A stretch of 64,000 nucleotides of DNA from Deltaproteobacteria bacterium (GTDB lineage: Bacteria; Desulfobacterota; Deferrimicrobia; Deferrimicrobiales; Deferrimicrobiaceae). A program made the position numbers and the translations under genes. This document shows positions 1 to 64,000 of this stretch, one piece after another. Below the pieces are notes generated by a model. The model ran no database searches and was not told the origin of the DNA. It saw only the letters and a list, made by a program, of their open reading frames with translations. Numbering within the stretch: position 1 is the stretch's first letter; every line of letters begins with the position of its first letter. The stretch lies in the NCBI GenBank assembly GCA_016219515.1, contig JACRMU010000065.1:1705-65704 (forward strand), read 5' to 3'.

Positions 1-328
1 TCGGAGAGAAGTGCACCAGCTGGGCCCGTTCCGGCGGAAGTCCGATTTCCGCCAGCAGCCGCCGGACCGTGCGGACGCGGATCTCCGCCCGGTAATTGCC
101 TTGCGACAGGCGGCAGTCTCCCTTGGGACACGCCACCACGCAAAGGCCGCGGGCGCCGCCTTCCATCGCGTGCAGGAGGTACTGCCCATCCATCTTTCCG
201 CTGCAGGGGACTTCCCGCACGAGAATCCGGGCGCCTTCCTGGTCCCATTGCCGAGGCAGATTCGCGTCCTGCGGAATGCAGTTGGTGCAGAGGTAGACGA
301 CCACGTCTGGAGAGAGGGTTTCCGACAT
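1..328 (-). CDS. MvhD-like hydrogenase iron-sulfur subunit, 3' end beyond window edge (partial)
   Basis: Reverse-complement from ATG at 326-328 reads MSETLSPDVVVYLCTNCIPQDANLPRQWDQEGARILVREVPCSGKMDGQYLLHAMEGGARGLCVVACPKGDCRLSQGNYRAEIRVRT... This is the Cys-rich pattern of methyl-viologen-reducing hydrogenase delta subunit / HdrA-associated MvhD. It is missing from the ORF track because it runs off the window. Confidence 0.55.
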   Translation of the reverse strand, partial: MSETLSPDVVVYLCTNCIPQDANLPRQWDQEGARILVREVPCSGKMDGQYLLHAMEGGARGLCVVACPKGDCRLSQGNYRAEIRVRTVRRLLAEIGLPPERAQLVHFSP

Positions 329-513
329 AAGGGCACCGGCGTGGATCAGGACTTGCGGATCCCCTTTCGGATCGGTTTGCAATTCGTTAATGAAAACGGA
401 CCCGGGCGGTCGGGATGCCCCGAACTCCCGGATTGTCGCTCCATCCCTATCCAGTGGAGAGGCAAGGTATTGATTATGACGATTCCTAAGAGATAGGGAA
501 GTGTTTTTTTTGA

Positions 514-544
514 TGCAATTATGCATTATAAATGCATAATTGCA
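514..544. promoter_or_regulatory. Perfect 13-bp inverted repeat TGCAATTATGCAT-N5-ATGCATAATTGCA preceded by T8, in the divergent region upstream of the AAA ATPase
   Basis: Read directly from the sequence. It sits 26 nt upstream of the ATG at 570 and is AT-rich in a 65% GC background. Confidence 0.4.
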
Positions 545-569
545 AAAATAGACAATTCAAGGAGCAACC

Positions 570-1784
570 ATGGAATACCTGGAAAGATCCCTGGAGCCGG
601 CAGTCCGAAAGGCGGCAAGAGATTTCCCTGCCGTCGTCCTCGCGGGCCCGAGGCAGTCGGGGAAAACATCTCTCCTGCGGGACCTGTTTCGGGAAACCCA
701 TCGGTACGTCTCCCTGGAGTGGCCGGACGTGCGCGCCGCGGCCACGGAAGACCCGCGGTCTTTCCTCGAACGGCACCCGCCGCCGGTGATCCTGGACGAG
801 GTCCAGCACGCTCCGGGCCTGATGCCGTACGTCAAGGAAAAGATCGACGAGTGCAGGGGAAAGACCGGCCAGTACCTGTTGACCGGCTACAAGAACCTGC
901 TCCTGGCGGAGAAAGTCACGGAGTTCCTCGCGGGCCGGGCCGCCATGCTGCGGTTGCTGCCGTTTTCCTACCGGGAGGCCGCGAGGACGCCGCAGGCCGG
1001 CTTTCCTTGGGAAAAGGGAGCCGACACGGGGAGACACGAATTCATGTTCCGCGATCTGTGGGAGAGTTTCCTGAAGGGAGGCTATCCGGAGATGGCGACG
1101 AATCCGAAGCGGGACGTCGCCCGCTGGCACGCAAGCTACGTCCAGGCCTACCTCGAACGGGACCTCGGCTCCCTTCGCCAGGTCGGGGACCTCTCGCAGT
1201 TTCATGCGTTTCTCCGCGCCCTGGCGGCGCGCAGCGCGCAGTTGCTGAACATCACCGACCTCGCTCGAGAGCTGGGCCTTGCGGTGAACACGGTCAAGGC
1301 ATGGATCTCCGTCCTGGAGTCCACCTGCCAGATCTTCATTCTCCGGCCGTACCTCCGCAGCGATGGAAAACGCCTCGTCAAGACACCCAAGGTCTACTTC
1401 GCGGATGTGGGAACCCTGTGCTACCTGGTGGGGTTGAAGGACGCGGAGCACGCCATGGCCGGCCCGATGGGCGGCGCCATCTTCGAGACGGCCGTCGTCG
1501 GCGAAATCGTGCGACGGCTGTCCGGAAGGGGAGGGCGAACGCAACTCTATTTCTGGAGAACATCGACCGGCGTCGAGGTGGATCTGGTCGTGGAAACCGC
1601 GGGCAGACTGATTCCCATCGAAATAAGGATGTCGGCGACTCCCGATCGCTCCATGGCGAAGAACATCGTATTGTTCCGGAAAGATTTCTACGGCCGGGCG
1701 GAGAAAGGTTTCGTCGTCCATCCGGGCGATGCGGCGCTCTCGCTGGAACCGGATGCCGTCGCATTGCCGTTTGCGGCCTTGTGA
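570..1784 (+). CDS. AAA+ ATPase with C-terminal DUF4143-type domain
   Basis: Walker A motif GPRQSGKTSLL near the N-terminus and Walker B ILDEVQ. The overall 404-aa architecture matches the AAA_14/DUF4143 ATPase family. RBS aaggag 7 nt upstream. Confidence 0.85.
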   Translation: MEYLERSLEPAVRKAARDFPAVVLAGPRQSGKTSLLRDLFRETHRYVSLEWPDVRAAATEDPRSFLERHPPPVILDEVQHAPGLMPYVKEKIDECRGKTGQYLLTGYKNLLLAEKVTEFLAGRAAMLRLLPFSYREAARTPQAGFPWEKGADTGRHEFMFRDLWESFLKGGYPEMATNPKRDVARWHASYVQAYLERDLGSLRQVGDLSQFHAFLRALAARSAQLLNITDLARELGLAVNTVKAWISVLESTCQIFILRPYLRSDGKRLVKTPKVYFADVGTLCYLVGLKDAEHAMAGPMGGAIFETAVVGEIVRRLSGRGGRTQLYFWRTSTGVEVDLVVETAGRLIPIEIRMSATPDRSMAKNIVLFRKDFYGRAEKGFVVHPGDAALSLEPDAVALPFAAL

Positions 1785-1942
1785 ATGCGACGCAGGGCAG
1801 GGGATTGGGTCTGCTTCAGCAGCCAACTTCTTTATAATCAACAAGTTGCACGTCATTTGCAGCGCCCCCTTTTATTTTCACGGACGGTTTGGCATAATCC
1901 ATCCCCTGGGGACGGCGAAACGCCGCTGGGGTGCGGGGAACC

Positions 1943-2272
1943 ATGATCCGTTCGAGCGCATATCGTCGGACGATGAGCGTTGTCGCTCTCGCGCTGGCGT
2001 GCCTGCTGTTCGCGCCGCAGGCCGATGCCGACGACTTCGCCTTCCCGTCGCTGAAGGGTACGATCTCCGTGAGGATGGAAATTTTCACGGCGATGGAAGA
2101 CGATGGCTTCGACTCCCGCGACAGCTTCATCTGCCCGGTCTGCATGGAAGGCCTCGGCGAGTCGTTTGCGCCCCTGGTCCTCCCCCCGCGGGCGGGGGAA
2201 CTTTTCAGCAACGCCTCCCGGAATCTCGCCTCCTCGCTTTTTTCCCCCGAGATCTTCCGACCCCCTGCCTGA
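1943..2272 (+). CDS. hypothetical small secreted protein (signal-peptide-like MSVVALALACLLFAPQADA)
   Basis: High GC3 codon bias and an N-terminal hydrophobic segment. No family recognised. Confidence 0.3.
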   Translation: MIRSSAYRRTMSVVALALACLLFAPQADADDFAFPSLKGTISVRMEIFTAMEDDGFDSRDSFICPVCMEGLGESFAPLVLPPRAGELFSNASRNLASSLFSPEIFRPPA

Positions 2273-2425
2273 TCCTTACAGCGTTCCTTTCGGCCGGTCT
2301 TCGTCCATCAACGTCGACTGCCGGGCGGAATGATTTCCGCCGGGGTTGCAAATCGGACCTTCCTCCCTCCTCTCCCGTCGCCGGCCGCCGGGGGAGGAGG
2401 AGGAGGAGAAAAGGGGAGGGGAGAG

Positions 2426-2629
2426 ATGAGGAGATACACCTATACCGTGCTGTTGGGGCCGAAGGATGACGGGGGATATCGTGCCCACTGTCCCGCCTTG
2501 CCCGGATGCCGCGCCTACGGAAATACGAAAAAGGAAACGATCCAGAACATCAAGATCTCGATCAGCCATAAGCTGGACCTGTTGGAGACCAAAGGGAAGC
2601 CGATACCGAGGGACCACGACCTGGCGTAG
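2426..2629 (+). CDS. hicB: HicB-like (UPF0150) antitoxin domain protein, no adjacent HicA
   Basis: MRRYTYTVLLGPKDDGGYRAHCPALPGCRAYGNTKKETIQNIKISISHKL fits the HicB N-terminal pattern (Y..V....DGGY.A..P.LPGC...G.T.EE). Strong purine-rich SD (ggaggaggaggagaaaagggga) upstream of the ATG at 2426. Confidence 0.65.
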   Translation: MRRYTYTVLLGPKDDGGYRAHCPALPGCRAYGNTKKETIQNIKISISHKLDLLETKGKPIPRDHDLA

Positions 2630-2800
2630 GGAGCTCACGAACATATAAAACCGGTTGTCGGAAACGAACGGACCGGGGGGGAAACGATCCCCGTCCGGAA
2701 GGAATCTCATGGAAGAATCGATCGCGTCGGAACGAACCGGGGCGGCATCCGTCCGACGGAAAATCGGAGCCGTTGCCCGCGTCGACGGAGAGGAAGTCGC

Positions 2801-3493
2801 GTGGAAGCCGCACAGCCCGCCCCGGTCAAGGGGAAAAGGCCGCTCCTCAAGGGGATATTCCTTCTGACGTTCATCGCGGCCGCCGTTGCGGCGGTCCGGT
2901 TCACTCCCATCAAAAGCTATCTGACCCCCGGCGAGCTGGGGCGTCTCCTGGAAATGTCCGGCATATGGGGCCCGGCGATCTTCATCCTGGTATACGCGGC
3001 CGGGGTGTGCCTGTTTCTTCCCGGCACGCTGCTCACGACGCTGGGCGGAGCGATCTTCGGCGCCTGGCAGGGCTTCCTTTATGTCTGGATCGGGGCGATG
3101 CTGGGCGCCAGCGCCGCCTTCTGGATCGGGCGCACCCTCGGCCGGGACCTCGCCGCGTCCCTCGTCGGCGACCGGCTCGTCAAGTACGACGAAGCGATCG
3201 AGCGAAACGGCTTCGCCACCGTTCTCTACCTGCGGCTGGTCTACTTTCCGTTCACGCCCATGAATTTCGGAATGGGGCTGACGCGGGTGCGTTTTTGGGA
3301 CTACTTCTTCGGCACGGCCCTGGGGATCGTCGTCGGGGTCTTCATCTTCACGTTTTTCGTGGGAACGGTCCGGGACGTCTGGAGGAGCGGCGATTGGAAC
3401 GGTCTGCTGTCCGGAAAGGTGATCTTCTCCGTGGCCCTCTTCGTCTTTTCCTTCTTCATTCCCCGGATCATCAAGAAGATCAAGGGAGAGTGA
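2801..3493 (+). CDS. TVP38/TMEM64 (DedA-related) family inner-membrane protein
   Basis: Multi-TM protein, GTG start with RBS ggagagg. TVP38 family signature region FLPGTLLTTLGGAIFG. Confidence 0.8.
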   Translation: MEAAQPAPVKGKRPLLKGIFLLTFIAAAVAAVRFTPIKSYLTPGELGRLLEMSGIWGPAIFILVYAAGVCLFLPGTLLTTLGGAIFGAWQGFLYVWIGAMLGASAAFWIGRTLGRDLAASLVGDRLVKYDEAIERNGFATVLYLRLVYFPFTPMNFGMGLTRVRFWDYFFGTALGIVVGVFIFTFFVGTVRDVWRSGDWNGLLSGKVIFSVALFVFSFFIPRIIKKIKGE

Positions 3494-3497
3494 CGCG

Positions 3498-5042
3498 ATG
3501 GAAGCGATCCGGAAAGCCGCTCCCGTCATGGGGCGGGTCCTCCCCGAGGACCGTTACAACCTCGATCTCGTCGCCAACGTCCGCCCCCCCGGCTGGGAAA
3601 ACCCCGAGCCGGCGCCTCGCTACAACCTGGTCGTCATCGGAGCCGGGACCGCGGGTCTGGTGACCGCGGCCGGAGCTGCGGGCCTGGGCGCCAGGGTGGC
3701 GCTCGTGGAGCGGCACCTCATGGGCGGCGACTGCCTGAACGTCGGATGCGTGCCGTCGAAGTGCCTCATCCGCTCTTCCCGCGTCTCCTTCGATATCCGG
3801 GAGGCCGGCCGTTACGGGGTGGGGGCCGCGGGCGGAACCGCCGCCGATTTCCCGGCGGTGATGGAGCGGATGCGCCGGCTCCGGGCGGGCATCAGCGGGC
3901 ACGATTCCGCGGAGAGGTTCCGGTCGCTGGGGGTGGACGTGTTCTTCGGGGAAGGCCGGTTCGCGGGGCGGGACGCCGTCGAGGTCGGCGGGAAAACGCT
4001 GCGCTTCTCGAAAGCGGTGATCGCCACGGGGGCACGCGCCGCCGTCCCCGCCGTCGATGGGCTTGCCGAGGCCGGCTTCCTGACGAACGAGACCGTCTTC
4101 TCGCTTACCGAACTGCCGACGCGGCTCCTGGTCTTCGGCGCGGGGCCGATCGGGTGTGAAATGGCGCAGGCGTTCCGGCGGTTCGGCTCGGAGGTGACCC
4201 TCATCGAGCGGGCCCCACAATTCCTGACACGGGAGGACCCGGACGCCGCCGCGCTTCTCCACGAAACGTTCCGCAGGGAAGGGATCGACGTGCGGCTCAA
4301 CACCGCCGTAACGCGCATCGCCGCCGCCGGAAAGGAAAAGCGGGTCCATCTCCGGCGGAGCGACGGCAAGGAGGACACGATCGCCGTGGACGAGATCCTG
4401 ATCGGCGCCGGGCGCACCCCCAACGTGGAGGGCTTGGATCTCGATGCCGCCGGGGTCGGGTGCGACGCACGGGAAGGGATCGATACGGACGATTTCCTGC
4501 GGACCGCCAACCCGCGCATCTACGCCGCGGGAGATGTCTGCCTGAAGCACAAATTCACCCACACCGCCGATGCCGCCGCCCGCATCGCGATTCAGAATGC
4601 CCTCTTCCTGGGAAGGAAGAGGGTAAGCGCTCTCACCGTCCCCTGGTGCACCTACACCGACCCGGAGATCGCCCACGTCGGGATGTACGAGCGGGACGCG
4701 CGGGAAAGGGGGATTCCGGTGGAAACCTTCGTGCGGGAGATGCGCGAGGTGGACCGCTCCGTCGTGGACGGAGAGGAGGAAGGGTTCGTCAAGGTCCATA
4801 CCCGGAAGGGGACCGACAGGATCCTGGGAGCGACCATCGTAGCGCGCCACGCCGGCGAGATGATCAACGAGATCTCCCTGGCGATCGTGGGGAACATCGG
4901 CCTCGGGACCGTCGCGAACGTCATCCATTCCTATCCGACGCAGGCGGAAGCCGTCAAACAGGTCGCCGACGCGTACAACCGGACTCGGCTGACCCCGTTC
5001 GCGAAGAAGATCCTGGGCGGGTGGCTGGCCTGGACGAGGTAG
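3498..5042 (+). CDS. class I pyridine nucleotide-disulfide oxidoreductase (mercuric reductase / dihydrolipoamide dehydrogenase-like)
   Basis: FAD-binding GxGxxG (VVIGAGTAGL), redox-active CLNVGCVPSK motif, NAD-binding GAGPIGCE, C-terminal dimerisation domain. Frequently paired with TVP38 genes. Confidence 0.85.
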   Translation: MEAIRKAAPVMGRVLPEDRYNLDLVANVRPPGWENPEPAPRYNLVVIGAGTAGLVTAAGAAGLGARVALVERHLMGGDCLNVGCVPSKCLIRSSRVSFDIREAGRYGVGAAGGTAADFPAVMERMRRLRAGISGHDSAERFRSLGVDVFFGEGRFAGRDAVEVGGKTLRFSKAVIATGARAAVPAVDGLAEAGFLTNETVFSLTELPTRLLVFGAGPIGCEMAQAFRRFGSEVTLIERAPQFLTREDPDAAALLHETFRREGIDVRLNTAVTRIAAAGKEKRVHLRRSDGKEDTIAVDEILIGAGRTPNVEGLDLDAAGVGCDAREGIDTDDFLRTANPRIYAAGDVCLKHKFTHTADAAARIAIQNALFLGRKRVSALTVPWCTYTDPEIAHVGMYERDARERGIPVETFVREMREVDRSVVDGEEEGFVKVHTRKGTDRILGATIVARHAGEMINEISLAIVGNIGLGTVANVIHSYPTQAEAVKQVADAYNRTRLTPFAKKILGGWLAWTR

Positions 5043-5063
5043 GCCGCGGCGGTTGTTCCGTTC

Positions 5064-6146
5064 CTACGGGATCGCCGGGACCTTGAGGCGGACCTCGTCC
5101 CCGGAGAGCGCCTCGACGAGAAAGGCCTTCAGCGCCCGTTTTTCCCCATCGCTTAACCCCAGCGGCGAAAGCGCCTTGTTCCCGGGACCTCCGCCCCGGT
5201 CGAGGAATTCGATGACTTCTTCCAGCGTCTTCAGGATTCCGTTGTGCATGTACGGAGCGGTCCTCGAAATTTCCCTCAAGGTCGGCGTCCGGAACGCTTT
5301 CCAATCCTTCCTGTCCTTGGTGACGAGGTAGCGTCCCGGGTCCTCCTCGAGATTCCGGTAGTCATCGTAGCCGAAGACCTTCGCCACGAAACGCCTTGTG
5401 GCCGTGATGCGCGGGTCCTTCCGGTACTCCGGGTTCTCGGGGACGTTCAGCGCGTGGAACCGGTCGTCCGACAGGTGGGGACCGAAGTGGCAGTCGGCGC
5501 ATTTCCCCTTTCCCGTGAAGATCCCGTACCCTCGCCGGGCCTCCGGGGACAGGGCTGCGTCGTCTCCCGCGAGATACCGGTCGATCGGCGCGTTGACGGA
5601 AACCAGGGTTCGCTCGAAGGCGGCGATCGCCATCGCGATCCGCGCTCTCGTGACCTCTCCGCCGAAGATTTTTTTGAATGCCGCCGCGTATTCCGGCACG
5701 ATCCGGAGCTTCTCCTCCAGAAAATCGAGATTCAGGTTCATTTCAAAGGAGGACATGACGGGGAAAAGCGCCTGCTCCTCCAACGTGGCGGCGCGGCCGT
5801 CGTGGAACAGGGACTGGAAGTAGGCCGCGTTGATCAAGGTGGGAGCGTTCCGCCAGTTCCGGGTCGTGGGATAGCTTAAGGAGATCTCCTGCCCGTCCGT
5901 GTACGCCTGGTCCGGGACGTGGCAGGAGGCGCAGCTCATCGTCCCGTCCCCGGAGAGGCGCCGGTCGAAGAAGAGCTTCTTTCCCAGCTCGATCTTTTCG
6001 ACGGTCTGGGGATTCCCCTCCGGGACCGGCGGAGGGGGGAGCGGCCGCAGCGCCCCCGCCCCGGCGGGAAGCGCAACGAGAAGCGTCGCCAGCAGGAGGC
6101 CCGCGGCGGGCAGGATTCCGCTCGGAAAGCTACCTCGCCGCCGCAA
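5064..6146 (-). CDS. ccp: di-heme cytochrome c peroxidase (CCP/MauG family), secreted
   Basis: Signal peptide and two CxxCH heme motifs (CASCH, CADCH), with the conserved CCP region FHDGRAATLEEQ. Its start overlaps the stop of the upstream dsbA-like gene by 17 nt. Confidence 0.9.
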   Translation of the reverse strand: MRRRGSFPSGILPAAGLLLATLLVALPAGAGALRPLPPPPVPEGNPQTVEKIELGKKLFFDRRLSGDGTMSCASCHVPDQAYTDGQEISLSYPTTRNWRNAPTLINAAYFQSLFHDGRAATLEEQALFPVMSSFEMNLNLDFLEEKLRIVPEYAAAFKKIFGGEVTRARIAMAIAAFERTLVSVNAPIDRYLAGDDAALSPEARRGYGIFTGKGKCADCHFGPHLSDDRFHALNVPENPEYRKDPRITATRRFVAKVFGYDDYRNLEEDPGRYLVTKDRKDWKAFRTPTLREISRTAPYMHNGILKTLEEVIEFLDRGGGPGNKALSPLGLSDGEKRALKAFLVEALSGDEVRLKVPAIP

Positions 6147-6744
6147 GCTCTTCCTCGACGATCTTCTTCAGATATTCGTAGGGGCGGTCTCCCACGACCT
6201 TCCTGCCGTTGAAAAAGAAGGTGGGCGTGCTGAAAAGGTCCAGCGACACGGCGAGCCGCCGGTCCTTCTCGATGATCTCTTCGTGCTTCATCCCGTCGAG
6301 CGATTCAACGAATCTCTTCATGTCCAGCCCGATCTCCTTCGCGCACCGCATGAGACTGGCCCGGTCCAGGTCGGGAGATTTCCTGAGCAGGAGGTGGTGC
6401 ATCTCCCAGAACTTCCCCTGGTCCCCGGCGGCCAGCGCCGCCTCGGATGCGATGTGGGAGAAGTCCCGGTACCGATAGGGGTATTGCTTGACGACCAGGC
6501 GGATTTTCCCCGGGTGCTTTTTCAGGAGCTTCTCGACGGTCGGACCGGCCGCCTTGCAGTGAGGTCACTGGTAATCGATGAACTCGATCAGCGTGACCGG
6601 GGCGTTCGGAGGGCCCAGGGCGTGCGAATTGCCGACGGGCACGTCGTACCGCTGCTCGGCGGCGATCGCCCGGGCGGCGGGAACCGCGGCGGCGAAGAGG
6701 AGGAGGCCCGCGGCGAGAAGCGCGGTTGCGAGCCCTTTCTTCAT
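6130..6744 (-). CDS. DsbA-like thioredoxin-fold thiol:disulfide oxidoreductase, selenoprotein with a UPHC active site (in-frame UGA at 6565-6567)
   Basis: Hand translation from ATG 6744: MKKGLATALLAAGLLLFAAAVPAARAIAAEQRYDVPVGNSHALGPPNAPVTLIEFIDYQ-[TGA]-PHCKAAGPTVEKLLKKHPGKIRLVVKQYPYRYRDFSHIASEAALAAGDQGKFWEMHHLLL... and on to the track ORF 6130-6402. The TGA sits exactly where DsbA has the first Cys of CPHC. Signal peptide present. RBS gaaggag 7 nt upstream. Confidence 0.7.
6565..6567 (-). other. predicted selenocysteine (UGA) recoding codon in the dsbA-like gene
   Basis: In-frame TGA at the position of the active-site Cys of the CxxC motif. The coding frame continues uninterrupted with high GC3 on both sides. 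Confidence 0.65.
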
Positions 6745-6792
6745 GAGGTTCTCCTTCTCTTGCGGGTCCGGGTTTGCGGAAGCCGGAACGAT

Positions 6793-8259
6793 TCAGGCCC
6801 CGTCCTTCCGGGAATGCGGCTTGCCGTGCTCGGCGCCTTGCGAGGATTTCCCCTCGTCGCGGAAACGGTAGTAATCCTCCGGAGTGTTGATGTTCCGGAA
6901 GGACAGGAATTCGGGATCGAACCGGGAGACCTCATCGCCTGCGATCTTCCGGACCTTCACCTTGTCGAAGAAGGAGACGACCCTTCCCTTGCCTGCGTGG
7001 AGGGTCTCCTGGATGGCTTGCAGCGCGCCCTTCCCGTAGACGGCGTGCAGCGGCTCCAGCCCCTCCTTCCCCTCGGGGACGACCACGTCGCTCCCCTCCG
7101 CCAGGGAGGCCAGGTGCCGGATCAGAACGGGGTTGAGGTGCGGCATGTCGCAGGCCACGACGAACACATGCGGATCTTCGCTGTGGAACAGGCCGGAGTG
7201 GATCCCGGAAAGCGCCCCCATCCCGGGGATGAGATCCCTCACCTTCCGGCAGGGGAGGAAATCGAAAAGCTCCGGCGTATTGGTGACGACGAGGACCTCC
7301 CGGAAGAGGGCCGCCATCTGCCGGTGGATCGCCTCGACGAACCTTCCCCCCTGGTGGGGGAGCAGCGCCTTGTTGCTCCCCATGCGGCTGGAGGTCCCGC
7401 CGGCCAGGATGACGCCTGTGACGCCGGCGATCCTGTTCTCTTCCGGGGGGACGTCGATCCGCTCCGTGCCGGTATATAGATTGAATCTGCCGCCGCGCGC
7501 GTATCCGATGACGGCGATCCCAAGTTCCTGCGCCATCCGGACCGCCAGATCGGTGGGCGAGCTGCGGGAGGCGATGAGGGCGATCCCCAGGGAGGCCGCC
7601 TTCGCGACCATCTCGGAGGAGATCCTTCCGGAGGTGACGAGGATCTTCCCGGAGAGGTCGATGTTCTTGAGGAGCGCCTCGCCGGCGATCCGGTCCAGCG
7701 TGTTGTGCCGCCCGAGGTCCTCCGCGTGCAGCAGGACCGACCGGCCGTCGCCGACGGCGGCGGAGTGGATCCCGCCGTGGTTTTTGTATCTATCCGACTG
7801 CCGCGCCAGCTCGTTCATCATGGCGAAGACGTCGCCCGGGGAGAAGACCGTGTCGTCCATTCCCGTGACGCCCGGGGCGGGTATGTTTTCCTTCCCTCCG
7901 GCGGGGGGATGCAGGTGGAACGTGATCCCCGCTCCGCAGCCGGAGGTGAGCGTCGGCGTCAGCCGTGCCGGGACCTCTCCGCGGATCCGCACGGTGGCGG
8001 CGCCGAAATCTCCGCATACGCTGAGCACGAGAAGGTCGTCGGCGCTTTTCACCAGCCCCTGCATCCGGAGGAAGCCCGCCACCAGGTAGACCAGGTCGTG
8101 GGGGGAGGCGATCAGCGTGGCGAGCTCGACGCCGTTGACGGTGAGGGCGATGGGGAACTCCCGGACCGGGCGGTGCTCCATTTCGGAGAGCCGGCGGCCG
8201 TCGAACCGCAGGACGGGGGGTGGCTTTTCCGGTTCTTCCCGGTCCTTGCCGCGGCTCAT
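6793..8259 (-). CDS. fdhD: FdhD sulfurtransferase fused to MobA molybdenum cofactor guanylyltransferase
   Basis: The N-terminal half matches FdhD (…LVTSGRISSEMVAKAASLGIALIASRSSPTDLAV). The C-terminal half has the MobA motif GVILAGGTSSRMGSNKALL. The start ATG 8257-8259 overlaps the fdhE stop (ATGA). Confidence 0.8.
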   Translation of the reverse strand: MSRGKDREEPEKPPPVLRFDGRRLSEMEHRPVREFPIALTVNGVELATLIASPHDLVYLVAGFLRMQGLVKSADDLLVLSVCGDFGAATVRIRGEVPARLTPTLTSGCGAGITFHLHPPAGGKENIPAPGVTGMDDTVFSPGDVFAMMNELARQSDRYKNHGGIHSAAVGDGRSVLLHAEDLGRHNTLDRIAGEALLKNIDLSGKILVTSGRISSEMVAKAASLGIALIASRSSPTDLAVRMAQELGIAVIGYARGGRFNLYTGTERIDVPPEENRIAGVTGVILAGGTSSRMGSNKALLPHQGGRFVEAIHRQMAALFREVLVVTNTPELFDFLPCRKVRDLIPGMGALSGIHSGLFHSEDPHVFVVACDMPHLNPVLIRHLASLAEGSDVVVPEGKEGLEPLHAVYGKGALQAIQETLHAGKGRVVSFFDKVKVRKIAGDEVSRFDPEFLSFRNINTPEDYYRFRDEGKSSQGAEHGKPHSRKDGA

Positions 8260-9104
8260 CTTCCCCTCTCGAATCCTTCTTTCCCCGCCAGAAGGTCCAG
8301 GTGAAGGGTCGCCAGGTCCTCCGCTTCCAGCGGGACGTCCCCGTTCCCCTTCCGCGAATCCCTGGTCTTGATGTACCGGCTGCACTTGCGGCAGACGCCG
8401 ACCCGCACCGGCTCGTCCCCGGCGAGGAAATAGGAGAGGGTCTCCGGGTCCTGGTTGCCGCAGTAGGGGCAGCGGAGGCGCGGGAAGGGCCAGCGGAAGG
8501 AGCAGGCGGAGCAGCACAGGAAACGCTTCCCCTCTTCGCCCGCCAGTTCGTCCATCCCGGCCCGGGATCCGCAGACCGGACAATATCCCTCTTTCCACCC
8601 TTCGACCGTTTTCGGGTCGACCGATTCCGCGGCCAGCGAAAGCGCCGTCTTGAGAGAAGTTTCGAGAATGAATGTCAAAAGAGGCGGGCGGACGGAAATC
8701 GCGGCGGCCGCTTCCTCCAGGCTTTTCCGTTCCCGTTGGAGGCAGGCGGATAAGAGCAATGGTAGTTCCAGGGCGTTTTCTTCCAGCGCGCGCCCGATCC
8801 GGTCGAGTTCCACTCCTCCCAGCGGATCCCGGTTCGCCCCGCGTATGACGCCCACGATGCCGCTGAGAAACGCCCCTGCCTTTTCCCGGTCCACGGAAAG
8901 GTTCTCCGGGGCGACCAGGGGGAGCCCGCCGTTTACCCGTTCCGCGCCGTGCTGTTCCGGGAGGGCGAAGGATATGCCGGTGTCGCCCTCCCGTCCGTCG
9001 ATGTAGGCGAAGAGGCCCTGGAACAGCGAGAGGACCTCACGGTATTCCGGCCGCTCCCGGACCGTGCGATCCAGATGTTCCCTTTTCCTGCCGGTCTGCG
9101 GCAT
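8256..9104 (-). CDS. fdhE: formate dehydrogenase accessory protein FdhE
   Basis: Four Cys clusters (CPVCGS, CCSACSF, CPYCGN, CRKCSRY) in the FdhE arrangement. Immediately downstream of fdnI. Confidence 0.85.
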   Translation of the reverse strand: MPQTGRKREHLDRTVRERPEYREVLSLFQGLFAYIDGREGDTGISFALPEQHGAERVNGGLPLVAPENLSVDREKAGAFLSGIVGVIRGANRDPLGGVELDRIGRALEENALELPLLLSACLQRERKSLEEAAAAISVRPPLLTFILETSLKTALSLAAESVDPKTVEGWKEGYCPVCGSRAGMDELAGEEGKRFLCCSACSFRWPFPRLRCPYCGNQDPETLSYFLAGDEPVRVGVCRKCSRYIKTRDSRKGNGDVPLEAEDLATLHLDLLAGKEGFERGR

Positions 9105-9124
9105 CCCTCTCCAGCCTGGTTTTT

Positions 9125-9736
9125 TTACTGGCCGCTTATCTCCTTATACCATTTCGGATGGTGCGTTTTCGCCCAGATCCTCCGGACGTTCCCGTAGATC
9201 ATGCTTTCGAGCGTGCCCGGGTTGCCGATGGTGGTCAAATATGCGTGGACGATCACGAACATGATGAAGATGAGAAACAGCGTCCCGTGGAGCAGCAGGG
9301 AGAGCCGGACGATGCCGATCGGGAACGACGCGGGGAACCAGTTGATGAATCCGGTGACTCCGAGCAGAATCGTCGCGATCCCCATGAAAAGGCCGTAGGC
9401 CTTCTGCCCCGCGTTGAACTTGCCGCTGTTGATGTGTTCCGGGTCCCGGTCGAGGTAGCCTCCCAGGAGCCTGAACCAGCGCCGGTCGTCCTCGTCGAAG
9501 GAGTTCATTTCCTTGTAATGGTTCAGGAAGAGCAGGATGGAACTGACGAAGAAGACGACGCCCATGTATTTATGGATGAAGATCGCGGCTTCGCCGCCGC
9601 CGAAGAGGTCGAAATAGCCGTGGAAAATCCTGGAGTAAAGTCCCAGTCCCGAGAACACCAACATGAAAAACGACAACATGACGAACCAGTGGAGAATCCG
9701 CTCTCTCGCATTGAACCGCTCCACGTATTTACCCAT
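9125..9736 (-). CDS. fdnI: formate dehydrogenase gamma subunit (cytochrome b, FdnI/FdoI-like)
   Basis: Four-TM b-type cytochrome with conserved His. The start ATG at 9736 overlaps the fdnH stop by 8 nt. The track ORF 9125-9814 is N-extended through the overlap. Confidence 0.8.
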   Translation of the reverse strand: MGKYVERFNARERILHWFVMLSFFMLVFSGLGLYSRIFHGYFDLFGGGEAAIFIHKYMGVVFFVSSILLFLNHYKEMNSFDEDDRRWFRLLGGYLDRDPEHINSGKFNAGQKAYGLFMGIATILLGVTGFINWFPASFPIGIVRLSLLLHGTLFLIFIMFVIVHAYLTTIGNPGTLESMIYGNVRRIWAKTHHPKWYKEISGQ

Positions 9737-10508
9737 GTGCGCCGCCTCCCTTCTCCGAATTCTCTTCCTCCAGTTTTCTGGGGCCGAAGGTGACGTAGTG
9801 GGTGAGGACCCCAACGATGCTGCCCCAGAAGCCGATGAGCCCCAGCGGTTTCAGCACGTCTTTCCAGAGGAAGATGGACGTGGGGATGGAGGGGTTCGCC
9901 GGCAGGCCGTAGACTTCCGGCTTGTCGTCCAGCAGGTAGAGCACGCCCAGCCCCGCAAGGTCCGCCTCGCCGTAGAGCGTCTTTTTCGCGGCCTTCGCCT
10001 TGGCGACGAGCCCGCTCCGCGGCCCGTACTGGAGCGTCTGCGTCGGGCACGCCTTCGCGCAGGCCGGGGACATCCCCGCGCCGATGCGGTCGAAGCAGAG
10101 GTGGCACTTGGAGACCTTCTCGTCGGCGCCGTACCGCGGGACGCCGAAGGGGCAGGCCGATACGCAGTACTTGCACGAGATGCACTTCTCCGCGTTGAAG
10201 GCGACGAACCCTTCACGGGTCCGGTAGAGGGCCCCCGGGGAAGGGCAGACCTTCATGCAGCCGGCGTCGCCGCAGTGTACGCACCGCTCGTTCAGGAAAA
10301 GCCACTTGAGGTTGCCGCCGTCGGTCTTCTCTATGAACCGGATCCGGTTGTAGAGGTTGGAGGTCAGGTCGCGGGGGTTTTCGTAGGTCCCCTGGTTGAC
10401 GGTCTTGTCGGCGTCGAGCTTGTTCCACTGCTTGCAGGCCACCTGGCAGGAGCGGCAGCCGATGCAGCGCGACGTATCGATCAGGAATGCCATTCTCGAT
10501 TCGGCCAT
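9729..10508 (-). CDS. fdnH: formate dehydrogenase iron-sulfur (beta) subunit, FdnH-like, with C-terminal TM anchor
   Basis: Four ferredoxin-type Cys clusters (CIGCRSCQVAC, CVHCGDAGCMKVCP, CISCKYCVSACP, CHLCFDR…CAKACP). Starts MAESRMAFLIDTS, 5 nt after the fdhA stop. Confidence 0.85.
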   Translation of the reverse strand: MAESRMAFLIDTSRCIGCRSCQVACKQWNKLDADKTVNQGTYENPRDLTSNLYNRIRFIEKTDGGNLKWLFLNERCVHCGDAGCMKVCPSPGALYRTREGFVAFNAEKCISCKYCVSACPFGVPRYGADEKVSKCHLCFDRIGAGMSPACAKACPTQTLQYGPRSGLVAKAKAAKKTLYGEADLAGLGVLYLLDDKPEVYGLPANPSIPTSIFLWKDVLKPLGLIGFWGSIVGVLTHYVTFGPRKLEEENSEKGGGAHG

Positions 10509-10513
10509 GGCGC

Positions 10514-13500
10514 TCACCCCTTGCTCTTGATATTGACCATGAACGCCTTGGTTTCCGGGATCATGGTGTTGGCGTCTCCGACGGTCGGCGTGAGAAGGTT
10601 CGCTGAATCGCCGACGGCCGGTGTGAACCACCCGAAGCACCAGGGCATCCCCACCTGATGGACGGTGGAGTTGGCCACCTTGAACGGCTTGAAGCGGGGG
10701 GTGACAACGGCGACGGCCTCGATCTTTCCCCTCGCCGAGGAGACCTCCAGGAGGTCTCCGCTCTTGATGTTCTTCTCCTTGGCCAGCTCCACGGACATTT
10801 CAACGAACTGCCGGGGCTGAAGCTCCAGCAGCCAGGGGACGTTCCGGGAGAGGACCCCGGTCTGCCAATGCTCCGTGACCCGGTACGTCGTGGCCACGAA
10901 CGGGAACCGGGTGTCGCACGAGGCGAATACGTCTTCGGGCATCCCGTCGGCCGAGAAGATCTTGGCGGCGGGGTTTACGCGCTGCTTGGACAGAGGGTTC
11001 TCCTGGACCGGGCACTCCAGCGGCTCGTAGTGCTCGGGGAAGGGGCCCTCCTTCAGGCCGGGCCCGAAGATCGCGGCGACCCCGTCCGCCCGCATGATGT
11101 ACGGCTTCTTCCCCTCCTTCTCGTTGCCCATCGGGGGCCACGGCCCGTCGGGGACGTCTCCCTCCCACTTGCCGAACTTGCCGTCCGGCATGGGGGCGGT
11201 CGGGTTCCAGAAGATGACCGCCTTCTTCACGTTGAACGGCTTGCCGTCGAGGTCGACGGAAGCGCGGTTATAGATGATCCGGCGATTGACCGGCCAAGCC
11301 CACGCCCACTCGGAGAAGAGGCCCAGGCCCGTGGGGTCTTTCTTCCCCCGCCGCGCCATCATGTTCCCGTTTTGGTTGTAGCTCTGGCAGTAGATCCAGC
11401 TCCCGCAGGAGGTCGTGCCGTCGGCCTGGAGCAGCGCGAAACCGGGCACCAGCTCCCCCTTCTTGCCCAGGAGCTTCTCCTTGGGCGGCTTCTGCCCGGG
11501 TTTCGGCTTGTTCGGCACGTCGGCCAGGAAGTAGCCGTTGATCTCCTTGGCCACCGCGTGGATGTCCACCGTCTTGACGGTGCCGTCGGCCCGCTTGAAG
11601 CCGTACCCCCAGGCGAGGTTCATCAGCGGATCGGGGAAGGCCCCTTTCTCCTTGGCGTAGAGCCCCTTGATCCGGTAGAACAGGTCGTTCATGATCTCGG
11701 CGTCCGGCCGGGACTGCCCCAGGGGTTTGACCGCCGGGACGCGCCACTGCGCCATGCGCGACGAGTTCGTGATGCTCCCTTCCTTCTCGAACGAGGCGGC
11801 GGCCGGCAGGAAAAAAACCTCCGTCTTGATCTTGGCGGGATCCACCCCCGGTCCCTTCCAGAACGATGCGGTCTCGTTGTCGAAGAGGTTGACCGTCACC
11901 ATCCATTCCAGGGTGGCAAGCCCCTTGCGGACCTTCCCCGCGTTGGTGCCGGAGCAGGCGGGGTTCTGGCCCCAGGCGAAGAACCCCTTGTACTTTCCGC
12001 GCGCCATGTTGTCGAAGAGCATGATCCAGGAGGCGTTCATGCCAGGGTCGGTCTTGGGCAGCCAGTGGTATCCGAAGTCGTTCTGCTTGGTCGCCTTGGC
12101 CCCGTAGATCGCCTTGAGGTAGGAGACGATGTACTTGTTCCGGTTCCCCCACCAGTTCGCGCTCATCGGGTCTTTCGTCTTGGGCGTGTACTTCTCGATG
12201 TAGGCGGTGAGGTCCTTGATGTCCGCCGACGGAACCGGCATGTAGCCGGGCAGGATGTGGAAGAGAACGCCGTGGTCGGTCGACCCCTGGACGTTGGACT
12301 CGCCGCGCATCGCGTTCACGCCGCCGCCGGCCACGCCCATGTTGCCCAGCAGGAGCTGGATGATCGACATCGCCCGGATGTTCTGGGTCCCCACGGTGTG
12401 CTGGGTCCATCCCATCGCGTAGAGGGAGGTCCCGGCCCGGTCCGGCTTCCCCGTAGATGCATACGCCTCGTAGACCTTGAGGAGCGTTTCCTTCGGGGTG
12501 CCCGTGATGCTGGAAACCATCTCCGGCGTGTACCGGGAGTAGTGCTTCTTCATCAGCTGGAACACGCAGCGCGGATTCGAGAGGGTTTCGTCCTTGACGA
12601 TCTTGTCGTCCGTGTCCTTCTGGAAGGACCACTTCTTGGCGTCATAGGAGCGCTTCTTGGCGTCGTAGCCGGAGAAGAGGCCGGCGAGCTCCCCGGGGCC
12701 TTTGAAGTCCGGGCCGACCACGTAGCTCGCGTTGGTGTACTTCTTGACCGCCACATCCATGTAGAGCTTGTTCTGAAGAATGTAGTTGATCATCCCGCCG
12801 AGGAAGGCGATGTCGGTTCCCGAGCGCAAAGGAGCGTAGATGTCGGCCTTCGACGCGCTTCGGGTGAAGCGCGGGTCCACCACGATGATCTTTCCGCCCG
12901 CGTCTTTCGCCTTCATGATCCACCGGAAGGCGACCGGGTGGTTCTCCGCGGGGTTGGCCCCCATGATGAGCACTACGTCAGCGTTCTTTACGTCGATCCA
13001 GTGATTCGTCATCGCGCCTCGTCCGAACGACTCTGCCAGAGCCGCTACAGTGGCGCTGTGTCATATTCGCGCCTGGTGCTCGATGGCGACCAGGCCCAAC
13101 CCCCTCATCATCTTCTGGAGGAGATAGCACTCCTCGTTGTCCAGGGCGGCGCTCCCGACGTGGGCGATCCCCATCGTCCGGTTGACGACCGCCTCGATCT
13201 CCTTCTCCACTTCCTTGTCGCCCACCTTCTCCTTGACCTTGATCCTGCTCTTGGCCTGGAAGGTGGCGTCCCGGGTCTTTTTCGTCCTCTTGGCGATCTC
13301 GTCGAGCGCCCAGTCCCAGGAGACTTCCTTCCACTCCTTCTCCCCCGGGGCCCGGTAGAGCGGCTTGGTCACCCGCGCCGCGTTGTCCCGGAGCTGAATG
13401 ACGGAAGAACCCTTCGGGCAGAGCGACCCCTCGTTGATGGGGTGGTCCGGGTCCCCCTCGGCGTTGATGAGGTTGCCGTTCAGCGAGTGGAGGATCAATC

Positions 13501-13663
13501 CGCATCCGACCGAGCAGTAGGGGCAGATGCTCGTCGACTCCTTCGCGTACCGGATCTGCAGGTCCTGGGCTTTCGCCTCGACCGGCTCGAGGGAGAGGCC
13601 GAGTACGCCGGCGGCCAGTCCCGCCCCGGAGAGCTTGAACAATTCCCTCCTGGAAATTCCCAT
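10514..13663 (-). CDS. fdhA: periplasmic formate dehydrogenase catalytic (alpha) subunit, selenocysteine-containing, Tat-exported
   Basis: Track ORFs 13061-13846 and 10514-13012 are one gene joined by an in-frame TGA at 13061-13063: …AIEHQARI-[U]-HSATVAALAESFG… is the canonical FdnG Sec site. Tat motif MGISRRELFKLSGAGLAAG. RBS aaggagg 7 nt before ATG 13663. Sec is codon 201, comparable to E. coli FdnG. Confidence 0.85.
13061..13063 (-). other. selenocysteine (UGA) codon of fdhA
   Basis: In-frame TGA within the conserved EHQARI-U-HS motif. Read directly from the sequence. Confidence 0.85.
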
Positions 13664-13921
13664 GCGTTGCACCTCCTTTTCTTGAGGCGAGTTAATGAAT
13701 AAAAAAAAAGGAATCCATGCCTGGATTCTTGGAATTCGCGGGGTGTGGAATCGGAGGTGCGAAGAAATATTATAAAATGGTTTTATAAAGATCAATAAAA
13801 AAATTACTTGGGAAACAGTATGTTTTCTCAATAGAATGAATTTCATAGTATTTCTGTAGGGTTTCGTTCGGTACCCACTGAATCGTGAAAAAAAATGCGT
13901 TTTATTTTGTATTGACTCGAT

Positions 13922-13945
13922 CGTTATAAATCATATTATATAACG
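13922..13945. promoter_or_regulatory. ModE-type operator-like palindrome CGTTATAaatcatattaTATAACG in the fdhA/modE divergent AT-rich region
   Basis: 24-nt near-palindrome with CGTTATA/TATAACG arms, resembling E. coli ModE boxes (CGTTATATT-N-ATATAACG type). Lies 68 nt upstream of modE and inside the roughly 350-nt AT-rich region upstream of fdhA. Confidence 0.5.
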
Positions 13946-14012
13946 CTCGACAAGCAGGTCCGCGTGCAGGCGCAGGTCGTTTTCTAAAAAAATAAGGAGG
14001 GCACGGCCGCCG

Positions 14013-14825
14013 ATGCGCCGGGCAAGGAACAAGCTGGAAGTCTCGGGGGCGGTCTGGCTCCATAAGGCGGACGCCGTCCTCCTGGGAAGCGACCGGATCG
14101 GGCTGCTGGAGAAGATCGAAGAGAACGGCTCGATCACGAAGGCGGCCCGGGCGGCGGGGATCAGCTACAAGACGGCATGGGATGTCGTGAGCGCCATCAA
14201 CAACCTCTCGGAAAAGCCGCTCGTCCGGCGGACGACGGGCGGCAAGGGGGGAGGAGGTACCGTTCTCACCGAGGAAGGGAGGGAGGTCGTCCGAAGATAC
14301 CGGGTCCTGCAGCGGGAGCACGAGAGGTTCCTCGGGGGGCTTTCGGAAAAAATCGGAGACGTGGAGAACTTCTATCGGTTTTTGCGGAGGATCGCCATGA
14401 GAGTGAGCGCGAGAAACACGTTTTTGGGGAAGGTCGCGGGCGTCAAGAAAGGGGCCGTCAGCGCGGAGGTGACGCTTTCCCTCAAGGGGGGCGATACGGT
14501 CGTCGCGGTCATCACGAAGGAGAGCGTGGAAAGCCTGGGCCTCCGGAAGGGGATGGAGGCGTACGCCATCATCAAGGCGAGCTCGGTCCTGCTGGGGAAG
14601 GATCTCCACGAAGCGAGGATCAGCGCGCGGAACCTCCTGTGCGGCACCGTGGAGAAGCTGGCGGAAGGCCCGGTGAACGAGGACGTGACCGTGAAACTCT
14701 CGGGAGGGAACGTACTGACCTCCGTCATCACCCGGGAAAGCGCGAAGAAGCTGGCACTCAAGCCCGGCGACCACGTCTGCGCCGTCATCAAGGCGTCCAG
14801 CGTCATCCTGGGGGTGAGCGGGTGA
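14013..14825 (+). CDS. modE: molybdate/tungstate-responsive transcriptional regulator ModE (HTH + two TOBE/Mop domains)
   Basis: N-terminal ModE HTH (SITKAARAAGISYKTAWD) followed by two Mop-domain repeats (…VTLSLKGGDTVVAVITKESVESLGL… and …VTVKLSGGNVLTSVITRESAKKLAL…). Strong RBS taaggaggg. Confidence 0.85.
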   Translation: MRRARNKLEVSGAVWLHKADAVLLGSDRIGLLEKIEENGSITKAARAAGISYKTAWDVVSAINNLSEKPLVRRTTGGKGGGGTVLTEEGREVVRRYRVLQREHERFLGGLSEKIGDVENFYRFLRRIAMRVSARNTFLGKVAGVKKGAVSAEVTLSLKGGDTVVAVITKESVESLGLRKGMEAYAIIKASSVLLGKDLHEARISARNLLCGTVEKLAEGPVNEDVTVKLSGGNVLTSVITRESAKKLALKPGDHVCAVIKASSVILGVSG

Positions 14826-15685
14826 CGCGGCGGGGAACGAGGGAATTCCATCGCCGTAGTTGCATTCTGCCGGCCTGGTGTCTCCTTCTTGCATTCATTG
14901 CCGGTATGCTGCCCGGCTCGCCGGTGCTGGCGATGGAACGGCTGCGGATGTCCACCACCACCTCCACGGAAAACTCCGGGCTCCTCGCCGTGCTGCTCCC
15001 GCCCTTCGAGAAGAAGCATGGCTGCAAAGTCGACGTGATCGCCGTGGGGACCGGGAAATCGCTCAAGCTGGGCGAGACCGGGGACGTGGACGTGGTGTTC
15101 GTCCACGCGCGGAAACCGGAGGACAAGTTCGTCGCCGACGGGTTCGGGGTGAACCGCAGGGACGTCATGTACAACGACTTCGTAATCCTGGGCCCCCCGG
15201 ACGATCCGGCGGGGATCCGGAACACGGTCAGCGCTTCGGACGCCTTTGCCCGGATCGCGGCGGCGCAGGCCCGCTTCGTCTCCCGGGGAGACGAGTCCGG
15301 CACCCACCAGAAGGAAAAGGAGATCTGGAAGGCCGCCGGGATCGTCCCGAAGGGGAAGTGGTACCTGGAGGCCGGCCAGGGGATGGGGGAAGTGATCCAG
15401 ATGGCGGCCCAGGTGCGCGGCTACACGCTCGCCGACCGGGGGACGTACATCGCGTATCGGAAGAAGACCGACCTCGCCGTCCTCCGGCAGGGGGACAAGG
15501 GGCTTTGGAACCCCTACGGCGTCATCGCCGTGAACCCGGCGAGGCACCCGCACGTGAAACACGGGCTGGCCATGAAGTTCATCGAATACCTGACCGGCGA
15601 GGAGGGTCGGCGGATCATCGCCGATTTCAAGATCGACGGGGAGCCGCTCTTCTTCGTCCACGGCCCGCATGAAGTGAAGCACTAA
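14822..15685 (+). CDS. tupA: tungstate ABC transporter substrate-binding protein TupA
   Basis: Carries the TupA-specific TTTSTENSGLL motif. GTG start overlaps the modE stop (GTGA). Signal-peptide-like N-terminus. The start codon choice is uncertain (the track's in-frame ORF begins at 14177). Confidence 0.75.
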   Translation: MTRRGTREFHRRSCILPAWCLLLAFIAGMLPGSPVLAMERLRMSTTTSTENSGLLAVLLPPFEKKHGCKVDVIAVGTGKSLKLGETGDVDVVFVHARKPEDKFVADGFGVNRRDVMYNDFVILGPPDDPAGIRNTVSASDAFARIAAAQARFVSRGDESGTHQKEKEIWKAAGIVPKGKWYLEAGQGMGEVIQMAAQVRGYTLADRGTYIAYRKKTDLAVLRQGDKGLWNPYGVIAVNPARHPHVKHGLAMKFIEYLTGEEGRRIIADFKIDGEPLFFVHGPHEVKH

Positions 15686-16372
15686 GTGGATTTCCTGCTC
15701 GACTCATTGAGGGCCTCGCTCTACCTCATCGTGACGCGGGACCCGGCTTTCTGCCATGCGGTCTGGACCTCCCTGTACGTTTCCTTCTGGTCGATCATCT
15801 TTGCGGCGCTCCTCGGGATTCCCGCCGGGCTTGCCGTGGGGCTTACGGAGTTTCCCCTGAAGCGGACGGTCATCACCGGACTCAACAGCCTGATGGCCGT
15901 CCCCACGGTGCTCATCGGCCTCCTGGTCTACGGGTTCATCAGCCGCCAGGGGCCGTTCGGAGGGTTCGGTCTCCTGTTCACCCCCTCCGCCATCATCGTC
16001 GGCGATGCGCTCCTTGCCGCGCCGATCGTGGCCAACCTCGCCTTGAGCTCCGTGCGGGGGGCGAATGCCGCCATCCTTCCCACCGCGATGACGCTCGGGG
16101 GAGACCGTCTCCAGAGCGTCCTTACGCTGGTCTCCGAAATCCGTTTCGGCATGGTGGCCGCCGTGATCGCGGGGTTCGGAAGGGTCGTCTCCGAGGTCGG
16201 GGTGGCGATGATGCTGGGGGGGAACATCCTCGGGTACACGCGGACGATGACCACCGCGATCGCCCTGGAGACGAGCAAAGGGGAGTTTGCCCTGGGGATC
16301 GCCCTGGGGATCGTCCTGATGGCGGTTGCGCTGGCGGTGAACGTCATTTTTCAGTTCCTGCAGAGGAAGTAG
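15686..16372 (+). CDS. tupB: tungstate ABC transporter permease TupB
   Basis: Six-TM ABC permease with the EAA-like loop. GTG start immediately after the tupA stop. Confidence 0.85.
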   Translation: MDFLLDSLRASLYLIVTRDPAFCHAVWTSLYVSFWSIIFAALLGIPAGLAVGLTEFPLKRTVITGLNSLMAVPTVLIGLLVYGFISRQGPFGGFGLLFTPSAIIVGDALLAAPIVANLALSSVRGANAAILPTAMTLGGDRLQSVLTLVSEIRFGMVAAVIAGFGRVVSEVGVAMMLGGNILGYTRTMTTAIALETSKGEFALGIALGIVLMAVALAVNVIFQFLQRK

Positions 16373-16374
16373 CA

Positions 16375-17061
16375 TTGGAACCGCTCTATCGCCTGGAATC
16401 GGTCGGGAAGCGCTACGGGGAAAAGGAGGTCCTGGCCATTCCCGCCCTCGAGATCCGCGAGGGGAGCTTCCATTTCCTCACCGGCCCGAACGGCTCGGGG
16501 AAGACGACGCTCCTTTCCATCCTGGCGTTCCTCCTCCGCCCGACGTCCGGGGCGCTGTTCTATGCGGGGATGCGCGTCGAATGGGAGGGGAAGACCCTGG
16601 TTGCGCTGCGGCGGCAGGTGACGCTTCTCCACCAGTCTCCCTACCTGTTCGACGGGACGGTTTTTCACAACGTCGCCTATGGCCTCAAGGTAAGGGGGAT
16701 CGACGGCGCGGCCGGGAAAGAACGGATCGACAAGGCGTTGAAAATGGTAGGATTGGAAGGGTTTGGGGACAGGAGAGCGAGGGCGCTGTCCGGGGGCGAG
16801 ATGCAGCGGGTGGCCCTGGCGAGGGCGCTCGTGCTGGCCCCTCGCGCGCTCCTCCTCGACGAGCCGCTGGCCAACGTGGACCGGGAGAGCGCCGAAGTGA
16901 TCCGCGGCGTCATCGTCGGGCTGCCCGCCAGGGGGACCACCGTGATCATGGCCACGCACGACCCGGGCCGCGCGGGAGGGCAGGGCGACGAGCGCATCCG
17001 GCTCGAGGCAGGAAGGATCTGCCGCGTGACGTCCGGATGCGTTGAAGGGGAGAGACGGTGA
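16375..17061 (+). CDS. tupC: tungstate ABC transporter ATP-binding protein TupC
   Basis: Walker A GPNGSGKTT, ABC signature LSGGEMQRVALARAL, Walker B LLLDEP. TTG start 3 nt after the tupB stop. Confidence 0.85.
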   Translation: MEPLYRLESVGKRYGEKEVLAIPALEIREGSFHFLTGPNGSGKTTLLSILAFLLRPTSGALFYAGMRVEWEGKTLVALRRQVTLLHQSPYLFDGTVFHNVAYGLKVRGIDGAAGKERIDKALKMVGLEGFGDRRARALSGGEMQRVALARALVLAPRALLLDEPLANVDRESAEVIRGVIVGLPARGTTVIMATHDPGRAGGQGDERIRLEAGRICRVTSGCVEGERR

Positions 17062-17080
17062 GGAACGAAAGCAGGACAGG

Positions 17081-18289
17081 ATGATCCCGTTCGAGGAAGC
17101 GAGAAACCGGATCCTCGCCCGCGTCGCACCGCTGGGCGGTGAACGAGTGCCGATCTTCGCCGCGGCCGGGAGAGTGCTTGCCGAGGAAGTTCGCGCTCCC
17201 GCGGACATGCCGTCGTGGGACAACTCCGCGATGGACGGCTACGCCGTACGCAGCGGGGACTGCGCGGGGCCGGCGGCGCTGAAGCTCACCGGGTACCGGG
17301 CGGCGGGGGATGCCGCGGACCCCAAGGTCACCCCTGGATGCGCCGTCAAGATCATGACCGGCTCCCCCATCCCGGAAGGGTGCGACGCCGTGGTCCCCTT
17401 CGAGGAAACCGAAGAGTCCGGCGGCTTCGTGCGGATCCGCGCCGCGGTCAAGCCCCGCGCCCACATCCGTTTCCGCGGAGAGGACGTGAAGGCCGGCGAC
17501 CGGGTCATCCCCGCGGGAACGGTGCTCCGCCCGCCGGAGATCAGCATGCTGGCCTCGTTCGGGAAGGCGTTCGTCCCGGTGTACCGGAAGGCGCGGGTGG
17601 CGCTGCTTTCCACCGGCGACGAACTTGTGGAGCTTGGCGAACCGCTCTCCCCGGGGAAAATCGTCAACAGCAACACCGTTTCGCTCGCGGCGGCCATCGA
17701 GGAGGCCGGGGCGGCGCCGGTGCTCCTCGGCATCGCCGTCGACGACAAGGAATGCCTCCGGGGAAAGATCCGGGAGGGGCTTGCCGCCGATGCCCTCGTC
17801 ACCTCTGCCGGAGTTTCTGCGGGCGACCGGGACTTCGTCCGCGAAGTGCTTGCCGAACTGTCCGTGGAAGAGGTTTTCTGGAAAGTGGACATCAAGCCGG
17901 GCCGCCCCACCGCCTTCGGGATGAAGGACGGGAAGCCGGTCTTCTCCCTGCCGGGGAACCCCGTTTCTTCCCTCGTTACGTTCGAAGTCTTCGTCCGCCC
18001 GGCGCTGCTGAAGATGATGGGGCACCCCGAGCCGCAAAAGCGCCTCGTGAAGGCGGTCCTCAAGGAGCCCATCCGGAAAAAGGCGGGAAAGGCGCACTTC
18101 TTCCGCGTGAGGGTCGCCGTGGAGGAGGGGGAGTACGCCGCCTGGATGTCCGGCGACCAGAACACCGGGATCCTCCGCACGATGGTTCTCGCCAACGGGA
18201 TCGCCGTGCTGCCGGCGGAGAGGACCGATTTCAAGGCCGGCGAGAAGATCGATGTCTGCCTCCTATACCAGTCCGCGACGCCGAACTGA
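17081..18289 (+). CDS. moeA: molybdopterin molybdenum/tungsten transferase MoeA
   Basis: MoeA N-terminus MIPFEEARNRIL and a conserved MoeA/gephyrin E-domain core (…GDELVELGEPLSPGKIVNSNT…GRPTAFG…). The track's TTG at 17042 is a possible alternative start. Confidence 0.85.
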   Translation: MIPFEEARNRILARVAPLGGERVPIFAAAGRVLAEEVRAPADMPSWDNSAMDGYAVRSGDCAGPAALKLTGYRAAGDAADPKVTPGCAVKIMTGSPIPEGCDAVVPFEETEESGGFVRIRAAVKPRAHIRFRGEDVKAGDRVIPAGTVLRPPEISMLASFGKAFVPVYRKARVALLSTGDELVELGEPLSPGKIVNSNTVSLAAAIEEAGAAPVLLGIAVDDKECLRGKIREGLAADALVTSAGVSAGDRDFVREVLAELSVEEVFWKVDIKPGRPTAFGMKDGKPVFSLPGNPVSSLVTFEVFVRPALLKMMGHPEPQKRLVKAVLKEPIRKKAGKAHFFRVRVAVEEGEYAAWMSGDQNTGILRTMVLANGIAVLPAERTDFKAGEKIDVCLLYQSATPN

Positions 18290-18431
18290 CTTTCCGTTCC
18301 GCTGCGGCGCGGCAGCGCCGGATTCCCGGAAATGGGACCACGGGTGCCGGATCCATTGACATAGAATCATCGGTTAATATAGATGTAGGTATATTCCGGC
18401 TTGCGGGTTTTCAACATCAGGAAGGTCGGCA

Positions 18432-20708
18432 TTGAGCGAATCGCGGGAACCAGCGGCCCGTCACGCCCGTGTCAAAACGTACATCATTGTCGTTTCGCTG
18501 ATCTGGACGGCACTGGCCGGATCCTCCTTCTTGTATAACCTGCGGCAACATCGCAAGGGGATCCGGGAGATGGCGCGCTCGGAGGCCCGATCCAGCATCA
18601 ACAAGGACCTCGCCTACCACCGCTGGGCCTCGGGCCACGGCGGGGTCTACGTCACGGTGACCGGGAAAACCCCGCCGAACCCCTACCTCTCGAACATCCG
18701 GGAACGGGACATCGGTACGCCGTCGCGCCGCCCGCTGACCCTGATCAACCCGGAGTACATGACGCGCCAGGTTCATGAGTTGAGCCTTGCGCAGTACGGA
18801 TTCCGGGGTCACATCACGAGTCTGAAGCCGATCCGTCCCGGCAACGCTCCCGACCCCTGGGAGGCGGAGGCCCTTCGGGCCTTCGAGCAGGGGAAGACCG
18901 AAGTCAGCTCCGTCGAGACGATCGAAAGGGAACCCTACCTGCGGTTGATGCTTCCGTTCGCCGCCGAGTCGCACTGCCTCATGTGCCACGCGGCGCAGGG
19001 GTACAAGGAAGGCGACATCCGCGGCGGGATCAGCGTCTCGGTCCCCCTTGCGCCGTTCCAGGCCGCGTCGGGGGGACATATGCGATCGGAGATCGCGGGA
19101 CATTGCCTCCTCTGGCTCCTCGGCCTGGCCGGGATCGGCGCGGGCGGCAGCCGGATCCTGAAGCAGATCCGCGAGCGCGACCGGTCCGAGGAGGCGCTGC
19201 GGGAAGCGCACCAGCGGCTGGCCTTCCACATTCAGCGGTTGCCGATGGGGTACGTCGTGTGGGGCGACGATTTCCGCGTGCGGGAGTGGAACCCCACGGC
19301 CGAGAAAATCTTCGGGTGGACCGCCGCCGAGGCGGTCGGGAAGCATTCCTACGACCTGATCGTTCCGCCGAAAGCGCAGTCCCCGGTGGATCGGGCCTGG
19401 GCGAAGCTCCTGGACGGGGAAGAAATGGTCCAGTCGGTGACCGCCAACCTCCGCAAGGGGGGGAAGGAAATCACCTGCGAATGGTTCCACGTCCCCCTGC
19501 GCGGAGCGGATGGAAGCGTGATCGGCATTCTCTCCACGGTCCACGACATCACGGAGAAGGCCCGGCTGGAGAAACAGCTCCAGACCGCCCAGCGGATGGA
19601 GACCGTGGGGACCCTTGCGGGCGGCATCGCGCACGATTTCAACAACGCCCTGACGGGGATCCTGGGATTCAGCCAGCTGCTGCGGCTGCGGATGGCGGGA
19701 GACCCGAAGGCGGCCGGCGATCTCGACGAGGTCATGCGGTGCGCGGAACGGGCGGCCACGTTGACGAGACAGCTCCTGACCTTCGCCCGCCGCCAGGTCA
19801 TCGAGCCGGTCAACCTGGACCTCAACGCCGCGGTGAACGACCTGATGAAGCTCATCGGGAAAGTGACGGGGGAGAGCATCGAGAAAAGGGCGATCCTCGC
19901 CAAGGGACTTCCGACCGTCCGCGCCGATCGCGCCCAGCTGGAGCAGGTGCTCATGAACCTGGTCCTGAACGCCCGGGATGCCATGCCGGGCGGCGGCGTC
20001 CTGTCGGTGGAAACCGAGGACGTCACATTCGACGAGTCCTACATCGATCGCTACCCCTATGTGAAGGCCGGGCGATACGCGGCGCTGGTGGTCTCCGACA
20101 CGGGGATCGGCATGGACGAGAAGACCCGGGAGCGGGTCTTCGAGCCGTTCTTCACCACGAAGGCGCCGGACAAGGGAACGGGGCTGGGGCTGGCGATGGT
20201 GTACGGGATCGTCAAGCAGCACGACGGGTTCATCCACCTCTACAGCGAGCCCGGCATGGGGACGACGTTCAAGGTGTACTTCCCCGCGGTGCAGGCCGCG
20301 CCCGATGCGGCGGCGGAGAGGAGGGAAGCGCCGCTCCGCGGAGGGAACGAAACGGTTCTTCTGGCGGAGGACGAGGAGACGATCCGGACGCTCGCGGAGC
20401 GGATCCTCAAGGAATACGGGTACACCGTGCTGACCGCGAGGAACGGGGAGGAGGCGATCGAGGTCTTTCGCCGGAACAAGGGCATATCGCTCGCCGTGCT
20501 GGACGTGGTCATGCCCAGGATCGGGGGGAAGGAAGCGTACGAGGCGATGCGCGCGGAGAACCCGGAGTTGAAGGTGATCTTCACGAGCGGCTATTCCGCC
20601 GACGCGGTTCACGAATCGTTCGTCATCGAACCCGGCCTGCAGTTCCTGCCGAAGCCGTACACGCCGACCATCCTGGCGAGGAAGGTCCGGGAAGCGCTGG
20701 ACGCATGA
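18432..20708 (+). CDS. hybrid sensor histidine kinase/response regulator with N-terminal heme-type sensor (CxxCH), PAS, HisKA, HATPase and REC domains
   Basis: TM helix then a CLMCH motif in a DUF3365-like sensor region. PAS, H-box IAHDFNNAL, G-boxes DTGIGMD and GTGLGLAMV, and a C-terminal receiver domain (LLAEDEE…LDVVMP). Confidence 0.85.
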   Translation: MSESREPAARHARVKTYIIVVSLIWTALAGSSFLYNLRQHRKGIREMARSEARSSINKDLAYHRWASGHGGVYVTVTGKTPPNPYLSNIRERDIGTPSRRPLTLINPEYMTRQVHELSLAQYGFRGHITSLKPIRPGNAPDPWEAEALRAFEQGKTEVSSVETIEREPYLRLMLPFAAESHCLMCHAAQGYKEGDIRGGISVSVPLAPFQAASGGHMRSEIAGHCLLWLLGLAGIGAGGSRILKQIRERDRSEEALREAHQRLAFHIQRLPMGYVVWGDDFRVREWNPTAEKIFGWTAAEAVGKHSYDLIVPPKAQSPVDRAWAKLLDGEEMVQSVTANLRKGGKEITCEWFHVPLRGADGSVIGILSTVHDITEKARLEKQLQTAQRMETVGTLAGGIAHDFNNALTGILGFSQLLRLRMAGDPKAAGDLDEVMRCAERAATLTRQLLTFARRQVIEPVNLDLNAAVNDLMKLIGKVTGESIEKRAILAKGLPTVRADRAQLEQVLMNLVLNARDAMPGGGVLSVETEDVTFDESYIDRYPYVKAGRYAALVVSDTGIGMDEKTRERVFEPFFTTKAPDKGTGLGLAMVYGIVKQHDGFIHLYSEPGMGTTFKVYFPAVQAAPDAAAERREAPLRGGNETVLLAEDEETIRTLAERILKEYGYTVLTARNGEEAIEVFRRNKGISLAVLDVVMPRIGGKEAYEAMRAENPELKVIFTSGYSADAVHESFVIEPGLQFLPKPYTPTILARKVREALDA

Positions 20709-21145
20709 GGGTCCTCCTTCAGAGAGTGAAAAGCGCCTCGGTCGCCGTCGGGGGGAGGGTTCAAGGCAGGATCGGACAGGGGCTGCTGGCGTTCGTGGGG
20801 ATCGCCCATGCCGACGACGAATCGCACGTTCAGTGGATGTGCGAGAAGATTCTCCGCCTGCGGATCTTCGAGGATGAGGCGGGGAAGATGAACCTCTCGG
20901 TGGCGGACGTGGGCGGGGGGATCCTGGTGGTGTCTCAGTTCACTCTTTACGGAGACGCTTCGAAGGGGAACCGTCCGGGCTTTTCCGAAGCCGCCCCGCC
21001 GGAAAAGGCCGAACGCCTATACGATGAAACGGTCCGGCGCCTGCGAGGCATGACGCAGCTTCCCGTCGAAACCGGGTCGTTCCGCGCGGAAATGGCGGTT
21101 ACGCTCGTGAACGACGGGCCCGTCACGATCTTGCTGGAGAGATAG
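20705..21145 (+). CDS. dtd: D-aminoacyl-tRNA deacylase
   Basis: MRVLLQRVKSASVAV…SQFTLYGD…NDGPVTILLE matches Dtd end to end. The ATG overlaps the upstream kinase stop (ATGA). Confidence 0.85.
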   Translation: MRVLLQRVKSASVAVGGRVQGRIGQGLLAFVGIAHADDESHVQWMCEKILRLRIFEDEAGKMNLSVADVGGGILVVSQFTLYGDASKGNRPGFSEAAPPEKAERLYDETVRRLRGMTQLPVETGSFRAEMAVTLVNDGPVTILLER

Positions 21146-22562
21146 AAAGGTACCGGTCGATCCCTTCCGCCGCCTGGCGGCCGTCGTCGATCGCGCGCAC
21201 CACCAGGGACGCCCCAAGCTTGGCGTCTCCGGCCGAGAAGACCCCCGGCGTGGAAGCCATCCGGTCTTCGTCGACCAGCAGGTTTCCCCGCGGATCGAGC
21301 GCGAGAGAAAGGTCCCGGACCAGCGGGCCGTGTTCCACGTGGACGAACCCCATGGCGAGCAGCACGAGGTCCGCCGGCAGTTCGAACTCCGACCCGGGGA
21401 TCTCCCGGAAATTCATGCGGCCGGAAGCATCGGGGCCCGACCACTCGAGGCGGACGCAGCGAAGCTTGCGCACCTGCCCTCCGTCCCCGACGAACTCCTT
21501 GGTCGAGACGCTCCAGGAACGCTCGCACCCCTCCTCCTGTGCGGAGGAGGTCCGCAGGACGTTGGGCCAGATCGGCCACGGGTTCGTCGGGACCCGCTCG
21601 TCGGGGGGCTTCGGAAGGATCTCCAGCTGGTGGATCGCGTGCGCTCCGTGGCGCCGGCTCGTGCCGATGCAGTCCGACCCCGTGTCGCCCCCGCCGATGA
21701 CGACGACGTTCTTCCCGGCGGCGCCGATCCCCTCCAGCGACAGGGGCTCCCCGCCGATCCGTTGATTCTGCTGCGTAAGGAACTCCATCGCGAAGTGGAC
21801 CCCCTTCAGGTCCCGCCCCGGGACGGGGAGGTCCCGGGGAACCGTGGCGCCCGTGGCGAGGAGGAGGGCGTCGAAGGTCCGCCGCAGGTATCGGACGGAA
21901 ATGTCCTTCCCGGCGTTGACGCCCGTTTCGAAGACGATCCCTTCCGCCCGCATCTGCTCGAGCCGCCGGTCGATGACCCATTTCTCCAGCTTGTAGTCCG
22001 GGATGCCGTACCGGAGGAGCCCCCCGGCCTTCTGGGCCTTCTCGAAGACCACGACGTCGTGTCCCTTGCGGGCGAGCTGCTGGGCCGCGGAAAGCCCCGC
22101 CGGGCCCGACCCGATGACGGCGACCCTCTTGCCCGTTCTGACCGGTGCCGGCTCGGGGACGATCCACCCCTCGCTCCACCCCCGCTCGACGATCTGGAGC
22201 TCGATGTGCTTGATCGTCACGGGGGGCATGTTGACCGCCAGGGTGCAAGCGGGCTCGCACGGGGCCGGGCAGACCCGTCCCGTGATCTCCGGCAGGTTGC
22301 AGGTGGCGTGGAGGAGATCGAGCGCCTTCCTCCATTGCTTCCGGTAGACCGCGTCGTTCCACTCGGGGATCCGGTTCTTCACCGGGCACCCTAAGGCGTG
22401 GCAGAAGGGGATGCCGCAATCCATGCACCGGGACGCCTGGATCTCCAGGGTCGAGCGGGGGAGCATCCCCTCGATCTCCACGAAGTCCCGGACCCGCTCC
22501 GCGACGGGCCGGTGGGGCGGATTTTCCCGCGGGTATTCCAGGAAGCCCGTATTCTTACCCAC
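21123..22562 (-). CDS. gltD: glutamate synthase (NADPH) small subunit
   Basis: Fe-S Cys cluster CMDCGIPFC…C, FAD/NAD GxGxxG motifs (VAVIGSGPAGLSAA; VVVIGGGDTGSDC). Immediately downstream of and overlapping gltB. Confidence 0.9.
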   Translation of the reverse strand: MGKNTGFLEYPRENPPHRPVAERVRDFVEIEGMLPRSTLEIQASRCMDCGIPFCHALGCPVKNRIPEWNDAVYRKQWRKALDLLHATCNLPEITGRVCPAPCEPACTLAVNMPPVTIKHIELQIVERGWSEGWIVPEPAPVRTGKRVAVIGSGPAGLSAAQQLARKGHDVVVFEKAQKAGGLLRYGIPDYKLEKWVIDRRLEQMRAEGIVFETGVNAGKDISVRYLRRTFDALLLATGATVPRDLPVPGRDLKGVHFAMEFLTQQNQRIGGEPLSLEGIGAAGKNVVVIGGGDTGSDCIGTSRRHGAHAIHQLEILPKPPDERVPTNPWPIWPNVLRTSSAQEEGCERSWSVSTKEFVGDGGQVRKLRCVRLEWSGPDASGRMNFREIPGSEFELPADLVLLAMGFVHVEHGPLVRDLSLALDPRGNLLVDEDRMASTPGVFSAGDAKLGASLVVRAIDDGRQAAEGIDRYLSISPARS

Positions 22563-25500
22563 GGTACACCTCTTCGGTGGCCGAAAGGGTCTCGGCCTCG
22601 TGGAACTCTTCCAGCTGCATCCGCTCGAGGACTTTCCGGTAGTCGACCGGCATGACCTTGACGAACAGGGGGAGGCGCGACTCCCAGTCGTCGAGGATCA
22701 TCTTCGCCCGGGCGCTGCGGGTGTACCGGAGATGGTTCTCGATCATCGTCCGGAGCTGCTTCGCATCCTCGGGGGCCCACACGCTTTCGACGTCCACCAT
22801 GTCGAGGTTGCAGCGGGTGTCGAAGAGCTCCGTCTCGTCGTAGACGTAGGCGATCCCGCCGCTCATCCCGGCCGCGAAGTTGACCCCGGTGCGGCCGAGG
22901 ACGACGACGATCCCCCCCGTCATGTACTCGCAGCCGTGGTCGCCCACCCCCTCGACGACCGCCTTCGCCCCGCTGTTCCGGACGGCGAAGCGCTCGCCGG
23001 CCACCCCGTGGAGGTAGAGCTCCCCGCCCGTCGCGCCGTAGAGGACGACGTTGCCGGCGATGATGTTCCGGTGGGGCAGGAAGGCGGACCCGGGAGGCGG
23101 CGTGACGACGATCCGCCCTCCGGACATCCCCTTCGCGAGGTAGTCGTTGGCGTCCCCATCGATCCGGATCGAAATGCCCGGGGCGAGGAAGGCGCCGAGG
23201 CTCTGGCCGGCCGAGCCGGTGAAGCGGAGGTCGATCGTCCCGTCCGGAAGGCCCTGGGCGCCGAACCGTTTCGCCACCTCCCCGGAGAGGCGGGTCCCCA
23301 CCGTCCTGTGGACGTTCCGGATCGGCAGGGAGATCCGGACGGGATGTCCCTTCGTCAGGGCGCTTTCCGCCCGGCGGATGAGCTCCACGTCGAGGGCCGA
23401 CTCCAGATCGTGCTCCTGGGGCCGGATGCGTCGCCGCACGGAGGTCTTCGGGTCCCCGGCCGGGAGGAGGATGCCCGAGAGGTCCACCCCCTTCGCCTTC
23501 CAGTGGTCGATCGCCGGCCGCATCTCGATCATGTCGACCCGCCCGACCATTTCGTCGACCGTCCGGAATCCGAGTTCCGCCATGGTTTCCCGGAGCTCCC
23601 GGGCGACGAAGCGGAGGAACCGCTCGACGTGCTCGGGTTTCCCGGCGAACATGGCCCGCAGCGCGGGGTCCTGGGTCGCCACGCCCACGGAGCAGGTGTT
23701 CATGTGGCATTTTCGCAGGAGGATGCACCCCAGCGTCACCAGGACCGACGTCCCGAAGCCGAATTCTTCGGCTCCCAGAAGCGCCGCGACGGCCACGTCC
23801 CGTCCCGTCTTGAGCTGCCCGTCGGTCTGGACGACGATCCGGTCCCGGAGCCGGTTGAGGATGAGCGCCTGCTGCGTCTCGGCAAGGCCGAGCTCCCACG
23901 GAAGGCCGGAGTGCTTGATCGAGGTGAGCGGGGATGCCCCCGTTCCGCCGTCGTGCCCGGAGATGAGGACGAGGTCGGACTTCGCCTTGGCGACTCCCGC
24001 CGCGACCGTTCCCACGCCGACCTCGGAGACAAGCTTCACCGAGACCTTCGCCTCCGGGTTCGCCGACTTGAGGTCGTAGATGAGCTGGGCGATGTCCTCG
24101 ATCGAGTAGATGTCGTGGTGCGGCGGCGGGGAGATGAGGGTCACCCCCGGCGTCGTGTGCCGGACCCGGGCGATCTCGACGCTCACCTTGTGGCCGGGGA
24201 GCTGGCCCCCCTCGCCCGGTTTCGCTCCCTGGGCCATCTTGATCTGCAGCTCGTCGGCGTTGATGAGGTACTCGATGGTGACCCCGAAGCGTCCGGAAGC
24301 GACCTGCTTGATCTTCGAGCGCAGGCTGTCGCCGTTTTCCAGGGGGATGTACCGCGCCGGGTCCTCGCCCCCCTCCCCCGAATTGCTCCGCCCGCCGAGC
24401 CGGTTCATCGCGATGGCGATCGTCTCGTGGGCCTCCTTGCTGATCGACCCGTACGACATGGCGGCCGTGACGAAGCGCGGGGTGATCCGTTCGACCGGCT
24501 CGACCTCCTCGATCGGTATCGTCCGGCCCGGAAGGAACCGGAAGAGGGAGCGCAGCGTCGCCTGCTGGCGCGACTGGTCGTTGACGATGGCGGAGAACTC
24601 CTTGAAGACCTTGTAGTCGTCTGTCCGCACCGCCTGCTGGAGCTTGTAGATCGCCTCCGGGGGCCACAGGTGCTTCTCCCCGCCGACCCGGATCTGGTAG
24701 ATCCCGCCCGGGTCGAGGAGACAGTCGACGGGGCCGGCCTTCGGCCAGGCGCTGCGGTGGCGCGCATTCGCCTCCGCGGCGATCTCTTCGAGCCCGATCC
24801 CTCCGATACGGGATGCGGTGCCGCAGAAATACCTGTCGATGACGGCGCGCCCGATCCCCACGGCCTCGAAAATCTGTGCGCCGAAGTAGCTCCGGATGGT
24901 CGAGATCCCCATCTTGGAGAGGATCTTCAGGAGCCCTTTCTTCACCGCCGTGACGTAGGCGTCGATCGCGTCCCCCGGCAGGATCATTTTCTCGAGGAGC
25001 TCCTCTTCCGCCATGGCCCGGACGGTCGAGAAGGCGACGTAGGGGCAGATCGCATTCGCTCCGTACCCGATGAGCAGGGCGTAATGCGTGACCTCCCGGG
25101 CTTCCCCCGTCTCGACGATGATCCCGGCATGGGTCCGCAGGCCTCGCCGGATGAGGTGATGGTGCAGCCCGGACGTCGCCAGGAGCGCCGGGATCGGGGC
25201 CCGGTCGCCGGAGACGTTCCGGTCCGTGAGAACGAGGAGGGTCGCCCCTTCGGAGATGTGCTTGTCCGCCTGCACGAACAGGGACGAAAGCGCCGCCTCG
25301 AGGGCCGCTCCGTCTCCCCCCGCCGGGAAGAGGATGTCGATCTCCCGGGTGACCACGTCCGGGTGGGAAGCTTTCCGAAGGCGGATCATGTCCGCCGGCG
25401 TGAGGATTGGGTGGGGGAGCTTGAGCATCCGGTAGTGGACCGGCGTCTCGTCGAGGAAGTTCTTTTCCCGCCCGACGAAAGCCCGCAGCGACATGACGAG

Positions 25501-27132
25501 CTCCTCCCGGAGCGGGTCGATCGGCGGGTTCGTCACCTGGGCGAACAGCTGCTTGAAATAGTTGTAGAGAAGATGGGGCCGGTCGGAGAGAACGGCGAGC
25601 GACGCGTCGTCCCCCATCGAGCCGACGGGCTCCTGCCCCTGGGAAGCCATGGGGGCGATGATCATCCGCAGGTCTTCCTCCGTGTAGCCGAAGGCGTGCT
25701 GCTTGCGCAGGAGAACTTCGGGGTCTTCGGACCGGATCTCGGGGGGGGCGAAGAGCCCCCGCATCTCGATCCGGTTGTCCTTGACCCAGTGGCGGTAAGG
25801 GCGCCGCCGCGAGATCTTCGCCTTGATCTCGTTGTCGGGGACGATCCGCTTCTCCTGGAGGTCGACGAGGAACATCTTGCCCGGCTGGAGGCGCCCCCGC
25901 TGGACGATTTCGTCGGGGTCGAAGTCCAGGACCCCCGTTTCCGAGGCGAGGACGATGAGGCCGTCCCGGGTCACGGTGTAGCGGGAGGGCCGCAGGCCGT
26001 TCCTGTCCAGGGTTCCGCCGATGTACCGGCCGTCCGTGAAAACGAGGGCCGCTGGGCCGTCCCACGGCTCCATCAGGGCCGAGTGGTACTCGTAAAAGGC
26101 CCGCTTGTCTTCGCTCATCTGGTACTTGGGGCCGAACGCCTCGGGGACCATCATCATGACCGCGTGGGGAAGGGAACGCCCCGCCATGACGAGGAGCTCG
26201 AGGCCGTTGTCGAAGATCGCCGAGTCGCTCCCCGATTCGATCAGGACCGGCCGGATCTTCTCGATGTCGGCTCCGAAAAGGTCGGAGGCCATCTGGGCCT
26301 CCCGGGACCGCATCCGGTTGATGTTTCCCCGCAGCGTGTTGATCTCCCCGTTGTGGGCGAGGAACCGGAAGGGATGGGCGAGGTGCCACGTCGGCAGGGT
26401 GTTCGTGCTGTACCGCTGGTGGACGATGGCGAAGGGGCTCGCGAAGAGGTCCACTTCGAGGTCCGGGTAGAAAGAGGGAAGCTGGGATCCCGTGAGGAGC
26501 CCCTTGTAGACCAAGGTCCGGGAGGAGAGGCTCGAGATGTAGAACTGGCTGTAGTCGGCGTCGTCGCGCTTGCCGATCGCCTTCTCGGCCATCCGGCGGA
26601 TCACGTAGAGCTTCCGCTCGAACGCGTCGGCCGCTGCGGCCCCACGGTCGAGGAAGCACTGGACGATCCCGGGTTTCGTGGACCGGGAGAGCTCCCCCAG
26701 GAGCCGGTCGTTGTGAGGGACCTCCCGCCATCCCAGGACCGGGTGTCCCTCTTCGAGCGCGATCCGCTCGAAAATTTCGACGCACCGCGCGGCGAGCTTC
26801 GGATCGGAGGGCAGGAAGACCATTCCGACCGCATAGCTCCCCGCCGGGGGGAGGGCGAAGGGAAGGCCGGCGAGCCGGAAGAAGGTGTCGGGGACCCGAA
26901 CGAGAATCCCGGCGCCGTCGCCGGTCGACTTGTCCCCCCCGATCGCTCCCCGGTGCTCGAGATTGACGAGGATCCGGATCCCTTTTTCGACGATGGAATG
27001 GCTGGGTTCCGCCGACAGGGTGGCGACGAACCCCACTCCGCAGGCGTCGTGCTCGCAGGCGGGATCGTACAGGCCCCGCTGCTCCGGAACTCCCGCGGCG
27101 TTACGTCGGAAAAAATCGCATTGATCGCTCAA
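22555..27132 (-). CDS. gltB: glutamate synthase large subunit (ferredoxin/NADPH type)
   Basis: 1525 aa. N-terminal amidotransferase domain with catalytic Cys (CGVGFVA), FMN and 3Fe-4S domains, C-terminal GXGXG domain. Canonical GltB throughout. Confidence 0.9.
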   Translation of the reverse strand: MSDQCDFFRRNAAGVPEQRGLYDPACEHDACGVGFVATLSAEPSHSIVEKGIRILVNLEHRGAIGGDKSTGDGAGILVRVPDTFFRLAGLPFALPPAGSYAVGMVFLPSDPKLAARCVEIFERIALEEGHPVLGWREVPHNDRLLGELSRSTKPGIVQCFLDRGAAAADAFERKLYVIRRMAEKAIGKRDDADYSQFYISSLSSRTLVYKGLLTGSQLPSFYPDLEVDLFASPFAIVHQRYSTNTLPTWHLAHPFRFLAHNGEINTLRGNINRMRSREAQMASDLFGADIEKIRPVLIESGSDSAIFDNGLELLVMAGRSLPHAVMMMVPEAFGPKYQMSEDKRAFYEYHSALMEPWDGPAALVFTDGRYIGGTLDRNGLRPSRYTVTRDGLIVLASETGVLDFDPDEIVQRGRLQPGKMFLVDLQEKRIVPDNEIKAKISRRRPYRHWVKDNRIEMRGLFAPPEIRSEDPEVLLRKQHAFGYTEEDLRMIIAPMASQGQEPVGSMGDDASLAVLSDRPHLLYNYFKQLFAQVTNPPIDPLREELVMSLRAFVGREKNFLDETPVHYRMLKLPHPILTPADMIRLRKASHPDVVTREIDILFPAGGDGAALEAALSSLFVQADKHISEGATLLVLTDRNVSGDRAPIPALLATSGLHHHLIRRGLRTHAGIIVETGEAREVTHYALLIGYGANAICPYVAFSTVRAMAEEELLEKMILPGDAIDAYVTAVKKGLLKILSKMGISTIRSYFGAQIFEAVGIGRAVIDRYFCGTASRIGGIGLEEIAAEANARHRSAWPKAGPVDCLLDPGGIYQIRVGGEKHLWPPEAIYKLQQAVRTDDYKVFKEFSAIVNDQSRQQATLRSLFRFLPGRTIPIEEVEPVERITPRFVTAAMSYGSISKEAHETIAIAMNRLGGRSNSGEGGEDPARYIPLENGDSLRSKIKQVASGRFGVTIEYLINADELQIKMAQGAKPGEGGQLPGHKVSVEIARVRHTTPGVTLISPPPHHDIYSIEDIAQLIYDLKSANPEAKVSVKLVSEVGVGTVAAGVAKAKSDLVLISGHDGGTGASPLTSIKHSGLPWELGLAETQQALILNRLRDRIVVQTDGQLKTGRDVAVAALLGAEEFGFGTSVLVTLGCILLRKCHMNTCSVGVATQDPALRAMFAGKPEHVERFLRFVARELRETMAELGFRTVDEMVGRVDMIEMRPAIDHWKAKGVDLSGILLPAGDPKTSVRRRIRPQEHDLESALDVELIRRAESALTKGHPVRISLPIRNVHRTVGTRLSGEVAKRFGAQGLPDGTIDLRFTGSAGQSLGAFLAPGISIRIDGDANDYLAKGMSGGRIVVTPPPGSAFLPHRNIIAGNVVLYGATGGELYLHGVAGERFAVRNSGAKAVVEGVGDHGCEYMTGGIVVVLGRTGVNFAAGMSGGIAYVYDETELFDTRCNLDMVDVESVWAPEDAKQLRTMIENHLRYTRSARAKMILDDWESRLPLFVKVMPVDYRKVLERMQLEEFHEAETLSATEEVYRG

Positions 27133-27229
27133 GCGTCTATCCTCACGGTCGCAGTTGGAACCTTATATTATAATCTCATTGCCTTCCCTGCGTCGATATG
27201 CCTGCACATTTGGAATATTGCACGGAACG

Positions 27230-30166
27230 TCAGTGGTCAAGAATGGATTGGATCCTTTGGACCAGGTCCTTCGGCCGGAACGGCTTCTGGAGGTACTCCA
27301 CGCCGGATTCGAGCACCCCGTGGCGGACGATGGAATCGTCCGTGTATCCCGACAGGAAGAGCACCTTTGCCCCCGTACGGTTGCTTGCGAACAGGGTTGC
27401 AAGCTCCCGTCCGCCCATGCGGGGCATCACCACGTCGGTCACCAGCATGTGAATCGGATCCTTGTGCCGCTGTGCGATCTCCCATGCCTCCACCCCGTCC
27501 TGCGCCTCCAGCACCGTGTAGCCGGATCCGGACAGGATCGTGCGGATCAATTCCCGCACCAGGTCGTCGTCCTCCGCCACCAGCAGGGTTTGCCATCCTC
27601 GCGCCGCTTCCGCCGGGCTCCGGTCCTCCCGCGGCGGCATTTCGGGAATCCCGTCCTCCCGCGGGAAGTAGATCTTGAACGTCGTCCCTTTTTCCGGCTC
27701 GCTGTACACCCAGATGTATCCCAGGTTTTGCTTCACGATCCCGTAGACCGTCGACAGGCCCAGGCCCGTTCCCTTTCCCTGCTCCTTCGTCGTGAAGAAG
27801 GGATCGAAGATCCTGTGCTGGATCTCCCGGGGGATCCCGCATCCGTTGTCCGATACGGCCAGCATCACGTACTCCCCCTGCTTCACCGACTGATGTTTCC
27901 TGGCATAGAAATCGTCCAGGCGCACATTCGCGGTTTCGATCACCAGTTTGCCGCCCTGCGGCATCGAGTCCCGGGCGTTCACCGCCAGATTGAGGATCAC
28001 CTGTTCGATCTGCCCCGGGTCCACCTTGATCTTCCAGAGATCTCCCGGCGGCACCGTCGACAGTTCGATGTCCTCTCCGATCACCCTGCGCATCATCTTG
28101 TCCAGGTCCGCGATCACCGCGCGAAGGTCCAGCAACTTGGGTTGGATGATCTGCTTCCGGCTGAAGGCCAGAAGCTGCCGGGTCAGGGCCGATGCCCGCT
28201 CCGCGGCTTTCCTGATTTCCTGCAGGTTGTCCGCCATGCCGCTGTTTTTCCCGATTCCCTGAAGCAGCAGGTCGCTGTATCCCATGATCCCCGTGAGGAG
28301 GTTGTTGAAGTCGTGCGCGATCCCCCCGGCAAGTTTTCCCACGGCCTCCATCTTCACGGCCTGGAGGAGCTGCTCCTCCATCAGTTTCTCGCCGGTTACG
28401 TCCCTTTTCACGGCCACGTAGTTGATGATCCGGCCCTCCCTGTCGCGCACGGGGGAGATGACCGCCACCTCTTCATAGGTGGTGCCGTCCTTGCGGCGGT
28501 TGACGAAATTCCCGGACCAGGTTTCCCCCCGGGCAAGGGTATCCCACAGGATGCGGTAATGTTCGGGCGGGTGTTTCCCGCTTTTCAGGATTCGCGGGGT
28601 CTTTCCCAATGCTTCCTGGACCGAAAATCCGGTGATCTTCTCGAAGGCCGGATTGGCGTACTGGATGATCCCCTCCGTATCGGTGATCAGGATGATTTCC
28701 CCGACCTGCTCGACCGCCCTGCTGAGCAGGATTTGCGATTTTTCCGCTTTCCGGCGTTCCGTGATGTCGCGGACGTTCAGGACGATTCCGCCGATCCGCG
28801 GATCTTCGAGAAAGTTGCGCCCCACGAACTCGAGGTTCCGGCAGGTCGAGTCTTTATGCCGGAAGAGGATCTCCCTCGGCTTGGGAAGGAACGCCCCGGG
28901 ACTGGCGATCGCCAGGGAAAGGAGAGAGAGGTTTCGGCTCATCTCCGAGGAATCCAACAGATCGAAGACGGACTTTCCCAGCAGTTCGGCCGGGGGATAG
29001 CCTGCAACGCGCTCGATGGACGGGCTGGCGTACAGGACGGCCCCGCGTGCGTCGATGACCACGATGGCGTCCTGGGCATTTTCGATCAGCGCCCGGAATC
29101 GCGCTTCGCTGGCCTGAAGCGCCTCCTCCCGTAAAACGGAATGCTCGAGACGTTCCTTCAACAGCGACGACTTCACGGTCAGGAAAAACAGGTAGGCGCA
29201 ACCCGCAAGCAACAAGGCCGTGCCAAAGCTCATCCCCACAAGGAGGTGTTGCGGCGTCAGGCGGCCGAGAGTGTGCGGCGCATCCGCCATCAGCACGGTG
29301 AAGTACGGGGTTCCAACGATCGGCAAGCGGATGCCGACCATGGCCCGGGTCGTCCCGTCGCGCAATTCCAGGGGGAATTCCGTCGGCGCATCGGGGGAAG
29401 CGGGAAGATCCGGAAGCGCCCGGAAATCGGACAAGAGAGACTCCCGGAACATCGAGGGAATCTCGTTCGAGCCCGTTGTGAGGTAGGAAATCCTTCCGGG
29501 CAACCGGTCGTCCCGGAGCAGTCCCACCAGGACCGTGGGGTTTATCCATGCAATGATCTGCCCTTCATAACGACCCCTGAGAGAATAGGCCGTCGAGACC
29601 ATCGCTTCGGCTCCGTCGGGCGAGGCCAATATCGTCGCCTTCCGGTGGGAGGGCGAGAGGAGGGAATTCCAGGATGGCGCCGGCTTCGCGTCCTTGTCTT
29701 TCGCGGCATCGACCAGCAGCTTTCCGTGTTTATCGATCAGGACGATCCGGAGAAACACCGGCCTTCCCTGGAAGAGGTGGTACTGCACGACCTCGAAAAA
29801 GTGATCCTTGATCGGCGGGAGGCTCAAGTCCAGGCCGTACTCCATGCTCATCCCGAGCGCCTTGTTCTCGAAAAACACGTCGACCTCGCGGGAGCGGGAA
29901 AGGGTGTTGACCCGCCCCATCGCATCGGAGAAGAAATACCGGACGGTTTTTTCCTCGAGCTCGGCTTCCTGGCGGAATTGACGCAGGAGATTTTTCCGAA
30001 GGTCCGCGGAGGCGCGGAAATTCAGGAACAGCAGGCCGAAAACGCAGAAGACGAGGAGAATCCCCCCCAGAATGAGGGCGACGTTCCGGGAGGTGACGAT
30101 CCGACGCGAAATCCACCCCTTGCCGGTCGGCGTCTCCGCGATGGCCCGTCCGTTGGGATCGTCCAA
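27230..30166 (-). CDS. hybrid sensor histidine kinase/response regulator with large periplasmic sensor domain and multiple PAS domains
   Basis: N-terminal TM then a roughly 280-aa periplasmic region and a second TM. PAS repeats, H-box [12 protein letters not shown], HATPase ([20 protein letters not shown]), and a C-terminal REC domain. Confidence 0.85.
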
Positions 30167-30181
30167 ACGACCTCCCGGCCG

Positions 30182-31114
30182 TTACCGCATCTCCGCGAAG
30201 AACTCGGGATAATACCTGAAAACGTAAGGATAATATTTTTTGACGAGCATCAAGTAGGTCCCGTCGTTCTTGCTCCGCTGTAAAAACCGGTTGAAGGCCT
30301 TCCGGAGTTCCGGGGACTCCTTGGGGAAAGCGACCGCCATGTGCTGCCGATCGCTGATGGGGCCGATGACCTTGATTTTTCCCGGCCATTTCTGAAGGGA
30401 GAGCAGGGCATCCGGGACGTCGAGAAGCGACAGCTCCGCGTCCCCCTTGATCACCGCGGGGGCGATGTCGTCGAGCCGCCCCCGGAAGGCGAGGCTTTTT
30501 GCCCCGGCCTCTTCCAGCCCGTACAGCGACGGATCGAGACAAGTGCCGGGGGTCCCGAGAAGCGTACGTCCCCTGAGAAGTTTTTTTACCTCCCCGATAT
30601 CCTTTTCGAGGCTGCCGGCCGGCCGGATCGGCCGGATCTTCGAGTCCCCGCGCGCCACCACCCATACCTGGGTCGGGAAAACCGGATCGGAGTAGGCGAC
30701 GATTTTTTCCCGCCACGGGAGAACGGTGATCCCGTTCGCGGCAATATCCCCACGGACCGGGCTCTCTTCGAGGAACTCCACATCCGTCCCTTTCACCTTG
30801 ATTTTCCGTCCGATGAGGGCGGGAAAGAGCTCGTTCCAGTCCACGGGAACATACTCGTATTTCACGCCGAGGTCCTTCGCGAAGAGCCGTACAAGGTCGA
30901 CATCCATACCGTCGCCGCCGCCGGTGACGAAGTTGGCGTAAGGGATCCCCAAATGTCGGAGCACCCCTTTTTCCTTGATTTCGGCCAGATCGCCGCCAAG
31001 GCAGATGGAACCGGCAAGGAGGAAAACGGTCAGCGCGCAGGCGAAGAACAACCCCCGGTTTATATTGATATATATCGGTTGGGACGATGGTTTCCCGACA
31101 CGAAACAGGTCCAT
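30182..31114 (-). CDS. periplasmic solute-binding protein, family 3 (amino-acid-binding type), signal-peptide-bearing
   Basis: SBP_bac_3-like fold features. No cognate permease or ATPase adjacent, so probably a sensor-associated binding protein. Confidence 0.7.
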   Translation of the reverse strand: MDLFRVGKPSSQPIYININRGLFFACALTVFLLAGSICLGGDLAEIKEKGVLRHLGIPYANFVTGGGDGMDVDLVRLFAKDLGVKYEYVPVDWNELFPALIGRKIKVKGTDVEFLEESPVRGDIAANGITVLPWREKIVAYSDPVFPTQVWVVARGDSKIRPIRPAGSLEKDIGEVKKLLRGRTLLGTPGTCLDPSLYGLEEAGAKSLAFRGRLDDIAPAVIKGDAELSLLDVPDALLSLQKWPGKIKVIGPISDRQHMAVAFPKESPELRKAFNRFLQRSKNDGTYLMLVKKYYPYVFRYYPEFFAEMR

Positions 31115-31222
31115 GGAGATACCCTCCGACCTGGCTTCACCCGTCCATAGTATTATCGGGAATGCGATTCATAAACATTAATGCGGATCCGGCAGGGGAT
31201 CGGGAATCCTCAAACCGCCGGA

Positions 31223-33820
31223 TTATTCCGGGCGGTCGTCGTCCAGCACCGCGCGCACTTTCCGCGCGAGGGAGTCCGGCGAGAACGGCTTTTCGATGAA
31301 GGCGGTGCCGGGGTCCAGGACGCCGTGGTGCACGATGGCGTTGTCCGTGTACCCCGACATGTACAGGACTTTCATCTCCGGCCGGGAGGACGCGATCTTT
31401 CGCGAAAGCTGCACTCCGCTCATGCCCGGCATCACCACGTCGCAGAGCATGAGATGGATCTTCCCTTCGTGCCGGTCGGAAGCCAGCAGGGCTTCTTCTC
31501 CGTTGCTTGCGGCAAGGACCGTATATCCGTACCTTTCGAGAATCTCCCGAACCAGCATCCGGACCGCCTCTTCGTCCTCCACCAGGAGGACGGTCTCCGA
31601 ACCCTCGATTCGACCCGTCCGGTCGGGCGCCGGCTCCGGCGCTTCGGCCGCCTCCTCAACGCGCGGCAGGTAGATCTTGAATGTCGTGCCGCGGCCGGGC
31701 TCGCTGTAGACCCAGATATGGCCGCCGCTTTGCTTGACGATTCCGTAGACGGTCGACAGGCCGAGCCCCGTTCCCTTTCCCATCTCCTTGGTCGTGAAAA
31801 AGGGCTCGAATATGCGGGACAAGGTTTCCTGGTTCATCCCGACGCCGGTATCGCTCATCGCGATCATAACGTGGGCCCCGGGACGCATGGTGGCGTGTCC
31901 GCGGGTGTAGGCCTCGTCGATGTCGACGTTCGATGTCTCGATCGTCAGTTTTCCCCCGGAAGGCATGGCGTCCCGCGCGTTGACGGCCAGGTTCATGAGT
32001 ACCTGCGAGATCTGTCCCGGGTCCGCCTTTACCCTCCAAAGGTCGGATTCGAGGAACGTGAGGAGGTTGATATCCTCTCCGATGAGGCGCCGGAGCATCT
32101 GGTCGATGTCCGTGACGACGGTATTCAGGTCGAGGACCTTGGGTTGAAGTATCTGCCGGCGGCTGAAGGCCAGGAGCTGCCGCGTAAGCGCCGCGGCACG
32201 CCTGGCAACACCCCGGATCTCCTGGATGTGGCCGCGCAGCGGGTCCTCGTCGGCCATGCGATTCAGGGCCAGCTCGCTGTAGCCCGTGATCGCGGTGAGG
32301 AGGTTGTTGAAGTCGTGCGCGATCCCGCCGGCGAGCTTTCCGACCGCCTCCATCTTCTGCGACTGGCGGAACTGCTCCTCCATCTTCCGCTCGTCGGTCA
32401 CGTCCCGCTTGACCGCCACGAAGTTCATCAGGCGGCCGGAGGAGTCCCGCACCGGGGAGAGGATCGCCTCTTCCTCGTAGAGACTTCCGTCCTTCCGTTG
32501 GTTGATGATGGTGCCCTTCCATACGTCTCCCCGCTTGATGGTGGCCCACAGCTCCCGATAGAACTCCTCGCCGTGCTTTCCGCTCTTGAGGATGCGCGGA
32601 GTGCGGCCGATGACCTCCTCGGGGGGATATCCCGTGATTCTTTCGAATGCGGGATTGGCGTATTCGATCGTTCCCTCGGGATCGGTGATGAAAATCGCCT
32701 CGACGGACTGCTCGACGGCCGTGGCCAGGCGCTGCAACGCCTCTTCACTTTGCTTCCGGCGCTCCTCGGCCCGGTCCATGGCCCTCCCGACGGCCGTGGC
32801 GACGCGTGAAACGATCATCCCCGCGATCGCTGCGAAAATCACCGCGGATAACGCGGCCCCCAGGGCGTCGTTCGCGGCGAAAAATTCCGGAAAGATCCCG
32901 TGAAGGGCATCCAATGCAACCACCAGGAAGACGGTCAGCGGAAGAAACGCCCGCAATAATCTGGCGCGGGCGGTGGGTCCGACCAGAAGCTTCAACGGGA
33001 AGCATTCCGGTCCGGCCGCCGCGGTCAGCCCCATTCCCAGAAATAGGAAGCCGCCCGCGGTAAGAACCGCGACCGGAATGACCCCGCTGCCGTAGAGCAG
33101 CGGAGATCCGTACAGGTATCCGAGGAGAAACGTCAGCCCGGATACCGCGACCATACCCCCGAGGATGCCTGCGAGATCCCCCGGGAGCTTGTTGCGGGGT
33201 TCCTTTCCTTCACGGAGAAGAACCAGGCAGATGCCGGTCCCGGCCAGGAAAAACAGTGCGCCCGTCGCCGGGGACATGCGTCCCGTGGGAACGTCGCCGA
33301 GCATCGCGGGGGCGGGGTAAAGAAACGTTTCGAGGGGAAGGTCCACCCCTGTCCAAATCATGGCGAACTTGAATAGTCCATAGACGGAGATCAGCGCGGA
33401 AATCGCCGCGGCAAGCACCCGGCCGCCACCTCGCCAGGGCCTCAGGGAATGTGAGGATAAAATTGCGCCGATCAGCAGAAAAACAATGGCCGTGGTTGGA
33501 GCTACAGGGATATACAGAGGGTGAATGCTGGCGAGGAATTGCAGCCCGGGGATCCAGCCCAGAAGGGCGAGCGCACCGATAAACGAAGACGCGGCGCCGC
33601 ACAGAAACACCATTCGTCCGAAGGAACCGGAAAAAAAGATTTCCGGAGAAAGAATAGAGCGCATACCCCTCCGCGCCGATCCTTGCTCTCCAGTAAGGAT
33701 GTAACTAATAAACCTTAAACGATAATTTGATGCAATATAATAAATAATCGTTTCGAAAGATTTTTCGCGGTTTGCTCCGGAGGATCTTCTTTCGTTCCAT
33801 GTCTTGACGCGGTTGCCCAT
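31223..33820 (-). CDS. hybrid sensor histidine kinase/response regulator with multi-TM membrane sensor domain and PAS
   Basis: About 330-aa polytopic N-terminal region, PAS, H-box [12 protein letters not shown], HATPase ([20 protein letters not shown]), and a C-terminal REC domain. Confidence 0.85.
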   Translation of the reverse strand: MGNRVKTWNERRSSGANREKSFETIIYYIASNYRLRFISYILTGEQGSARRGMRSILSPEIFFSGSFGRMVFLCGAASSFIGALALLGWIPGLQFLASIHPLYIPVAPTTAIVFLLIGAILSSHSLRPWRGGGRVLAAAISALISVYGLFKFAMIWTGVDLPLETFLYPAPAMLGDVPTGRMSPATGALFFLAGTGICLVLLREGKEPRNKLPGDLAGILGGMVAVSGLTFLLGYLYGSPLLYGSGVIPVAVLTAGGFLFLGMGLTAAAGPECFPLKLLVGPTARARLLRAFLPLTVFLVVALDALHGIFPEFFAANDALGAALSAVIFAAIAGMIVSRVATAVGRAMDRAEERRKQSEEALQRLATAVEQSVEAIFITDPEGTIEYANPAFERITGYPPEEVIGRTPRILKSGKHGEEFYRELWATIKRGDVWKGTIINQRKDGSLYEEEAILSPVRDSSGRLMNFVAVKRDVTDERKMEEQFRQSQKMEAVGKLAGGIAHDFNNLLTAITGYSELALNRMADEDPLRGHIQEIRGVARRAAALTRQLLAFSRRQILQPKVLDLNTVVTDIDQMLRRLIGEDINLLTFLESDLWRVKADPGQISQVLMNLAVNARDAMPSGGKLTIETSNVDIDEAYTRGHATMRPGAHVMIAMSDTGVGMNQETLSRIFEPFFTTKEMGKGTGLGLSTVYGIVKQSGGHIWVYSEPGRGTTFKIYLPRVEEAAEAPEPAPDRTGRIEGSETVLLVEDEEAVRMLVREILERYGYTVLAASNGEEALLASDRHEGKIHLMLCDVVMPGMSGVQLSRKIASSRPEMKVLYMSGYTDNAIVHHGVLDPGTAFIEKPFSPDSLARKVRAVLDDDRPE

Positions 33821-33965
33821 CGTTGGTCACCATCTTCTCCATTATTTTTTCCCGGTTCCGGCACCTGCCGCCGACGGGGATTCATCTTATTCAATGAAGA
33901 ATAACGGTTGGCGTGGCTTAAAAACCTATTTGGGATTTTTTACATAAAGGAAAGGGGGCCGGAAG

Positions 33966-34859
33966 ATGGGCAGCGGAATCGGACGCAGTTTCGACTTTCT
34001 GCCGGTAAACGAGCGGGAAGGCAAACCCCGCAGGCGCGGCATCACGGAGATGCGGGGACCCTATTACGCGCCGGTGGGAAAACGGTACCTGCAGGACATC
34101 CTGGAAACGATGGGCGCATATATCGATATCTTCAAGTTCAGCGGCGGCTCCTTCAGTCTCATGCCGGAGAAGGCGGTCCGGGAGCTGATCGATACCTGCC
34201 ACGAGCACGACGTCCTGGTGTCCACGGGCGGCTTCATCGAGCGCGTGCTCACCCACGGCGGGGATGCCGTGGACCGTTACCTGGAGGAATGCCGGAGATT
34301 GAAGTTCGATATCGTCGAGATATCGAGCGGCTTCATCACCGTTCCGCCGAACGACCTGATCGGCCTGGTCCGGAAGGTCTCCGACCTCGGCATGAAGCCG
34401 AAACCGGAGGTCGGGATCCAGTTCGGCGCCGGAGGGGCGAGCTCCGTGGAGGAACTCGAAGCCGAGGGGACCTCGGACCCTTCGCAGGCCATCCGGGCGG
34501 CGAAGCTTTACCTGGATGCCGGCGCGCACCTCATCATGATCGAGTCCGAGGGGATCACGGAGAACGTGAGGAAGTGGCGCACCGACGTGGTCGCCCGGAT
34601 CGTCAACGAGATCGGCCTCGACAAGGTGATGTTCGAGGCGGCCGACCCGGAGGTGTTTTCCTGGTACATAAAGAACTTCGGGCCCGAGGTCAATTTGTTC
34701 GTCGACCATTCCCAGGTGGTCCAGCTGGAGTGCCTGCGTTCCGGGATCTGGGGGACGAAGAGCACGTGGGGCCGCGTGGTTACCTATAAGGAAAAAGACC
34801 GCGCCGCCGCGCCGGCCAAGCCGAAGCTGGTCGAGCCCACGGCGAAAGGCGGGAGGTGA
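33966..34859 (+). CDS. comA: (2R)-phospho-3-sulfolactate synthase ComA family protein
   Basis: MGSGIGRSFDFLPVNEREGKPRRRGITEMRGPYY…IDIFKFSGGSFSLMPEKAVRELIDTCHEHDVLVSTGGFIE is the ComA/PSL synthase (TIM-barrel) family signature. RBS aaaggaaaggggg. Confidence 0.8.
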   Translation: MGSGIGRSFDFLPVNEREGKPRRRGITEMRGPYYAPVGKRYLQDILETMGAYIDIFKFSGGSFSLMPEKAVRELIDTCHEHDVLVSTGGFIERVLTHGGDAVDRYLEECRRLKFDIVEISSGFITVPPNDLIGLVRKVSDLGMKPKPEVGIQFGAGGASSVEELEAEGTSDPSQAIRAAKLYLDAGAHLIMIESEGITENVRKWRTDVVARIVNEIGLDKVMFEAADPEVFSWYIKNFGPEVNLFVDHSQVVQLECLRSGIWGTKSTWGRVVTYKEKDRAAAPAKPKLVEPTAKGGR

Positions 34860-34863
34860 CGGC

Positions 34864-36261
34864 ATGGCGGGGAATGCAACGGCGGCGAGGCAAGGGGAGG
34901 AGCGTTACCGGACCCGCTCCGAACAGATGGCATCCTTTGTCGAACACGCCGCCTGGGAGGACCTCTCCCCGGCGGCGCGGGAGGCGCTGAAGATCCGCGT
35001 GCTCGATTCCCTGGGCTGCGCCTTCGGCGCGCTTGCGGGGCCTCCGATCCGGCTCCTCCGCTCGGATGTGGAGGAGTTCGGCGGAAACCCGCTTTGCACG
35101 CTGATCGGAGGAGGGTACACGTCCCCCGACCGGGCGGCCTTCTTCAACGGCGCCCTGGTCCGTTACCTGGACTTCAACGACAGTTACCTCGCCAAGGGAG
35201 AGACGTGCCACCCGAGCGACAACCTCGGCGCGGTGCTCGCCGCGTCCGAATATTCGCTGGCCTCGGGGCGGCAGTTCCTGACGGCGCTGGCGGTCGCCTA
35301 CCAGGTGCAGTGCCGCCTCTCCGACGTCGCCCCGGTCCGCGCAAGGGGCTTCGACCACACCACGCAGGGTGCGTTCGCCGCCGCCGCGGGCGCCGCGAAG
35401 GCGCTGGAGCTCGCCGCTCCGCAGATCGCCAACGCCCTGGGGATCTCCGGCACCGCCAACAACGCTCTCCGGGTCACCCGCACGGGCGAGCTGTCCCACT
35501 GGAAAGGCCTTGCGTATCCGAACACGGCCTTCGACGCGCTGCGGGCGGCGTTCCTGGCGATGCGCGGCGTCACCGGCCCGCGGGAGGTGTTCGAGGGGAA
35601 CAAGGGGTGGTGCCAGACGGTCTCCGGCGATTTCGAGATCGACTGGTCGAGGGAGAACCTGGAGCGGGTCAAGCGGACGATCCTTAAGAAATTCAACGCG
35701 GAGATCCATTCCCAGTCGGCCATCGAGGGGATGATCGAGCTGATGCGGGAGACCGGTTTTTCGGGGAGGGAGATCGACCGGATCCGGATCGACATTTTCG
35801 ACGTGGCGCACCTGATCATCGGCGGCGGTGCGGAAGGCGACAAGACGGTCGTCCGCACCAAGGAAGAGGCCGATCACAGCCTGCCGTACATGGTATCCGC
35901 CGCAGCGCTCGACGGGCAGGTGATGCCCGAGCAGTACGAGCCGGAGCGGATCGCAAGGGGCGACATCCAGTCGCTGCTGCGCCGCGTCACCGTCGTTCCG
36001 GACCCCGGCCTCTCCCGCCGCTTCCCGGAAGAGCACTCCTGCCGGCTCGCCGTCGCCTTGAAGGACGGCCGGACCCTGATCAAGGAGAAGTACGATTACG
36101 AAGGGTTCCACACGCGCCCGATGTCGTGGGCGAAGGCGGAGGAGAAGTTCCACCGGCTGGCCGACGGCGCCCTGGATATGTTTCGCCGCCAGGAAATCGT
36201 GGACGCCGTCCGGCTGCTGGACGGCATCTCCGTCAGGAACCTGACGGGCCTGTTGGGTTGA
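34864..36261 (+). CDS. MmgE/PrpD (2-methylcitrate dehydratase) family protein
   Basis: Length and conserved blocks typical of MmgE/PrpD. ATG 5 nt after the comA stop, with RBS gggagg. Confidence 0.8.
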   Translation: MAGNATAARQGEERYRTRSEQMASFVEHAAWEDLSPAAREALKIRVLDSLGCAFGALAGPPIRLLRSDVEEFGGNPLCTLIGGGYTSPDRAAFFNGALVRYLDFNDSYLAKGETCHPSDNLGAVLAASEYSLASGRQFLTALAVAYQVQCRLSDVAPVRARGFDHTTQGAFAAAAGAAKALELAAPQIANALGISGTANNALRVTRTGELSHWKGLAYPNTAFDALRAAFLAMRGVTGPREVFEGNKGWCQTVSGDFEIDWSRENLERVKRTILKKFNAEIHSQSAIEGMIELMRETGFSGREIDRIRIDIFDVAHLIIGGGAEGDKTVVRTKEEADHSLPYMVSAAALDGQVMPEQYEPERIARGDIQSLLRRVTVVPDPGLSRRFPEEHSCRLAVALKDGRTLIKEKYDYEGFHTRPMSWAKAEEKFHRLADGALDMFRRQEIVDAVRLLDGISVRNLTGLLG

Positions 36262-36285
36262 CGGTCGGCGCCGCTCCGCCGGGGG

Positions 36286-36705
36286 TCAGTGAATCTTCCT
36301 GTCCCGGCCCTTCGCGGCCGGGAAAAAGAACCCGGGGGCGCGGTGCCTCCGCCTTGCGAACCAGCGGTAAAAAGCGCGGGTGAGGACATCCGCTCCCGGC
36401 AGGCGGAGCAGGCAGGCAAGCCGGCGATATCCGCGGAGGCGCCGGAGGATTTCGGGCATCGCCTGCTCGCCGATGAGAACGGAACCGTCCGGGAGGATCA
36501 GGTGCATCGCCTGGAGGCAGGCGGATTTTTCGATCCGGGGAAATCGTTTCGCAAGTTCGTCGGCGTGACAGGAAAGGAACTCGAAAGCGTCCGGGTCCGA
36601 GCGGGCGCGGATCCAGTCGACCGCCCGGATGCATACCGGACACTCCCTGTCGTAGATGAGGACCGGTTTTTCGGGGGCCGCCACGGGCGTTTCCGGCAAG
36701 GCCAT
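36286..36705 (-). CDS. thiol-disulfide oxidoreductase DCC family (DUF393) protein
   Basis: VLIYDRECPVCIRAVDWI is the DCC-family CxxC signature. Start chosen at MALPETP, which has an RBS; the track's upstream ATG at 36723 has no SD. Confidence 0.7.
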   Translation of the reverse strand: MALPETPVAAPEKPVLIYDRECPVCIRAVDWIRARSDPDAFEFLSCHADELAKRFPRIEKSACLQAMHLILPDGSVLIGEQAMPEILRRLRGYRRLACLLRLPGADVLTRAFYRWFARRRHRAPGFFFPAAKGRDRKIH

Positions 36706-36866
36706 GTTCTCCGCCGATCGCATGATCCCTCTCTAACGCGTCCCTCTTCCCGCAGGGCGCCTTCTCTACCCGTTGGATGATATCCTCGGCGGAAGGGCTT
36801 TTTCCCCGGCGGCGCATCCTGCGGTCTTTTGCCGCATCGTAAGGAGAAAATGACGGAGGGTCGACA

Positions 36867-37319
36867 ATGAGGAAGACCTTGCAGGTCGGTCTTGTGATTC
36901 TGGCGGCGGCGATGGCCGGCGTTTCCGTCGGCGCGGAGATCCCGCCCGAATTCAGCAGAGCGCTGGCCGCCGCGGACTGGTCCCGAATGGAAACGGTGAC
37001 CGTGAACCTTTCCGAATACGCCTTCTCCCCTTCGCCTGTCGTATTCAAGGAGGGCGTTCCCACGAAGCTGGTCCTTCGGAACGCGGGGAAGGAGCACCAC
37101 TACTTCGTATCCGAGCAATTTTTCAGGAACGTCGCCACGCGGAAGGTCCAGTCCTCCGACGGGGAGGTCAAGGCGCCCTATTTCACCGCCGTCGAGGTGT
37201 ACGCGGGAAAGACGATGGAATGGTTCCTGGTCCCCATGAAGAAAGGGACGTTCGACCTGCTCTGCACCGTCAAGGGACACGCGGAGCACGGGATGAAGGG
37301 GACGATCGAGATAAGGTGA
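36867..37319 (+). CDS. secreted cupredoxin-domain (type-1 copper, plastocyanin/azurin-like) protein
   Basis: Signal peptide. Copper ligand pattern H…C-x2-H-x4-M (CTVKGHAEHGM) near the C-terminus. RBS aaggag. Confidence 0.7.
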   Translation: MRKTLQVGLVILAAAMAGVSVGAEIPPEFSRALAAADWSRMETVTVNLSEYAFSPSPVVFKEGVPTKLVLRNAGKEHHYFVSEQFFRNVATRKVQSSDGEVKAPYFTAVEVYAGKTMEWFLVPMKKGTFDLLCTVKGHAEHGMKGTIEIR

Positions 37320-37370
37320 GGGCGGAAGGCGAGCGGCGCTCCGGCGCCTCCTCCTTCGGAACGTCACCCC

Positions 37371-38381
37371 CTAACAGATCCGCGGAAGCTGGTCCCCCAC
37401 GGGGTAGTCCACCGCGCGCAGGCCGCCGATGACGGTTTTCATGAGAACCCCGGGCGACCCGTCCGTCACCTCGCCGATCACCGTCGCATTTCGCCCGTAC
37501 CGTGTCTTTCTCAGGGTTTCGACGATGGGATCCGCGGATTTTCCGTCGACGATCAGGAGCGCCTTCCCTTCGTTGGCAAGATAGATCGGGTCGAAGCCCA
37601 GGATTTCGCAGATGCCGCGGACCGCCTCCGCCACGGGCAGCCGGCTCTCGTCGAGGACGATCCGGACGCGGGAGGATTCGGCCATCTCGTTCAGGGAGAC
37701 GCCCACGCCGCCGCGGGTCGGATCGCGCATGAACCGCACGGAGCCCCCGAAAACGGAGAGGACGTCGAGCAGCATCGAGGAGAGGGGCGCCACGTCCGAG
37801 AGGATCTCCGCGGCGAGCTCCAGCCGGTTCCTCGCGATCAGCACCGCCGCCTGGTGGTCCCCCATCGTGCCGGTGAGGACGATGCGGTCTCCCGGCCGGA
37901 CGTTTTCCGGCGCGGGTCGCCAGCCGTCGCTTGCGATCCCCACGCCCGACGTGGTGATGAAGATCCCGTCGGCATTTCCCTTTTCCACGACCTTGGTGTC
38001 GCCGCATGCGACCACCACGTTCCCTTCCTTCGCCGCGGCTTTCATGGAGTCCAGGATCGTTTCCAGCGTTGCGACGGGGAACCCTTCCTCCAGGATGAGG
38101 GAGCAGGAGATTGCAACCGGCCTCGCGCCGCAGACGGAGAGGTCGTTCAGCGTCCCGCAGACCGCGAGCCGGCCGATGTCCCCGCCGGGAAAGATCGCGG
38201 GGGTGACCACGTAGCCGTCGGTGGTGAAGGCGATCTCTCCGTCGAGCCGGCCCAGAAGCCCCGAGTCGAACAGCGGGGAGAGGATCGGGTTCTCGAACCG
38301 CTTCGCGATGATCTTCCGGATCAGGTCGCGGCTTTTCTTCCCACCCTCCCCGTGGGAAAGGAGGATCTTCTCACCAGGCAT
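37371..38381 (-). CDS. hypE: [NiFe]-hydrogenase maturation protein HypE
   Basis: AIR-synthase-like fold with the invariant C-terminal PRIC motif (…GDQLPRIC). Confidence 0.9.
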   Translation of the reverse strand: MPGEKILLSHGEGGKKSRDLIRKIIAKRFENPILSPLFDSGLLGRLDGEIAFTTDGYVVTPAIFPGGDIGRLAVCGTLNDLSVCGARPVAISCSLILEEGFPVATLETILDSMKAAAKEGNVVVACGDTKVVEKGNADGIFITTSGVGIASDGWRPAPENVRPGDRIVLTGTMGDHQAAVLIARNRLELAAEILSDVAPLSSMLLDVLSVFGGSVRFMRDPTRGGVGVSLNEMAESSRVRIVLDESRLPVAEAVRGICEILGFDPIYLANEGKALLIVDGKSADPIVETLRKTRYGRNATVIGEVTDGSPGVLMKTVIGGLRAVDYPVGDQLPRIC

Positions 38382-39479
38382 CTATTGCACTCCATACTTG
38401 TAATAGGCGGCGCAGGTGCCTTCGCTCGATACCATGCAGGGGCCGTACGGCTCCTCGGGGGTGCACGCCTTCCCGAACAGCGGGCATTCGCGCGGCGTGA
38501 TCTTTCCCTTGAGGACGTCCCCGCACCGGCAGGCCGTTTTCTCTTCCGAGAAGGGGATCTCGACGCCGAACTTCTTCTGTGCGTCGAAGCCCGCGTACGC
38601 ATCCGCGATCGCAAGCCCCGTGCGGGGGAGCACTCCGATCCCGCGCCAGCCGATGTCGCATTCCCGGAAGACCTTGGCGAGGACTTCCAGTGCCTTCCGG
38701 TTTCCGGAAGGGGTCGCGACCCGGGAGTATTCGTTCTCGACCGTCGCTACCCCCTGCTTTTTCTGGCGGAGCAGCAGGTAGATCCCGTAGAGGATGTCGA
38801 GCGGCTCGAATCCGGCCACGACGCACGGGACGCCGAACTTCCTCGCCAGGGGAAGGTAGGCGTCGGACCCGATGATCGTGCTGACGTGCGCGGGGCAGAG
38901 GAACCCTTCGATCCGCACCTCCGGGTCGGAGGCCAGGACCTCCATCGCGAGCGGAATAGTCCGGACGGAGGAGAGAACGGAGAAGTTTTCGATCTTCCGT
39001 TCGGCCGCCGAAAGGATTGCGCCGGCGATCGAAGGCGCGGTCGTCTCGAACCCCACGCCCAGGAACACCACTTCCTTTTCCGGGTTGCCGGCGGCGATCT
39101 CCACCGCGTCCAGGGGCGAATAGAGGATCCGCACGTCGATTCCCTGTCCCCGCTCCTTTTCCAGCGAAGAGATCCTGCCGGGAACCCGCAGCATGTCGCC
39201 GAAAGTGGCGATGACCGTGTCGGGACGCTTCCCGAGGCCGATGGCGGCGTCGATGTAGCCGTCGGGGGTGACGCAGACGGGGCAGCCGGGGCCCGAGATC
39301 AACGTGATCGCCCCTTCCAGGAGGGAGCGGATCCCCGCGCGCGCGATGCTGACCGTATGGGTCCCGCAGACCTCCATCAGCCGCATGGGCGGCCGGTCGC
39401 CCCAGAGGGTCCGGATCGAGTCGACGACGCCCTTGGCAAGCCCCGGGTCGCGGAACTCGTCAATGTATTTCAGCTGCAT
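38382..39479 (-). CDS. hypD: [NiFe]-hydrogenase maturation protein HypD
   Basis: Conserved CGxH (EVCGTHT), GPGCPVC and FxPxHVS (CPAHVS) motifs. Start at MQLKYIDEFRD (the track ORF is N-extended). Overlaps hypC. Confidence 0.9.
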   Translation of the reverse strand: MQLKYIDEFRDPGLAKGVVDSIRTLWGDRPPMRLMEVCGTHTVSIARAGIRSLLEGAITLISGPGCPVCVTPDGYIDAAIGLGKRPDTVIATFGDMLRVPGRISSLEKERGQGIDVRILYSPLDAVEIAAGNPEKEVVFLGVGFETTAPSIAGAILSAAERKIENFSVLSSVRTIPLAMEVLASDPEVRIEGFLCPAHVSTIIGSDAYLPLARKFGVPCVVAGFEPLDILYGIYLLLRQKKQGVATVENEYSRVATPSGNRKALEVLAKVFRECDIGWRGIGVLPRTGLAIADAYAGFDAQKKFGVEIPFSEEKTACRCGDVLKGKITPRECPLFGKACTPEEPYGPCMVSSEGTCAAYYKYGVQ

Positions 39480-39687
39480 CCGATATTTCCCGAAGGTATT
39501 GGAGCGTCCTCTGCGCCTCCTCCGGGGAGAGCTTCGAGATGGCGAAGCCGGCATGGAGGATGACCCAGTCTCCTTCCCGGACCTCTTCGAGGAGCAGGAC
39601 GGAGATCTCCCGGCGCGCTCCCCCTACCTCCACGGTCGCCGATGTTCCCGCGACCGACATCACCCTTGCGGGCACCCCCAGGCACAT
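39460..39687 (-). CDS. hypC: [NiFe]-hydrogenase maturation chaperone HypC
   Basis: Begins with the MCLGVPA signature. 75 aa. Confidence 0.85.
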   Translation of the reverse strand: MCLGVPARVMSVAGTSATVEVGGARREISVLLLEEVREGDWVILHAGFAISKLSPEEAQRTLQYLREISDAAEIH

Positions 39688-39691
39688 CGCC

Positions 39692-42052
39692 CTACCCCCC
39701 TGATATCGTTTGCGCTGCGAAATACGCCTGTCCCAGCGAGATCCCGCCGTCGTTGGCGGGGACCTCCCGGTGGATCAGCGTCTTGAGCTTTCTTTGCCGG
39801 AACCCGGTGAGAAGCTTCCTTAACAGATAGACGTTCTGGAAGACCCCCCCCGAGAGAAGCACGTGCCCGGCCCCCGTCCCTTCCGCGAGCCGGACCGTTA
39901 CCTCGAGAACTATCTCCGCCACAGTGTCGTGGAACTTCCGCGCGATGACCGGCGCGGGTGTCCCGGCGCTTGCGTCGGAAACGACTCCCGCGATCAGGCC
40001 CTTCCAGTCTATCCCAAGACGCCCGGCTCCGTCGCGGATCGTGTAGGGATAGGTCCCCGTCCCCCGTCCCTTTCGAATGCAACCTTCCAGCAGCATGGCG
40101 GCCTGCCCTTCGTAGCTGGCCTTGCGGCAGATGCCCGCTAGCGCGGAAGCGGCGTCGAAGAGGCGTCCGCAGCTGGAGGACGGCACAACGTTCACCTTCT
40201 TCGAGATCGCGTCGACGAGCAGGCCGATCCGTTCGGGGCCGATATCGGGAAAACGGGAGGCGGCGATCCTTCCCGCCTCCGCGGGTCCGAACGTATCGTG
40301 GAGGAACCCCACCGCGGTCCTCCACGGCTCCCGGACGGCGGCGTCGCCCCCCTGCAGCGGGAAGTAGTCGAAGGCGGCTGCCCGTTTCATCTCCATTCCG
40401 TCGATGGCGAAAAATTCACCGCCCCAGATTGCGCCGTCTTCCCCGTAGCCGGTCCCGTCGAAGGAGACGCCCACCGCCTTTCCGGAGAATCCGGACTCCG
40501 CCAGCAGGGCGTAGAGATGCGCCTTGTGATGCTGGAGGGAGAGGATGCGCCCGGCGCCGATATTTTCCGCGAAGGAGGTCGTGAAGTAGGCGGGATGCGT
40601 ATCGCGGCAGACCGCGGATAGCTCGGCGTCGAGGAACCGCCGGAAAAAATCGAAGGTCTCCTTGTAGAATTCCCGCACGGGAATCTGGTCCAGGTCGCCC
40701 AGGTGCTGGGACAGGTAGGCGAACCCCTCCTTGAGGATGCAGAAAGTGCTTTTCAGTTCACCTCCCAGGCCCGCCACGCAAAGTTTCTTAACCCCAGGGA
40801 CGTTCCTGATCGTTAAGTAATTCGGGGGGATCTCAAGCTTACTCGCGTTTTCAGGAACGTCCCCGGTCTTTAGCAGCACAGGGGCGGGGACGAAGCCGCG
40901 GGCGCGGCGGAGGGGGTAGATCTTCCCGCCGATGCTCCGGACCACGGTGTCGTCGCTTCGCTGCACGATCTCCCGGTTGTGGAGGAGAAAGAGGTCCGCG
41001 ATGCCGGAGAGGCGTGCGATGGCTTCATCGTTGCCGGTGGCGATCGGCTCGTCGGTCGCGTTCCCGCTGGTCATGACGAGCGGGAGGTCCAGCCGGTCGA
41101 AGATCAGGCGGTGCAGCGGGGTGTAAGGGAGAAAGAGCCCGAGGTTCGCAAGCCCCGGCGCCACCGACGGCGCCAGCCGGGCGTTCCCCAGGGTTTCCAC
41201 CAAAAGGACGGGCGCGGACGGAGAGGAGAGGATCGCCTCGTCGTCTTTCGAAAGGCGCGCAAGGGAGCGGGCGGCGGCGAGGTCCGTCACCATCACCGCG
41301 AACGGCTTCTCCTCCCGGTGCTTCCGCTCGCGGAGTTTGCGGACCGCTTCTTCGTTCGTCGCGTCCGCGGCCAGGTGGAAGCCGCCGAGCCCCCGGACGG
41401 CGACGATCTTTCCGGACCGGAGGGCATCGGACACGCACCCCACCGGGTCATCCGTCGCGACCGGTTTCCCCTCCCGCGTCGCCACGGACAGCGACGGCCC
41501 GCAGTCCGGGCAGGCGTTCGGCTCCGCGTGGAACCGCCGGTCCCCGGGGTCCTCGTATTCCCTCCGGCACCGCGTGCAGAGAGGGAAAACCGACATGGAA
41601 GTGTTCTCGCGGTCGTAGGGGAGCCTGCCGACGATCGTGAACCGGGGGCCGCAGCCGGTGCAGTTGATGAACGGATAACCGAAGCGCCGGTCGTTCGGGT
41701 CGGACAGCTCCCGGAGGCAGGCGGGGCACAAGGCGATGTCCGGCGGGATCGTGGAGAGGGCGGTCCCCGACTGCTCGCTCTTCTCGATGGCGAAGCCGGA
41801 GAAGCCTTCGCGCGCCACGCGCTGTTCCGTGATGCGCGCCACGCGGGCGGCGGGCGGCAGCTCTTCGCGGAACAGCTCCCGGAAGCGGCGGATCGCCTCC
41901 GGATCCCCTTCGAGGTGGACGGTCACGCTCCCCGGAGTGTTCGTCACATACCCGCGCAGGCCGCTGCGGACGGCGATCCGGTAGATGAAGGGGCGGAACC
42001 CCACCCCCTGGACCACACCGCGAATCGTAAGACGCAAGGCGACGGCCGGCAT
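39692..42052 (-). CDS. hypF: carbamoyltransferase HypF
   Basis: Acylphosphatase domain (VQGVGFRPF), two Zn-finger pairs (CPACLREL…CTGCGPRF; CTRCRREY…CPDCGP), YrdC and Kae1-like domains. True start ATG 42052 (MPAVALRLTIRG). The track's 1240-aa ORF continues upstream as an antisense artefact over hypB/hypA. Confidence 0.85.
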   Translation of the reverse strand: MPAVALRLTIRGVVQGVGFRPFIYRIAVRSGLRGYVTNTPGSVTVHLEGDPEAIRRFRELFREELPPAARVARITEQRVAREGFSGFAIEKSEQSGTALSTIPPDIALCPACLRELSDPNDRRFGYPFINCTGCGPRFTIVGRLPYDRENTSMSVFPLCTRCRREYEDPGDRRFHAEPNACPDCGPSLSVATREGKPVATDDPVGCVSDALRSGKIVAVRGLGGFHLAADATNEEAVRKLRERKHREEKPFAVMVTDLAAARSLARLSKDDEAILSSPSAPVLLVETLGNARLAPSVAPGLANLGLFLPYTPLHRLIFDRLDLPLVMTSGNATDEPIATGNDEAIARLSGIADLFLLHNREIVQRSDDTVVRSIGGKIYPLRRARGFVPAPVLLKTGDVPENASKLEIPPNYLTIRNVPGVKKLCVAGLGGELKSTFCILKEGFAYLSQHLGDLDQIPVREFYKETFDFFRRFLDAELSAVCRDTHPAYFTTSFAENIGAGRILSLQHHKAHLYALLAESGFSGKAVGVSFDGTGYGEDGAIWGGEFFAIDGMEMKRAAAFDYFPLQGGDAAVREPWRTAVGFLHDTFGPAEAGRIAASRFPDIGPERIGLLVDAISKKVNVVPSSSCGRLFDAASALAGICRKASYEGQAAMLLEGCIRKGRGTGTYPYTIRDGAGRLGIDWKGLIAGVVSDASAGTPAPVIARKFHDTVAEIVLEVTVRLAEGTGAGHVLLSGGVFQNVYLLRKLLTGFRQRKLKTLIHREVPANDGGISLGQAYFAAQTISGG

Positions 42053-42123
42053 CGGACTTCCCAGTGTACCAGAAGTGCCCCGGCTGCCGCCGATGCCGTC
42101 GCGTGTGTTATATAATCCAAGAG

Positions 42124-42278
42124 CCCGGTGCGGACTCAGGGCGCAGCGGGGGGCTTCCCTGGAGCGGCGTATGGAGCGGAGGGAGAGATTGCGTCGAAGC
42201 GGAATCCGCAGTGAGCGGACGAAGGTCGCGAACGTAGCTCCGGGGAAGTCCCCCCGCGAGCCCCGAGTCCGCACCGGG
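42124..42278. repeat. Long imperfect inverted repeat (about 36-nt arms: 42124-42159 and 42242-42278) enclosing about 80 nt with four GAGCGG/AGCGGA motifs; candidate structured 5' leader/regulatory RNA between hypF and hypB
   Basis: Left arm cccggtgcggactcagggcgcagcggggggcttccc pairs with right arm ggggaagtccccccgcgagccccgagtccgcacc(ggg) with about 3 mismatches or indels. TATAAT at 42109-42114 lies just upstream. Confidence 0.45.
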
Positions 42279-42286
42279 AAAACGCC

Positions 42287-42943
42287 ATGAAGGTGGACAT
42301 CGAGCGGCAGATCCAGCAGTCGGCGGAGGAGACCGCGGGGAAGATCCGCGACCTGCTCGCCGCCCGGAAGGTTTTCGCCGTGAACCTCATCTCCTCGCCG
42401 GGGTCCGGGAAGACCACGCTGATCGAGAGCGCGATCGAGGCGCTTCGCGGGAAGAAGCGGGTGTCGGTAGTCGAGGGGGACATCGAGACCGACATCGACG
42501 CGGCGCGGATCCGCAAGCACGGCGTCCAGGTCCATCAGATCAACACCCGTTCCTCCTGCCATGTCCCGCCGTTCCTCCTGCTGTCGGCCCTGGATCACAT
42601 CGACCTGGACGCGACGGACCTTCTCTTCGTGGAGAACGTGGGGAACCTGGTGTGCCCCGCCGAGGTGCCGCTCGGGGAAGACCTGCGCGTCGTCGCGCTG
42701 AGCGTGGCGGAAGGGGACGAGAAGCCGCTCAAGTATCCGCTGGTCTTCAAGACATCCGACATTCTGGTCATCACGAAGACCGATCTGCTCCCTTACGTCA
42801 AGTTCGACCCCGGCCGGGTGAAAGCCGCCGCCCGGGCGGTCAACCCCCGCGTGGAGATCTTCGAGGTCTCGGCGGTCACGGGATCGGGGATTTCCTCCTT
42901 CCTGGAAAGAATCGAAGAACTCTGCGGGCGGAAAACCGGGTAG
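42287..42943 (+). CDS. hypB: hydrogenase nickel-incorporation GTPase HypB
   Basis: G1 motif SSPGSGKTTL, ENVGNLVCP metal-binding motif, G4 TKTDL. Confidence 0.85.
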   Translation: MKVDIERQIQQSAEETAGKIRDLLAARKVFAVNLISSPGSGKTTLIESAIEALRGKKRVSVVEGDIETDIDAARIRKHGVQVHQINTRSSCHVPPFLLLSALDHIDLDATDLLFVENVGNLVCPAEVPLGEDLRVVALSVAEGDEKPLKYPLVFKTSDILVITKTDLLPYVKFDPGRVKAAARAVNPRVEIFEVSAVTGSGISSFLERIEELCGRKTG

Positions 42944-42947
42944 TGCC

Positions 42948-43310
42948 ATGCACGAACTGGGGATCGCGAGGGACATTCTGGACATCGCGGTTGCCGAAGC
43001 GGAGAAACACGGGGGCTGCCGGATCACCCGCGTGGATCTCGAAGTGGGGGTCCTGCGTGGGGTCGTCCCCGAGAACCTGGCGTTCCTGTTCGGCCACGTC
43101 GCCATGGGGACGATCGCCGAAGGGGCCCGCCTTGCAATAGAGGAGCAGCCGGCCCGCGTGGCGTGCGAAGCGTGCGGCCCGGTCGAGGCCCGCGGTTTCA
43201 CCATCGCATGCCCCGCCTGCGGGAGCCCCGCCGTGAAGGTCGAGGGGGGAGACGCCCTCCGCATCCTTTCCATCGACATCGACGATTCCCTGCCGGCGCG
43301 GGAGGCTTGA
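42948..43310 (+). CDS. hypA: hydrogenase nickel-insertion protein HypA
   Basis: N-terminal MHE nickel-binding signature and two CxxC pairs (CEACG…CPACG). Confidence 0.8.
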   Translation: MHELGIARDILDIAVAEAEKHGGCRITRVDLEVGVLRGVVPENLAFLFGHVAMGTIAEGARLAIEEQPARVACEACGPVEARGFTIACPACGSPAVKVEGGDALRILSIDIDDSLPAREA

Positions 43311-45914
43311 ATGAGCAAGGCGCGCGGTAATCCGAGCACGGGGCTGCCGGGGCTGGACCGGGTGGTCCAGCGGCTGCTGCCGGGCGACAACATCGTCTGG
43401 CAGGTCGATTCCATCGAGGATTATCTTCCTTTCGTCGCGCCGTACTGCGAGGACGCGGTCCGCAAGGGGAAGAAGCTCGTCTATTTCCGGTTCGCCAGGC
43501 ACGCGGAGCTTGTGGGGGAGGACAGCGGCGCGGAGATCCACCGGCTGAACCCCGAGGTGGGTTTCGAAACGTTCACCGCGGAGATCCACAAGGTGATCGA
43601 GCGGGCGGGACGCGGGACCTTCTATCTCTTCGACTGCCTGTCGGACCTGGCCGCCGACTGGTACAGCGACCTGATGCTGGGCAACTTCTTCATGGTGACC
43701 TGCCCGTACCTCTACGAGCTGGAAACGATCACCTACTTCGCTCTCCTCCGCGACCGCCACTCGTTCGAGGCGGTCTCTGCGATCCGGGACACGACCCAGC
43801 TCCTCCTCGACGTCTTCCGCAACGGGGGGAAGTTTTACGTCCACCCTCTGAAGGTCCACCAGCGGAACTCGCCGACGATGTACCTCCCCCACGTCCGGGA
43901 CGGAGAGGAATTCCGCCCCCTGACGGAGAGCGCCGTCCTCTCGGAAGTGCTTGCGCAGATCACCTCGCAGCGGGTCGATGCGGTCCCGCGCACCCCGGAC
44001 CTTTGGGACCGGAAGTTCCTCCAGGCGCGGGAGATCAAGGAGGACGTTCGTGAAGGCCGGAAACCTTCGAAGGAGGCGGAGGACATCTTCCCCGGTCTCC
44101 TGCGGATGATGGTGACCCGGGACGAACGGGTGATCGCGCTGGCCTCCCGGTACCTCGATCTCACCGATCTGCTGGCCATCCGGAAGCGGATGATCGGGAC
44201 GGGGCTGATCGGCGGAAAATCGGTCGGGATGCTCCTCTCCCGGGCGATCCTCGCCCGCACGAACGGCCGCTGGCGGGAACGGATGGAGACCCACGACTCC
44301 TTCTACATCGGCTCGGACGTTTTCTACACCTACCTGGTGCGCAACGGCCTCTGGAAGGCGCGGCGCGACCAGAGGGATCCCCTTTCCTTCCTCGCGGGGG
44401 CCAAAGGTGCAAGGAAGAAGATCCTTTCGGGGACGTTCCCCTCCTTCCTCCGCGGGCAGTTCCTCGCGATGCTGGAGTATTTCGGCCAGTCGCCGATCAT
44501 CGTCCGGTCGAGCAGCCTGCTGGAGGACAGCTTCGGCAACGCCTTCACGGGGAAGTACGAGAGCGTCTTCTGCCCGAACCAGGGTTCGCCGGAGGAGCGC
44601 CTGAAGGCCTTCCTGTCGGCAGTGAAGGCGGTGTACGCCAGCACGATGAGCGAGGATGCCCTCCTGTACCGCGCCCATCGGGGGCTCCTCGACCGGGACG
44701 AGCAGATGGCGCTCCTCGTGCAGCGGGTTTCCGGGGCCATCCACGGCAACCTGTTCTATCCGCAGGTCGCGGGCGTCGGACTTTCCTACAATCCCTTCGC
44801 GTGGAGCGAGTACATCGATCCCCAGGCGGGGATGCTGCGGGTCGTCTTCGGCCTCGGGACGAGGGCGGTCGAACGCACCGACGACGACTACACGCGCCTC
44901 GTCGCCCTCAACGCTCCCGACCGGCGGCCGGAAGCGGACTTCGGCGAGGTCATGGAGTTCGCCCAGCGCCGCGTCGACGCCCTCGACCTCTCCGCCAACC
45001 GGTTCGTTTCGCTGAACGTGGACGACGTGGTCAGGGTCAGCCCCAACCTGCCGATCGAGATGTTCGCGGCGCGCATGGAGCCGGCGGCGGGGCGTTCGAA
45101 GGACGGCGCCCCGTCCCGATGCGTCCTCACCTTCGACCGTCTGCTTTCCGCCACGCCGTTCGTATCGGACATGAAGGAGATGCTCGCCGTCCTGAGGGAC
45201 GCCTACGATTACCCCGTCGACATCGAATTCACCGCGAACTTCCTTCCCGACGGAAGCTACCGGATCAACCTCGTCCAGTGCCGTCCCCTCCAGGTCAAGG
45301 AGGGGGGAGGGATCCCGTCGCCGCCCCGGACGATTGCGAAGAAGGACCGCGTTTTCGAATCCCGCGGGCCGATCGTCGGCCAGAGCTCGCACACCGCCGT
45401 CGACCGGCTGATCTACGTGGACCCCTCCGCCTACGTGAAGCTGTCGATCGGCGACCGCCACTCCGTCGCGCGGCTGATCGGACGGATCACGCATGTCGAG
45501 GAGGAGGGGGAGAAGAAAACGATCCTGCTGCTCGGGCCGGGCCGGTGGGGGACGAAGATGCCGTCCCTGCGCGTGCCGGTGTCGTTCGCCGAGATCGCCC
45601 CCGTCTCCGTGCTCTGCGAGATCGTCTCCATGGGGGCGATCATCGTTCCGGACGTTTCCCTGGGCACGCACTTCTTCAACGACCTCGTCGAGGCGAACAT
45701 GCTCTACCTCGCGGTCTTCCCGAAGGGGAAGGAGAGCCCGCTGAACGAGGCGTTCTTCCTGCGGTCGAAGAACCGTCTCGCCGGTTTGCTTCCCGACGAC
45801 GCCGAATGGTCGGAGGCGGTGCGCGTCATCGACGTTCCGTCCGGCCGGGGGGGGAAGAAGCTCCTCCTCAATGCGAACACGCTGAAGCAACGGGCCGTCT
45901 GCTATTTCGTCTGA
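43311..45914 (+). CDS. KaiC/RecA-like N-terminal domain lacking a P-loop, fused to a PEP/pyruvate-binding (PPDK_N, ATP-grasp-like) domain protein; no phosphohistidine swivel domain seen
   Basis: N-terminus TGLPGLDRVVQRLLPGDNIVWQVDS resembles the KaiC/RadA GIPGLD...L.GG.P block, but GxxGxGKT is absent. The middle region SSLLEDSFGNAFTGKYESV…LLVQRV…GVG is like the PpsA/PPDK N-terminal nucleotide-binding domain. The ATG is directly adjacent to the hypA stop. Confidence 0.6.
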   Translation: MSKARGNPSTGLPGLDRVVQRLLPGDNIVWQVDSIEDYLPFVAPYCEDAVRKGKKLVYFRFARHAELVGEDSGAEIHRLNPEVGFETFTAEIHKVIERAGRGTFYLFDCLSDLAADWYSDLMLGNFFMVTCPYLYELETITYFALLRDRHSFEAVSAIRDTTQLLLDVFRNGGKFYVHPLKVHQRNSPTMYLPHVRDGEEFRPLTESAVLSEVLAQITSQRVDAVPRTPDLWDRKFLQAREIKEDVREGRKPSKEAEDIFPGLLRMMVTRDERVIALASRYLDLTDLLAIRKRMIGTGLIGGKSVGMLLSRAILARTNGRWRERMETHDSFYIGSDVFYTYLVRNGLWKARRDQRDPLSFLAGAKGARKKILSGTFPSFLRGQFLAMLEYFGQSPIIVRSSSLLEDSFGNAFTGKYESVFCPNQGSPEERLKAFLSAVKAVYASTMSEDALLYRAHRGLLDRDEQMALLVQRVSGAIHGNLFYPQVAGVGLSYNPFAWSEYIDPQAGMLRVVFGLGTRAVERTDDDYTRLVALNAPDRRPEADFGEVMEFAQRRVDALDLSANRFVSLNVDDVVRVSPNLPIEMFAARMEPAAGRSKDGAPSRCVLTFDRLLSATPFVSDMKEMLAVLRDAYDYPVDIEFTANFLPDGSYRINLVQCRPLQVKEGGGIPSPPRTIAKKDRVFESRGPIVGQSSHTAVDRLIYVDPSAYVKLSIGDRHSVARLIGRITHVEEEGEKKTILLLGPGRWGTKMPSLRVPVSFAEIAPVSVLCEIVSMGAIIVPDVSLGTHFFNDLVEANMLYLAVFPKGKESPLNEAFFLRSKNRLAGLLPDDAEWSEAVRVIDVPSGRGGKKLLLNANTLKQRAVCYFV

Positions 45915-45960
45915 GGGCGGCCCGGGGCGACCGCACCATCCGGTGCAGCGATCCATTCTC

Positions 45961-46794
45961 TCACGGCTCCATTCTGCGGTATCTCGTTGCCCTTCCCGCG
46001 CCGATGCGCGTCAACAAGTTGAGGGCGACGAGCCGGTTCAGGACCTGCTTGGCGGTTTCCCTCGAAAGGCCGAGTTCTCCCGATACCATCCGGTTGGTGA
46101 TCTCGCGGTGCCGGTCGAGCAGGGCCAGAACGCTTGACTGGTTCCCCGAGAGGCGGCTTTCCCCCGGAAACGCCGCCAGCAGCCCCTTGAGCTCTCTCGC
46201 CTGGACTCGCATCGCGTCGACGAAAGCGGTCAGCCAGGGGCCCATGTCGAGCCTCGGCAGATGCCGTGACGCCTGGCTTTTCCGCAGGGCGAGGTAATAT
46301 TCCGCCTTCCGCTCCGCAACGACTTTTTCGAGAGAGGCGTAGGGGAGGTAGGCGTATCCGCATTGCAGGAGGAGCAGGTCGGTGAGGATGCGGCTCGTGC
46401 GGCCGTTTCCCGCTGCGAACGGACGGATCGCGAGAAACTCGAGAAGGAAGCCGGCGACGACAAGGAGCGGATGAAACTCCGCCGAGCGGAGCCGGGAGTT
46501 CGTCCAGGAGATCAGTTCGTCCATTTCCCGCTCGATCGAGCCGGGGTCCGAGGGGCGCAGCGCGATCGATTCCATGCTCCTCCGGGGGAAGAAGGCGGAG
46601 CGGTCGGGGGTGGACCGGTAGGCCCCCCGGTGCCCCCGGTCCCCGGGGGAATACCGCAACAGGCCGGCGTGGAACGAAAGGAGGAGTTCCGGGGAGAGCG
46701 TCCTCTCCGCGTGCCCGTCGAACACCGTTCGCAACAGGTGCGCGTAGCTCGCCGCGGAGGCGTGGCGCAGTTCCCCGGCTCTTTCCGGCGACAT
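45961..46794 (-). CDS. Fic-domain protein with C-terminal winged-HTH; Fic motif reads RPFAAGNGR (Arg in place of the catalytic His)
   Basis: FLLEFLAIRPFAAGNGRTSRIL corresponds to the Fic core HPFx[DE]GNGR. Alternative minus frames in the track (45902-46933, 46512-47045) are low-complexity artefacts. Confidence 0.65.
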   Translation of the reverse strand: MSPERAGELRHASAASYAHLLRTVFDGHAERTLSPELLLSFHAGLLRYSPGDRGHRGAYRSTPDRSAFFPRRSMESIALRPSDPGSIEREMDELISWTNSRLRSAEFHPLLVVAGFLLEFLAIRPFAAGNGRTSRILTDLLLLQCGYAYLPYASLEKVVAERKAEYYLALRKSQASRHLPRLDMGPWLTAFVDAMRVQARELKGLLAAFPGESRLSGNQSSVLALLDRHREITNRMVSGELGLSRETAKQVLNRLVALNLLTRIGAGRATRYRRMEP

Positions 46795-47050
46795 CGCGGC
46801 CGCCCGTTCGTCCCCGCGCCGCGGGATACCGACCCAATCGATCCCGACGGAAGCCCTCGCGGAGATCGCGATCGTCCTCTTCCGCAGGTCCGCGAGATAG
46901 GAGGGGGGCGGCTGAAACCGTCCCCTCCACCATCCCTTGAACTCGTCGATCTCCGAGATCCCCGAAAGGAGGACGGGCCAGGACGGAGGGAAGACCGCGC
47001 GCAGCTGGCTGTCGAGCCGTTTTTCCAGGATGCCTCCATGGACACAGATC

Positions 47051-47070
47051 TATACCCGATTATACCCGAT
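47051..47070. repeat. Perfect 10-bp tandem direct repeat TATACCCGAT x2 (followed by TATCCC) in the fic/gdhA divergent intergenic region
   Basis: Read directly from the sequence. TTGACC lies 12 nt downstream. Possible regulator binding site. Confidence 0.4.
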
Positions 47071-47177
47071 TATCCCTTCTTGTCTTGACCGCGGGGGAGG
47101 AACGGGTAAAGTCGGTCCGTGGGAGGCGCCCGGCGCGGCGTCAATATCGTTGCCTGCGAAAGCAGAGGAGGGGAACC

Positions 47178-48521
<1,344 letters not shown>

Positions 48522-48547
48522 GGGCGGATTCGTAAACGGTTCGGGCC

Positions 48548-48571
48548 GGGGAGGCCTTTCGGGGCCTCCCT
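48548..48571 (+). terminator. GC-rich hairpin (GGGAGGCC-tttcgg-GGCCTCCC) about 27 nt after the gdhA stop; candidate terminator
   Basis: Perfect 8-bp stem read from the sequence, but no clear U-tract follows. Confidence 0.35.
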
Positions 48572-48811
48572 TGCCCGGCGAATAGTGACATTCTTCCTTG
48601 TCGATCGGGTCTTGCCGTTTTACCGGGTTGAATCCAGCCGGAAAAAAGCGATTTTGTATGGTGGGAAAATCATTTCCTACTTATGAGATGTTTTACCCAA
48701 CGTTATGGGTAAGTTCTAAATTTTTTCCCACCAATGGATATGAAAATCGGTCTTGTTAGGGATTGTCTTTTGTTATCGGATAATTAACCGATATTCCCTT
48801 CAGATGTGGCC

Positions 48812-48827
48812 TGGCATGATAGTTGAA
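48812..48827 (+). promoter_or_regulatory. sigma54-type -24/-12 promoter-like element TGGCATgatagTTGA about 100 nt upstream of the PEP-CTERM protein gene
   Basis: Matches TGGCAC-N5-TTGC at 9 of 10 core positions, with correct GG-N10-(G)A spacing. Located in a low-GC intergenic region. Confidence 0.4.
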
Positions 48828-48925
48828 GAATAAACAAAATTAAGGATTGCTTCGCAATGCCGCGATAACAAAGTAAGTCCCCCGCAGGGGAAAAAATCGA
48901 TGGCCACCGGAGGCGGCGAACAACA

Positions 48926-49903
48926 ATGAAGCGAATTCTCATCCCCGTATTGGTATTCGTTGCCGCAATGAGCGTCTCGACGTGGTCGCATGCCACGACC
49001 CTGCTGGGAGACGCCGCGCTTTATAATGTGTTCGTTTTCGACGACATGAACGTCGGGTCGGACACCCAGGGCCGCGTCGCGGTCGGCGGGAATTTTACCG
49101 CTGCAAGTTACAGCATCGGCACCCTTTCATCGCCTGCACAATACAGCCTTGTCACCGGGGGGAACGTTGTTTATGGCCCCGGCTCCATTCGCCATGGCGG
49201 TATATATTCCGGAGGGAACGTCACATTAAAAAACTATTCCGTTGCAGGCGACGTAGTCGCGAGGGGTACGGTGACTACGATAAATGGCGGGACGGTCACC
49301 GGAACCGTCCAGGCGGGTTCGTCTCTTGCCGGTCCCGTAAATTTCACGGCCGCCGAGATCTATCTCAAGGGGGTATCCTACGATTTATCGCATGGGGTAA
49401 TGAACGGCACCACGACGGTCTCCCCCTGGCATGCAATCACTCTGTCCGGCAGCAATGCCGTGAATTCGTTTTACCTGAGTGGCACCGACCTTGCGAATGC
49501 GTCAAGTCTTACATTCAATTTCGCCTCCGATAAGATCGGCATCGTCAACGTTTCCGGGACAGACTGCGATTTCAGCGGGTTCGGATTTTTCGGCGGGGGC
49601 CTGGCCGAAAATATCCTTTTCAATTTTTATGAAGCGGAGAACCTCACCATCGGCAGCATCGGCGTAAGAGGAAGCATTCTGGCGCCTTACGCGGACATTA
49701 CGTTCAACTCCGGAGTGGTCCATGGCAGCGTGATCGCGGAATCGATCGTCGGGGGCGGACAATTCAATCAGAATCTATTCGACCATGAAATTCCCGGCGG
49801 CAGCCAGCCGGTGCCGGAGCCGGCCACGATGCTCCTTTTCGGCTCAGGGCTGGCCGGGCTTGCCGCGACGCGGCTCAGGAAGGGTGGTAAGATGCCTCGT
49901 TAA
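48926..49903 (+). CDS. choice-of-anchor A domain protein with C-terminal PEP-CTERM sorting signal, secreted
   Basis: Signal peptide. LGDAALYNVFVFDDMNVGSDTQGRVAVGGN matches the choice-of-anchor A N-terminal signature. C-terminus VPEPATMLLFGSGLAGLAATRLRKGGK is PEP + TM + basic tail. Confidence 0.8.
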   Translation: MKRILIPVLVFVAAMSVSTWSHATTLLGDAALYNVFVFDDMNVGSDTQGRVAVGGNFTAASYSIGTLSSPAQYSLVTGGNVVYGPGSIRHGGIYSGGNVTLKNYSVAGDVVARGTVTTINGGTVTGTVQAGSSLAGPVNFTAAEIYLKGVSYDLSHGVMNGTTTVSPWHAITLSGSNAVNSFYLSGTDLANASSLTFNFASDKIGIVNVSGTDCDFSGFGFFGGGLAENILFNFYEAENLTIGSIGVRGSILAPYADITFNSGVVHGSVIAESIVGGGQFNQNLFDHEIPGGSQPVPEPATMLLFGSGLAGLAATRLRKGGKMPR

Positions 49904-49922
49904 TTGTTACCGGAGGGGGGCG

Positions 49923-50255
49923 ATGACCACCATCTCACTTCTGTTCTGTTCCAACATCTTCATGACCTTCGCCTGGTACGGGCACCTGAAAGAGCTCAAC
50001 ACGAAACCGTTGATGCTCGCCATCCTGGCGAGCTGGGGGATCGCCTTCTTCGAGTACGTCCTTCAGGTCCCCGCCAACCGCATCGGCTACCAAAGCTTCA
50101 CCTTGCCGCAGCTCAAGGTGATCCAGGAAGTGATCACGATGGTCGTCTTCGCCGGGTTCGTCACGTTCTACATGCGGCAACCGCTGAAGCTGGACTACCT
50201 GTGGGGCGCCCTCTGCCTGGTCGGGGCCGCCTACTTCATGTTCCGGTCGGCGTAA
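49923..50255 (+). CDS. DMT-superfamily small membrane protein (DUF486 family)
   Basis: LLFCSNIFMTFAWYGHLK is the DUF486 signature. Four TM helices. RBS ggagggggg. Confidence 0.75.
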   Translation: MTTISLLFCSNIFMTFAWYGHLKELNTKPLMLAILASWGIAFFEYVLQVPANRIGYQSFTLPQLKVIQEVITMVVFAGFVTFYMRQPLKLDYLWGALCLVGAAYFMFRSA

Positions 50256-50262
50256 CGACAGC

Positions 50263-50761
50263 TTATTTGTTCGGGCAATCCTTGCACGGTCCGTGAGGGC
50301 CGTCCCCGTGATGCCGGTGCTCATGCCCTCCACCGCCCATCATCGATTCCATGTGCTTCAGGTGGGACTCCTGGAGGCCGTCCACCATTCGGAAGTGCTC
50401 GATGGCCGCCTTCCGGAACTCCGCCGGGTCGGTGATCCCCGCCATCTTCTTCTCGTGGTCCCGCAGCGCGGCGACGCTTGACGCTTTTCCGGACCTCCTC
50501 CATGTGCTTCTTCATCCCTTCCTTCATGGAAGGCATGCCGTGGCCGTCGTGCCGATGGCCGCCTTTGCAGTCCTTTCCTTCGGGACAACCGGACTTGCAG
50601 CACTCGCAATCGTACTTGCAGCAGGGTTTCGCCCCGGACTTCTGCATTTCCTGGCACGGGGGGCCCCCCGCCGCCGAAATTGCGTTCCCCCGGTCGGCAA
50701 GCAGGAAAAAGGCGATCAACGCGCAGGCGACGATCGCCGCCGGAATCCGGAACGTCTTCAT
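50263..50761 (-). pseudogene. secreted Cys-rich / His-Met-rich putative metal-binding protein, reading frame broken by an apparent 1-nt insertion in an A4 run (plus-strand T4 at 50485-50488)
   Basis: Frame A (50761 downward): signal peptide, then CQEMQKSGAKPCCKYDCECCKSGCPEGKDCKGGHRHDGHGMPSMKEGMKKHMEEVRK with high GC3, then junk. Shifted frame: …SSVAALRDHEKKMAGITDPAEFRKAAIEHFRMVDGLQESHLKHMESMMGGGGHEHRHHGDGPHGPCKDCPNK with high GC3 to the stop at 50263. Track ORFs 50321-50761 and 50263-50445 are the two halves. Confidence 0.5.
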
Positions 50762-51006
50762 CTTGAGATCCTCCCTTCATGTCGATGTCGTCGCAGCCGT
50801 TCGGGAACGGACCTGCCGAAAAACCGCAGGGGGTATTATCTCATGCCTGTCCCGAGTCATTGAACAAGCTTTCCAGTGCCGCAGGCGGAAAGCTGAAGAT
50901 ATAATGGGGGCGGGTTGGTCCAACGCCAGGTGATTTACGATACGGGGCACCGGGCTCCCGCGCGGTCGGCGGCGCCGGGGAGACCCGGGCGGAAGAGGGG
51001 GGGAGC

Positions 51007-51639
51007 ATGCTCGTAGGCAGGCGGATGACGAAGGACCCGAAGACGGTATCGCCGGACGACACGCTGGCGCACGCCGCGGACATCATGCGGCGGTTGCGGT
51101 TCAACCACCTTCCCGTGGTGGAGGGAGGGAAGCTGGTGGGGATCCTCACCGATACCGACCTGCGGAACATTTCGCTGACGGGCGAGCCGGCGCAGGGCGG
51201 AACGATGCCTTCCGACCGCCGGGTGCGGGAGGTGATGAAAACGGATGTCTGGTCCCTCACGCCGGAGGACGCGGTGGAGGATGCGCTCCTGATCATCCGC
51301 CGGAAGAAGTTCGGCGCCCTTCCGGTCCTCTCGGGGGACAAGCTGGTCGGCATCATCACGAAGATCGACCTGCTGAACGCCGTGATCGACGTCCTGAACC
51401 TCGAAGAGGTGGGCGTCCGGATCGAGGTTTCCCTCCCGTGGAACATGAAACGGTTCGAGGAGCTGGTCGGCGTCCTTGAGGGGATGTCGGTCCGTGTCCG
51501 CAGCTGCATGATCACTCCGCGGAAGGGGTCGGACCGGATGGTCGCGCTCCTCCGTCTCGACACGATCGACGGCCCGAAGGTGATCGAGGGGCTGCGCGCC
51601 AGGAACTTCGATGTGCCGGGGACGGCCGACTTCTCGTAA
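51007..51639 (+). CDS. CBS-domain pair protein with C-terminal ACT-like domain
   Basis: Two CBS motifs (…HLPVVEGGKLVGILTDTDL… and …LPVLSGDKLVGIITKIDLL…). Confidence 0.75.
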   Translation: MLVGRRMTKDPKTVSPDDTLAHAADIMRRLRFNHLPVVEGGKLVGILTDTDLRNISLTGEPAQGGTMPSDRRVREVMKTDVWSLTPEDAVEDALLIIRRKKFGALPVLSGDKLVGIITKIDLLNAVIDVLNLEEVGVRIEVSLPWNMKRFEELVGVLEGMSVRVRSCMITPRKGSDRMVALLRLDTIDGPKVIEGLRARNFDVPGTADFS

Positions 51640-51655
51640 CGCGCCGGACCGCCCC

Positions 51656-54448
51656 TTACGACGGTTCCTTTCCCGCTCCGATGAGCCGCCGCAGCACGTA
51701 CGGCAGGATCCCGCCGTGGAGGTAGTAGCGGACCTCCTCGGGGGTGTCGATGCGGGCGATCGCCGGGAAGGAAGTTTCCTTCCCGTCGAGTGCCGCGCGC
51801 ACGGTCATCCGCTTCCGCGGAGAGATCCCGCCGGCGATCCCATCCACCGAGTAGAGCTCCCTCCCCGTCAGTCCCAGGGAATCGCGCGTGGCTCCGTCGG
51901 CGAACGTCAGCGGCAGGATCCCCATCCCGACGAGGTTGCTCCGGTGAATCCGCTCGAAGCTCTCCGCGAGGACCGCCTTGACGCCCAGAAGCATCGGGCC
52001 CTTGGCGGCCCAATCGCGGGAAGAGCCCGAGCCGTACTCCTTTCCCGCCAGGATCAAAAGCGGGATTCCCTCCTGTGCATAGCGCATCGAGGCATCGTAA
52101 ATCGTTTCCGTCTTCCCCTCCGGCAGGTGAACCGTCCATCCGCCCTCGGTCCCCGGCGCGAGAAGGTTGCGCAGCCGGATGTTTGCGAACGTCCCGCGCA
52201 TCATCACCTCGTGGTTCCCCCGCCGGCTGCCGTAGGAATTGAAGTCCTCCCTCCGTACGCCGTGCTCCAGGAGGTATCGCCCGGCGGGGCTGTCCGCAGG
52301 GATGTCCCCGGCCGGGGAGATGTGGTCCGTGGTAACGGAGTCGCCCAGCACGGCCAGGACCTTCAATCCCGACAAGTCTCCGCGGGGTTCCGGCGCGGCC
52401 GGCAGATTTTCGAAGAACGGCGGGTGCTTTACGTAGGTGGAGGAAGCTTCCCAGGCGAAGCATTCCTCCAGCGGCACCGGGAGATCCTTCCACGCCGCGT
52501 CTCCGGCGAACACCGCCGCGTACTCTTTCCGGAACATCCCGGAACCGATGCTGTCGCGGACCGTCCGCGAAATCTCCTCCGGCGTGGGCCAGATCTCCGC
52601 GAGGAAGACGGGGGCGCCGTTCGGGTCGTGTCCCACCGGATCCCGCGACAGGTCGATGTCCACCGTCCCCGCGAGGGCGTACGCGACGACGAGAAGGGGA
52701 GAAGCGAGATAGTTCGCCCGGCACTGGGGATGGATCCTTCCTTCAAAATTCCGGTTCCCGGACAGTACGGAGGCGACGGCAAGGTTTCCCTCCCGGATCG
52801 CCTGCTCGATCGACCTCGGGAGCGGCCCGGAGTTGCCGATGCAGGTGGTGCACCCGTATCCCGCCAGGTGGAATCCCAGTCCTTCGAGATAAGAGGTCAG
52901 GCCCGCGCGGTCGAGGTACCGGGTCACGACCTTCGAGCCGGGCGCGAAACTGGTCTTGACCCACGGGCGGGTCCGCAGCCCCCGCTCCACCGCCTTTTTC
53001 GCGACGAGGCCGGCGCCGACCATCACGGATGGGTTGGAGGTGTTCGTGCAGCTGGTGATCGCTGCAATGACGACGGCCCCGTCGGCGAGCCGGAACGACT
53101 GCCCCCCGTGCGCAACCTGGATTCCTCCGGCGGGCGCCGCTTCCCCGGCGGCCGTCGAAGGACGACCGGCGGGCGCCCCCCCTTCCGCCTGCCAGCTGTC
53201 GTGATTTTCCGAGGCGGCGGACGAGGCGGCTTTCCCCCACCCGGATAGCGCTTTCCGGAACGATTCCCTCACATCTTCCAGCGGAACGCGGTCCTGCGGA
53301 CGCTTCGGGCCGGCAAGGCACGGCCGCACGTCGGAAAGGTCCAGGGAAAGCCGGTCCGTGAAGACGGGATCGGGCGTTGCGTCCGTGCGGAAAAGCCCCT
53401 GGATCCTGCAGTACGCTTCCACCATTTTTACCTGGGCCGCGCTACGCCCCGTGAATCTCAAGTAGGACAGGGTCTCCCGGTCCACCGGGAAGAACCCGAT
53501 GGTGGCGCCGTATTCCGGGGACATGTTGGAGATCGTCGCCCGGTCGGCGACCGAAAGGGAGGAGAGTCCCGCCCCGTAGAACTCGACGAACTTCCCCACG
53601 ACCCCCTTGGCACGGAGCATCTGTGTCACGGTGAGGACGAGGTCCGTCGCCGTGGCCCCCTCGGGCAGCCGTCCGGAAAGGCGGAATCCCACCACTTCGG
53701 GGATCAGCATGGAGACCGGCTGGCCCAGCATCGCCGCCTCCGCCTCGATGCCGCCCACCCCCCATCCGACCACGCCAAGCCCGTTGATCATCGGGGTGTG
53801 GGAGTCGGTGCCGAGGAGAGTGTCCGGATACGCCTGGAAAACGCCGGCCGCCTTCCTGCGGAACACCACGGGAGCCAGGTATTCGAGGTTGACCTGGTGG
53901 CAGATGCCGGTTCCCGGCGGGACCACCCGCAGGTTCCGGAAGGCGCTCTGCCCCCAGCGCAGGAAGGCATAGCGCTCGCCGTTGCGCTCGTATTCCCTGG
54001 CGACGTTCGCCGCGAAGGACTCTTTCGTCCCGAACCGGTCCACCTGGACGGAATGGTCGATGACGAGGTCCGCCGGCATGAGGGGGTTGATCCGGTTCGG
54101 ATCCCCGCCCATCCGGAGGGCGGCGTCCCGCATCGCCGCGAGGTCGACCAGCGCCGGCACGCCGGTGAAATCCTGGAGCAGCACCCGGGCGGGGCGAAAG
54201 GCGATCTCCCGGTCGGGCGTTTTCCGGGGGGACCAGCGCGCAAGGGCCTCGATGTCCTTCGCGCGCACGGCGGCGCCGTCTTCGCACCGAAGGAGATTCT
54301 CCAGGAGGATTTTGATGGAGAAGGGGAGGCGGGAGACGGAGCCGACCCCCCGTTTTTCGAGCGCCTCCAGGCGAAACATCTCGCAGGGCCCCGGCCCGAT
54401 CGTTCTTCGGGTTCTGCTGCCGAAGCTGTCCGGATGCTTTTCGGCCAT
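51656..54448 (-). CDS. acnA: aconitate hydratase A
   Basis: Conserved AcnA blocks (ILLENLLR, GTDSHTPMINGLG, SCTNTSNPSV, GCTTCIGNSG, SGNRNFEGR). Start at MAEKHP with RBS aggggg. The track's upstream ATG lacks an SD. Confidence 0.9.
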   Translation of the reverse strand: MAEKHPDSFGSRTRRTIGPGPCEMFRLEALEKRGVGSVSRLPFSIKILLENLLRCEDGAAVRAKDIEALARWSPRKTPDREIAFRPARVLLQDFTGVPALVDLAAMRDAALRMGGDPNRINPLMPADLVIDHSVQVDRFGTKESFAANVAREYERNGERYAFLRWGQSAFRNLRVVPPGTGICHQVNLEYLAPVVFRRKAAGVFQAYPDTLLGTDSHTPMINGLGVVGWGVGGIEAEAAMLGQPVSMLIPEVVGFRLSGRLPEGATATDLVLTVTQMLRAKGVVGKFVEFYGAGLSSLSVADRATISNMSPEYGATIGFFPVDRETLSYLRFTGRSAAQVKMVEAYCRIQGLFRTDATPDPVFTDRLSLDLSDVRPCLAGPKRPQDRVPLEDVRESFRKALSGWGKAASSAASENHDSWQAEGGAPAGRPSTAAGEAAPAGGIQVAHGGQSFRLADGAVVIAAITSCTNTSNPSVMVGAGLVAKKAVERGLRTRPWVKTSFAPGSKVVTRYLDRAGLTSYLEGLGFHLAGYGCTTCIGNSGPLPRSIEQAIREGNLAVASVLSGNRNFEGRIHPQCRANYLASPLLVVAYALAGTVDIDLSRDPVGHDPNGAPVFLAEIWPTPEEISRTVRDSIGSGMFRKEYAAVFAGDAAWKDLPVPLEECFAWEASSTYVKHPPFFENLPAAPEPRGDLSGLKVLAVLGDSVTTDHISPAGDIPADSPAGRYLLEHGVRREDFNSYGSRRGNHEVMMRGTFANIRLRNLLAPGTEGGWTVHLPEGKTETIYDASMRYAQEGIPLLILAGKEYGSGSSRDWAAKGPMLLGVKAVLAESFERIHRSNLVGMGILPLTFADGATRDSLGLTGRELYSVDGIAGGISPRKRMTVRAALDGKETSFPAIARIDTPEEVRYYLHGGILPYVLRRLIGAGKEPS

Positions 54449-54492
54449 AGCGGGCGCCCCCCTTGAAGGCATTAATATAAGGAAATGGTACC

Positions 54493-55176
54493 ATGAGGTT
54501 TCCCGCCCGGGGCGGTGCGATTCGAGCCGGCGCGGACGGATCCGCTATCCGCCGACGCAGCAGGAGGGCAGCGGGCAATGCGGGCGAACCCGGGACGAGA
54601 GGTGCATCCATCGACACGCTGACTCTTCTCGGGATCGCCGTGGGGCTTGCGATGGACGCCCTGGCGGTCGCCATCGCGACGGGCATCGTTCTGGGAAACG
54701 TCTCCGGCCGCCAGACCTTCCGCCTGTCGTTCCATTTCGGCCTCTTCCAGTTCCTGATGCCGGTGATCGGCTGGCTGGCGGGACTCTCCGTCGAGCGGTA
54801 CCTCTCCGGCTACGACCACTGGCTCGCCTTCGGCCTGCTCGCCTTCATCGGGGGGAAGATGATCTGCGAGGCTTTCCGCGGGAACGATGAGGAGAAGGCG
54901 GCGTCCGATCCCACGAGGGGGATTTCCCTCGTCGTCCTTTCGGTGGCCACGAGCGTGGACGCCCTGGCGGTGGGATTGAGCCTCGGCGTGCTTCGCATAA
55001 AAATATGGTATCCGGCGGTGGTGATCGGGCTGGTCGCCTGCGCCTTCACCGCGGCGGGGATGCACCTTGGAGCGCCCCTGGGGCAACGGTTCGGCCGGAA
55101 GATGGAGATCGCCGGAGGCCTGATCCTCGTCGGGATCGGCGTCAAGATCCTGTTGCAGCATCTTTCCCTCCGGTAA
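54493..55176 (+). CDS. mntP: manganese efflux pump MntP family
   Basis: Two DUF204 repeats with conserved MDA motifs (LAMDALAVA; SVDALAVG), six TM helices. The N-terminal 40 aa of the track ORF may be an over-extension, but no alternative in-frame start was found. Confidence 0.7.
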   Translation: MRFPARGGAIRAGADGSAIRRRSRRAAGNAGEPGTRGASIDTLTLLGIAVGLAMDALAVAIATGIVLGNVSGRQTFRLSFHFGLFQFLMPVIGWLAGLSVERYLSGYDHWLAFGLLAFIGGKMICEAFRGNDEEKAASDPTRGISLVVLSVATSVDALAVGLSLGVLRIKIWYPAVVIGLVACAFTAAGMHLGAPLGQRFGRKMEIAGGLILVGIGVKILLQHLSLR

Positions 55177-55296
55177 ACCGCATCCTCGTCGGGCTCGATG
55201 AGAAAAATGTTTCCCGGGCGCTCCTCATCCCGCTTCCGGAACCATGCCGTTGGAAGTATGATCTTACAGATTTAAAGGAAAGCCGAAGGAGATCCG

Positions 55297-56304
55297 TTGC
55301 ACGCATCGATCGGGACCCCGGTCCTTTGGATCGGGTTTACCCTTTTCGTTCTCGTTCTCCTGGCGGTCGATCTCCTGGTGTTCCACCGGAGGGAGCACGA
55401 GGTGCGCCCGAGGGAGGCGCTCGCCTGGACGATCGGGTGGGTCGCGCTCGCCCTGCTGTTCAACGCGGGGATCTATCGATTCTTCGGCGCCCAACGCGGG
55501 CTGGAGTTCTTCACCGGATACCTGATCGAGCTGTCGCTGTCGGTCGACAACCTCTTCGTTTTCATCCTCATCTTTTCGACGTTCGGCGTCCCCCCCGCCT
55601 GCCAGCACCGGGTGCTCTACTGGGGGATCCTGACCGCCCAGGCGATGCGGGCGGCCTTCATCCTCCTGGGCACCGCGCTGATCTCGGCGTTCCACTGGGT
55701 GATCTACATCTTCGGGGCGTTCCTTCTCTTCACGGGGGGGAAGATCCTCCTGGGGCACGGGACGGAGATCCACCCCGAGAAGAACCCGGTCCTGCGCCTG
55801 TTCGGGAAAGTCATCCCGACGGTCCACGAATTCCACAACGGAAAGTTCACCGTCAAGATCGACGGGAAACGGTACGCCACGGCGCTTCTTCCCGTCCTCG
55901 TGGTGATCGAGGTGAGCGACCTGGTGTTCGCGACCGATTCCATCCCGGCGATCTTCGGGGTGACCCTGGATCCGTTCATCGTCTACACGTCGAACATCTT
56001 CGCCATCCTGGGACTGCGGGCCCTCTTCTTTCTCCTTGCCCACGCTGTGGAGAACTTCCGGTTTCTCAAGTACGGGGTGGGCATGGTCCTCTTCTTCATC
56101 GGGGGGAAATTGCTGGCCAGCGGCTGGTATGATGTTTCCATCAAGGCATCGTTGACCGTCGTGGTCGCGCTTCTCGGGGCCTCCGTCCTGGCGTCGTTGC
56201 TTTTTCCTCACCGGGGGGGAAGCACGACCGGAGGCATGGGGGCTCGGGACGGCGCCGCCGGTGATAAGATGGACCCGCCCGGCGAAAACGGGAAAAACCG
56301 GTGA
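55297..56304 (+). CDS. TerC family integral membrane protein
   Basis: TerC signature segments (…[12 protein letters not shown]…; …[17 protein letters not shown]…). TTG start with RBS aggag 8 nt upstream. Confidence 0.8.
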
Positions 56305-56357
56305 CGCCGCACCGGTTCCGGTCGTCATTTCCAGGAAACCTACAGGAGGCGAATCTC

Positions 56358-58367
56358 GTGGATCAGGGAACACTCGACGCGCGGGCCATCAACGCAATCC
56401 GGTTTCTGTCGGTCGACGCCGTCCAGAAGGCGAAATCGGGGCATCCCGGGACGCCGATGGGGCTGGCCCCGCTGTCCTACCTGCTGTGGACCCGCTACCT
56501 CCGGTACAACCCCAGGAACCCCGATTGGCCGGGGAGGGACCGGTTCGTCCTGTCGTGCGGGCACGCGTCGATGCTGCTGTACTCCCTTTTGCACCTCGCC
56601 GGCTTCGACCTTTCCTTAGAGGATCTGCGGCAGTTCCGGCAGTGGGAGAGCAGGACGCCGGGGCACCCGGAAGCGGGACACACCCCGGGCGTGGAAGTGA
56701 CCACCGGCCCGCTGGGGCAGGGGATTTCGAACGCCGTGGGGATGGCGATGGCCTCCCGGCTGCTCGCGCAGCGGTTCAACCGGCCGGGGCACGAGATCGT
56801 CTCCCACCGCGTCGTGGCGCTCTGCTCGGACGGCGACCTGATGGAGGGCGTCGCCTCGGAGGCCGCCTCCCTGGCCGGTTTTCACCGGTTGGGGAACCTG
56901 GTCGCGTTCTACGACGACAACCGGATCACGATCGAGGGATCGACCGACCTGGCCTTCCGGGAGGACGTGGCGGGCCGGTTCCGCGCCTATGGATGGAACG
57001 TTCTTTCCGTCGCCGACGGGAACACGGACCTGGAAGGCCTCTCCCGCGCGATCGAGGCCGCGTTCGCGGAGCGGGAACGGCCCACGCTGGTGATCGTCAG
57101 GACGGAGATCGCCTTCGGCAGCCCCAACAAGCATGGGACCGCGGACGCCCACGGCTCGCCGCTGGGAGAAGCGGAGATCGCCCTGACGAAGGAGGCGCTG
57201 GGCTGGCCGAAGGAACCGGCGTTTTTCATCCCGGACGATGTGCTGGCCCATTTCCGGGAAGCGGTCCCGCGGGGGGAACGGCTCGAGCGCGAGTGGAGGG
57301 TGCGGATGGCGGAATACCTCCGCGCCTTTCCCGACCTGGCGATGGAGTGGGAGCGGGTGCACTGGGGCGACCTCCCGGAAGGGTGGGCGGACAGCCTCCC
57401 TTCCTTCCCGCCCGAAGGGGGGGCGATCGCCACCCGGAGCGCGTCCCGCCAGGTGATCAACGCGATCGCGGCGCGGGTCCCGGAGCTCGCCGGCGGATCG
57501 GCGGACCTGGCTCCGTCCACGGAGACGCTCATCAAGGGGGGCGGGGAGTTTCTTCCCGGCGCCCCGCCGGGGGGGCGCAATTTCCACTTCGGCGTCCGCG
57601 AGCATGGGATGGGCGCGATCCTCAACGGGATGGCGCGCCACGGCGGGGTCGTCCCGTACGGGGCCACCTTCCTCGTCTTCTCCGATTACATGCGGGGCTC
57701 CATCCGGCTGGCCGCGCTCATGGGGATCCGCGTGATCTACGTGTTCACCCACGACTCCATCGGCGTGGGCGAGGACGGGCCCACGCATCAGCCCGTCGAG
57801 CACGTGGCGTCGCTACGCACGATGCCGAACCTTTACGTGCTCCGCCCCGCCGACGCGAACGAGACCGCGGCGGCGTGGAGAATGGCGCTCGAGAGGACCG
57901 CGGGCCCCAGCGCCCTCATCCTGACCCGCCAGAAGCTGCCCGTCCTGCCGCCGGAGGCGGTCCACCGGGACGGCAACGTATCCCGGGGCGCTTACATCTA
58001 TGAAGAAGGAGCCGGCGGAAGCCCGAAGGTGATCCTTGCGGCCTCGGGGTCGGAGGTGCACGTGGCCCTCGGCGCGAAGAAACTCCTCGAAGCCGACGGG
58101 ATCCCGGCCCGCGTCGTCAGTTTCCTCTGCCGGGAGCGGTTCGAGGAGCAGCCCGAAGCGTACCGGGACATGGTATTCCCGCCCGCCGTCCGCGCGCGCG
58201 TCTCCGTGGAGGCGGGGAGCACCTTCGGCTGGGAGCGATACGTCGGGGAGAAGGGGGTTTCGGTGGGGATCGACCGGTTCGGGGCTTCCGCGCCGGGAGA
58301 CCGGCTGTTCCGGGAGTTCGGGATCACCGCAGAGGCGGTGGCCATGCGGGCGAAAGCGCTTTTATAA
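56358..58367 (+). CDS. tkt: transketolase
   Basis: N-terminus …[26 protein letters not shown] matches TktA (…[23 protein letters not shown]), including the TPP-binding motif. GTG start with RBS aggagg 8 nt upstream; the track ORF is N-extended. Confidence 0.9.
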
Positions 58368-58390
58368 GAAACCAGGGGGAGGGGAACTTC

Positions 58391-59533
58391 ATGCCGACGA
58401 AGAGGAATCCTCTGGTCGAGCTGGGGAAGATGGGGCAGAGCCCGTGGCTCGACTACATCCACCGCGGCCTGATCGGGTCGGGAGAGCTCGCGAGGCTGGT
58501 TTCGCAGGACGGGATCAAGGGGGTCACCTCGAACCCGACGATCTTCGAGAAGGCGATTTCCGGGGGCCACGAATACGACGACCAGATCCGGGCGCTTGCC
58601 GCCTCCGGCAGGAGCGTCCAGGAGGCGTACGACGAAATCGCCACGGAAGACATCCGGAGGGCGGCCGACGTGCTGCGGCCCGTCTACGATGCGACCGCGG
58701 GCCACGACGGCTACGTTTCGCTGGAAGTGGACCCGGACCTCGCCTACGACACCGAGAGGACCGTTTCGCGGGCGGAGGAGCTCTTCCGGAAAGTTTCCCG
58801 GCCGAACGTCCTTATAAAGATCCCCGCCACGCGGGAAGGGCTGCCCGCCATCGAGAAAACGATCGCCTCGGGGATCCCGGTCAACGTGACGCTCATCTTT
58901 TCGGTGAAGCGGTACGAGGAAGTGGCGGAATCGTACATCCGTGGGGTGGAGCGGCTGATCGCCTCCGGGGGCGATCCCTCCCGCGTCGCCTCGGTGGCCT
59001 CCTTTTTCGTTTCGCGGGTGGACACCGCCGTCGACAAGCTCCTCAACGAAATCATCCCCCGCGCCCCGGGGTCGCCAAGGGCGGAGGCCGCAATCTCCCT
59101 GCTGGGGAAGGTGGCGGTCGCCAACGCGCGGCTGGCGTACGCAAGGTTCCGCGAAATCTTCTCCGCCCCGTGGTGGCGCGAACTGGCGGACAAGGGGGCC
59201 AGGCCGCAGCGCCCGCTCTGGGCGAGCACGGGGACGAAGAACCCGAAGTTCTCGGACGTCAAGTACGTGGAAGAGCTGATCGGCCCCGACACCGTCAACA
59301 CGATGCCTCCGCAGACGATGGACGCCTTCCGGGACCATGGGGAGGTCTCCGACGCGCTCTCCCGGAGGGAGGAGGAAGCCGGGGAGGTCCTGCGCGACCT
59401 CGGTCTCCTCGACATCGGGATCGAGGAAGTCTGCGAAAAACTGACGCGGGACGGGGTGGAGAGCTTCTCCGATTCCTTCTGCAAGCTGCTCGGGGCCATC
59501 GAGCGGCGGCTTGCGGAGACGAAACCCGCGTAA
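58391..59533 (+). CDS. tal: transaldolase
   Basis: SPWLDYI, TSNPTIFEKA, VSLEVDP and the active-site LIKIPAT motifs. Confidence 0.9.
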   Translation: MPTKRNPLVELGKMGQSPWLDYIHRGLIGSGELARLVSQDGIKGVTSNPTIFEKAISGGHEYDDQIRALAASGRSVQEAYDEIATEDIRRAADVLRPVYDATAGHDGYVSLEVDPDLAYDTERTVSRAEELFRKVSRPNVLIKIPATREGLPAIEKTIASGIPVNVTLIFSVKRYEEVAESYIRGVERLIASGGDPSRVASVASFFVSRVDTAVDKLLNEIIPRAPGSPRAEAAISLLGKVAVANARLAYARFREIFSAPWWRELADKGARPQRPLWASTGTKNPKFSDVKYVEELIGPDTVNTMPPQTMDAFRDHGEVSDALSRREEEAGEVLRDLGLLDIGIEEVCEKLTRDGVESFSDSFCKLLGAIERRLAETKPA

Positions 59534-59565
59534 GACCGGCAACGCCGGACCGACGGGAGAGCGCC

Positions 59566-60483
59566 ATGCGGATCGCGATGGTGGGCCTGGGGAAGATGGG
59601 AATGAACATGGCCCGCCGCCTGCTGCGCGGCGGGCACGAAGTGGTTGCGTTCGACCGTTCCCGCCCGTCCGTCGAGGAAGCCGCCCGGGAAGGGGCGATC
59701 CCCGCCGCGACGCTTGCCGAAGCCGCAGCGAAACTGTCCGCTCCCAAAGTCGTCTGGCTGATGGTGCCGGCCGGGGCTCCCGTGGACGAAAACGTGGAGG
59801 CCCTCGCGGGGCTCCTTGCGGAAGGCGACGTCGTCGTGGACGGCGGCAACTCGATGTACAAGGACGCCCCAAGGCGCGCGGAGCGCCTCGGCCGGCGCGG
59901 GATCCGGTTCCTGGATGCGGGGACCAGCGGCGGGATCTGGGGGCTTTCGGAAGGGTACTGCCTGATGGTCGGCGGGGACGAGGCCGCGTTCCGGCTCCTT
60001 GCCCCGGTGTTCACCACCCTGGCCCCGCCTGAAGGGTTCGCCTACATGGGGCCGCACGGAGCCGGCCACTTCGTGAAGATGGTCCACAACGGGGTCGAGT
60101 ACGGGATGATGCAGGCGTACGCCGAGGGGTTCGAGCTCCTGTCGACGGCGCCCTTCCCGCTCGATCTTCCGGAGATCGCCTCCCTCTGGAACCGGGGGAG
60201 CGTCGTTCGGTCGTGGCTGCTCGAGCTCGCCGGGCGCGCGCTGTCGAAGGACCCTTCCCTCTCGGGCCTTTCTCCCTACGTGGAGGATTCGGGGGAAGGA
60301 CGCTGGACCGTGGAGCGGTCGATCGAGGCCGGAGTGCCGCTCCCGGCGATCGGCCTCTCCCTCTACATGCGCTTCCTCTCCCGGCAGGAAAACTCCTTCG
60401 CGATGCGGATGCTGGCCGCCCTGCGGAACGAATTCGGGGGCCACGCGGTCCGGGCGGCGGCCCCGGAGCGGGAGAAGGGATAG
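59566..60483 (+). CDS. gnd: 6-phosphogluconate dehydrogenase (decarboxylating), short 305-aa Gnd/YqeC-like form
   Basis: NAD(P)-binding MVGLGKMGMNMA. Conserved HGAGHFVKMVHNGVEYGMMQAYAEG block. Confidence 0.85.
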   Translation: MRIAMVGLGKMGMNMARRLLRGGHEVVAFDRSRPSVEEAAREGAIPAATLAEAAAKLSAPKVVWLMVPAGAPVDENVEALAGLLAEGDVVVDGGNSMYKDAPRRAERLGRRGIRFLDAGTSGGIWGLSEGYCLMVGGDEAAFRLLAPVFTTLAPPEGFAYMGPHGAGHFVKMVHNGVEYGMMQAYAEGFELLSTAPFPLDLPEIASLWNRGSVVRSWLLELAGRALSKDPSLSGLSPYVEDSGEGRWTVERSIEAGVPLPAIGLSLYMRFLSRQENSFAMRMLAALRNEFGGHAVRAAAPEREKG

Positions 60484-60487
60484 GCCC

Positions 60488-62035
60488 GTGGCGACCGATC
60501 CGATCGGCGCCGCAGCGGGACCGCACGCCGGCCCGGGGATCGAGCCGCCCCCGCCGAGCCTGCTCGTCATCTTCGGCGCCTCGGGAGACCTCGCGAGGCG
60601 CCTCCTCCTCCCGGATCTTTTCGGCCTTTTCCTGGACGGGCTTCTTCCGGAGCGGTTCGCCGTGCTCGGAGTTTCGCGGACCGCCTATTCGGACGACGCG
60701 TTCCGGGAGCGAATAAGCGACTCCGCACGGGCGCTCGGCGAGGCGAAGTTCGACGCCTCCCGGTGGGACGCGTTCGCCGCCGGGCTCCATTACCACTCCG
60801 CGGACCTCGAGAACCCGGAGAGCTATCCGGCTCTCCGCGAGCGGATCCGGTCCCTGTGCGCCGCAAGAGGGATCCCGGGCAACATCATCTTCTACGCCGC
60901 CGTCGCCCCGAAACATTACGTCTCCCTGGTGCGAAGGGTCGGGGGAACGAAACTGGCGCTCCCTTCGGAAGACCTGCCCGGTTTCCGGCGGTTGATCGTG
61001 GAGAAGCCGTTCGGGCGCGACCTCGCGAGCGCGCGCGACCTCAACCGGGAGATCCTTTCCGTCTTCCCGGACGGGCAGGTCTACCGGATCGACCACTTCC
61101 TGGGGAAGGAGACCGTCCAGAACCTCTTCGTCTTCCGGTTCGGCAATGGGATCTTCGAGCCGGTGTGGAACCGGAACTACGTCGATCACGTGCAGATCAC
61201 CGTGGCCGAGTCGATCGGCGTGGAAGGCAGGGGCGACTATTACGACGAGGCGGGGGCGGTCCGGGACATGATCCAGAACCATCTCCTGCAGCTCATGGCC
61301 CTCGTGGCGATGGAGCCGCCGAACTCGCTCGACGGCGACGACGTGCGGGGCGAAAAGCTAAAGCTCCTGAAGTCGATCTCCCCCGTCGACCCGGAGCGCG
61401 CGCGGGACGTGTGCGTACGGGGGCAGTACACGGAGGGGGAGATCGGCGGGAAGAAGGTCCCGGCCTACCGCGCGGAGATAAACGTCCCCCCGGATTCCTC
61501 CACGGAGACGTATGCCGCCCTCCGGCTTGCGGTCGACAACTGGCGCTGGGCGGGCGTCCCCTTCTACCTTCGCACGGGGAAGCGGATGGCCAGGAAAATT
61601 TCCGAGATCGCGATCCAGTTCCACCCGGCGCCCTCGCAGCTGTTCAAGGACACGTCGTGCGGCCAGCTCGACTCGAATCTCCTGGTGATCAACATCCAGC
61701 CGGAGGAAGGGATCTTCCTCCGTTTCGGGGCGAAGGAGCCGGGGCCCGGCGTGTGCGTGCGGCCGGTCGATTTCCACTTTACCTACCGGGAGGCGTTCGG
61801 CGCGAAGAGCACCCCTGCGTATGGAAGGCTATTGCTCGACGTGATGCACGGCGACCCGACCCTCTTCCCGCGGGAGGAGGACGTCGAGACCTCCTGGGCG
61901 CTGCTCGACCCGTTCCTGCGCCGCTGGCGCGAGGATCCCGGGCGGGACCTTCGTTTTTATCCCGCGGGAGGTTGGGGGCCGCCCGAGGCGGATGCGCTCC
62001 TGGAAGGAGGCAGGGACCGGTGGCGGCAGCCCTGA
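60488..62035 (+). CDS. zwf: glucose-6-phosphate 1-dehydrogenase
   Basis: GASGDLA N-terminal motif and the active-site RIDHFLGKE. GTG start 4 nt after the gnd stop. Confidence 0.9.
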   Translation: MATDPIGAAAGPHAGPGIEPPPPSLLVIFGASGDLARRLLLPDLFGLFLDGLLPERFAVLGVSRTAYSDDAFRERISDSARALGEAKFDASRWDAFAAGLHYHSADLENPESYPALRERIRSLCAARGIPGNIIFYAAVAPKHYVSLVRRVGGTKLALPSEDLPGFRRLIVEKPFGRDLASARDLNREILSVFPDGQVYRIDHFLGKETVQNLFVFRFGNGIFEPVWNRNYVDHVQITVAESIGVEGRGDYYDEAGAVRDMIQNHLLQLMALVAMEPPNSLDGDDVRGEKLKLLKSISPVDPERARDVCVRGQYTEGEIGGKKVPAYRAEINVPPDSSTETYAALRLAVDNWRWAGVPFYLRTGKRMARKISEIAIQFHPAPSQLFKDTSCGQLDSNLLVINIQPEEGIFLRFGAKEPGPGVCVRPVDFHFTYREAFGAKSTPAYGRLLLDVMHGDPTLFPREEDVETSWALLDPFLRRWREDPGRDLRFYPAGGWGPPEADALLEGGRDRWRQP

Positions 62036-62064
62036 CAGATAAAAACGGTCTCCCGGAGGAACGG

Positions 62065-62826
62065 TTGTTCGTCGTTCCCACCGCGGAGGAACTGGCGCGG
62101 GCGGCCGCCGGCCGGATCTGGGGGATCGTCCGCGAGCGGGCGGCGGTGCTCCCGCGATGCGGAAAAACGGTGCCCCGGGTCCGGGTGGCCCTCTCCGGCG
62201 GGGAGACGCCCCGGCGGACGTACGAGATCCTCTCCGCGGAGCCGTACCGTTCCCGCTTTCCGTGGGAACTCGTCCATTTCTACCAGGTGGACGAGCGGTG
62301 GGTCCCGCCGGAGGACCCCCGGAGCAATCGCCGGATGCTGCACGAGGCGCTTCTCTCCCGCGCGCCGGTGCCGGCGGATCGGTTCCATTCCGTGGACACC
62401 GGGCTCTCCGGGCCCGAGGAGGGCGCGCGCCGGTACGAGGAGACGCTCCGGGCCGCGTTTCCGGATCCGCCCGGCGGGTTCCCGCGGTTCGACGCGATCC
62501 TGCTGGGGATCGGCCGGGACGGGCACACCGCATCGCTGTTTCCGGGCGCCCCCCTCGAAGAAGGAAGCGCATGGTTCATGGCGACGGCGGCCGCCGGCGA
62601 CCCTCCGGTCCGGCGCGTCACACTGACGCTCCCGGCGATCAACGCGGCGGCGCAGGCGATTTTCCTGGCGAGCGGGAAAGAGAAGGCGCGGGCGCTGCAC
62701 CGCGTGCTCTCCGGGGATCCGGTGCTTCCGGCCTCGCGGGTTTTTCCGGTCCGGGGGAAGCTCACGTTTCTCGCCGACGCCGACGCGGCGTCGATGACGC
62801 TTTCGAAAGGTGGGATCAAGCGATGA
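62065..62826 (+). CDS. pgl: 6-phosphogluconolactonase
   Basis: …VALSGGETP… and …LLGIGRDGHTASLFPG… are Pgl/DevB signatures. TTG start with RBS ggagg 5 nt upstream. No ATG is available; the frame overlaps the zwf stop. Confidence 0.75.
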   Translation: MFVVPTAEELARAAAGRIWGIVRERAAVLPRCGKTVPRVRVALSGGETPRRTYEILSAEPYRSRFPWELVHFYQVDERWVPPEDPRSNRRMLHEALLSRAPVPADRFHSVDTGLSGPEEGARRYEETLRAAFPDPPGGFPRFDAILLGIGRDGHTASLFPGAPLEEGSAWFMATAAAGDPPVRRVTLTLPAINAAAQAIFLASGKEKARALHRVLSGDPVLPASRVFPVRGKLTFLADADAASMTLSKGGIKR

Positions 62827-63839
62827 TCCTTGCCGGAGACGCCGGAGGGACCAAGACCAACCTGGCGCTCTTCACGGTGCGGGACGGGCGGATGGAGCGG
62901 GGGGAAACCCGTTCCTTCCCGAGCCGGGAGTACCCTTCCATCGAGTCCATCCTGGAAGAATTCCTTGCCGGCGGCGGGCCCGTCGATCTCGTCTGCGTCG
63001 GAGTCGCCGGCCCCGTCCGGGGGGGGCAAAGCAGGCTGACGAATCTCCCATGGGCGGTGGGAGAGGAATCGATCCGGCGGGCATGCGGGGCGAGGCGCGG
63101 TTTTCTCATCAACGACCTCCAGGCCACCGCCTTCGCGGTCCCGTTCCTGCCTCCCGGCCGGCTCGCCGTCCTGCAGGAGGGGGGAGCGGATCCGGAGGGG
63201 ACGGCCGTGGTGGTGGCGGCCGGGACGGGGCTGGGCGTGGGGTACCTCGTCCGCACCGGAAAGGGATGCCTGCCCTTCGCCTCGGAGGGCGGCCACGCCG
63301 CGTTCGCCCCCCGCGACGGCCGGGAGGCGAAACTGCTCGCGTTTCTTAAGGCGCGGCACGGCCGCGCGAGCATCGAACGCGTGCTCTCCGGCCCCGGCCT
63401 CCATGCGATCTACCGCTTCCTGCGGGAAACGGAAGGGCTATGCGAGATCCCGGAGGTCGATGCACGCCTGCAGCGCGAGGAGCCGCCCCGTGTGATCGCG
63501 GAGGAAGGACTCTCCGGGCGGTCGCCGGCGTGCGGGGAAGCGCTGCGCTTCTTCGCCTCCCTGTACGGGGCGCTGGCGGGCGACTTCGCGCTGCATCTCT
63601 TCGCGACGGGAGGAGTCTTCCTGGGAGGGGGGATCGCCCCCGCCATCCTGCCGGTCCTCTCGGAAGGGAGGTTCCTGGAGGCGTTCCCGGACAAGGGACG
63701 GTTCCGCGATTTCCTCTCGGGCAGTCCGGTGAGAGTGATCCTGGACGACATGGCGGCGCTGCTGGGGGCGGCGCGTTACGCGCAGGCGCTGCTGGGGGCG
63801 GCGCATTACGCGCAGGCGATGGAGGCGACGGGACGATGA
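62823..63839 (+). CDS. glk: glucokinase
   Basis: MILAGDAGGTKTNLAL aligns to E. coli Glk (ALVGDVGGTNARLAL). Also contains ERVLSGPGL. The ATG overlaps the pgl stop (ATGA). The C-terminus carries a 30-nt in-frame tandem duplication. Confidence 0.85.
   Translation: MILAGDAGGTKTNLALFTVRDGRMERGETRSFPSREYPSIESILEEFLAGGGPVDLVCVGVAGPVRGGQSRLTNLPWAVGEESIRRACGARRGFLINDLQATAFAVPFLPPGRLAVLQEGGADPEGTAVVVAAGTGLGVGYLVRTGKGCLPFASEGGHAAFAPRDGREAKLLAFLKARHGRASIERVLSGPGLHAIYRFLRETEGLCEIPEVDARLQREEPPRVIAEEGLSGRSPACGEALRFFASLYGALAGDFALHLFATGGVFLGGGIAPAILPVLSEGRFLEAFPDKGRFRDFLSGSPVRVILDDMAALLGAARYAQALLGAAHYAQAMEATGR
63758..63817 (+). repeat. 30-nt tandem direct duplication (1 mismatch) inside the 3' end of glk, encoding LLGAARYAQA / LLGAAHYAQA
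   Basis: gctgctgggggcggcgcgttacgcgcaggc followed by gctgctgggggcggcgcattacgcgcaggc. Read directly from the sequence. Confidence 0.6.
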
Positions 63840-64000
63840 GCCCGCGCCGAAAGACCTCCCGGATCGTGCTTGCCTCCGACCACGGGGGGGTGAAGATGAA
63901 GGCGGACCTTTTCCGCTGCCTTTCGGAACGGGGTTTTCCCGTTCGGGACCTGGGGACGGACTCCGCCGACCCCGTGGACTATCCGGACTACGGCTTCGCG
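63836..64000 (+). CDS. rpiB: ribose-5-phosphate isomerase B (RpiB/LacAB family), 5' part only (runs off window)
   Basis: MSPRRKTSRIVLASDHGGVKMKADL…GTDSADPVDYPDYG matches the RpiB N-terminus. The ATG overlaps the glk stop. Confidence 0.7.
   Translation, partial: MSPRRKTSRIVLASDHGGVKMKADLFRCLSERGFPVRDLGTDSADPVDYPDYGFA

What the first reader, a model, noticed from the sequence alone, without database searches (positions are those of the whole stretch)
5064..6744. UxxC selenoprotein DsbA-like oxidoreductase plus di-heme cytochrome c peroxidase appended to a selenocysteine FDH operon
The dsbA-like gene has an in-frame TGA exactly at the first Cys of CPHC (…EFIDYQ-U-PHC…), so the ORF caller split and partly missed it. 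It is translationally coupled to a CCP (17-nt overlap) and lies directly downstream of fdhD::mobA on the same strand. This suggests a periplasmic redox/peroxide-protection module co-expressed with the FDH. Sec-DsbA families have been noted in selenoproteome surveys, but the operon context with fdh and ccp is worth documenting. A bacterial SECIS hairpin should lie in about 40 nt of coding sequence 3' of the UGA (6525-6564); I cannot fold it here.
Basis: partly seen in the sequence, partly recalled or inferred. Interest (0 to 1): 0.6.

Follow-up and report, generated by a model that had tools for sequence, protein, structure and literature searches.

The report
Selenocysteine DsbA paired with haem peroxidase
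The in-frame TGA is a real selenocysteine codon in a periplasmic DsbA-like oxidoreductase, a protein type already known from selenoprotein surveys; what seems undocumented is that in 75 of 75 related genomes this gene sits next to the same di-haem peroxidase-like gene, usually inside a selenocysteine formate dehydrogenase operon.

Summary
Observation confirmed. The minus-strand gene 6744..6130 encodes a 204-residue exported DsbA/Thioredoxin_4 protein. Its TGA at 6567..6565 replaces the first Cys of CPHC.

All 80 orthologous loci from 80 species-level genomes carry TGA at this codon. A hairpin 11 nt downstream (6553..6535, GGUC at nt 22-25) sits in the same register as the E. coli fdhF SECIS. 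Its synonymous sites are almost frozen: GGT 76/80, CCG 80/80. It also shows compensatory changes (U-A or C-G).

UxxC "DsbA-like" selenoproteins have been catalogued since 2005, so the protein is a new member of a known kind.

The context adds something. A specific di-haem CCP-like gene follows dsbA(U) in 75/75 loci with enough sequence. 43/47 loci with both flanks carry FDH genes. Gene order differs between lineages, so the pair is an integral part of the cluster, not an appendage.

The linked FdnG subunits, and E. coli FdnG does not, keep both cysteines of the D. vulgaris FdhAB oxygen-protection disulfide (C845-C872). This suggests a testable idea that the pair operates that switch. Function remains inferred.

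The parts
6130..6744 (-). dsbA(U): 204-codon DsbA/Thioredoxin_4-like selenoprotein gene (ATG 6744, TAG 6132..6130)
   Evidence: Orthologues in 80 loci, 55-82% identity.
6667..6744 (-). Predicted Sec-type signal peptide MKKGLATALLAAGLLLFAAAVPAARA, followed by IAAEQ
   Evidence: Read directly from the translation: basic n-region, hydrophobic core, A-R-A site, no lipobox Cys. No predictor was run.
6565..6567 (-). In-frame UGA, the selenocysteine codon U60 (UGA-C context)
   Evidence: TGA in 80/80 orthologous loci. Aligns with Cys of CPYC in 3gyk.
6556..6567 (-). Redox motif U-P-H-C (U60..C63)
   Evidence: P, H and C are invariant in 80 unique sequences.
6535..6553 (-). SECIS-like hairpin, nt 15-33 counted from the U of UGA: 8-pair stem with one C.A mismatch (6553..6546 with 6542..6535) and apical G23-U24-C25 (6545..6543)
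   Evidence: Present in the MFE and centroid folds. Synonymous sites almost invariant. Pair counts and compensatory changes. It is the MFE in 73/81 when nt 12-45 are folded. Same register as the E. coli fdhF SECIS (PMC8659212).
5064..6146 (-). Di-haem CCP/MauG-family gene. TTG start 6146 with GAGGA 6 nt upstream; 17-nt overlap with the dsbA stop.
   Evidence: The TTG is conserved in frame in L081. JGI calls the 360-aa form and NCBI (MBI5342674.1) a 350-aa form.
5919..5933 (-). Haem-binding motif 1, C72-A-S-C-H76 (peroxidatic-haem domain)
   Evidence: Invariant in 68 orthologues.
5487..5501 (-). Haem-binding motif 2, C216-A-D-C-H220
   Evidence: Invariant in 68 orthologues.
6793..8259 (-). fdhD::mobA fusion gene. 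Its ATG overlaps the fdhE stop (ATGA).
   Evidence: Pfam FdhD-NarQ + NTP_transf_3, NCBIfam, coordinates. The same fusion occurs in L081.
8256..9104 (-). fdhE (FDH accessory protein)
   Evidence: An identical protein occurs on Logan metagenome contigs.
9125..9736 (-). fdnI, cytochrome b gamma subunit
   Evidence: Pfam Ni_hydr_CYTB. TIGR01583 at 169 bits, above the 116-bit cut-off.
9729..10508 (-). fdnH, 4Fe-4S beta subunit with C-terminal membrane anchor
   Evidence: Pfam Fer4_11 + Form-deh_trans. Start placed from the translation and the 259-aa orthologue length in L081/L086.
10514..13663 (-). fdnG, Tat-exported selenocysteine FDH catalytic subunit. Sec UGA 13063..13061, own SECIS hairpin 13046..13026. 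Cys884 (11014..11012) and Cys916 (10918..10916) align with the D. vulgaris FdhA C845/C872 switch disulfide.

Best explanation
SHOWN. 6744..6130 is one intact gene for an exported DsbA-like thiol/selenol oxidoreductase with active site U-P-H-C. UGA 6567..6565 is most likely decoded as selenocysteine. A small hairpin that starts 11 nt after the UGA presents G23-U24 in its apical loop. This is the geometry that SelB reads in the E. coli fdhF SECIS. The UGA-C context is a weak terminator (my own knowledge). SelB:GTP:Sec-tRNA(Sec) would bind the hairpin as the ribosome reaches the UGA.

SHOWN. The gene is one half of an invariant two-gene unit with a particular clade of di-haem CCP/MauG-family proteins. 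That unit is embedded in operons for a periplasmic, membrane-anchored, selenocysteine formate dehydrogenase (fdnGHI plus fdhE, fdhD::mobA).

INFERRED (about 50%). The pair is a periplasmic redox-maintenance module dedicated to this oxygen- and peroxide-sensitive enzyme. The haem protein would react with H2O2, which Sec/W FDHs themselves produce in air. The fast-reacting selenol/thiol DsbA would make, break or repair disulfide or selenenylsulfide bonds on the FDH or on its haem partner.
For: Recoding.
- TGA in 80/80 orthologous loci from distinct species-level genomes, with strong amino-acid conservation and normal synonymous drift on both sides.
- Codons +5 to +10 are almost frozen: GCG 59/59, GCC 55/57, GGT 76/80, CCG 80/80, ACC 59/60. 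Entropy is 0-0.3 bit there, against 0.9-2.3 elsewhere.
- 87% of cells pair in register, against 20-56% when the partner is slid. Pair 20-28 is U-A in 21, C-G in 18 and U-G in 2. Pair 18-30 has one G-C to A-U double change.
- The hairpin is in the MFE and centroid folds of the window, and in 73/81 sequences when nt 12-45 are folded.
- It starts 11 nt after the UGA with G23-U24 in the apical loop, as in E. coli, whose 17-nt upper stem-loop spans nt 15-31 (PMC8659212).
- A canonical Sec FdnG lies in the same operon, and the linked FdnG has TGA in 42/42.
- Other genes in the window end in TGA, for example fdhD::mobA and fdhE.

Family. Pfam and PDB matches. UxxC DsbA-like selenoproteins are in the literature.

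Module.
- CCP lies downstream in 75/75 loci.
- FdnG lies upstream in 42/59, and at least one FDH gene is present in 43/47 loci with both flanks.
- Three different gene orders keep the pair with FDH genes.
- The nearest Cys homologues, tandem DsbAs of Polyangia, have no CCP or FDH context.
- A W/Sec FDH generates H2O2 in air (bioRxiv 10.1101/2022.01.18.476765).
Against: - There is no experimental evidence for Se incorporation.
- The hairpin is short and only moderately stable (-7.6 kcal/mol in the window, with a C.A mismatch). The 71-nt fold is no better than shuffles (z = +0.63). When the UGA-proximal bases are included, only 35/81 orthologues give the hairpin as the MFE, because GACC (nt 2-5) can pair with GGUC.
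- There is no bulged U17 as in E. coli, and no Rfam match.
- No selA, selB, selC or selD gene lies in the 64-kb window.
- Amino-acid constraints on the AAGPTV peptide confound part of the nucleotide conservation.
- The functional part rests on gene neighbourhood only.
- The CCP-like protein lacks the distal His, has His in place of the inter-haem Trp in the window, and has Leu at the canonical Met-ligand position. It may not be a conventional peroxidase.
Confidence: 0.78

Rival explanations
1. The pair is self-contained and the FDH linkage is only co-regulation. Either DsbA(U) is the direct electron donor of the CCP-like haem protein (a selenol/thiol-driven peroxide reductase), or DsbA(U) is a dedicated redox chaperone for the cytochrome's CxxCH motifs. 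FDH would not be a substrate.
For: CCP adjacency is absolute (75/75), whereas FDH structural genes are adjacent in only 42/59. L010 has acs-dsbA(U)-ccp-fdhE without fdnGHI. No small cytochrome c or cupredoxin donor is encoded in the operon.
Against: Even where fdnGHI is not adjacent, fdhE usually follows ccp (12 of 16 such loci). In the window's clade the pair sits between FDH maturation genes. Known apocytochrome reductases (CcmG/ResA) are plain TlpA-type thioredoxins, not DsbA-fold proteins (my own knowledge). No thiol-dependent di-haem CCP is known to me.
Confidence: 0.25
2. DsbA(U) is the cell's general periplasmic disulfide-forming catalyst (a housekeeping DsbA), and it happens to lie near FDH genes.
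For: DsbA fold, signal peptide, CPHC-type motif identical to E. coli DsbA apart from Sec (the E. coli motif is from my own knowledge).
Against: The CCP partner is invariant and the FDH context recurs across Nitrospirota and Desulfobacterota despite rearrangements. No dsbB-like gene is adjacent. L044 has two tandem copies, which is unusual for a housekeeping gene.
Confidence: 0.1
3. The TGA is a true stop: a pseudogene or two separate small genes. Alternatively it is read as Trp or Gly under an alternative genetic code.
For: Automatic annotations split the gene. One JGI product shows W at the site (P0002).
Against: - TGA is fixed in 80/80 species, with purifying selection on both sides and a conserved downstream RNA element.
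- The C-terminal fragment would lack its signal peptide and its active-site nucleophile.
- TGA terminates neighbouring genes in the window.
- The same operon has TGA at the classical Sec position of FdnG.
Confidence: 0.02

Closest known systems
'DsbA-like' UxxC selenoprotein family. Zhang, Fomenko & Gladyshev 2005, PMC1088965; Zhang et al. 2006, PMC1794560; Peng et al. 2016, PMC5029168 (45 genes in 41 organisms); 2026 review PMC13188914 ('DsbA-like protein form 1', PF01323, UxxC).
   Same: PF01323 domain, Sec at the first position of the CxxC motif, SECIS in the coding sequence just after the UGA, Cys-containing homologues.
   Different: The Sargasso set was assigned to COG2761. This clade scores best with PF13462 Thioredoxin_4, has a signal peptide, and shows no Cys-form orthologue above about 50% identity in the best 120 hits. 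The papers I could read do not mention its obligate CCP partner or its FDH-operon context.
NCBIfam NF041057, Rcas_1661 family thioredoxin-like (seleno)lipoprotein
   Same: A DsbA/thioredoxin-like exported (seleno)protein. It is the only NCBIfam hit (E 4e-27).
   Different: The score is 95 bits against a cut-off of 190, and only the C-terminal 160 residues align. There is no lipobox. The window protein is not a member. No NCBIfam model covers this clade, which fits with the truncated products in the NCBI records.
E. coli fdhF SECIS (upper stem-loop nt 15-31, bulged U17, G23/U24 in the loop; PMC8659212)
   Same: The hairpin starts 11 nt after the UGA. GGUC lies at nt 22-25, with G23 and U24 apical. 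The context is UGA-C.
   Different: No bulged U17. The stem has 8 pairs, with a C.A mismatch in the window. The loop is probably 3-5 nt. SelB specificity in these phyla is untested.
Bacterial di-haem cytochrome c peroxidases (Paracoccus 2c1u; Geobacter 3hq6 and 4aal) and the protein-modifying relatives MauG and the MbnH family (TIGR04039)
   Same: Two CxxCH motifs. The Asn of RNAPT and the Gln/Glu-Met of the peroxidatic site are conserved. Sequence E-values are about 1e-48 to CCPs and 1.8e-46 over the full length to 6e1c, a PDB entry titled 'Di-heme enzyme'.
   Different: The distal His is Tyr in 68/68. The inter-haem Trp position is His 48, Tyr 8, Trp 7, Phe 3. The canonical Met-ligand position is Leu. 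There is a 30-residue insertion. The protein is below the MauG and MbnH equivalog cut-offs (236/444 and 215/363 bits).
D. vulgaris FdhAB allosteric disulfide C845-C872, an oxygen-protection switch (Oliveira et al. 2024, Nat Chem Biol 20:111, as cited in 10.1101/2024.01.10.571421, PMC13397495 and PMC13066108)
   Same: The window FdnG C-terminal half is closest to DvFdhA (E 3e-142, against 1.7e-96 for E. coli FdnG). It has Cys at both aligned positions (C884, C916). Both are conserved in 42/42 and 40/40 linked FdnGs, whereas E. coli FdnG has Thr and Lys.
   Different: This enzyme is membrane-anchored (FdnH anchor plus FdnI cytochrome b), not the soluble FdhAB. Whether the disulfide forms here is unknown. 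No Dsb partner was named in the secondary sources I could read. I could not read the primary paper or examine the D. vulgaris locus.
Cys-type DsbA-like proteins with solved structures: 3gyk, ScsC (4gxz, 6mhh, 6nen), BdbD (3eu3)
   Same: Same domain over residues 39-202. The CxxC aligns with UPHC, and the cis-Pro (TPT) loop is present.
   Different: 25-35% identity, Cys not Sec, and different contexts (copper resistance for ScsC, competence for BdbD).

Membership tests
Bacterial selenoprotein gene (UGA-Sec recoding) | In-frame UGA at a position occupied by a redox Cys in homologues | tested here: met
   The UGA aligns with the first Cys of CPYC (3gyk) and CGYC (7rgv), and with FQCGFC in P0003.
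Bacterial selenoprotein gene (UGA-Sec recoding) | UGA and the reading frame on both sides conserved in orthologues | tested here: met
   80/80 loci have TGA. Flanking codons show conserved residues with synonymous drift.
Bacterial selenoprotein gene (UGA-Sec recoding) | SECIS stem-loop immediately 3' of the UGA, with G/U in the apical loop | tested here: met
   Hairpin at nt 15-33 with GGUC at 22-25. Synonymous sites frozen. Compensatory pairs. Stability alone is unremarkable.
Bacterial selenoprotein gene (UGA-Sec recoding) | selA, selB, selC, selD present in the genome | tested here: inconclusive
   None in the 64-kb window; the AIRS protein is HypE. A canonical Sec FdnG in the same operon implies the machinery. 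The rest of the genome was not available.
Bacterial selenoprotein gene (UGA-Sec recoding) | Selenium in the translated product | not testable with these tools
   Needs 75Se labelling or mass spectrometry.
DsbA-like oxidoreductase (Pfam PF01323 / PF13462) | Domain match above the curated cut-off | tested here: met
   Thioredoxin_4 93.9 bits (cut-off 23.2). DSBA 76.7 bits (cut-off 25.6).
DsbA-like oxidoreductase (Pfam PF01323 / PF13462) | CxxC-type active site and cis-Pro loop | tested here: met
   U60-P-H-C63. T173-P174-T175 is invariant in alignment A1.
DsbA-like oxidoreductase (Pfam PF01323 / PF13462) | Export to the periplasm | tested here: inconclusive
   A signal-peptide-like N-terminus was read by eye. 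No predictor was available.
'DsbA-like' selenoprotein (literature family, form 1) | PF01323 domain with a UxxC motif | tested here: met
   Definition taken from PMC13188914.
NCBIfam NF041057 Rcas_1661 (seleno)lipoprotein | Score at or above the curated cut-off (190 bits) | tested here: not met
   95.3 bits, partial alignment.
Bacterial di-haem cytochrome c peroxidase | PF03150 domain, two CxxCH motifs, peroxidatic Gln/Glu, Ca-site Asn | tested here: met
   175 bits. All are invariant in 68 orthologues. Alignment to 2c1u.
Bacterial di-haem cytochrome c peroxidase | Distal His on the activation loop, and inter-haem Trp | tested here: not met
   His is replaced by Tyr in 68/68. The Trp position is His in the window and variable elsewhere.
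Bacterial di-haem cytochrome c peroxidase | His/Met ligation of the electron-transfer haem | tested here: inconclusive
   The canonical Met position aligns with Leu. Met300 in the invariant PYMHNG might substitute. No structure was made.
MauG (TIGR03791) / MbnH (TIGR04039) protein-modifying di-haem enzymes | Equivalog score at or above the cut-off | tested here: not met
   236 against 444 bits, and 215 against 363 bits.
FDH-N-type periplasmic selenocysteine formate dehydrogenase operon | Tat-signal FdnG with Sec, FdnH with anchor, FdnI cytochrome b, FdhE and FdhD | tested here: met
FdhA with allosteric switch disulfide (D. vulgaris type) | Cys at both positions equivalent to C845 and C872 | tested here: met
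   C884 and C916 align exactly. They are conserved in the linked FdnGs and absent in E. coli FdnG.
FdhA with allosteric switch disulfide (D. vulgaris type) | The disulfide actually forms and gates activity | not testable with these tools
   Needs biochemistry or a structure.

The most novel reading that the evidence does not exclude
DsbA(U) and its CCP-like partner could be the dedicated in-vivo operator of the oxygen-protection disulfide of periplasmic Sec/W(Mo) formate dehydrogenases. The di-haem protein would react with H2O2 and oxidise the selenol/thiol of DsbA(U), acting as a peroxide-driven substitute for DsbB. Oxidised DsbA(U) would then close the C884-C916 bond of FdnG (C845-C872 in D. 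vulgaris FdhA) and park the enzyme in its O2-resistant resting state. The high exchange rate of Sec would also allow rapid re-opening when conditions turn reducing.
Probability: 0.2. Interest if true: 0.75.

Novelty: new member of a known kind. Interest (0 to 1): 0.48.

Why it matters
1. Annotation. This clade of selenoproteins is systematically truncated in public records, for example NCBI MBI5575596.1 (131 aa) and MGW8272293.1 (142 aa). No NCBIfam or Rfam model covers the protein or its SECIS. The very conserved motif UGA-N11-hairpin(GGUCC) would allow automatic rescue.

2. Biology. An invariant Sec-DsbA / di-haem pair wired into selenocysteine FDH operons across Nitrospirota and Desulfobacterota points to a dedicated periplasmic redox accessory system. 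The enzyme class it accompanies is of strong biotechnological interest as CO2 reductases.

3. A testable lead. Exactly these FDHs keep the two cysteines of the D. vulgaris oxygen-protection switch. No physiological oxidant or reductant for that switch is named in the papers I could read. This gives a concrete candidate.

4. Selenium use. The clade appears to be Sec-only, with no close Cys form found. This is unusual for thiol oxidoreductase selenoproteins and bears on why Sec is kept.

Tried and rejected
- Whole-region folding. The 71-nt fold is no more stable than shuffles (z +0.63). Unconstrained folds of UGA+42 give the hairpin in only 35/81 orthologues, because UGACC pairs with GGUC. Energy alone therefore does not prove the SECIS; conservation does.
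- Rfam. Nothing at gathering thresholds. At E<1 only the FdnG SECIS weakly hits SECIS_3 (23 bits against 63). The DsbA hairpin has no hit.
- SelD candidate. The AIRS-domain ORF 37371..38381 is HypE: it ends in PRIC and sits next to hypD/F/B.
- Exhaustive HMMER search of representatives with the post-UGA fragment. Proteins with 2-6 tandem DsbA repeats dominate the list, so it was useless for estimating the Sec:Cys ratio.
- Exact look-ups of the window CCP (360 aa) and of P0271 found no contig. The source was identified only through cluster membership: MBI5342674.1, MAG 'Deltaproteobacteria bacterium'.
- Nearest Cys homologues (tandem DsbA, Polyangia) were checked for CCP or FDH context. None was found.
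- Literature searches for a described DsbA-CCP-FDH link found nothing relevant. The primary paper on the FdhAB switch is not held.
- Promoter and terminator scan. No minus-strand signals lie between fdnG and ccp other than weak ones. This is compatible with one operon but not decisive.
- A covariance model of the SECIS was considered. It was not built, because the window sequence would match by construction.
Full report
**1. What is in the sequence**

On the minus strand, an ORF starts at ATG 6744. An AGGAG lies about 7 nt upstream, and the fdhD::mobA stop lies 48 nt upstream. The ORF runs to TAG 6130 if the TGA at 6567..6565 is read through.

The product has 204 residues. It begins with a signal-peptide-like segment, MKKGLATALLAAGLLLFAAAVPAARA. 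It then reads ...APVTLIEFIDYQ-U-PHCKAAGPT... and ends with the cis-Pro region FSTPTFFFNGRKV.

With Cys in place of the stop it matches Pfam Thioredoxin_4 (1.6e-26) and DSBA (2.6e-21), both far above their cut-offs. In alignments to solved DsbA-like proteins (3gyk, ScsC, BdbD) the TGA falls on the first Cys of CPYC/CGYC.

The next gene is 6146..5064, a di-haem CCP_MauG-family protein (1.6e-51).
- It has a TTG start, with GAGGA six bases upstream, that overlaps the dsbA stop by 17 nt.
- The same in-frame TTG exists in the closest relative.
- JGI calls the 360-aa form. NCBI's record (MBI5342674.1, MAG 'Deltaproteobacteria bacterium') uses a start 10 codons later, which would remove the basic n-region of the signal peptide.

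Only the exact overlap depends on the choice of start codon.

**2. The operon**

Upstream on the same strand lie the following genes:

| Gene | Coordinates | Notes |
|---|---|---|
| fdnG | 13663..10514 | Tat motif RRELFK; TGA at 13063..13061 in the classical ...HQARI-U-HSATV... site |
| fdnH | 10508..9729 | 4Fe-4S subunit with membrane anchor |
| fdnI | 9736..9125 | Cytochrome b |
| fdhE | 9104..8256 | Accessory protein |
| fdhD::mobA | 8259..6793 | Fusion; ATGA overlap with fdhE |

No convincing promoter or terminator separates these genes from dsbA-ccp. A convergent pyridine-nucleotide disulfide oxidoreductase gene (3498..5042, + strand) closes the unit. Divergently upstream are a ModE-like regulator, a PBP_like_2 ABC transporter and moeA.

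No sel gene and no tRNA lie in the 64 kb. The one AIRS-domain ORF is HypE. The Sec FdnG in the same transcript nevertheless implies that the organism decodes UGA as Sec.

**3. Is the UGA a selenocysteine codon?**

A protein search returned 1456 relatives. Among the best 120:
- 107 are 124-145 aa products that begin just after the UGA position;
- one full-length JGI product has W at the site;
- the only other full-length proteins are tandem two-domain Cys forms at about 40-45% identity.

A scan of one genome per species found 242 relatives and returned the best 80 loci. These are mostly Nitrospirota/Thermodesulfovibrionales and Desulfobulbales. All 80 have TGA at this codon (63, 17), with the peptide conserved on both sides.

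Codon statistics on 80 unique sequences show ordinary synonymous drift around the site, with entropy 0.9-2.3 bits. Codons +5 to +10 are the exception and are almost frozen: GCG 59/59, GCC 55/57, GGT 76/80, CCG 80/80, ACC 59/60, GTC 59/69. That is the signature of an RNA element inside the coding sequence.

The element is a hairpin at nt 15-33 counted from the U of UGA (window 6553..6535), with GGUCC at the top.
- It appears in the MFE and centroid folds of the window.
- In the 81-sequence alignment, 87% of cells form standard pairs in register, against 20-56% when the 3' strand is slid.
- Pair 20-28 is U-A in 21 sequences, C-G in 18 and U-G in 2. In 33 sequences, including the window, it is a C.A mismatch.
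- Pair 18-30 has one G-C to A-U double change.

The position matches the E. coli fdhF SECIS as described in PMC8659212: an upper stem-loop 11 nt from the UGA with G23 and U24 in the apical loop.

There are caveats.
- The hairpin is small (-7.6 kcal/mol in the window).
- The 71-nt fold is not better than shuffles.
- With the UGA-proximal bases included, many orthologues prefer UGACC:GGUC pairing.
- When only nt 12-45 are folded, the part that I assume is outside the ribosome when the UGA is decoded, the hairpin is the MFE in 73/81, with mean pair probability 0.82.

A pseudogene, two separate genes or an alternative code can be excluded for practical purposes. TGA also terminates fdhD::mobA and fdhE in this window.

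**4. Comparison with what is known**

UxxC 'DsbA-like' selenoproteins were reported in the Sargasso Sea selenoproteome (PMC1088965). They were later reported in Anaeromyxobacter, Desulfovibrio desulfuricans and Desulfotomaculum reducens (PMC1794560). A 2016 survey counted 45 genes in 41 organisms (PMC5029168). A 2026 review lists them as 'DsbA-like protein form 1' (PMC13188914). By that definition (PF01323 plus UxxC) the window protein is a member.

It is not a member of the one related NCBIfam model, NF041057 (95 bits against a cut-off of 190). Rfam has nothing for its SECIS. This fits with the truncated products in the NCBI records.

**5. What the surroundings add**

I ran tblastn with the window proteins against the 80 loci.
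- The CCP-like gene (62-85% identity) follows dsbA(U) in 75 of 75 loci with at least 600 nt downstream. In three of them a roughly 1-kb gene is inserted; in L013 it is a TPR protein.
- FdnG lies upstream in 42 of 59 loci with at least 5 kb upstream.
- 43 of 47 loci with both flanks carry at least one FDH gene.

The gene order differs between lineages:
- fdnG-fdnH-fdnI-dsbA(U)-ccp-fdhE in Nitrospirota (L001);
- fdnGHI-fdhE-fdhD::mobA-dsbA(U)-ccp in the window, L003 and L017;
- the same order followed by mobB in the closest relative, L081-83;
- acs-dsbA(U)-ccp-fdhE without fdnGHI in L010.

A linkage that survives such rearrangement argues for function and not mere descent. Every linked FdnG has TGA at the Sec site and its own, different, conserved SECIS (42/42). 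The nearest Cys-type homologue examined has no CCP or FDH neighbours.

**6. The partner protein**

It is clearly a CCP/MauG-superfamily di-haem protein. Sequence E-values are about 1e-48 to the Paracoccus and Geobacter CCPs, and 1.8e-46 over the full length to 6e1c, a PDB entry titled 'Di-heme enzyme'.

In 68 orthologues both CxxCH motifs, the Ca-site Asn and the peroxidatic Gln/Glu-Met are invariant. Other features depart from canonical CCPs:
- the distal His that ligates the peroxidatic haem in resting CCPs is Tyr in 68/68;
- the inter-haem Trp position is His 48, Tyr 8, Trp 7, Phe 3;
- the canonical Met-ligand position is Leu;
- there is a 30-residue insertion.

It is below the MauG and MbnH equivalog cut-offs. 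It very probably reacts with H2O2. Whether it is a scavenger or, like MauG and the MbnH family, acts on a protein partner is open.

**7. A lead: the FDH redox switch**

The C-terminal half of the window FdnG is much closer to D. vulgaris W/Sec FdhA (E 3e-142) than to E. coli FdnG (1.7e-96). In the printed alignment, DvFdhA C845 and C872 align with window C884 (EPLECPV) and C916 (FASCDTRFP).

These two cysteines form the allosteric disulfide that holds DvFdhAB in an O2-protected, low-affinity state (citing Oliveira et al. 2024). Both are conserved in the linked FdnGs (42/42 and 40/40). E. coli FdnG has Thr and Lys there.

A W/Sec FDH from D. vulgaris also produces H2O2 in air.

An operon-encoded periplasmic Sec-DsbA with a peroxide-reactive haem partner is thus a natural candidate to write or erase this bond. 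This is inference from co-occurrence only. I could not examine D. vulgaris itself, nor test exclusivity of the association.

**8. Verdict**

- The selenoprotein itself is a new member of a known family, so it is unsurprising to a selenoprotein specialist.
- The invariant DsbA(U)-CCP pairing and its integration in Sec-FDH operons is a well-supported comparative result. So is the coincidence with the switch cysteines. I did not find either in the literature available here. Together they give a concrete, testable hypothesis.
- My confidence that the UGA encodes Sec is about 0.95.
- My confidence that the pair serves the FDH as a redox or peroxide accessory is about 0.5.
- My confidence that it specifically operates the Cys-Cys switch is about 0.2.
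- Interest: 0.48.

Noticed in passing
window 13664..13930 (minus strand): The fdnG leader is an AT-rich, apparently non-coding stretch of about 270 nt in a 65% GC window. It has a terminator-like hairpin plus U-run at 13728..13711, upstream of the fdnG start. A ModE-like regulator (13944..14825, + strand) is divergent. This could be an attenuator or an unknown riboswitch. Rfam finds nothing.
   Followed up: partly
window 13026..13046 (minus strand): The FdnG SECIS has a 9-bp stem and a GGC loop 17 nt after UGA 13063..13061. It is conserved almost base for base in 42 linked fdnG genes. It hits Rfam SECIS_3 only weakly (23 bits, gathering score 63). Its shape differs from the DsbA SECIS in the same operon, so one SelB must read two hairpin types.
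   Followed up: partly
window 10916..10918 and 11012..11014 (minus strand): FdnG Cys916 and Cys884 align with the D. vulgaris FdhA switch disulfide C872/C845. They are conserved in all linked FdnGs and absent in E. coli FdnG.
   Followed up: yes
L044 2011..3292: Two tandem Sec-DsbA paralogues (U-PHC and U-PLC, 49% identical to the query) precede the ccp gene. The second has its own different hairpin (GGUC-AGUUC-GACC) after its TGA.
   Followed up: partly
L081 10500..11000 (also L082, L083): In the closest relative (DsbA 82% identical), a mobB gene directly follows ccp. The dsbA(U)-ccp pair is therefore flanked on both sides by molybdopterin/FDH maturation genes. In the window a convergent disulfide-reductase-family gene follows instead.
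   Followed up: partly
window 6523..6567 (minus strand) and alignment A2: Bases 2-5 of UGACC are complementary to the invariant GGUC of the SECIS loop. Many orthologues fold this alternative as their MFE. It could mask the loop or the UGA on untranslated mRNA, or it could simply be a by-product of the Pro codon.
   Followed up: partly
public records (P0018 = MBI5575596.1, P0024 = MGW8272293.1, P0002): Orthologues are deposited as 131-142 aa 'thioredoxin domain-containing' or 'DsbA family' proteins that start after the UGA. One JGI product shows W at the UGA. No NCBIfam model rescues this clade.
   Followed up: yes
window 14177..18289 (+ strand): Next to the FDH operon lie a periplasmic PBP_like_2 binding protein, a 228-aa ORF with no Pfam match, an ABC ATPase and MoeA. 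This suggests a tungstate or molybdate uptake and cofactor-insertion locus. The metal of this FDH is undetermined.
   Followed up: no
window 36286..43420: hypE (ends in PRIC), hypD, hypF and hypB hydrogenase maturation genes. Beside them are a DCC1-like thiol-disulfide oxidoreductase (36286..36732, minus strand) and a cupredoxin-like ORF (36843..37319, + strand).
   Followed up: no
proteins P0121-P0270: The exhaustive HMMER search surfaced many proteins with 2-6 tandem DsbA/Thioredoxin_4 repeats, up to 1196 aa. Their role is unknown to me.
   Followed up: no
L013 6864..7577; also L022 and L050: In three loci about 1 kb separates dsbA(U) from ccp. In L013 the inserted gene encodes a TPR-repeat protein with a membrane segment.
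   Followed up: partly

What the first reader, a model, noticed from the sequence alone, without database searches (positions are those of the whole stretch)
13922..13945. ModE-box-like 24-nt palindrome between fdhA and modE
CGTTATAaatcatattaTATAACG closely resembles E. coli ModE operators. It sits in a roughly 350-nt AT-rich divergent promoter region, 68 nt upstream of modE-tupABC and upstream of the fdhA operon. This is consistent with molybdate/tungstate-dependent control of both the transporter and the FDH. A second short inverted repeat, GGAATCCAtgccTGGATTC (13712-13730), lies in the fdhA 5' leader and is unexplained.
Basis: partly seen in the sequence, partly recalled or inferred. Interest (0 to 1): 0.5.

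Follow-up and report, generated by a model that had tools for sequence, protein, structure and literature searches.

The report
ModE operator on a tungstate-uptake promoter
The flagged palindrome is a textbook binding site for the molybdate/tungstate sensor ModE. It sits on the promoter of the operon that encodes ModE itself and a tungstate importer, so it is an ordinary, well-understood kind of metal-feedback switch in an uncultured bacterium.

Summary
CGTTATA-N10-TATAACG lies exactly at 13922-13945. It is unique in the 64-kb window: 38.9 bits on a ModE-box matrix against a maximum of 19.5 in 50 shuffled windows. Its half-sites and spacing match the E. coli K-12 modA operator (CGTTATA-N10-CATAACG).

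The box lies over the spacer and -10 hexamer of a sigma-70-like promoter, TTGACT-16-TATTAT. That promoter drives modE-tupA-tupB-tupC-moeA. The encoded ModE is full length, with 36 of 60 residues identical to E. coli ModE across the DNA-binding segment.

Nine relatives (76-94% ModE identity) keep the box and eight keep TTGAC exactly 4 nt upstream of it, while the central six bases vary. In four of them a porin gene sits between the box and modE.

Best explanation: oxyanion-loaded ModE blocks this promoter, giving negative feedback and autoregulation of tungstate uptake.

Control of the formate dehydrogenase from this same site is not supported. fdhA has its own conserved promoter about 172 bp away, and the box-to-fdhA distance varies in relatives.

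The "second inverted repeat" is really at 13710-13728. On the fdhA strand it is a terminator-like hairpin followed by U9 in the 5' leader, found only in the closest relatives.

Verdict: a new member of a known kind, of low interest.

The parts
13922..13945 (.). ModE box: CGTTATA-N10-TATAACG. With flanks (13920-13947) it reads ATCGTTATAAA-TCATAT-TATATAACGCT.
   Evidence: It is unique in the window at 38.9 bits. Its half-sites and spacing match the E. coli modA operator. It is conserved in 9 relatives while the central 6 nt vary.
13912..13917 (+). -35 hexamer TTGACT of the modE-tup promoter, ending 4 nt before the box.
   Evidence: Promoter scan. TTGAC[T/C/G] is at the identical offset in 8 of 10 clade loci.
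13934..13939 (+). -10 hexamer TATTAT with a 16-nt spacer. It lies inside the right half of the ModE box. The inferred transcription start is near 13946.
   Evidence: 10 of 12 matches to consensus. TAnTAT is at the same box positions in relatives. The transcription start is inferred, not mapped.
14013..14825 (+). modE: full-length ModE of 270 aa, with a winged-helix DNA-binding domain and two Mop/TOBE domains.
   Evidence: TIGR00637 scores 106.3 bits (cutoff 98.5). TIGR00638 scores 157.5 bits (cutoff 55) in two stretches. It is 35% identical to E. coli ModE, with 36 of 60 identical in the DNA-binding segment. It matches PDB 1O7L and 1B9M.
14822..15685 (+). tupA: periplasmic tungstate-binding protein. 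Its GTG start overlaps the modE stop codon (GTGA).
   Evidence: TupA is the only NCBIfam hit at 249.5 bits, below the 400-bit equivalog cutoff. It matches PDB 3LR1, a tungstate-binding protein, at E 5.5e-106.
15686..16372 (+). tupB: permease.
   Evidence: NF041773 TupB, 198 bits over the full length, below the equivalog cutoff.
16375..17061 (+). tupC: ABC ATPase of 228 aa with no C-terminal TOBE domain.
17042..18289 (+). moeA: molybdopterin molybdotransferase/tungsten-insertion paralogue. It is the last gene of the operon and overlaps tupC by 20 nt.
   Evidence: NF007960, 382 bits. The gene order is conserved in L123, L082, L002 and L007.
10514..13663 (-). fdhA: Tat-exported FdnG-type formate dehydrogenase alpha subunit with an in-frame TGA (selenocysteine) at 13058-13060. 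It is the divergent neighbour of modE and is not shown to be controlled by the box.
   Evidence: the translation reads HQARI*HS. TIGR01553 scores 1100 bits.
13767..13795 (-). Putative fdhA promoter: -35 TTGATC (13795-13790), 17-nt spacer, -10 TAATAT (13772-13767). The inferred start is about 13760-13762.
   Evidence: Read. The block is conserved in six relatives; L123 and L082 have TTGAAA-17-TATTAT. It falls below the scan tool's 9-of-12 threshold in the window.
13701..13728 (-). Terminator-like element in the fdhA 5' leader: hairpin GAATCCA-ggca-TGGATTC (13728-13711), then C plus T9 (13709-13701).
   Evidence: Hairpin energy is -8.8 kcal/mol in the window and -7.1 in L123 and L082. The hairpin is absent in L084 and L002.

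Best explanation
The palindrome is the operator of the ModE protein encoded immediately downstream.

Proposed mechanism:
- A ModE dimer loaded with tungstate or molybdate binds CGTTATA-N10-TATAACG.
- The site covers the spacer and -10 hexamer of the sigma-70-type promoter of modE-tupA-tupB-tupC-moeA, so bound ModE keeps RNA polymerase off.
- When the oxyanion is scarce, ModE leaves the DNA and the cell makes the tungstate importer, the MoeA cofactor-insertion enzyme and more ModE.
- When the oxyanion accumulates, the operon, including modE, is shut down. This is negative feedback with autoregulation.

What is shown and what is inferred:
- Shown here: the site, its match to the known operator, its overlap with a conserved promoter, the cognate regulator gene, and conservation across relatives.
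- Inferred: actual binding, the direction of regulation (repression), and which oxyanion acts as co-repressor.
For: 1. The half-sites and spacing are those of the E. coli K-12 modA operator, CGTTATA-N10-CATAACG. The site matches 20 of the 22 specified positions of ATCGnTATATA-N6-TATATAnCGAT (PMC545781).

2. It is the only site in the window. It scores 38.9 bits against a maximum of 19.5 in shuffled windows, and the pattern occurs in 0 of 100 shuffles.

3. Promoter overlap. TTGACT-16-TATTAT is predicted with the -10 inside the box.

4. Phylogenetic footprint. Nine relatives at 76-94% ModE identity (L123, L082, L084, L124, L083, L002, L125, L003, plus L007 at 65%) carry the box. Eight of the ten clade loci have TTGAC exactly 4 nt upstream of it. 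The arms are kept while the central 6 nt differ in almost every locus.

5. Enrichment. In 1.06 Mb around modE homologues there are 88 sites with up to 2 mismatches, against 1.8 expected. Positions that were not part of the search pattern still reproduce the E. coli consensus. Of 104 full-length modE loci, 56 have a box within -2000 to +150 of modE, and none has one inside modE.

6. The cognate regulator is present. ModE is full length and passes the TIGR00637 and TIGR00638 cutoffs. It is 36/60 identical to E. coli ModE in the helix-turn-helix segment, with ISYKTAWD against ISYKSAWD. The E. coli molybdate ligand positions S126, R128, T163, S166, K183 and A184 align with identical residues (the residue list is from memory).

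7. Operon structure. The gene junctions are -4, 0, +2 and -20 nt.

8. Precedents. A ModE-like protein represses tup in C. jejuni (PMC3417520). modE sits 5' of tupABC in G. bemidjiensis (PMC2996986).
Against: - There is no binding or expression data.
- The transcription start is not mapped, so the overlap with the -10 rests on a consensus match.
- The left half deviates from the consensus at one inner position (TATAAA instead of TATATA).
- The oxyanion specificity of this ModE is unknown.
- About half of the more distant modE loci, mostly Geobacter, have no recognisable box near modE, so not every ModE orthologue autoregulates.
- The TupA and TupB scores are below NCBIfam equivalog cutoffs.
Confidence: 0.85

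Rival explanations
1. Bidirectional operator. ModE bound at 13922-13945 also activates or represses the divergent fdhA operon, so that synthesis of the formate dehydrogenase follows W/Mo supply.
For: - The divergent fdhA / modE-tup arrangement with a box in between is kept from 94% down to 65% ModE identity: L123, L082, L084, L124, L002, L003 and L007.
- E. coli ModE is known to act as an activator as well as a repressor (PMC12327845).
- A weak ModE-like sequence overlaps the putative fdhA -35 (13779-13802, 8.9-13.4 bits). It is stronger in L082 (17.5), L124 (13.9) and L002 (19.8).
Against: - The box centre is about 172 bp upstream of the inferred fdhA start.
- That distance is not kept: about 209 bp in L084 and about 427 bp in L002.
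- The box and promoter follow the transporter operon even where fdhA is not the neighbour (L125, L083, and Deferrimicrobium-type tupA-modE-tupBC loci).
- The weak second site in the window is within the shuffle range (p about 0.07). It coincides with AT-rich promoter elements that would be conserved anyway.
Confidence: 0.22
2. The site belongs to a different regulator that recognises a similar AT-rich palindrome, for example another winged-helix protein or a TunR/TaoR-type tungstate regulator. ModE would act elsewhere.
For: Other tungstate-responsive regulator families exist in related bacteria (TaoR, cited in PMC12327845). A different ModE-type motif, CGGTCACG-N14-CGTGACCG, is predicted in Desulfovibrio (PMC545781).
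Against: The sequence matches the E. coli-type ModE motif, not the Desulfovibrio-type motif. The adjacent regulator is a full-length ModE with a near-identical recognition segment. The motif co-occurs with modE in 56 of 104 loci.
Confidence: 0.06
3. There is no regulatory role. The palindrome is an accident of an AT-rich promoter, or a repeat or mobile-element remnant, or it acts as an RNA or DNA hairpin.
For: The region is 35% G+C and rich in TATA-like strings. The predicted hairpin energy is only -3.1 kcal/mol.
Against: - There is only one copy in 64 kb, and the score is far above local-composition shuffles.
- The G/C-containing outer positions (CG...CG) are conserved while the centre drifts.
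- Most of the box lies upstream of the inferred transcription start, so it would not be in the RNA.
- No Rfam family matches.
Confidence: 0.04

Closest known systems
E. coli ModE and the modABC operator (consensus ATCGnTATATA-N6-TATATAnCGAT)
   Same: The half-sites and 10-nt separation are identical: CGTTATA-N10-(T/C)ATAACG. The operator overlaps the promoter of an oxyanion ABC importer. The regulator has the same domain architecture and a 60% identical DNA-binding segment.
   Different: The target is a Tup-type tungstate importer plus moeA, not modABC. Here modE is the first gene of the regulated operon, giving autoregulation. In E. coli modE lies in a separate, divergently placed unit. Both Mop domains here carry the SARN motif, whereas the second E. 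coli domain reads NADN.
Geobacter ModE regulon: the G. sulfurreducens modDABC site, and G. bemidjiensis modE-tupABC
   Same: An E. coli-type box is predicted upstream of the transporter operon next to modE (PMC545781). modE lies 5' of tupABC in G. bemidjiensis (PMC2996986). ModE here is 56-62% identical to Geobacter-family ModE proteins.
   Different: This lineage consists of uncultured 'Deltaproteobacteria' MAGs. The operon ends with moeA, faces a Sec-containing FDH operon, and in several relatives begins with a Porin_O_P gene.
Campylobacter jejuni ModE-like regulator of modABC and tupABC
   Same: A ModE-type DNA-binding protein represses a tungstate Tup transporter in an organism whose formate dehydrogenase uses tungsten (PMC3417520).
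   Different: The C. jejuni protein lacks a metal-binding domain. The protein here has two Mop/TOBE domains and can plausibly sense the oxyanion directly.
Desulfovibrio ModE-domain/TunR and TaoR tungstate regulators
   Same: They give W/Mo-responsive transcriptional control of oxyanion transport and tungstoenzyme genes in related anaerobes.
   Different: The predicted motif is different (CGGTCACG-N14-CGTGACCG), and these proteins have a different sensor architecture. The site here does not resemble that motif.

Membership tests
ModE operator (E. coli-type ModE box) | Inverted repeat matching CGnTATATA-N6-TATATAnCG (TAYAT-N7-TAYAT core) | tested here: met
   ATCGTTATAAA-TCATAT-TATATAACGCT matches 20 of the 22 specified consensus positions. 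The arms and spacing are the same as the E. coli modA operator. It scores 38.9 bits on a matrix built from 86 sites.
ModE operator (E. coli-type ModE box) | Located in the promoter of a Mo/W transport or cofactor operon | tested here: met
   It overlaps the spacer and -10 of TTGACT-16-TATTAT, 68 nt before modE-tupABC-moeA. The promoter is predicted, not mapped.
ModE operator (E. coli-type ModE box) | A cognate full-length ModE is encoded in the genome | tested here: met
   modE at 14013-14825 scores TIGR00637 106.3 bits (cutoff 98.5) and TIGR00638 157.5 bits (cutoff 55). It matches PDB 1O7L and 1B9M over residues 26-267.
ModE operator (E. coli-type ModE box) | Conserved at orthologous positions, with arms constrained and centre free | tested here: met
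   Nine relatives carry the box, and the centre differs in nearly all of them. There are 88 sites against 1.8 expected in modE neighbourhoods.
ModE operator (E. coli-type ModE box) | Oxyanion-dependent binding by ModE (EMSA or footprint) and W/Mo-dependent repression in vivo | not testable with these tools
   This needs purified protein and expression assays.
TupABC tungstate transporter | The periplasmic protein belongs to the TupA family rather than ModA or WtpA | tested here: inconclusive
   TupA (NF041772) is the only NCBIfam hit, but 249.5 bits is below the 400-bit equivalog cutoff. The best solved relative is 3LR1, a 'tungstate-binding protein', at E 5.5e-106, followed by 5MY5. The TTTS motif is present. 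Ligand preference was not measured.
Intrinsic (rho-independent) terminator or attenuator (the second inverted repeat) | A stable G+C-containing hairpin immediately followed by a U tract | tested here: met
   A 7-bp stem with 3 G-C pairs, a 4-nt loop, then C plus T9 on the minus strand. The energy is -8.8 kcal/mol. The stem is weak for a terminator.
Intrinsic (rho-independent) terminator or attenuator (the second inverted repeat) | A conserved, mutually exclusive antiterminator structure, as required for a regulated attenuator | tested here: not met
   No alternative structure was found. The hairpin is present only in the window, L123 and L082, and is absent in L084, L124 and L002.
Moco/Tuco riboswitch (Rfam RF01055) in the fdhA leader | Match to the covariance model | tested here: not met
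   No hit even at E up to 10 in 13300-14300. No Rfam family reaches its gathering score anywhere in the window.

The most novel reading that the evidence does not exclude
The fdhA-modE intergenic region could be a two-layer W/Mo switch. In this reading the single strong ModE operator, together with the weak ModE-like site over the fdhA -35 (13779-13802), couples synthesis of a selenocysteine formate dehydrogenase to tungstate supply. The conserved fdhA leader would add a post-initiation checkpoint of an undescribed kind, through its 5' anti-SD block pairing with the ribosome-binding site and, in the closest relatives, a hairpin-U9 attenuator.
Probability: 0.12. Interest if true: 0.45.

Novelty: new member of a known kind. 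Interest (0 to 1): 0.15.

Why it matters
The result gives a confident, testable annotation for an uncultured lineage. Tungstate uptake and the linked MoeA are under ModE feedback from a single operator, and ModE autoregulates. It also shows that the E. coli-type ModE box is used unchanged in this lineage, which is useful for regulon prediction in MAGs. It adds no new principle. The only open question with some value is how the adjacent selenocysteine formate dehydrogenase operon is regulated.

Tried and rejected
- **Riboswitch or known RNA in the intergenic region.** The Rfam E-value search of 13300-14300 gave only chance-level hits and no Moco riboswitch. The whole-window gathering search gave nothing.
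- **More ModE boxes in the window.** The matrix scan found none. The third-best hit, at 31054, lies inside an ORF and is within the null range.
- **A second, fdhA-proximal ModE site (13779-13802).** It scores only 8.9-13.4 bits (p about 0.07 in local shuffles). It coincides with the UP/-35 elements of the fdhA promoter, so I kept it as a weak lead and not a finding.
- **Conserved RNA structure in the fdhA leader.** RNAalifold finds the anti-SD:SD helix but no compensatory changes. The single-sequence z-scores are -1.8 and -0.4.
- **Other boxes 1.5-2 kb upstream of modE in Geobacter loci L041 and L005.** Neighbouring ORFs gave uninformative Pfam hits (FKBP, GATase, HMGL-like) and I did not pursue them.
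- **Studholme and Pau 2003 (PMC317290).** The paper is not held in the library. The consensus is therefore cited through PMC545781 and PMC2700814.
- **Sigma-54 promoter for fdhA.** No TGG-N9-TGC is present on the fdhA strand, by inspection.

Full report
**Observation**

The sequence at 13922-13945 is CGTTATAaatcatattaTATAACG, two perfect 7-nt arms separated by 10 nt. With up to two mismatches allowed, the pattern occurs once in the 64-kb window and in none of 100 dinucleotide-preserving shuffles.

The site lies in the 349-nt gap between the fdhA ATG (13663, minus strand) and the modE ATG (14013). That gap is 35% G+C in a window that is 65% G+C.

**Genes around the site**

On the minus strand lies an FdnGHI-type formate dehydrogenase operon.
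- fdhA (10514-13663) has a twin-arginine signal peptide and an in-frame TGA at 13058-13060 in the motif HQARI*HS. It scores 1100 bits on TIGR01553.
- It is followed by fdhB, fdhC, fdhE and an fdhD-mobA fusion.

On the plus strand lie five tightly packed genes.
- modE (14013-14825).
- tupA (14822-15685). Its GTG start overlaps the modE stop codon as GTGA.
- tupB (15686-16372) and tupC (16375-17061).
- moeA (17042-18289).
- The junctions are -4, 0, +2 and -20 nt, which is what a single transcription unit looks like.

TupA is the only NCBIfam family hit for its gene, although the score is below the equivalog cutoff. Its best solved relative is 3LR1, deposited as a periplasmic tungstate-binding protein, at E 5.5e-106.

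**Is it a ModE box?**

I fetched the E. coli K-12 modE-modA region. Its modA operator reads CGTTATAttgtcgcctaCATAACG. The arms and 10-nt separation are the same as in the window, with one base different out of 14.

With flanks, the window site is ATCGTTATAAA-TCATAT-TATATAACGCT. That matches 20 of the 22 specified positions of the published E. coli consensus ATCGnTATATA-N6-TATATAnCGAT (PMC545781; also PMC2700814).

The protein next door is a full-length ModE.
- It passes the curated cutoffs of the ModE repressor-domain model and the Mop-domain model, the latter in two copies.
- It aligns end to end with E. coli ModE at 35% identity and matches PDB 1O7L and 1B9M.
- It is 36/60 identical across the helix-turn-helix segment, with ISYKTAWD against ISYKSAWD.
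- The positions I recall as the E. coli molybdate ligands (S126, R128, T163, S166, K183, A184) align with identical residues. The residue list is from memory.

**Relation to the promoter**

The consensus scan finds TTGACT (13912-13917), a 16-nt spacer and TATTAT (13934-13939), 10 of 12 matches. The -10 hexamer is therefore inside the right half of the box, and the -35 ends 4 nt before it.

With a start near 13946 (inferred), the box spans about -25 to -1. A protein bound there would exclude RNA polymerase.

**Comparative evidence**

ModE homologues were collected and their loci fetched from genomes and metagenomes. The closest are uncultured 'Deltaproteobacteria' MAGs and metagenome contigs. 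The best is 94% identical, so the window organism itself is not in the collections.

Every member of the clade carries the box: L123, L082, L084, L124, L083, L002, L125, L003, and L007 at 65% identity.
- Eight of the ten clade loci have TTGAC[T/C/G] exactly 4 nt upstream and TAnTAT at box positions 13-18.
- The central six bases differ in nearly every locus.
- In L002, L084, L124 and L125 the first gene after the box is a Porin_O_P gene, followed by modE. The promoter-operator unit therefore stays at the head of the operon whatever its first gene.
- In Deferrimicrobium-type loci the order is tupA-modE-tupBC-moeA with the box upstream of tupA.
- In Geobacter-type loci boxes lie before modE or between modE and modA.

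Across 1.06 Mb of these neighbourhoods there are 88 sites with up to 2 mismatches, against 1.8 expected from local-composition shuffles. The positions that were not part of the search pattern rebuild the E. coli consensus, atCGTTATATa-N6-tATATAACGat.

Of 104 loci with a full-length ModE, 56 have a box within -2000 to +150 of modE, and none has one inside the gene.

A matrix from these sites scores the window site at 38.9 bits. The runner-up scores 13.4 bits, and the maximum in 50 block-shuffled windows is 19.5 bits.

**Mechanism**

The best-supported reading is the classical one. Oxyanion-loaded ModE binds the operator and represses modE-tupABC-moeA. This gives negative feedback on tungstate import and cofactor insertion, and negative autoregulation of ModE.

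The literature supports each element.
- ModE binds DNA more tightly with molybdate and can repress uptake genes (PMC12327845).
- A ModE-like protein represses tup in C. jejuni (PMC3417520).
- modE lies 5' of tupABC in G. bemidjiensis (PMC2996986).

Binding, the sign of regulation and the effective oxyanion are inferred, not shown.

**Does the same site control fdhA?**

The comparative data do not support this.

Aligning the fdhA-proximal half of the spacer on the fdhA strand shows a conserved promoter-like block.
- It has an A/T-rich upstream stretch, then -35 TTGATC (13795-13790; TTGAAA in relatives), a 17-nt spacer, and -10 TAATAT (13772-13767; TATTAT in L123 and L082).
- This puts the start near 13760-13762 and the ModE box centre near -172.
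- That distance is about -209 in L084 and about -427 in L002.
- In L125 the divergent gene is fdhD/mobA, and in L083 no fdhA lies within the 3 kb of upstream DNA held.

A weak ModE-like sequence overlaps the fdhA -35 at 13779-13802.
- It scores 8.9-13.4 bits in the window (p about 0.07).
- It scores 17.5, 13.9 and 19.8 bits in L082, L124 and L002.
- It coincides with AT-rich promoter elements, so I cannot separate a low-affinity operator from promoter conservation.

I put ModE control of fdhA at about 0.2.

**The second inverted repeat**

On the fdhA strand this is the hairpin GAAUCCA-ggca-UGGAUUC followed by C plus U9. It lies about 35 nt before the start codon and is flagged as terminator-like.
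- Its predicted energy is -8.8 kcal/mol. L123 and L082 keep a 6-bp version (-7.1) with U9-U10.
- L084, L124 and L002 have no hairpin.
- It is therefore a recent, lineage-restricted element. It is possibly a leaky attenuator, but no conserved antiterminator was found.

More conserved is the first roughly 30 nt of the inferred leader, GCACCUCCGAUUCCACACCCCGCGAAUUCC.
- Its 5' octamer is the exact complement of the ribosome-binding sequence GGAGGUGC (duplex energy -14.7 kcal/mol).
- The helix is kept in six relatives through five one-sided C-to-U changes, with no compensatory pairs.
- The fold z-scores are unremarkable.
- No Rfam family matches.

**Verdict**

The extension to the formate dehydrogenase is not supported. 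This is a new member of a thoroughly known kind of regulatory site, and interest is low.

Noticed in passing
It lies in the fdhA 5' leader about 35 nt before the ATG. It is kept, in a 6-bp form, only in the closest relatives L123 and L082, and is absent in L084, L124 and L002.
   Followed up: yes
window 13731-13760 and 13669-13676 (minus strand): The first roughly 30 nt of the inferred fdhA leader is nearly invariant in six relatives, while the flanking DNA is unalignable. Its 5' octamer GCACCUCC is complementary to the ribosome-binding sequence GGAGGUGC. The pairing is kept through C-to-U changes only, with no compensatory pairs and no Rfam match.
   Followed up: partly
window 13769-13787: An AT palindrome, TTATAAAAtggTTTTATAA, overlaps the putative fdhA -10 and spacer. 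It is conserved as ATATAAAA-N3-TTTTATAT in L123 and L082, and nearly so in L084, L124 and L002. It could be an operator for an unknown regulator, or it could simply be promoter sequence.
   Followed up: partly
window 13779-13802: A degenerate ModE-like sequence, GGTTTTATAAAGATCAATAAAAAA, lies over the putative fdhA -35. It is weak in the window (p about 0.07) but scores 14-20 bits at the same place in L082, L124 and L002.
   Followed up: partly
L002 4724-5977; L124 4699-5952; L125 4726-5979; L084 about 1720-2980: In several relatives a 417-aa Porin_O_P outer-membrane protein gene sits between the ModE box and modE. It is absent from the window, L123 and L082. An anion porin is therefore sometimes the first gene of this ModE-controlled operon.
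   Followed up: yes
window 14013-14825: Both Mop/TOBE domains of this ModE carry the SARN motif (residues 132-135 and 204-207). The second domain of E. coli ModE reads NADN at the aligned place. This may mean a different oxyanion stoichiometry.
   Followed up: no
window 6793-8598 (minus strand): This is an FdhD-MobA fusion ORF, with the FdhD match at residues 129-382 and the MobA match at 391-583. The listed GTG start overlaps fdhE by about 340 nt and is probably too far upstream, because relatives are called at 467-483 aa.
   Followed up: partly
window 18432-20708 (plus strand): Directly after moeA lies a 758-aa ORF. By synteny with L123 it is a hybrid PAS sensor kinase/response regulator with a Tll0287-like domain. 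No terminator or promoter consensus is found between moeA and this ORF.
   Followed up: partly
window 1-64000: No Rfam family reaches its gathering score anywhere in the 64 kb. There is no tRNA, rRNA or riboswitch.
   Followed up: yes
L002 10715-12775: The relative L002 carries a second fdhA paralogue (72% identity) just downstream of moeA. No box precedes it, and the window has no such copy.
   Followed up: partly

What the first reader, a model, noticed from the sequence alone, without database searches (positions are those of the whole stretch)
42053..42286. Structured roughly 160-nt leader between hypF and hypB: 36-nt long-range inverted repeat enclosing repeated GAGCGGA motifs
Arms 42124-42159 and 42242-42278 are near-perfect reverse complements (cccggtgcggactcagggcgcagcggggggcttccc / ggggaagtccccccgcgagccccgagtccgcacc). 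The interior carries GGAGCGG, GGAGCGGA, GAAGCGGA and TGAGCGGA, plus a GCGGAATCCGC hairpin. A TATAAT lies just 5' (42109-42114). This is unlike a simple divergent promoter. It could be a cis-regulatory RNA (metal or redox responsive?), a protein-titrating leader, or a small ncRNA. A 39-codon Arg-rich uORF ends in an ATGA overlap with hypB, but it looks like a GC artefact.
Basis: seen in the sequence. Interest (0 to 1): 0.5.

Follow-up and report, generated by a model that had tools for sequence, protein, structure and literature searches.

The report
Dispersed palindromic repeat in hypB leader
The big hairpin in front of the nickel-chaperone gene hypB is real, but it is one copy of a roughly 140-base palindromic repeat scattered between unrelated genes in this group of uncultured bacteria, not a nickel- or redox-sensing switch for hydrogenase genes.

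Summary
Arms 42124-42170 and 42232-42278 (47 nt, 81% complementary) close a 61-nt loop, with a fold z-score of -8.7, and there are four RAGCGG motifs on one strand.

The hairpin is not a conserved hyp leader. Six of eight other hypB upstream spacers from relatives (HypB 69-93% identical) lack it. One holds an internally deleted copy, and one contig starts inside the element. On the hypB tree each filled site is sister to an empty one.

The same 139-nt core (91-99% identical between the five near-consensus copies, plus one at about 81%) occurs in unrelated places:
- between thiG and thiE
- between a radical-SAM gene and a nucleoside phosphorylase gene
- 3 nt after the stop codon of a CoA-transferase gene
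- upstream of an HNH gene
- next to secG

This makes it a dispersed extragenic palindromic repeat, like ERIC, REPIN or MITE elements. It has no match in Rfam, phages, plasmids or E. coli.

In the window the palindrome has grown 8 bp into both flanks and replaced hypB's native Shine-Dalgarno sequence.

Inferred effects in cis: the hypBA mRNA probably starts at the hairpin base, giving a 5'-terminal stem-loop. A 39-codon ORF inside the element ends in ATGA on the hypB start codon, which could relay ribosomes to hypB.

How the element moves is unknown. Interest is modest.

The parts
39692..42052 (-). hypF (carbamoyltransferase), divergent from hypB; start ATG at 42052-42050
   Evidence: Pfam Acylphosphatase, zf-HYPF, Sua5_yciO_yrdC, HypF_C and HypF_C_2; translation
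42063..42075 (+). AGTGTACCAGAAG block. It is conserved in all close orthologous spacers and is not part of the repeat. It probably belongs to the 5' UTR or RBS region of the divergent gene, or is a regulator site.
   Evidence: Present, with at most one mismatch, in L001, L002 and L081-L085 even where the divergent gene is a maturation protease instead of hypF
42111..42116 (+). TATAAT, the likely -10 box of the hypB promoter. It lies 7 nt upstream of the hairpin base.
   Evidence: Conserved as GTGTATAAT in all orthologues. In L082 and L085 it lies 7 nt before the hypB GTG, the spacing expected for a leaderless mRNA. The consensus scanner found no -35/-10 pair, so promoter function is inferred.
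42124..42278 (+). The whole hairpin of the window copy (155 nt): the repeat-family core plus a copy-specific 8-bp extension on each side
42124..42131 (+). Copy-specific left extension CCCGGTGC, the exact complement of 42271-42278. It replaces the native leader and the 5' extension of the element that L083 still has.
   Evidence: Comparison with L083 and with the empty site L081. Flank duplex is -17.2 kcal/mol, against a mean of -7.5 for mismatched flank pairs.
42132..42270 (+). Repeat-family core (GGAC...GTCC, 139 nt), 91-96% identical to the near-consensus copies in unrelated contexts
   Evidence: blastn; pairwise identities; alignments A1 and A2; nhmmer E = 1e-55
42124..42170 (+). Left arm of the inverted repeat
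42171..42231 (+). Loop region. It carries most of the RAGCGG cluster (occurrences start at 42162, 42174, 42197 and 42213; the first lies in the left arm), the small GCGGAATCCGC hairpin (42199-42209) and the SD-like GGAGGGAGAGA (42178-42188). In the divergent copy L100/L090, parts of the loop are better conserved than the outer arms.
42232..42278 (+). Right arm. It contains GTAG (42234-42237), which overlaps by one base a 25-nt imperfect palindrome of its own, GCTCCGGGGAAGTCCCCCCGCGAGC (42237-42261). This is REP-like.
   Evidence: GTAG is invariant in all copies, including the divergent L100
42271..42278 (+). Right flank GCACCGGG, now part of the stem. It is homologous to the native hypB Shine-Dalgarno region GGAGCGGG of L083 and L081.
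42171..42290 (+). 39-codon ORF inside the element. It starts at ATG 42171, or at TTG 42189 behind the loop SD. Its stop TGA 42288-42290 overlaps the hypB ATG as ATGA.
   Evidence: The same frame ends as GTGA on thiE in L088 and L108, as TAATG in L109, and 5 nt inside the phosphorylase gene in L102. It is broken by two 1-nt deletions in L089.
42287..43310 (+). hypB (42287-42943) and hypA (42948-43310), the genes downstream of the element
   Evidence: Pfam cobW/HypB and HypA

Best explanation
The hairpin is one copy of a dispersed, GC-rich, imperfect-palindrome repeat.

The family:
- The core is about 139 nt (GGAC...GTCC). Some copies carry a further 28-38 nt on the 5' side.
- It occurs in intergenic and intercistronic DNA of Deferrimicrobiaceae-like (Desulfobacterota-related) uncultured bacteria.
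- It behaves like a non-autonomous or selfish extragenic element of the ERIC, REPIN or MITE kind.

History at this site:
- It entered the hypB leader between the -10 box and the native Shine-Dalgarno sequence in some lineages.
- It has since been deleted partly or wholly in others.
- It seems to have moved between lineages by homologous recombination.
- In the window copy the palindrome was extended by 8 bp into the flanks. The likely causes are template switching at a quasi-palindrome or selection for a tighter stem. The extension overwrote the native SD.

It is not a nickel- or redox-sensing element of the hyp genes.

Inferred consequences in cis (not shown):
- Transcription from the conserved TATAAT would start at about 42123-42125, the base of the hairpin. 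The hypBA mRNA would then carry a very stable 5'-terminal stem-loop, of the kind known to protect mRNAs from 5'-end-dependent decay.
- The hairpin ends 8 nt before the AUG and the SD is gone. hypB translation would therefore most plausibly depend on ribosomes that load on the exposed SD in the loop, translate the 33-39-codon ORF through the right arm, and terminate on AUGA (termination-reinitiation coupling).
For: 1. Unrelated flanks. Full copies of window 42130-42271 occur in L088, L105, L102, L089, L106 and L100/L090, and in L115. The near-consensus cores share 91-99% identity.

2. Unrelated neighbouring genes:
- thiG|thiE
- radical SAM|PNP_UDP_1
- after the stop codon of a CoA-transferase gene, convergent with ndk
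- upstream of an HNH gene
- next to secG

3. Empty versus filled sites.
- hypB site: empty in L081, L082, L084, L085, L001 and L002. Filled in the window, in L086, and in L083 (internally deleted copy).
- thiG-thiE junction: a 15-nt spacer in L112-L114, against the element in L088, L108 and L109/L111.

4. Filled hypB sites are not monophyletic. Each is sister to an empty one.

5. Possible recombination tract. Window and L086 are about 99% identical across the element and identical over the first 60 nt of hypB, in a background of about 85%.

6. Four contigs (L086, L108, L109, L111) begin inside the element. This is typical of assemblers breaking at repeats or hairpins.

7. No sign of a dedicated RNA. 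Rfam has no match, there is no covariation, and extra flank pairing is present in only 3 of 9 copies.

8. Promoter and uORF.
- TATAAT lies 7 nt before the start codon in L082 and L085, and 7 nt before the hairpin base in the window.
- The ORF stop overlaps the downstream start at hypB and thiE.
- The native SD is kept in L083, where the loop SD and start are deleted. It is lost in the window and L086, where they are intact.
Against: - No target-site duplication was found, and no transposase or parent element with the same ends. Transposition is therefore not demonstrated.
- Only one copy is present in the 64 kb window and one in 18.8 kb of L115. Copy number per genome may be low. No two copies have yet been seen on one contig, although three distinct copies each come from metagenomes Ga0214473 and Ga0206227.
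- In the divergent copy the loop is at least as conserved as the arms, and the outer ends vary most between copies. This is the opposite of a classic MITE.
- The plus strand folds 5.6-13 kcal/mol better than the minus strand in all copies, with more G.U pairs. Six of seven assessable sites have the orientation of the flanking genes. Both points hint at selection on the RNA.
- The TSS, the 5' hairpin effect and the translational coupling are inferences with no expression data.
Confidence: 0.8

Rival explanations
1. The family is a selected, modular cis-acting RNA. It would act as a generic mRNA-stabilising hairpin with a built-in ribosome relay ORF, spread by mobility or recombination but kept because it tunes expression of the neighbouring cistron. 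This overlaps with the best explanation. The difference is whether the host keeps the element for a function.
For: - The plus strand always folds better than the minus strand.
- RAGCGG motifs occur on one strand only.
- Six of seven sites are co-oriented with adjacent genes.
- The element is about 99% identical between the window and L086, while hypB third codon positions are 68% identical.
- The ORF frame ends on or next to the downstream start codon at three independent sites, and the 4-nt element-to-start distance at thiE is kept in three diverged orthologues.
- There is precedent: MIRUs with ORFs overlapping adjacent cistrons, and Neisseria REP2 carrying an RBS and ATG (Delihas 2011, PMC3184786).
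Against: - The element is frequently lost or truncated at the hypB site.
- The L115 copy has no downstream gene to relay to, and the L100 copy is antisense to secG.
- The ORF is broken in L089, and substitutions in the ORF are mostly non-synonymous (read directly from the sequences).
- Three frame coincidences have a chance probability of roughly (1/3)^3.
- The L088-L108 identity is explained by their overall relatedness of about 97%.
- The window-L086 identity may reflect a recombination tract or a chimeric contig.
Confidence: 0.25
2. It is a hyp-specific cis-regulatory leader, such as a nickel-, redox- or H2-responsive riboswitch or a protein-titrating leader that controls hypBA.
For: The position in the hypB 5' leader, the very stable structure, and the repeated motifs that could bind a protein.
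Against: - It is absent from six of eight orthologous spacers, including the closest HypB relatives at 92-93%.
- The same sequence sits next to thiamine, nucleoside, CoA-transferase, HNH and secG genes.
- There is no Rfam hit, NiCo included, at E <= 10, and no covariation.
Confidence: 0.03
3. Each copy is an independent small-RNA gene, making a multi-copy trans-acting sRNA family. It would be transcribed from the -10-like box in the 5' extension, or, in the window, from the hypB TATAAT.
For: - Four copies (L088, L089, L105, L083) share a 5' extension with nAnAAT 8-10 nt before the core.
- Parts of the central sequence are conserved even in the divergent copy.
- Copy number appears low.
Against: - No terminator follows the hairpin.
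- There is no consistent -35.
- In L088 the extension lies inside the thi operon, directly after the thiG stop codon.
- Four copies lack the extension altogether.
- The hairpin abuts start codons.
Confidence: 0.08
4. It works at the DNA level, as a palindromic operator or cruciform in the divergent hypF/hypB promoter region that is bound by a transcription factor.
For: It is a palindrome between divergent genes. As DNA it folds at -60.5 kcal/mol, z = -8.1.
Against: - It lies downstream of the -10 box rather than between the promoters.
- It occurs in intercistronic and 3'-end positions elsewhere.
- At 155 bp it is far larger than any operator.
- Motif content and fold energy are asymmetric between strands.
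Confidence: 0.03

Closest known systems
ERIC (enterobacterial repetitive intergenic consensus; 127-bp imperfect palindromes)
   Same: - A long imperfect palindrome of 127-155 bp.
- Low to moderate copy number.
- Confined to intergenic, transcribed regions, including positions inside operons.
- Patchy presence at orthologous sites.
- No known transposase.
- Able to fold in mRNA.
(ERIC size and classification are from Delihas 2011, PMC3184786. Its reported effects on mRNA are from my own knowledge of De Gregorio et al. 2005.)
   Different: There is no sequence similarity: blastn against 5,426 E. coli genomes found nothing. The phylum and base composition differ. This family also carries an SD plus ORF in its loop, and a cluster of motifs on one strand.
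REPINs (REP doublets forming hairpins, mobilised by RAYT transposases)
   Same: - Two inverted arms form a long hairpin.
- The right arm is itself a 25-nt imperfect palindrome with GTAG at its 5' edge (GTAG overlaps the palindrome by one base). GTAG is the tetranucleotide that precedes E. coli REPs (own knowledge of Messing et al. 2012).
- It is extragenic.
(The REPIN definition is from Bertels & Rainey 2011, PMC3116915.)
   Different: - REPINs have conserved ends and a less conserved spacer. Here the 61-nt centre is as conserved as the arms, and the outer ends vary.
- The left arm has no matching CTAC.
- No RAYT gene could be looked for.
- Copy number appears far lower than the hundreds typical of REPs.
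MITEs such as Correia/NEMIS
   Same: A small non-coding element under 200 bp with long inverted repeats. It folds into a stable stem-loop in RNA, shows filled and empty sites, lies next to genes and can alter their expression (Delihas 2011).
   Different: No target-site duplication was detected at the two sites where empty and filled states can be compared. No cognate IS is known. The termini are less conserved than the centre.
MIRUs (mycobacterial interspersed repetitive units) and Neisseria REP2
   Same: - MIRUs sit between cistrons of operons, and their small ORFs overlap the adjacent genes.
- REP2 (120-150 bp, about 25 copies, no TIRs) carries an RBS and ATG and sits directly upstream of ORFs.
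(Both from Delihas 2011.)
- Here the element ORF ends in ATGA on hypB and GTGA on thiE.
   Different: MIRUs are short tandem units of 40-100 bp without a long hairpin. REP2 lacks the long terminal palindrome. The ORF here overlaps only the downstream start, not the upstream stop, and it is not intact in all copies.
5'-terminal stem-loop mRNA stabilisers (for example the ompA 5' UTR)
   Same: The predicted TSS lies at the base of a very stable hairpin, so the 5' end would be base-paired. This is the feature known to slow 5'-end-dependent decay (own knowledge; Emory, Bouvet & Belasco 1992).
   Different: At 155 nt and -107 to -113 kcal/mol it is far larger than those stabilisers. The TSS has not been mapped and no half-life data exist.

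Membership tests
Dispersed extragenic palindromic repeat (generic class) | The same sequence recurs at several unrelated genomic sites | tested here: met
   Seven further distinct sites with unrelated flanks; nhmmer E-values from 1e-33 to 1e-57
Dispersed extragenic palindromic repeat (generic class) | Orthologous sites exist both with and without the element | tested here: met
   hypB site: six empty and three filled. thiG/thiE site: L112-L114 empty; L088, L108, L109 and L111 filled
Dispersed extragenic palindromic repeat (generic class) | Several copies within one genome | tested here: inconclusive
   Three distinct copies each come from metagenomes Ga0214473 (L102, L105, L115) and Ga0206227 (L088, L089, L106). 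However, no two copies lie on one contig, and there is one copy in the 64 kb window and one in 18.8 kb of L115.
MITE | Terminal inverted repeats | tested here: met
   47-nt arms, 81% complementary. The core starts with GGAC and ends with GTCC in most copies.
MITE | Direct target-site duplication flanking the element | tested here: not met
   No direct repeat is seen at the junctions of the hypB site (L083 against L081) or the thiE site (L088 against L112). The flanks are instead sometimes inverted complements.
MITE | A cognate autonomous IS with the same ends | not testable with these tools
   No further arm copies in the window or in 658 kb of fetched loci.
REP / REPIN | A short imperfect palindrome preceded by a conserved GTAG | tested here: inconclusive
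   The right arm has GTAG 42234-42237 overlapping by one base the 25-nt palindrome 42237-42261, and GTAG is invariant in all copies. The left arm has no mirror CTAC.
REP / REPIN | An associated RAYT (Y1 transposase) gene flanked by the repeats | not testable with these tools
   The whole genome is not available. The 64 kb window was not scanned for Y1 transposase (RAYT) domains, and it holds no second copy of the arms.
REP / REPIN | Ends more conserved than the spacer | tested here: not met
   The centre is as conserved as the arms or more so, and the outer ends vary
ERIC | Sequence homology to the ERIC consensus | tested here: not met
   No blastn match in 5,426 complete E. coli genomes, which carry ERIC and REP
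Riboswitch or gene-specific cis-regulatory RNA | Conserved upstream of orthologous or functionally related genes | tested here: not met
   Absent from six of eight orthologous spacers. Neighbouring genes are functionally unrelated.
Riboswitch or gene-specific cis-regulatory RNA | Covariation that supports the structure | tested here: not met
   RNAalifold covariation term +1.25; 3 of 47 pairs show double changes, all from one divergent copy. Seven sequences is a weak test.
Riboswitch or gene-specific cis-regulatory RNA | Match to a curated RNA family | tested here: not met
   Only long-hairpin plant miRNA noise, far below gathering scores. Nothing on the other copies or in the whole window.
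MIRU-like intercistronic element with coupling ORF | The ORF in the element overlaps the start of the downstream gene | tested here: met
   ATGA at hypB, GTGA at thiE (L088, L108), TAATG (L109), and a stop 5 nt inside the phosphorylase gene (L102)
MIRU-like intercistronic element with coupling ORF | The ORF is intact in all copies and also overlaps the upstream stop codon | tested here: not met
   Frameshifted in L089. No downstream gene in L115. The ORF starts 60-100 nt after the upstream stop codon.

The most novel reading that the evidence does not exclude
The repeat is a mobile RNA 'expression cassette' that the host tolerates or keeps. It combines three things: a hairpin that caps or insulates the mRNA, an exposed Shine-Dalgarno sequence in its loop, and a relay ORF whose stop codon lands on the next gene's start. 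With these it could insert between a promoter and a gene, or between two cistrons, without silencing the downstream gene. The one-strand RAGCGG cluster might be the binding site for a still unknown RNA- or ssDNA-binding protein that mobilises or regulates the element.
Probability: 0.2. Interest if true: 0.55.

Novelty: new member of a known kind. Interest (0 to 1): 0.3.

Why it matters
- It removes a tempting false lead. A -113 kcal/mol structure in front of a nickel chaperone gene looks like a riboswitch, but it is a repeat that landed there.
- It documents a previously uncatalogued palindromic repeat family in a poorly known, uncultured lineage. The family breaks metagenome contigs and makes gene callers predict spurious 40-77-aa proteins.
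- It gives a natural series at one locus: a leaderless form, a short leader, and a full, a truncated and an extended hairpin. This series could be used to study how such elements rewire transcription start, mRNA stability and translation initiation.
- If the relay ORF works, it would be an example of how a selfish element limits the damage of inserting inside operons.

Tried and rejected
**Database searches**
1. Rfam was run at E <= 10 on the region, at E <= 1 on the other copies, and at gathering thresholds on the whole window. Only spurious plant miRNA long-hairpin hits came back.
2. Second copies in the window were sought by arm patterns with 3 mismatches, an inverted-repeat scan and an nhmmer profile. 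None was found.
3. Viral contigs, plasmids, phages and E. coli genomes gave no match.
4. Fourteen of the 21 metagenome pattern hits were chance 20-mers inside coding DNA and were rejected.

**Readings considered and dropped or left open**
5. Coding uORF. The peptide is not conserved: substitutions are mostly non-synonymous, there are frameshifts in L089, and there are nested insertions in L106 and P0243. This rules it out as a protein gene. Translation of the ORF as such remains possible.
6. A closing stem that covaries, as in a riboswitch P1. Flank complementarity is significant only in the window, L102 and L100, and absent in four copies, so it is not a family requirement. In the window it arose after insertion (comparison with L083).
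7. Extreme conservation as proof of selection. The 99% identity between L088 and L108 is explained by overall relatedness of about 97% with a mosaic patch. The window-L086 case is confounded by a possible recombination tract or chimeric contig.
8. A link to the HNH endonuclease next to the L089 copy (a HEARO- or IscB-like idea). The gene has its own TATAAA box 5 nt before its ATG, and no other copy has an HNH neighbour, so this is probably coincidence.
9. An internal sigma-70 promoter or a terminator in the element. The scanner found none.

**Failed look-ups**
10. Exact-protein look-up of the window's own HypB found no record.
Full report
**1.

The window is 65% G+C. hypF (minus strand, 39692-42052) and hypB (42287-42943) are confirmed by Pfam. 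So are hypD and hypE behind hypF, and hypA plus a PPDK_N-like gene behind hypB.

The inverted repeat has arms at 42124-42170 and 42232-42278. They are 47 nt long and 81% complementary, with 61 nt between them.
- As RNA the region folds at -113.4 kcal/mol, against -74.7 +/- 4.5 for shuffles (z = -8.7).
- The opposite strand folds at -106 kcal/mol.
- As DNA it folds at -60.5 kcal/mol, z = -8.1.

RAGCGG occurs four times in 100 nt on the plus strand and never on the minus strand, against 0.19 expected. This is the densest such cluster in the window.

Two corrections apply.

**2. It is not a conserved hyp leader**

I collected orthologous spacers through a genome scan with HypB, a protein search and exact-protein look-ups. 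All close relatives keep two blocks: AGTGTACCAGAAG next to the divergent gene's start, and GTGTATAAT. The distance from TATAAT to the hypB start codon varies widely:

| Locus | Distance (nt) |
|---|---|
| L082, L085 | 7 |
| L001 | 11 |
| L081 | 31 |
| L084 | 57 |
| L083 | about 118 |
| window | 170 |

- Six spacers (L081, L082, L084, L085, L001, L002) have no trace of the arms.
- L083 has an internally deleted copy.
- L086 is a contig that begins inside the loop.
- On a hypB neighbour-joining tree the three filled sites are not a clade. The window pairs with empty L081, L083 with empty L082, and L086 with empty L085.
- The window and L086 are about 99% identical over the element and identical over the first 60 nt of hypB, in a background of about 85%.

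The likeliest history is one old insertion, repeated deletion, and transfer of the element-bearing leader by homologous recombination. A chimeric short contig cannot be excluded for L086.

**3. It is a dispersed repeat**

One metagenome scan with a degenerate 20-mer from the arms returned 21 loci. Fourteen are chance matches in coding DNA. Seven carry the whole element with unrelated flanks. A search with the conceptual peptide of the element's ORF found further copies that gene callers had annotated as 32-77-aa proteins. One of these I fetched as L115.

The 139-nt core (GGAC...GTCC) is 91-99% identical among the window, L088, L105, L102 and L089. L100/L090 is a copy at about 81%.

Contexts:
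- **thi operon.** The element sits between thiG and thiE, 4 nt before the thiE start. It is filled in L088, L108 and L109/L111. In L112-L114 there is a 15-nt spacer instead.
- **L102.** Between a radical-SAM gene and a PNP_UDP_1 phosphorylase gene, all on one strand.
- **L115.** 3 nt after the TAA stop of a CoA-transferase gene, convergent with ndk.
- **L089.** After a stop codon and about 90 nt before an HNH gene that has its own promoter-like box.
- **L106.** Divergent from a SpoU methylase gene.
- **L105.** After a terminator.
- **L100/L090.** Next to secG, in the opposite orientation.

Four copies (L083, L088, L089, L105) have an extra 28-38 nt on the 5' side, with a -10-like nAnAAT. Four contigs start inside the element, as assemblers tend to do at repeats and hairpins.

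Nothing similar exists in Rfam, viral contigs, plasmids, phages or E. coli genomes. The profile finds no second copy in the window or in 658 kb of fetched loci. Copy number per genome may therefore be low.

**4. What happened at this locus**

Comparing empty L081 with L083 places the insertion between ...cacggaa and the native Shine-Dalgarno region GGAGCGGG. In the window two things have changed:
- The native leader piece and the element's 5' extension are gone. They are replaced by CCCGGTGC.
- The SD region now reads GCACCGGG, the exact complement of CCCGGTGC.

The palindrome was thus lengthened by 8 bp after insertion, at the expense of the SD.

Extra flank complementarity of this kind is significant in only three of nine copies: the window, L102 and L100. 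It is therefore not a family requirement. It fits sporadic quasi-palindrome correction, or insertion into existing palindromes, better than a required closing helix. RNAalifold on seven copies finds no covariation, though the family is too uniform for that test to have much power.

**5. How it most likely acts here (inferred)**

TATAAT lying 7 nt before the GTG in L082 and L085 is the geometry of a leaderless mRNA. This supports TATAAT as the hypB -10 box. In the window the same 7 nt lead to the hairpin base at 42124. The mRNA would then begin with a 155-nt stem-loop, which from established knowledge of 5'-terminal stem-loops would slow 5'-end-dependent decay.

The hairpin ends 8 nt before the AUG and no SD remains. 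The loop carries GGAGGGAGAGA followed by TTG (42189), and an in-frame ATG at 42171. This ORF runs through the right arm and stops in ATGA on the hypB start.
- The same frame ends in GTGA on thiE in L088 and L108, and in TAATG in L109.
- It ends 5 nt inside the phosphorylase gene in L102.
- L083, which lost the loop SD and start, still has the native SD. The window and L086, which keep them, have lost it.

This is the pattern expected for termination-reinitiation coupling, as described for MIRUs (Delihas 2011, PMC3184786). But it rests on three sites, roughly a 1-in-27 coincidence. The ORF is broken in L089, and there is nothing to relay to in L115. The peptide itself is not conserved.

**6. 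Hints of selection on the RNA**

In every copy the plus strand folds 5.6-13 kcal/mol better than the minus strand, with 1-5 G.U pairs against 0-2. The RAGCGG motifs are on one strand only. Six of seven assessable sites share the orientation of their neighbouring genes. Parts of the centre are conserved even in the divergent copy.

These points keep alive a reading in which the element is a tolerated or useful RNA module rather than pure junk. I rate that at about 0.2-0.25.

**7. Comparison with known systems**

In behaviour it is closest to:
- ERIC: a long imperfect palindrome, intergenic and intra-operon, with no known transposase.
- REPINs: two inverted arms. The right arm is a 25-nt imperfect palindrome with GTAG at its 5' edge.
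- MITEs.

Its ORF feature recalls MIRUs and Neisseria REP2.

It fails specific membership tests:
- No homology to ERIC.
- No target-site duplication.
- The ends are less conserved than the centre.
- RAYT or IS partners could not be tested.

I therefore file it as a new member of the general class of extragenic palindromic repeats. It is not a member of any named family.

**8. Verdict**

The feature is real. The hyp-specific regulatory interpretation is wrong. The object is a new member of an ordinary class, with a few intriguing details. Interest is 0.3.

Noticed in passing
L082 795-818 and L085 600-620; compare window 42111-42116: In two close relatives the conserved GGTGTATAAT box lies only 7 nt before the hypB GTG. 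This implies a leaderless hypB mRNA. The HNH gene in L089 (TATAAA 5 nt before the ATG at 360) has the same geometry. Leaderless mRNAs may be common in this lineage.
   Followed up: partly
window 42063-42075 (AGTGTACCAGAAG); also in L001, L002 and L081-L085: A 13-nt block next to the divergent gene's start is conserved across all relatives. This holds even where the divergent gene is a hydrogenase maturation protease (L001, L002) rather than hypF. It could be a regulator site or part of that gene's 5' UTR or RBS.
   Followed up: no
L082 and L085 'tataatTCCCCCCGTG'; L084 about 470-500: The 7-nt leader of L082 and L085 contains TCCCCCCG, identical to part of the element's right arm. It may be the scar of an almost complete deletion. 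L084 has a small CTTCC-TTC-GGGAAG hairpin in its leader that resembles the inner arms and may be another remnant.
   Followed up: partly
L106 about 130-326 (minus strand); protein P0243: Two copies carry nested insertions of about 60 nt inside the element. L106 has one in the left arm that contains GGGTATAAT. P0243 has one in the loop or right side. P0243 comes from a MAG labelled Actinobacteria, which hints at a wider host range or a mis-binned contig.
   Followed up: no
L088 versus L108, thiE 5' part: These two contigs are 96-100% identical except for a patch of about 250 nt at the start of thiE (76-89%), directly downstream of the element. This mosaic suggests recombination next to the repeat.
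   Followed up: partly
L086 3-125, L108 1-123, L115 8592-8798, L106 (P0242): Public gene calls annotate the element's ORF as hypothetical proteins of 40-77 aa. These are almost certainly spurious, or at best non-conserved relay peptides.
   Followed up: yes
window 43311-45914; also L081 4024-6627 and L083 4187 onward: An 867-aa protein with a PPDK_N (pyruvate phosphate dikinase ATP-binding) domain follows hypA directly, in the window and in relatives. This is an unusual conserved partner for hypBA.
   Followed up: no
L089 360-956: A 198-aa HNH endonuclease with an N-terminus like that of small stand-alone HNH proteins (VLVLNRAYFPV...) lies about 90 nt downstream of one copy of the repeat. No other copy has such a neighbour, so this is probably coincidence.
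   Followed up: partly
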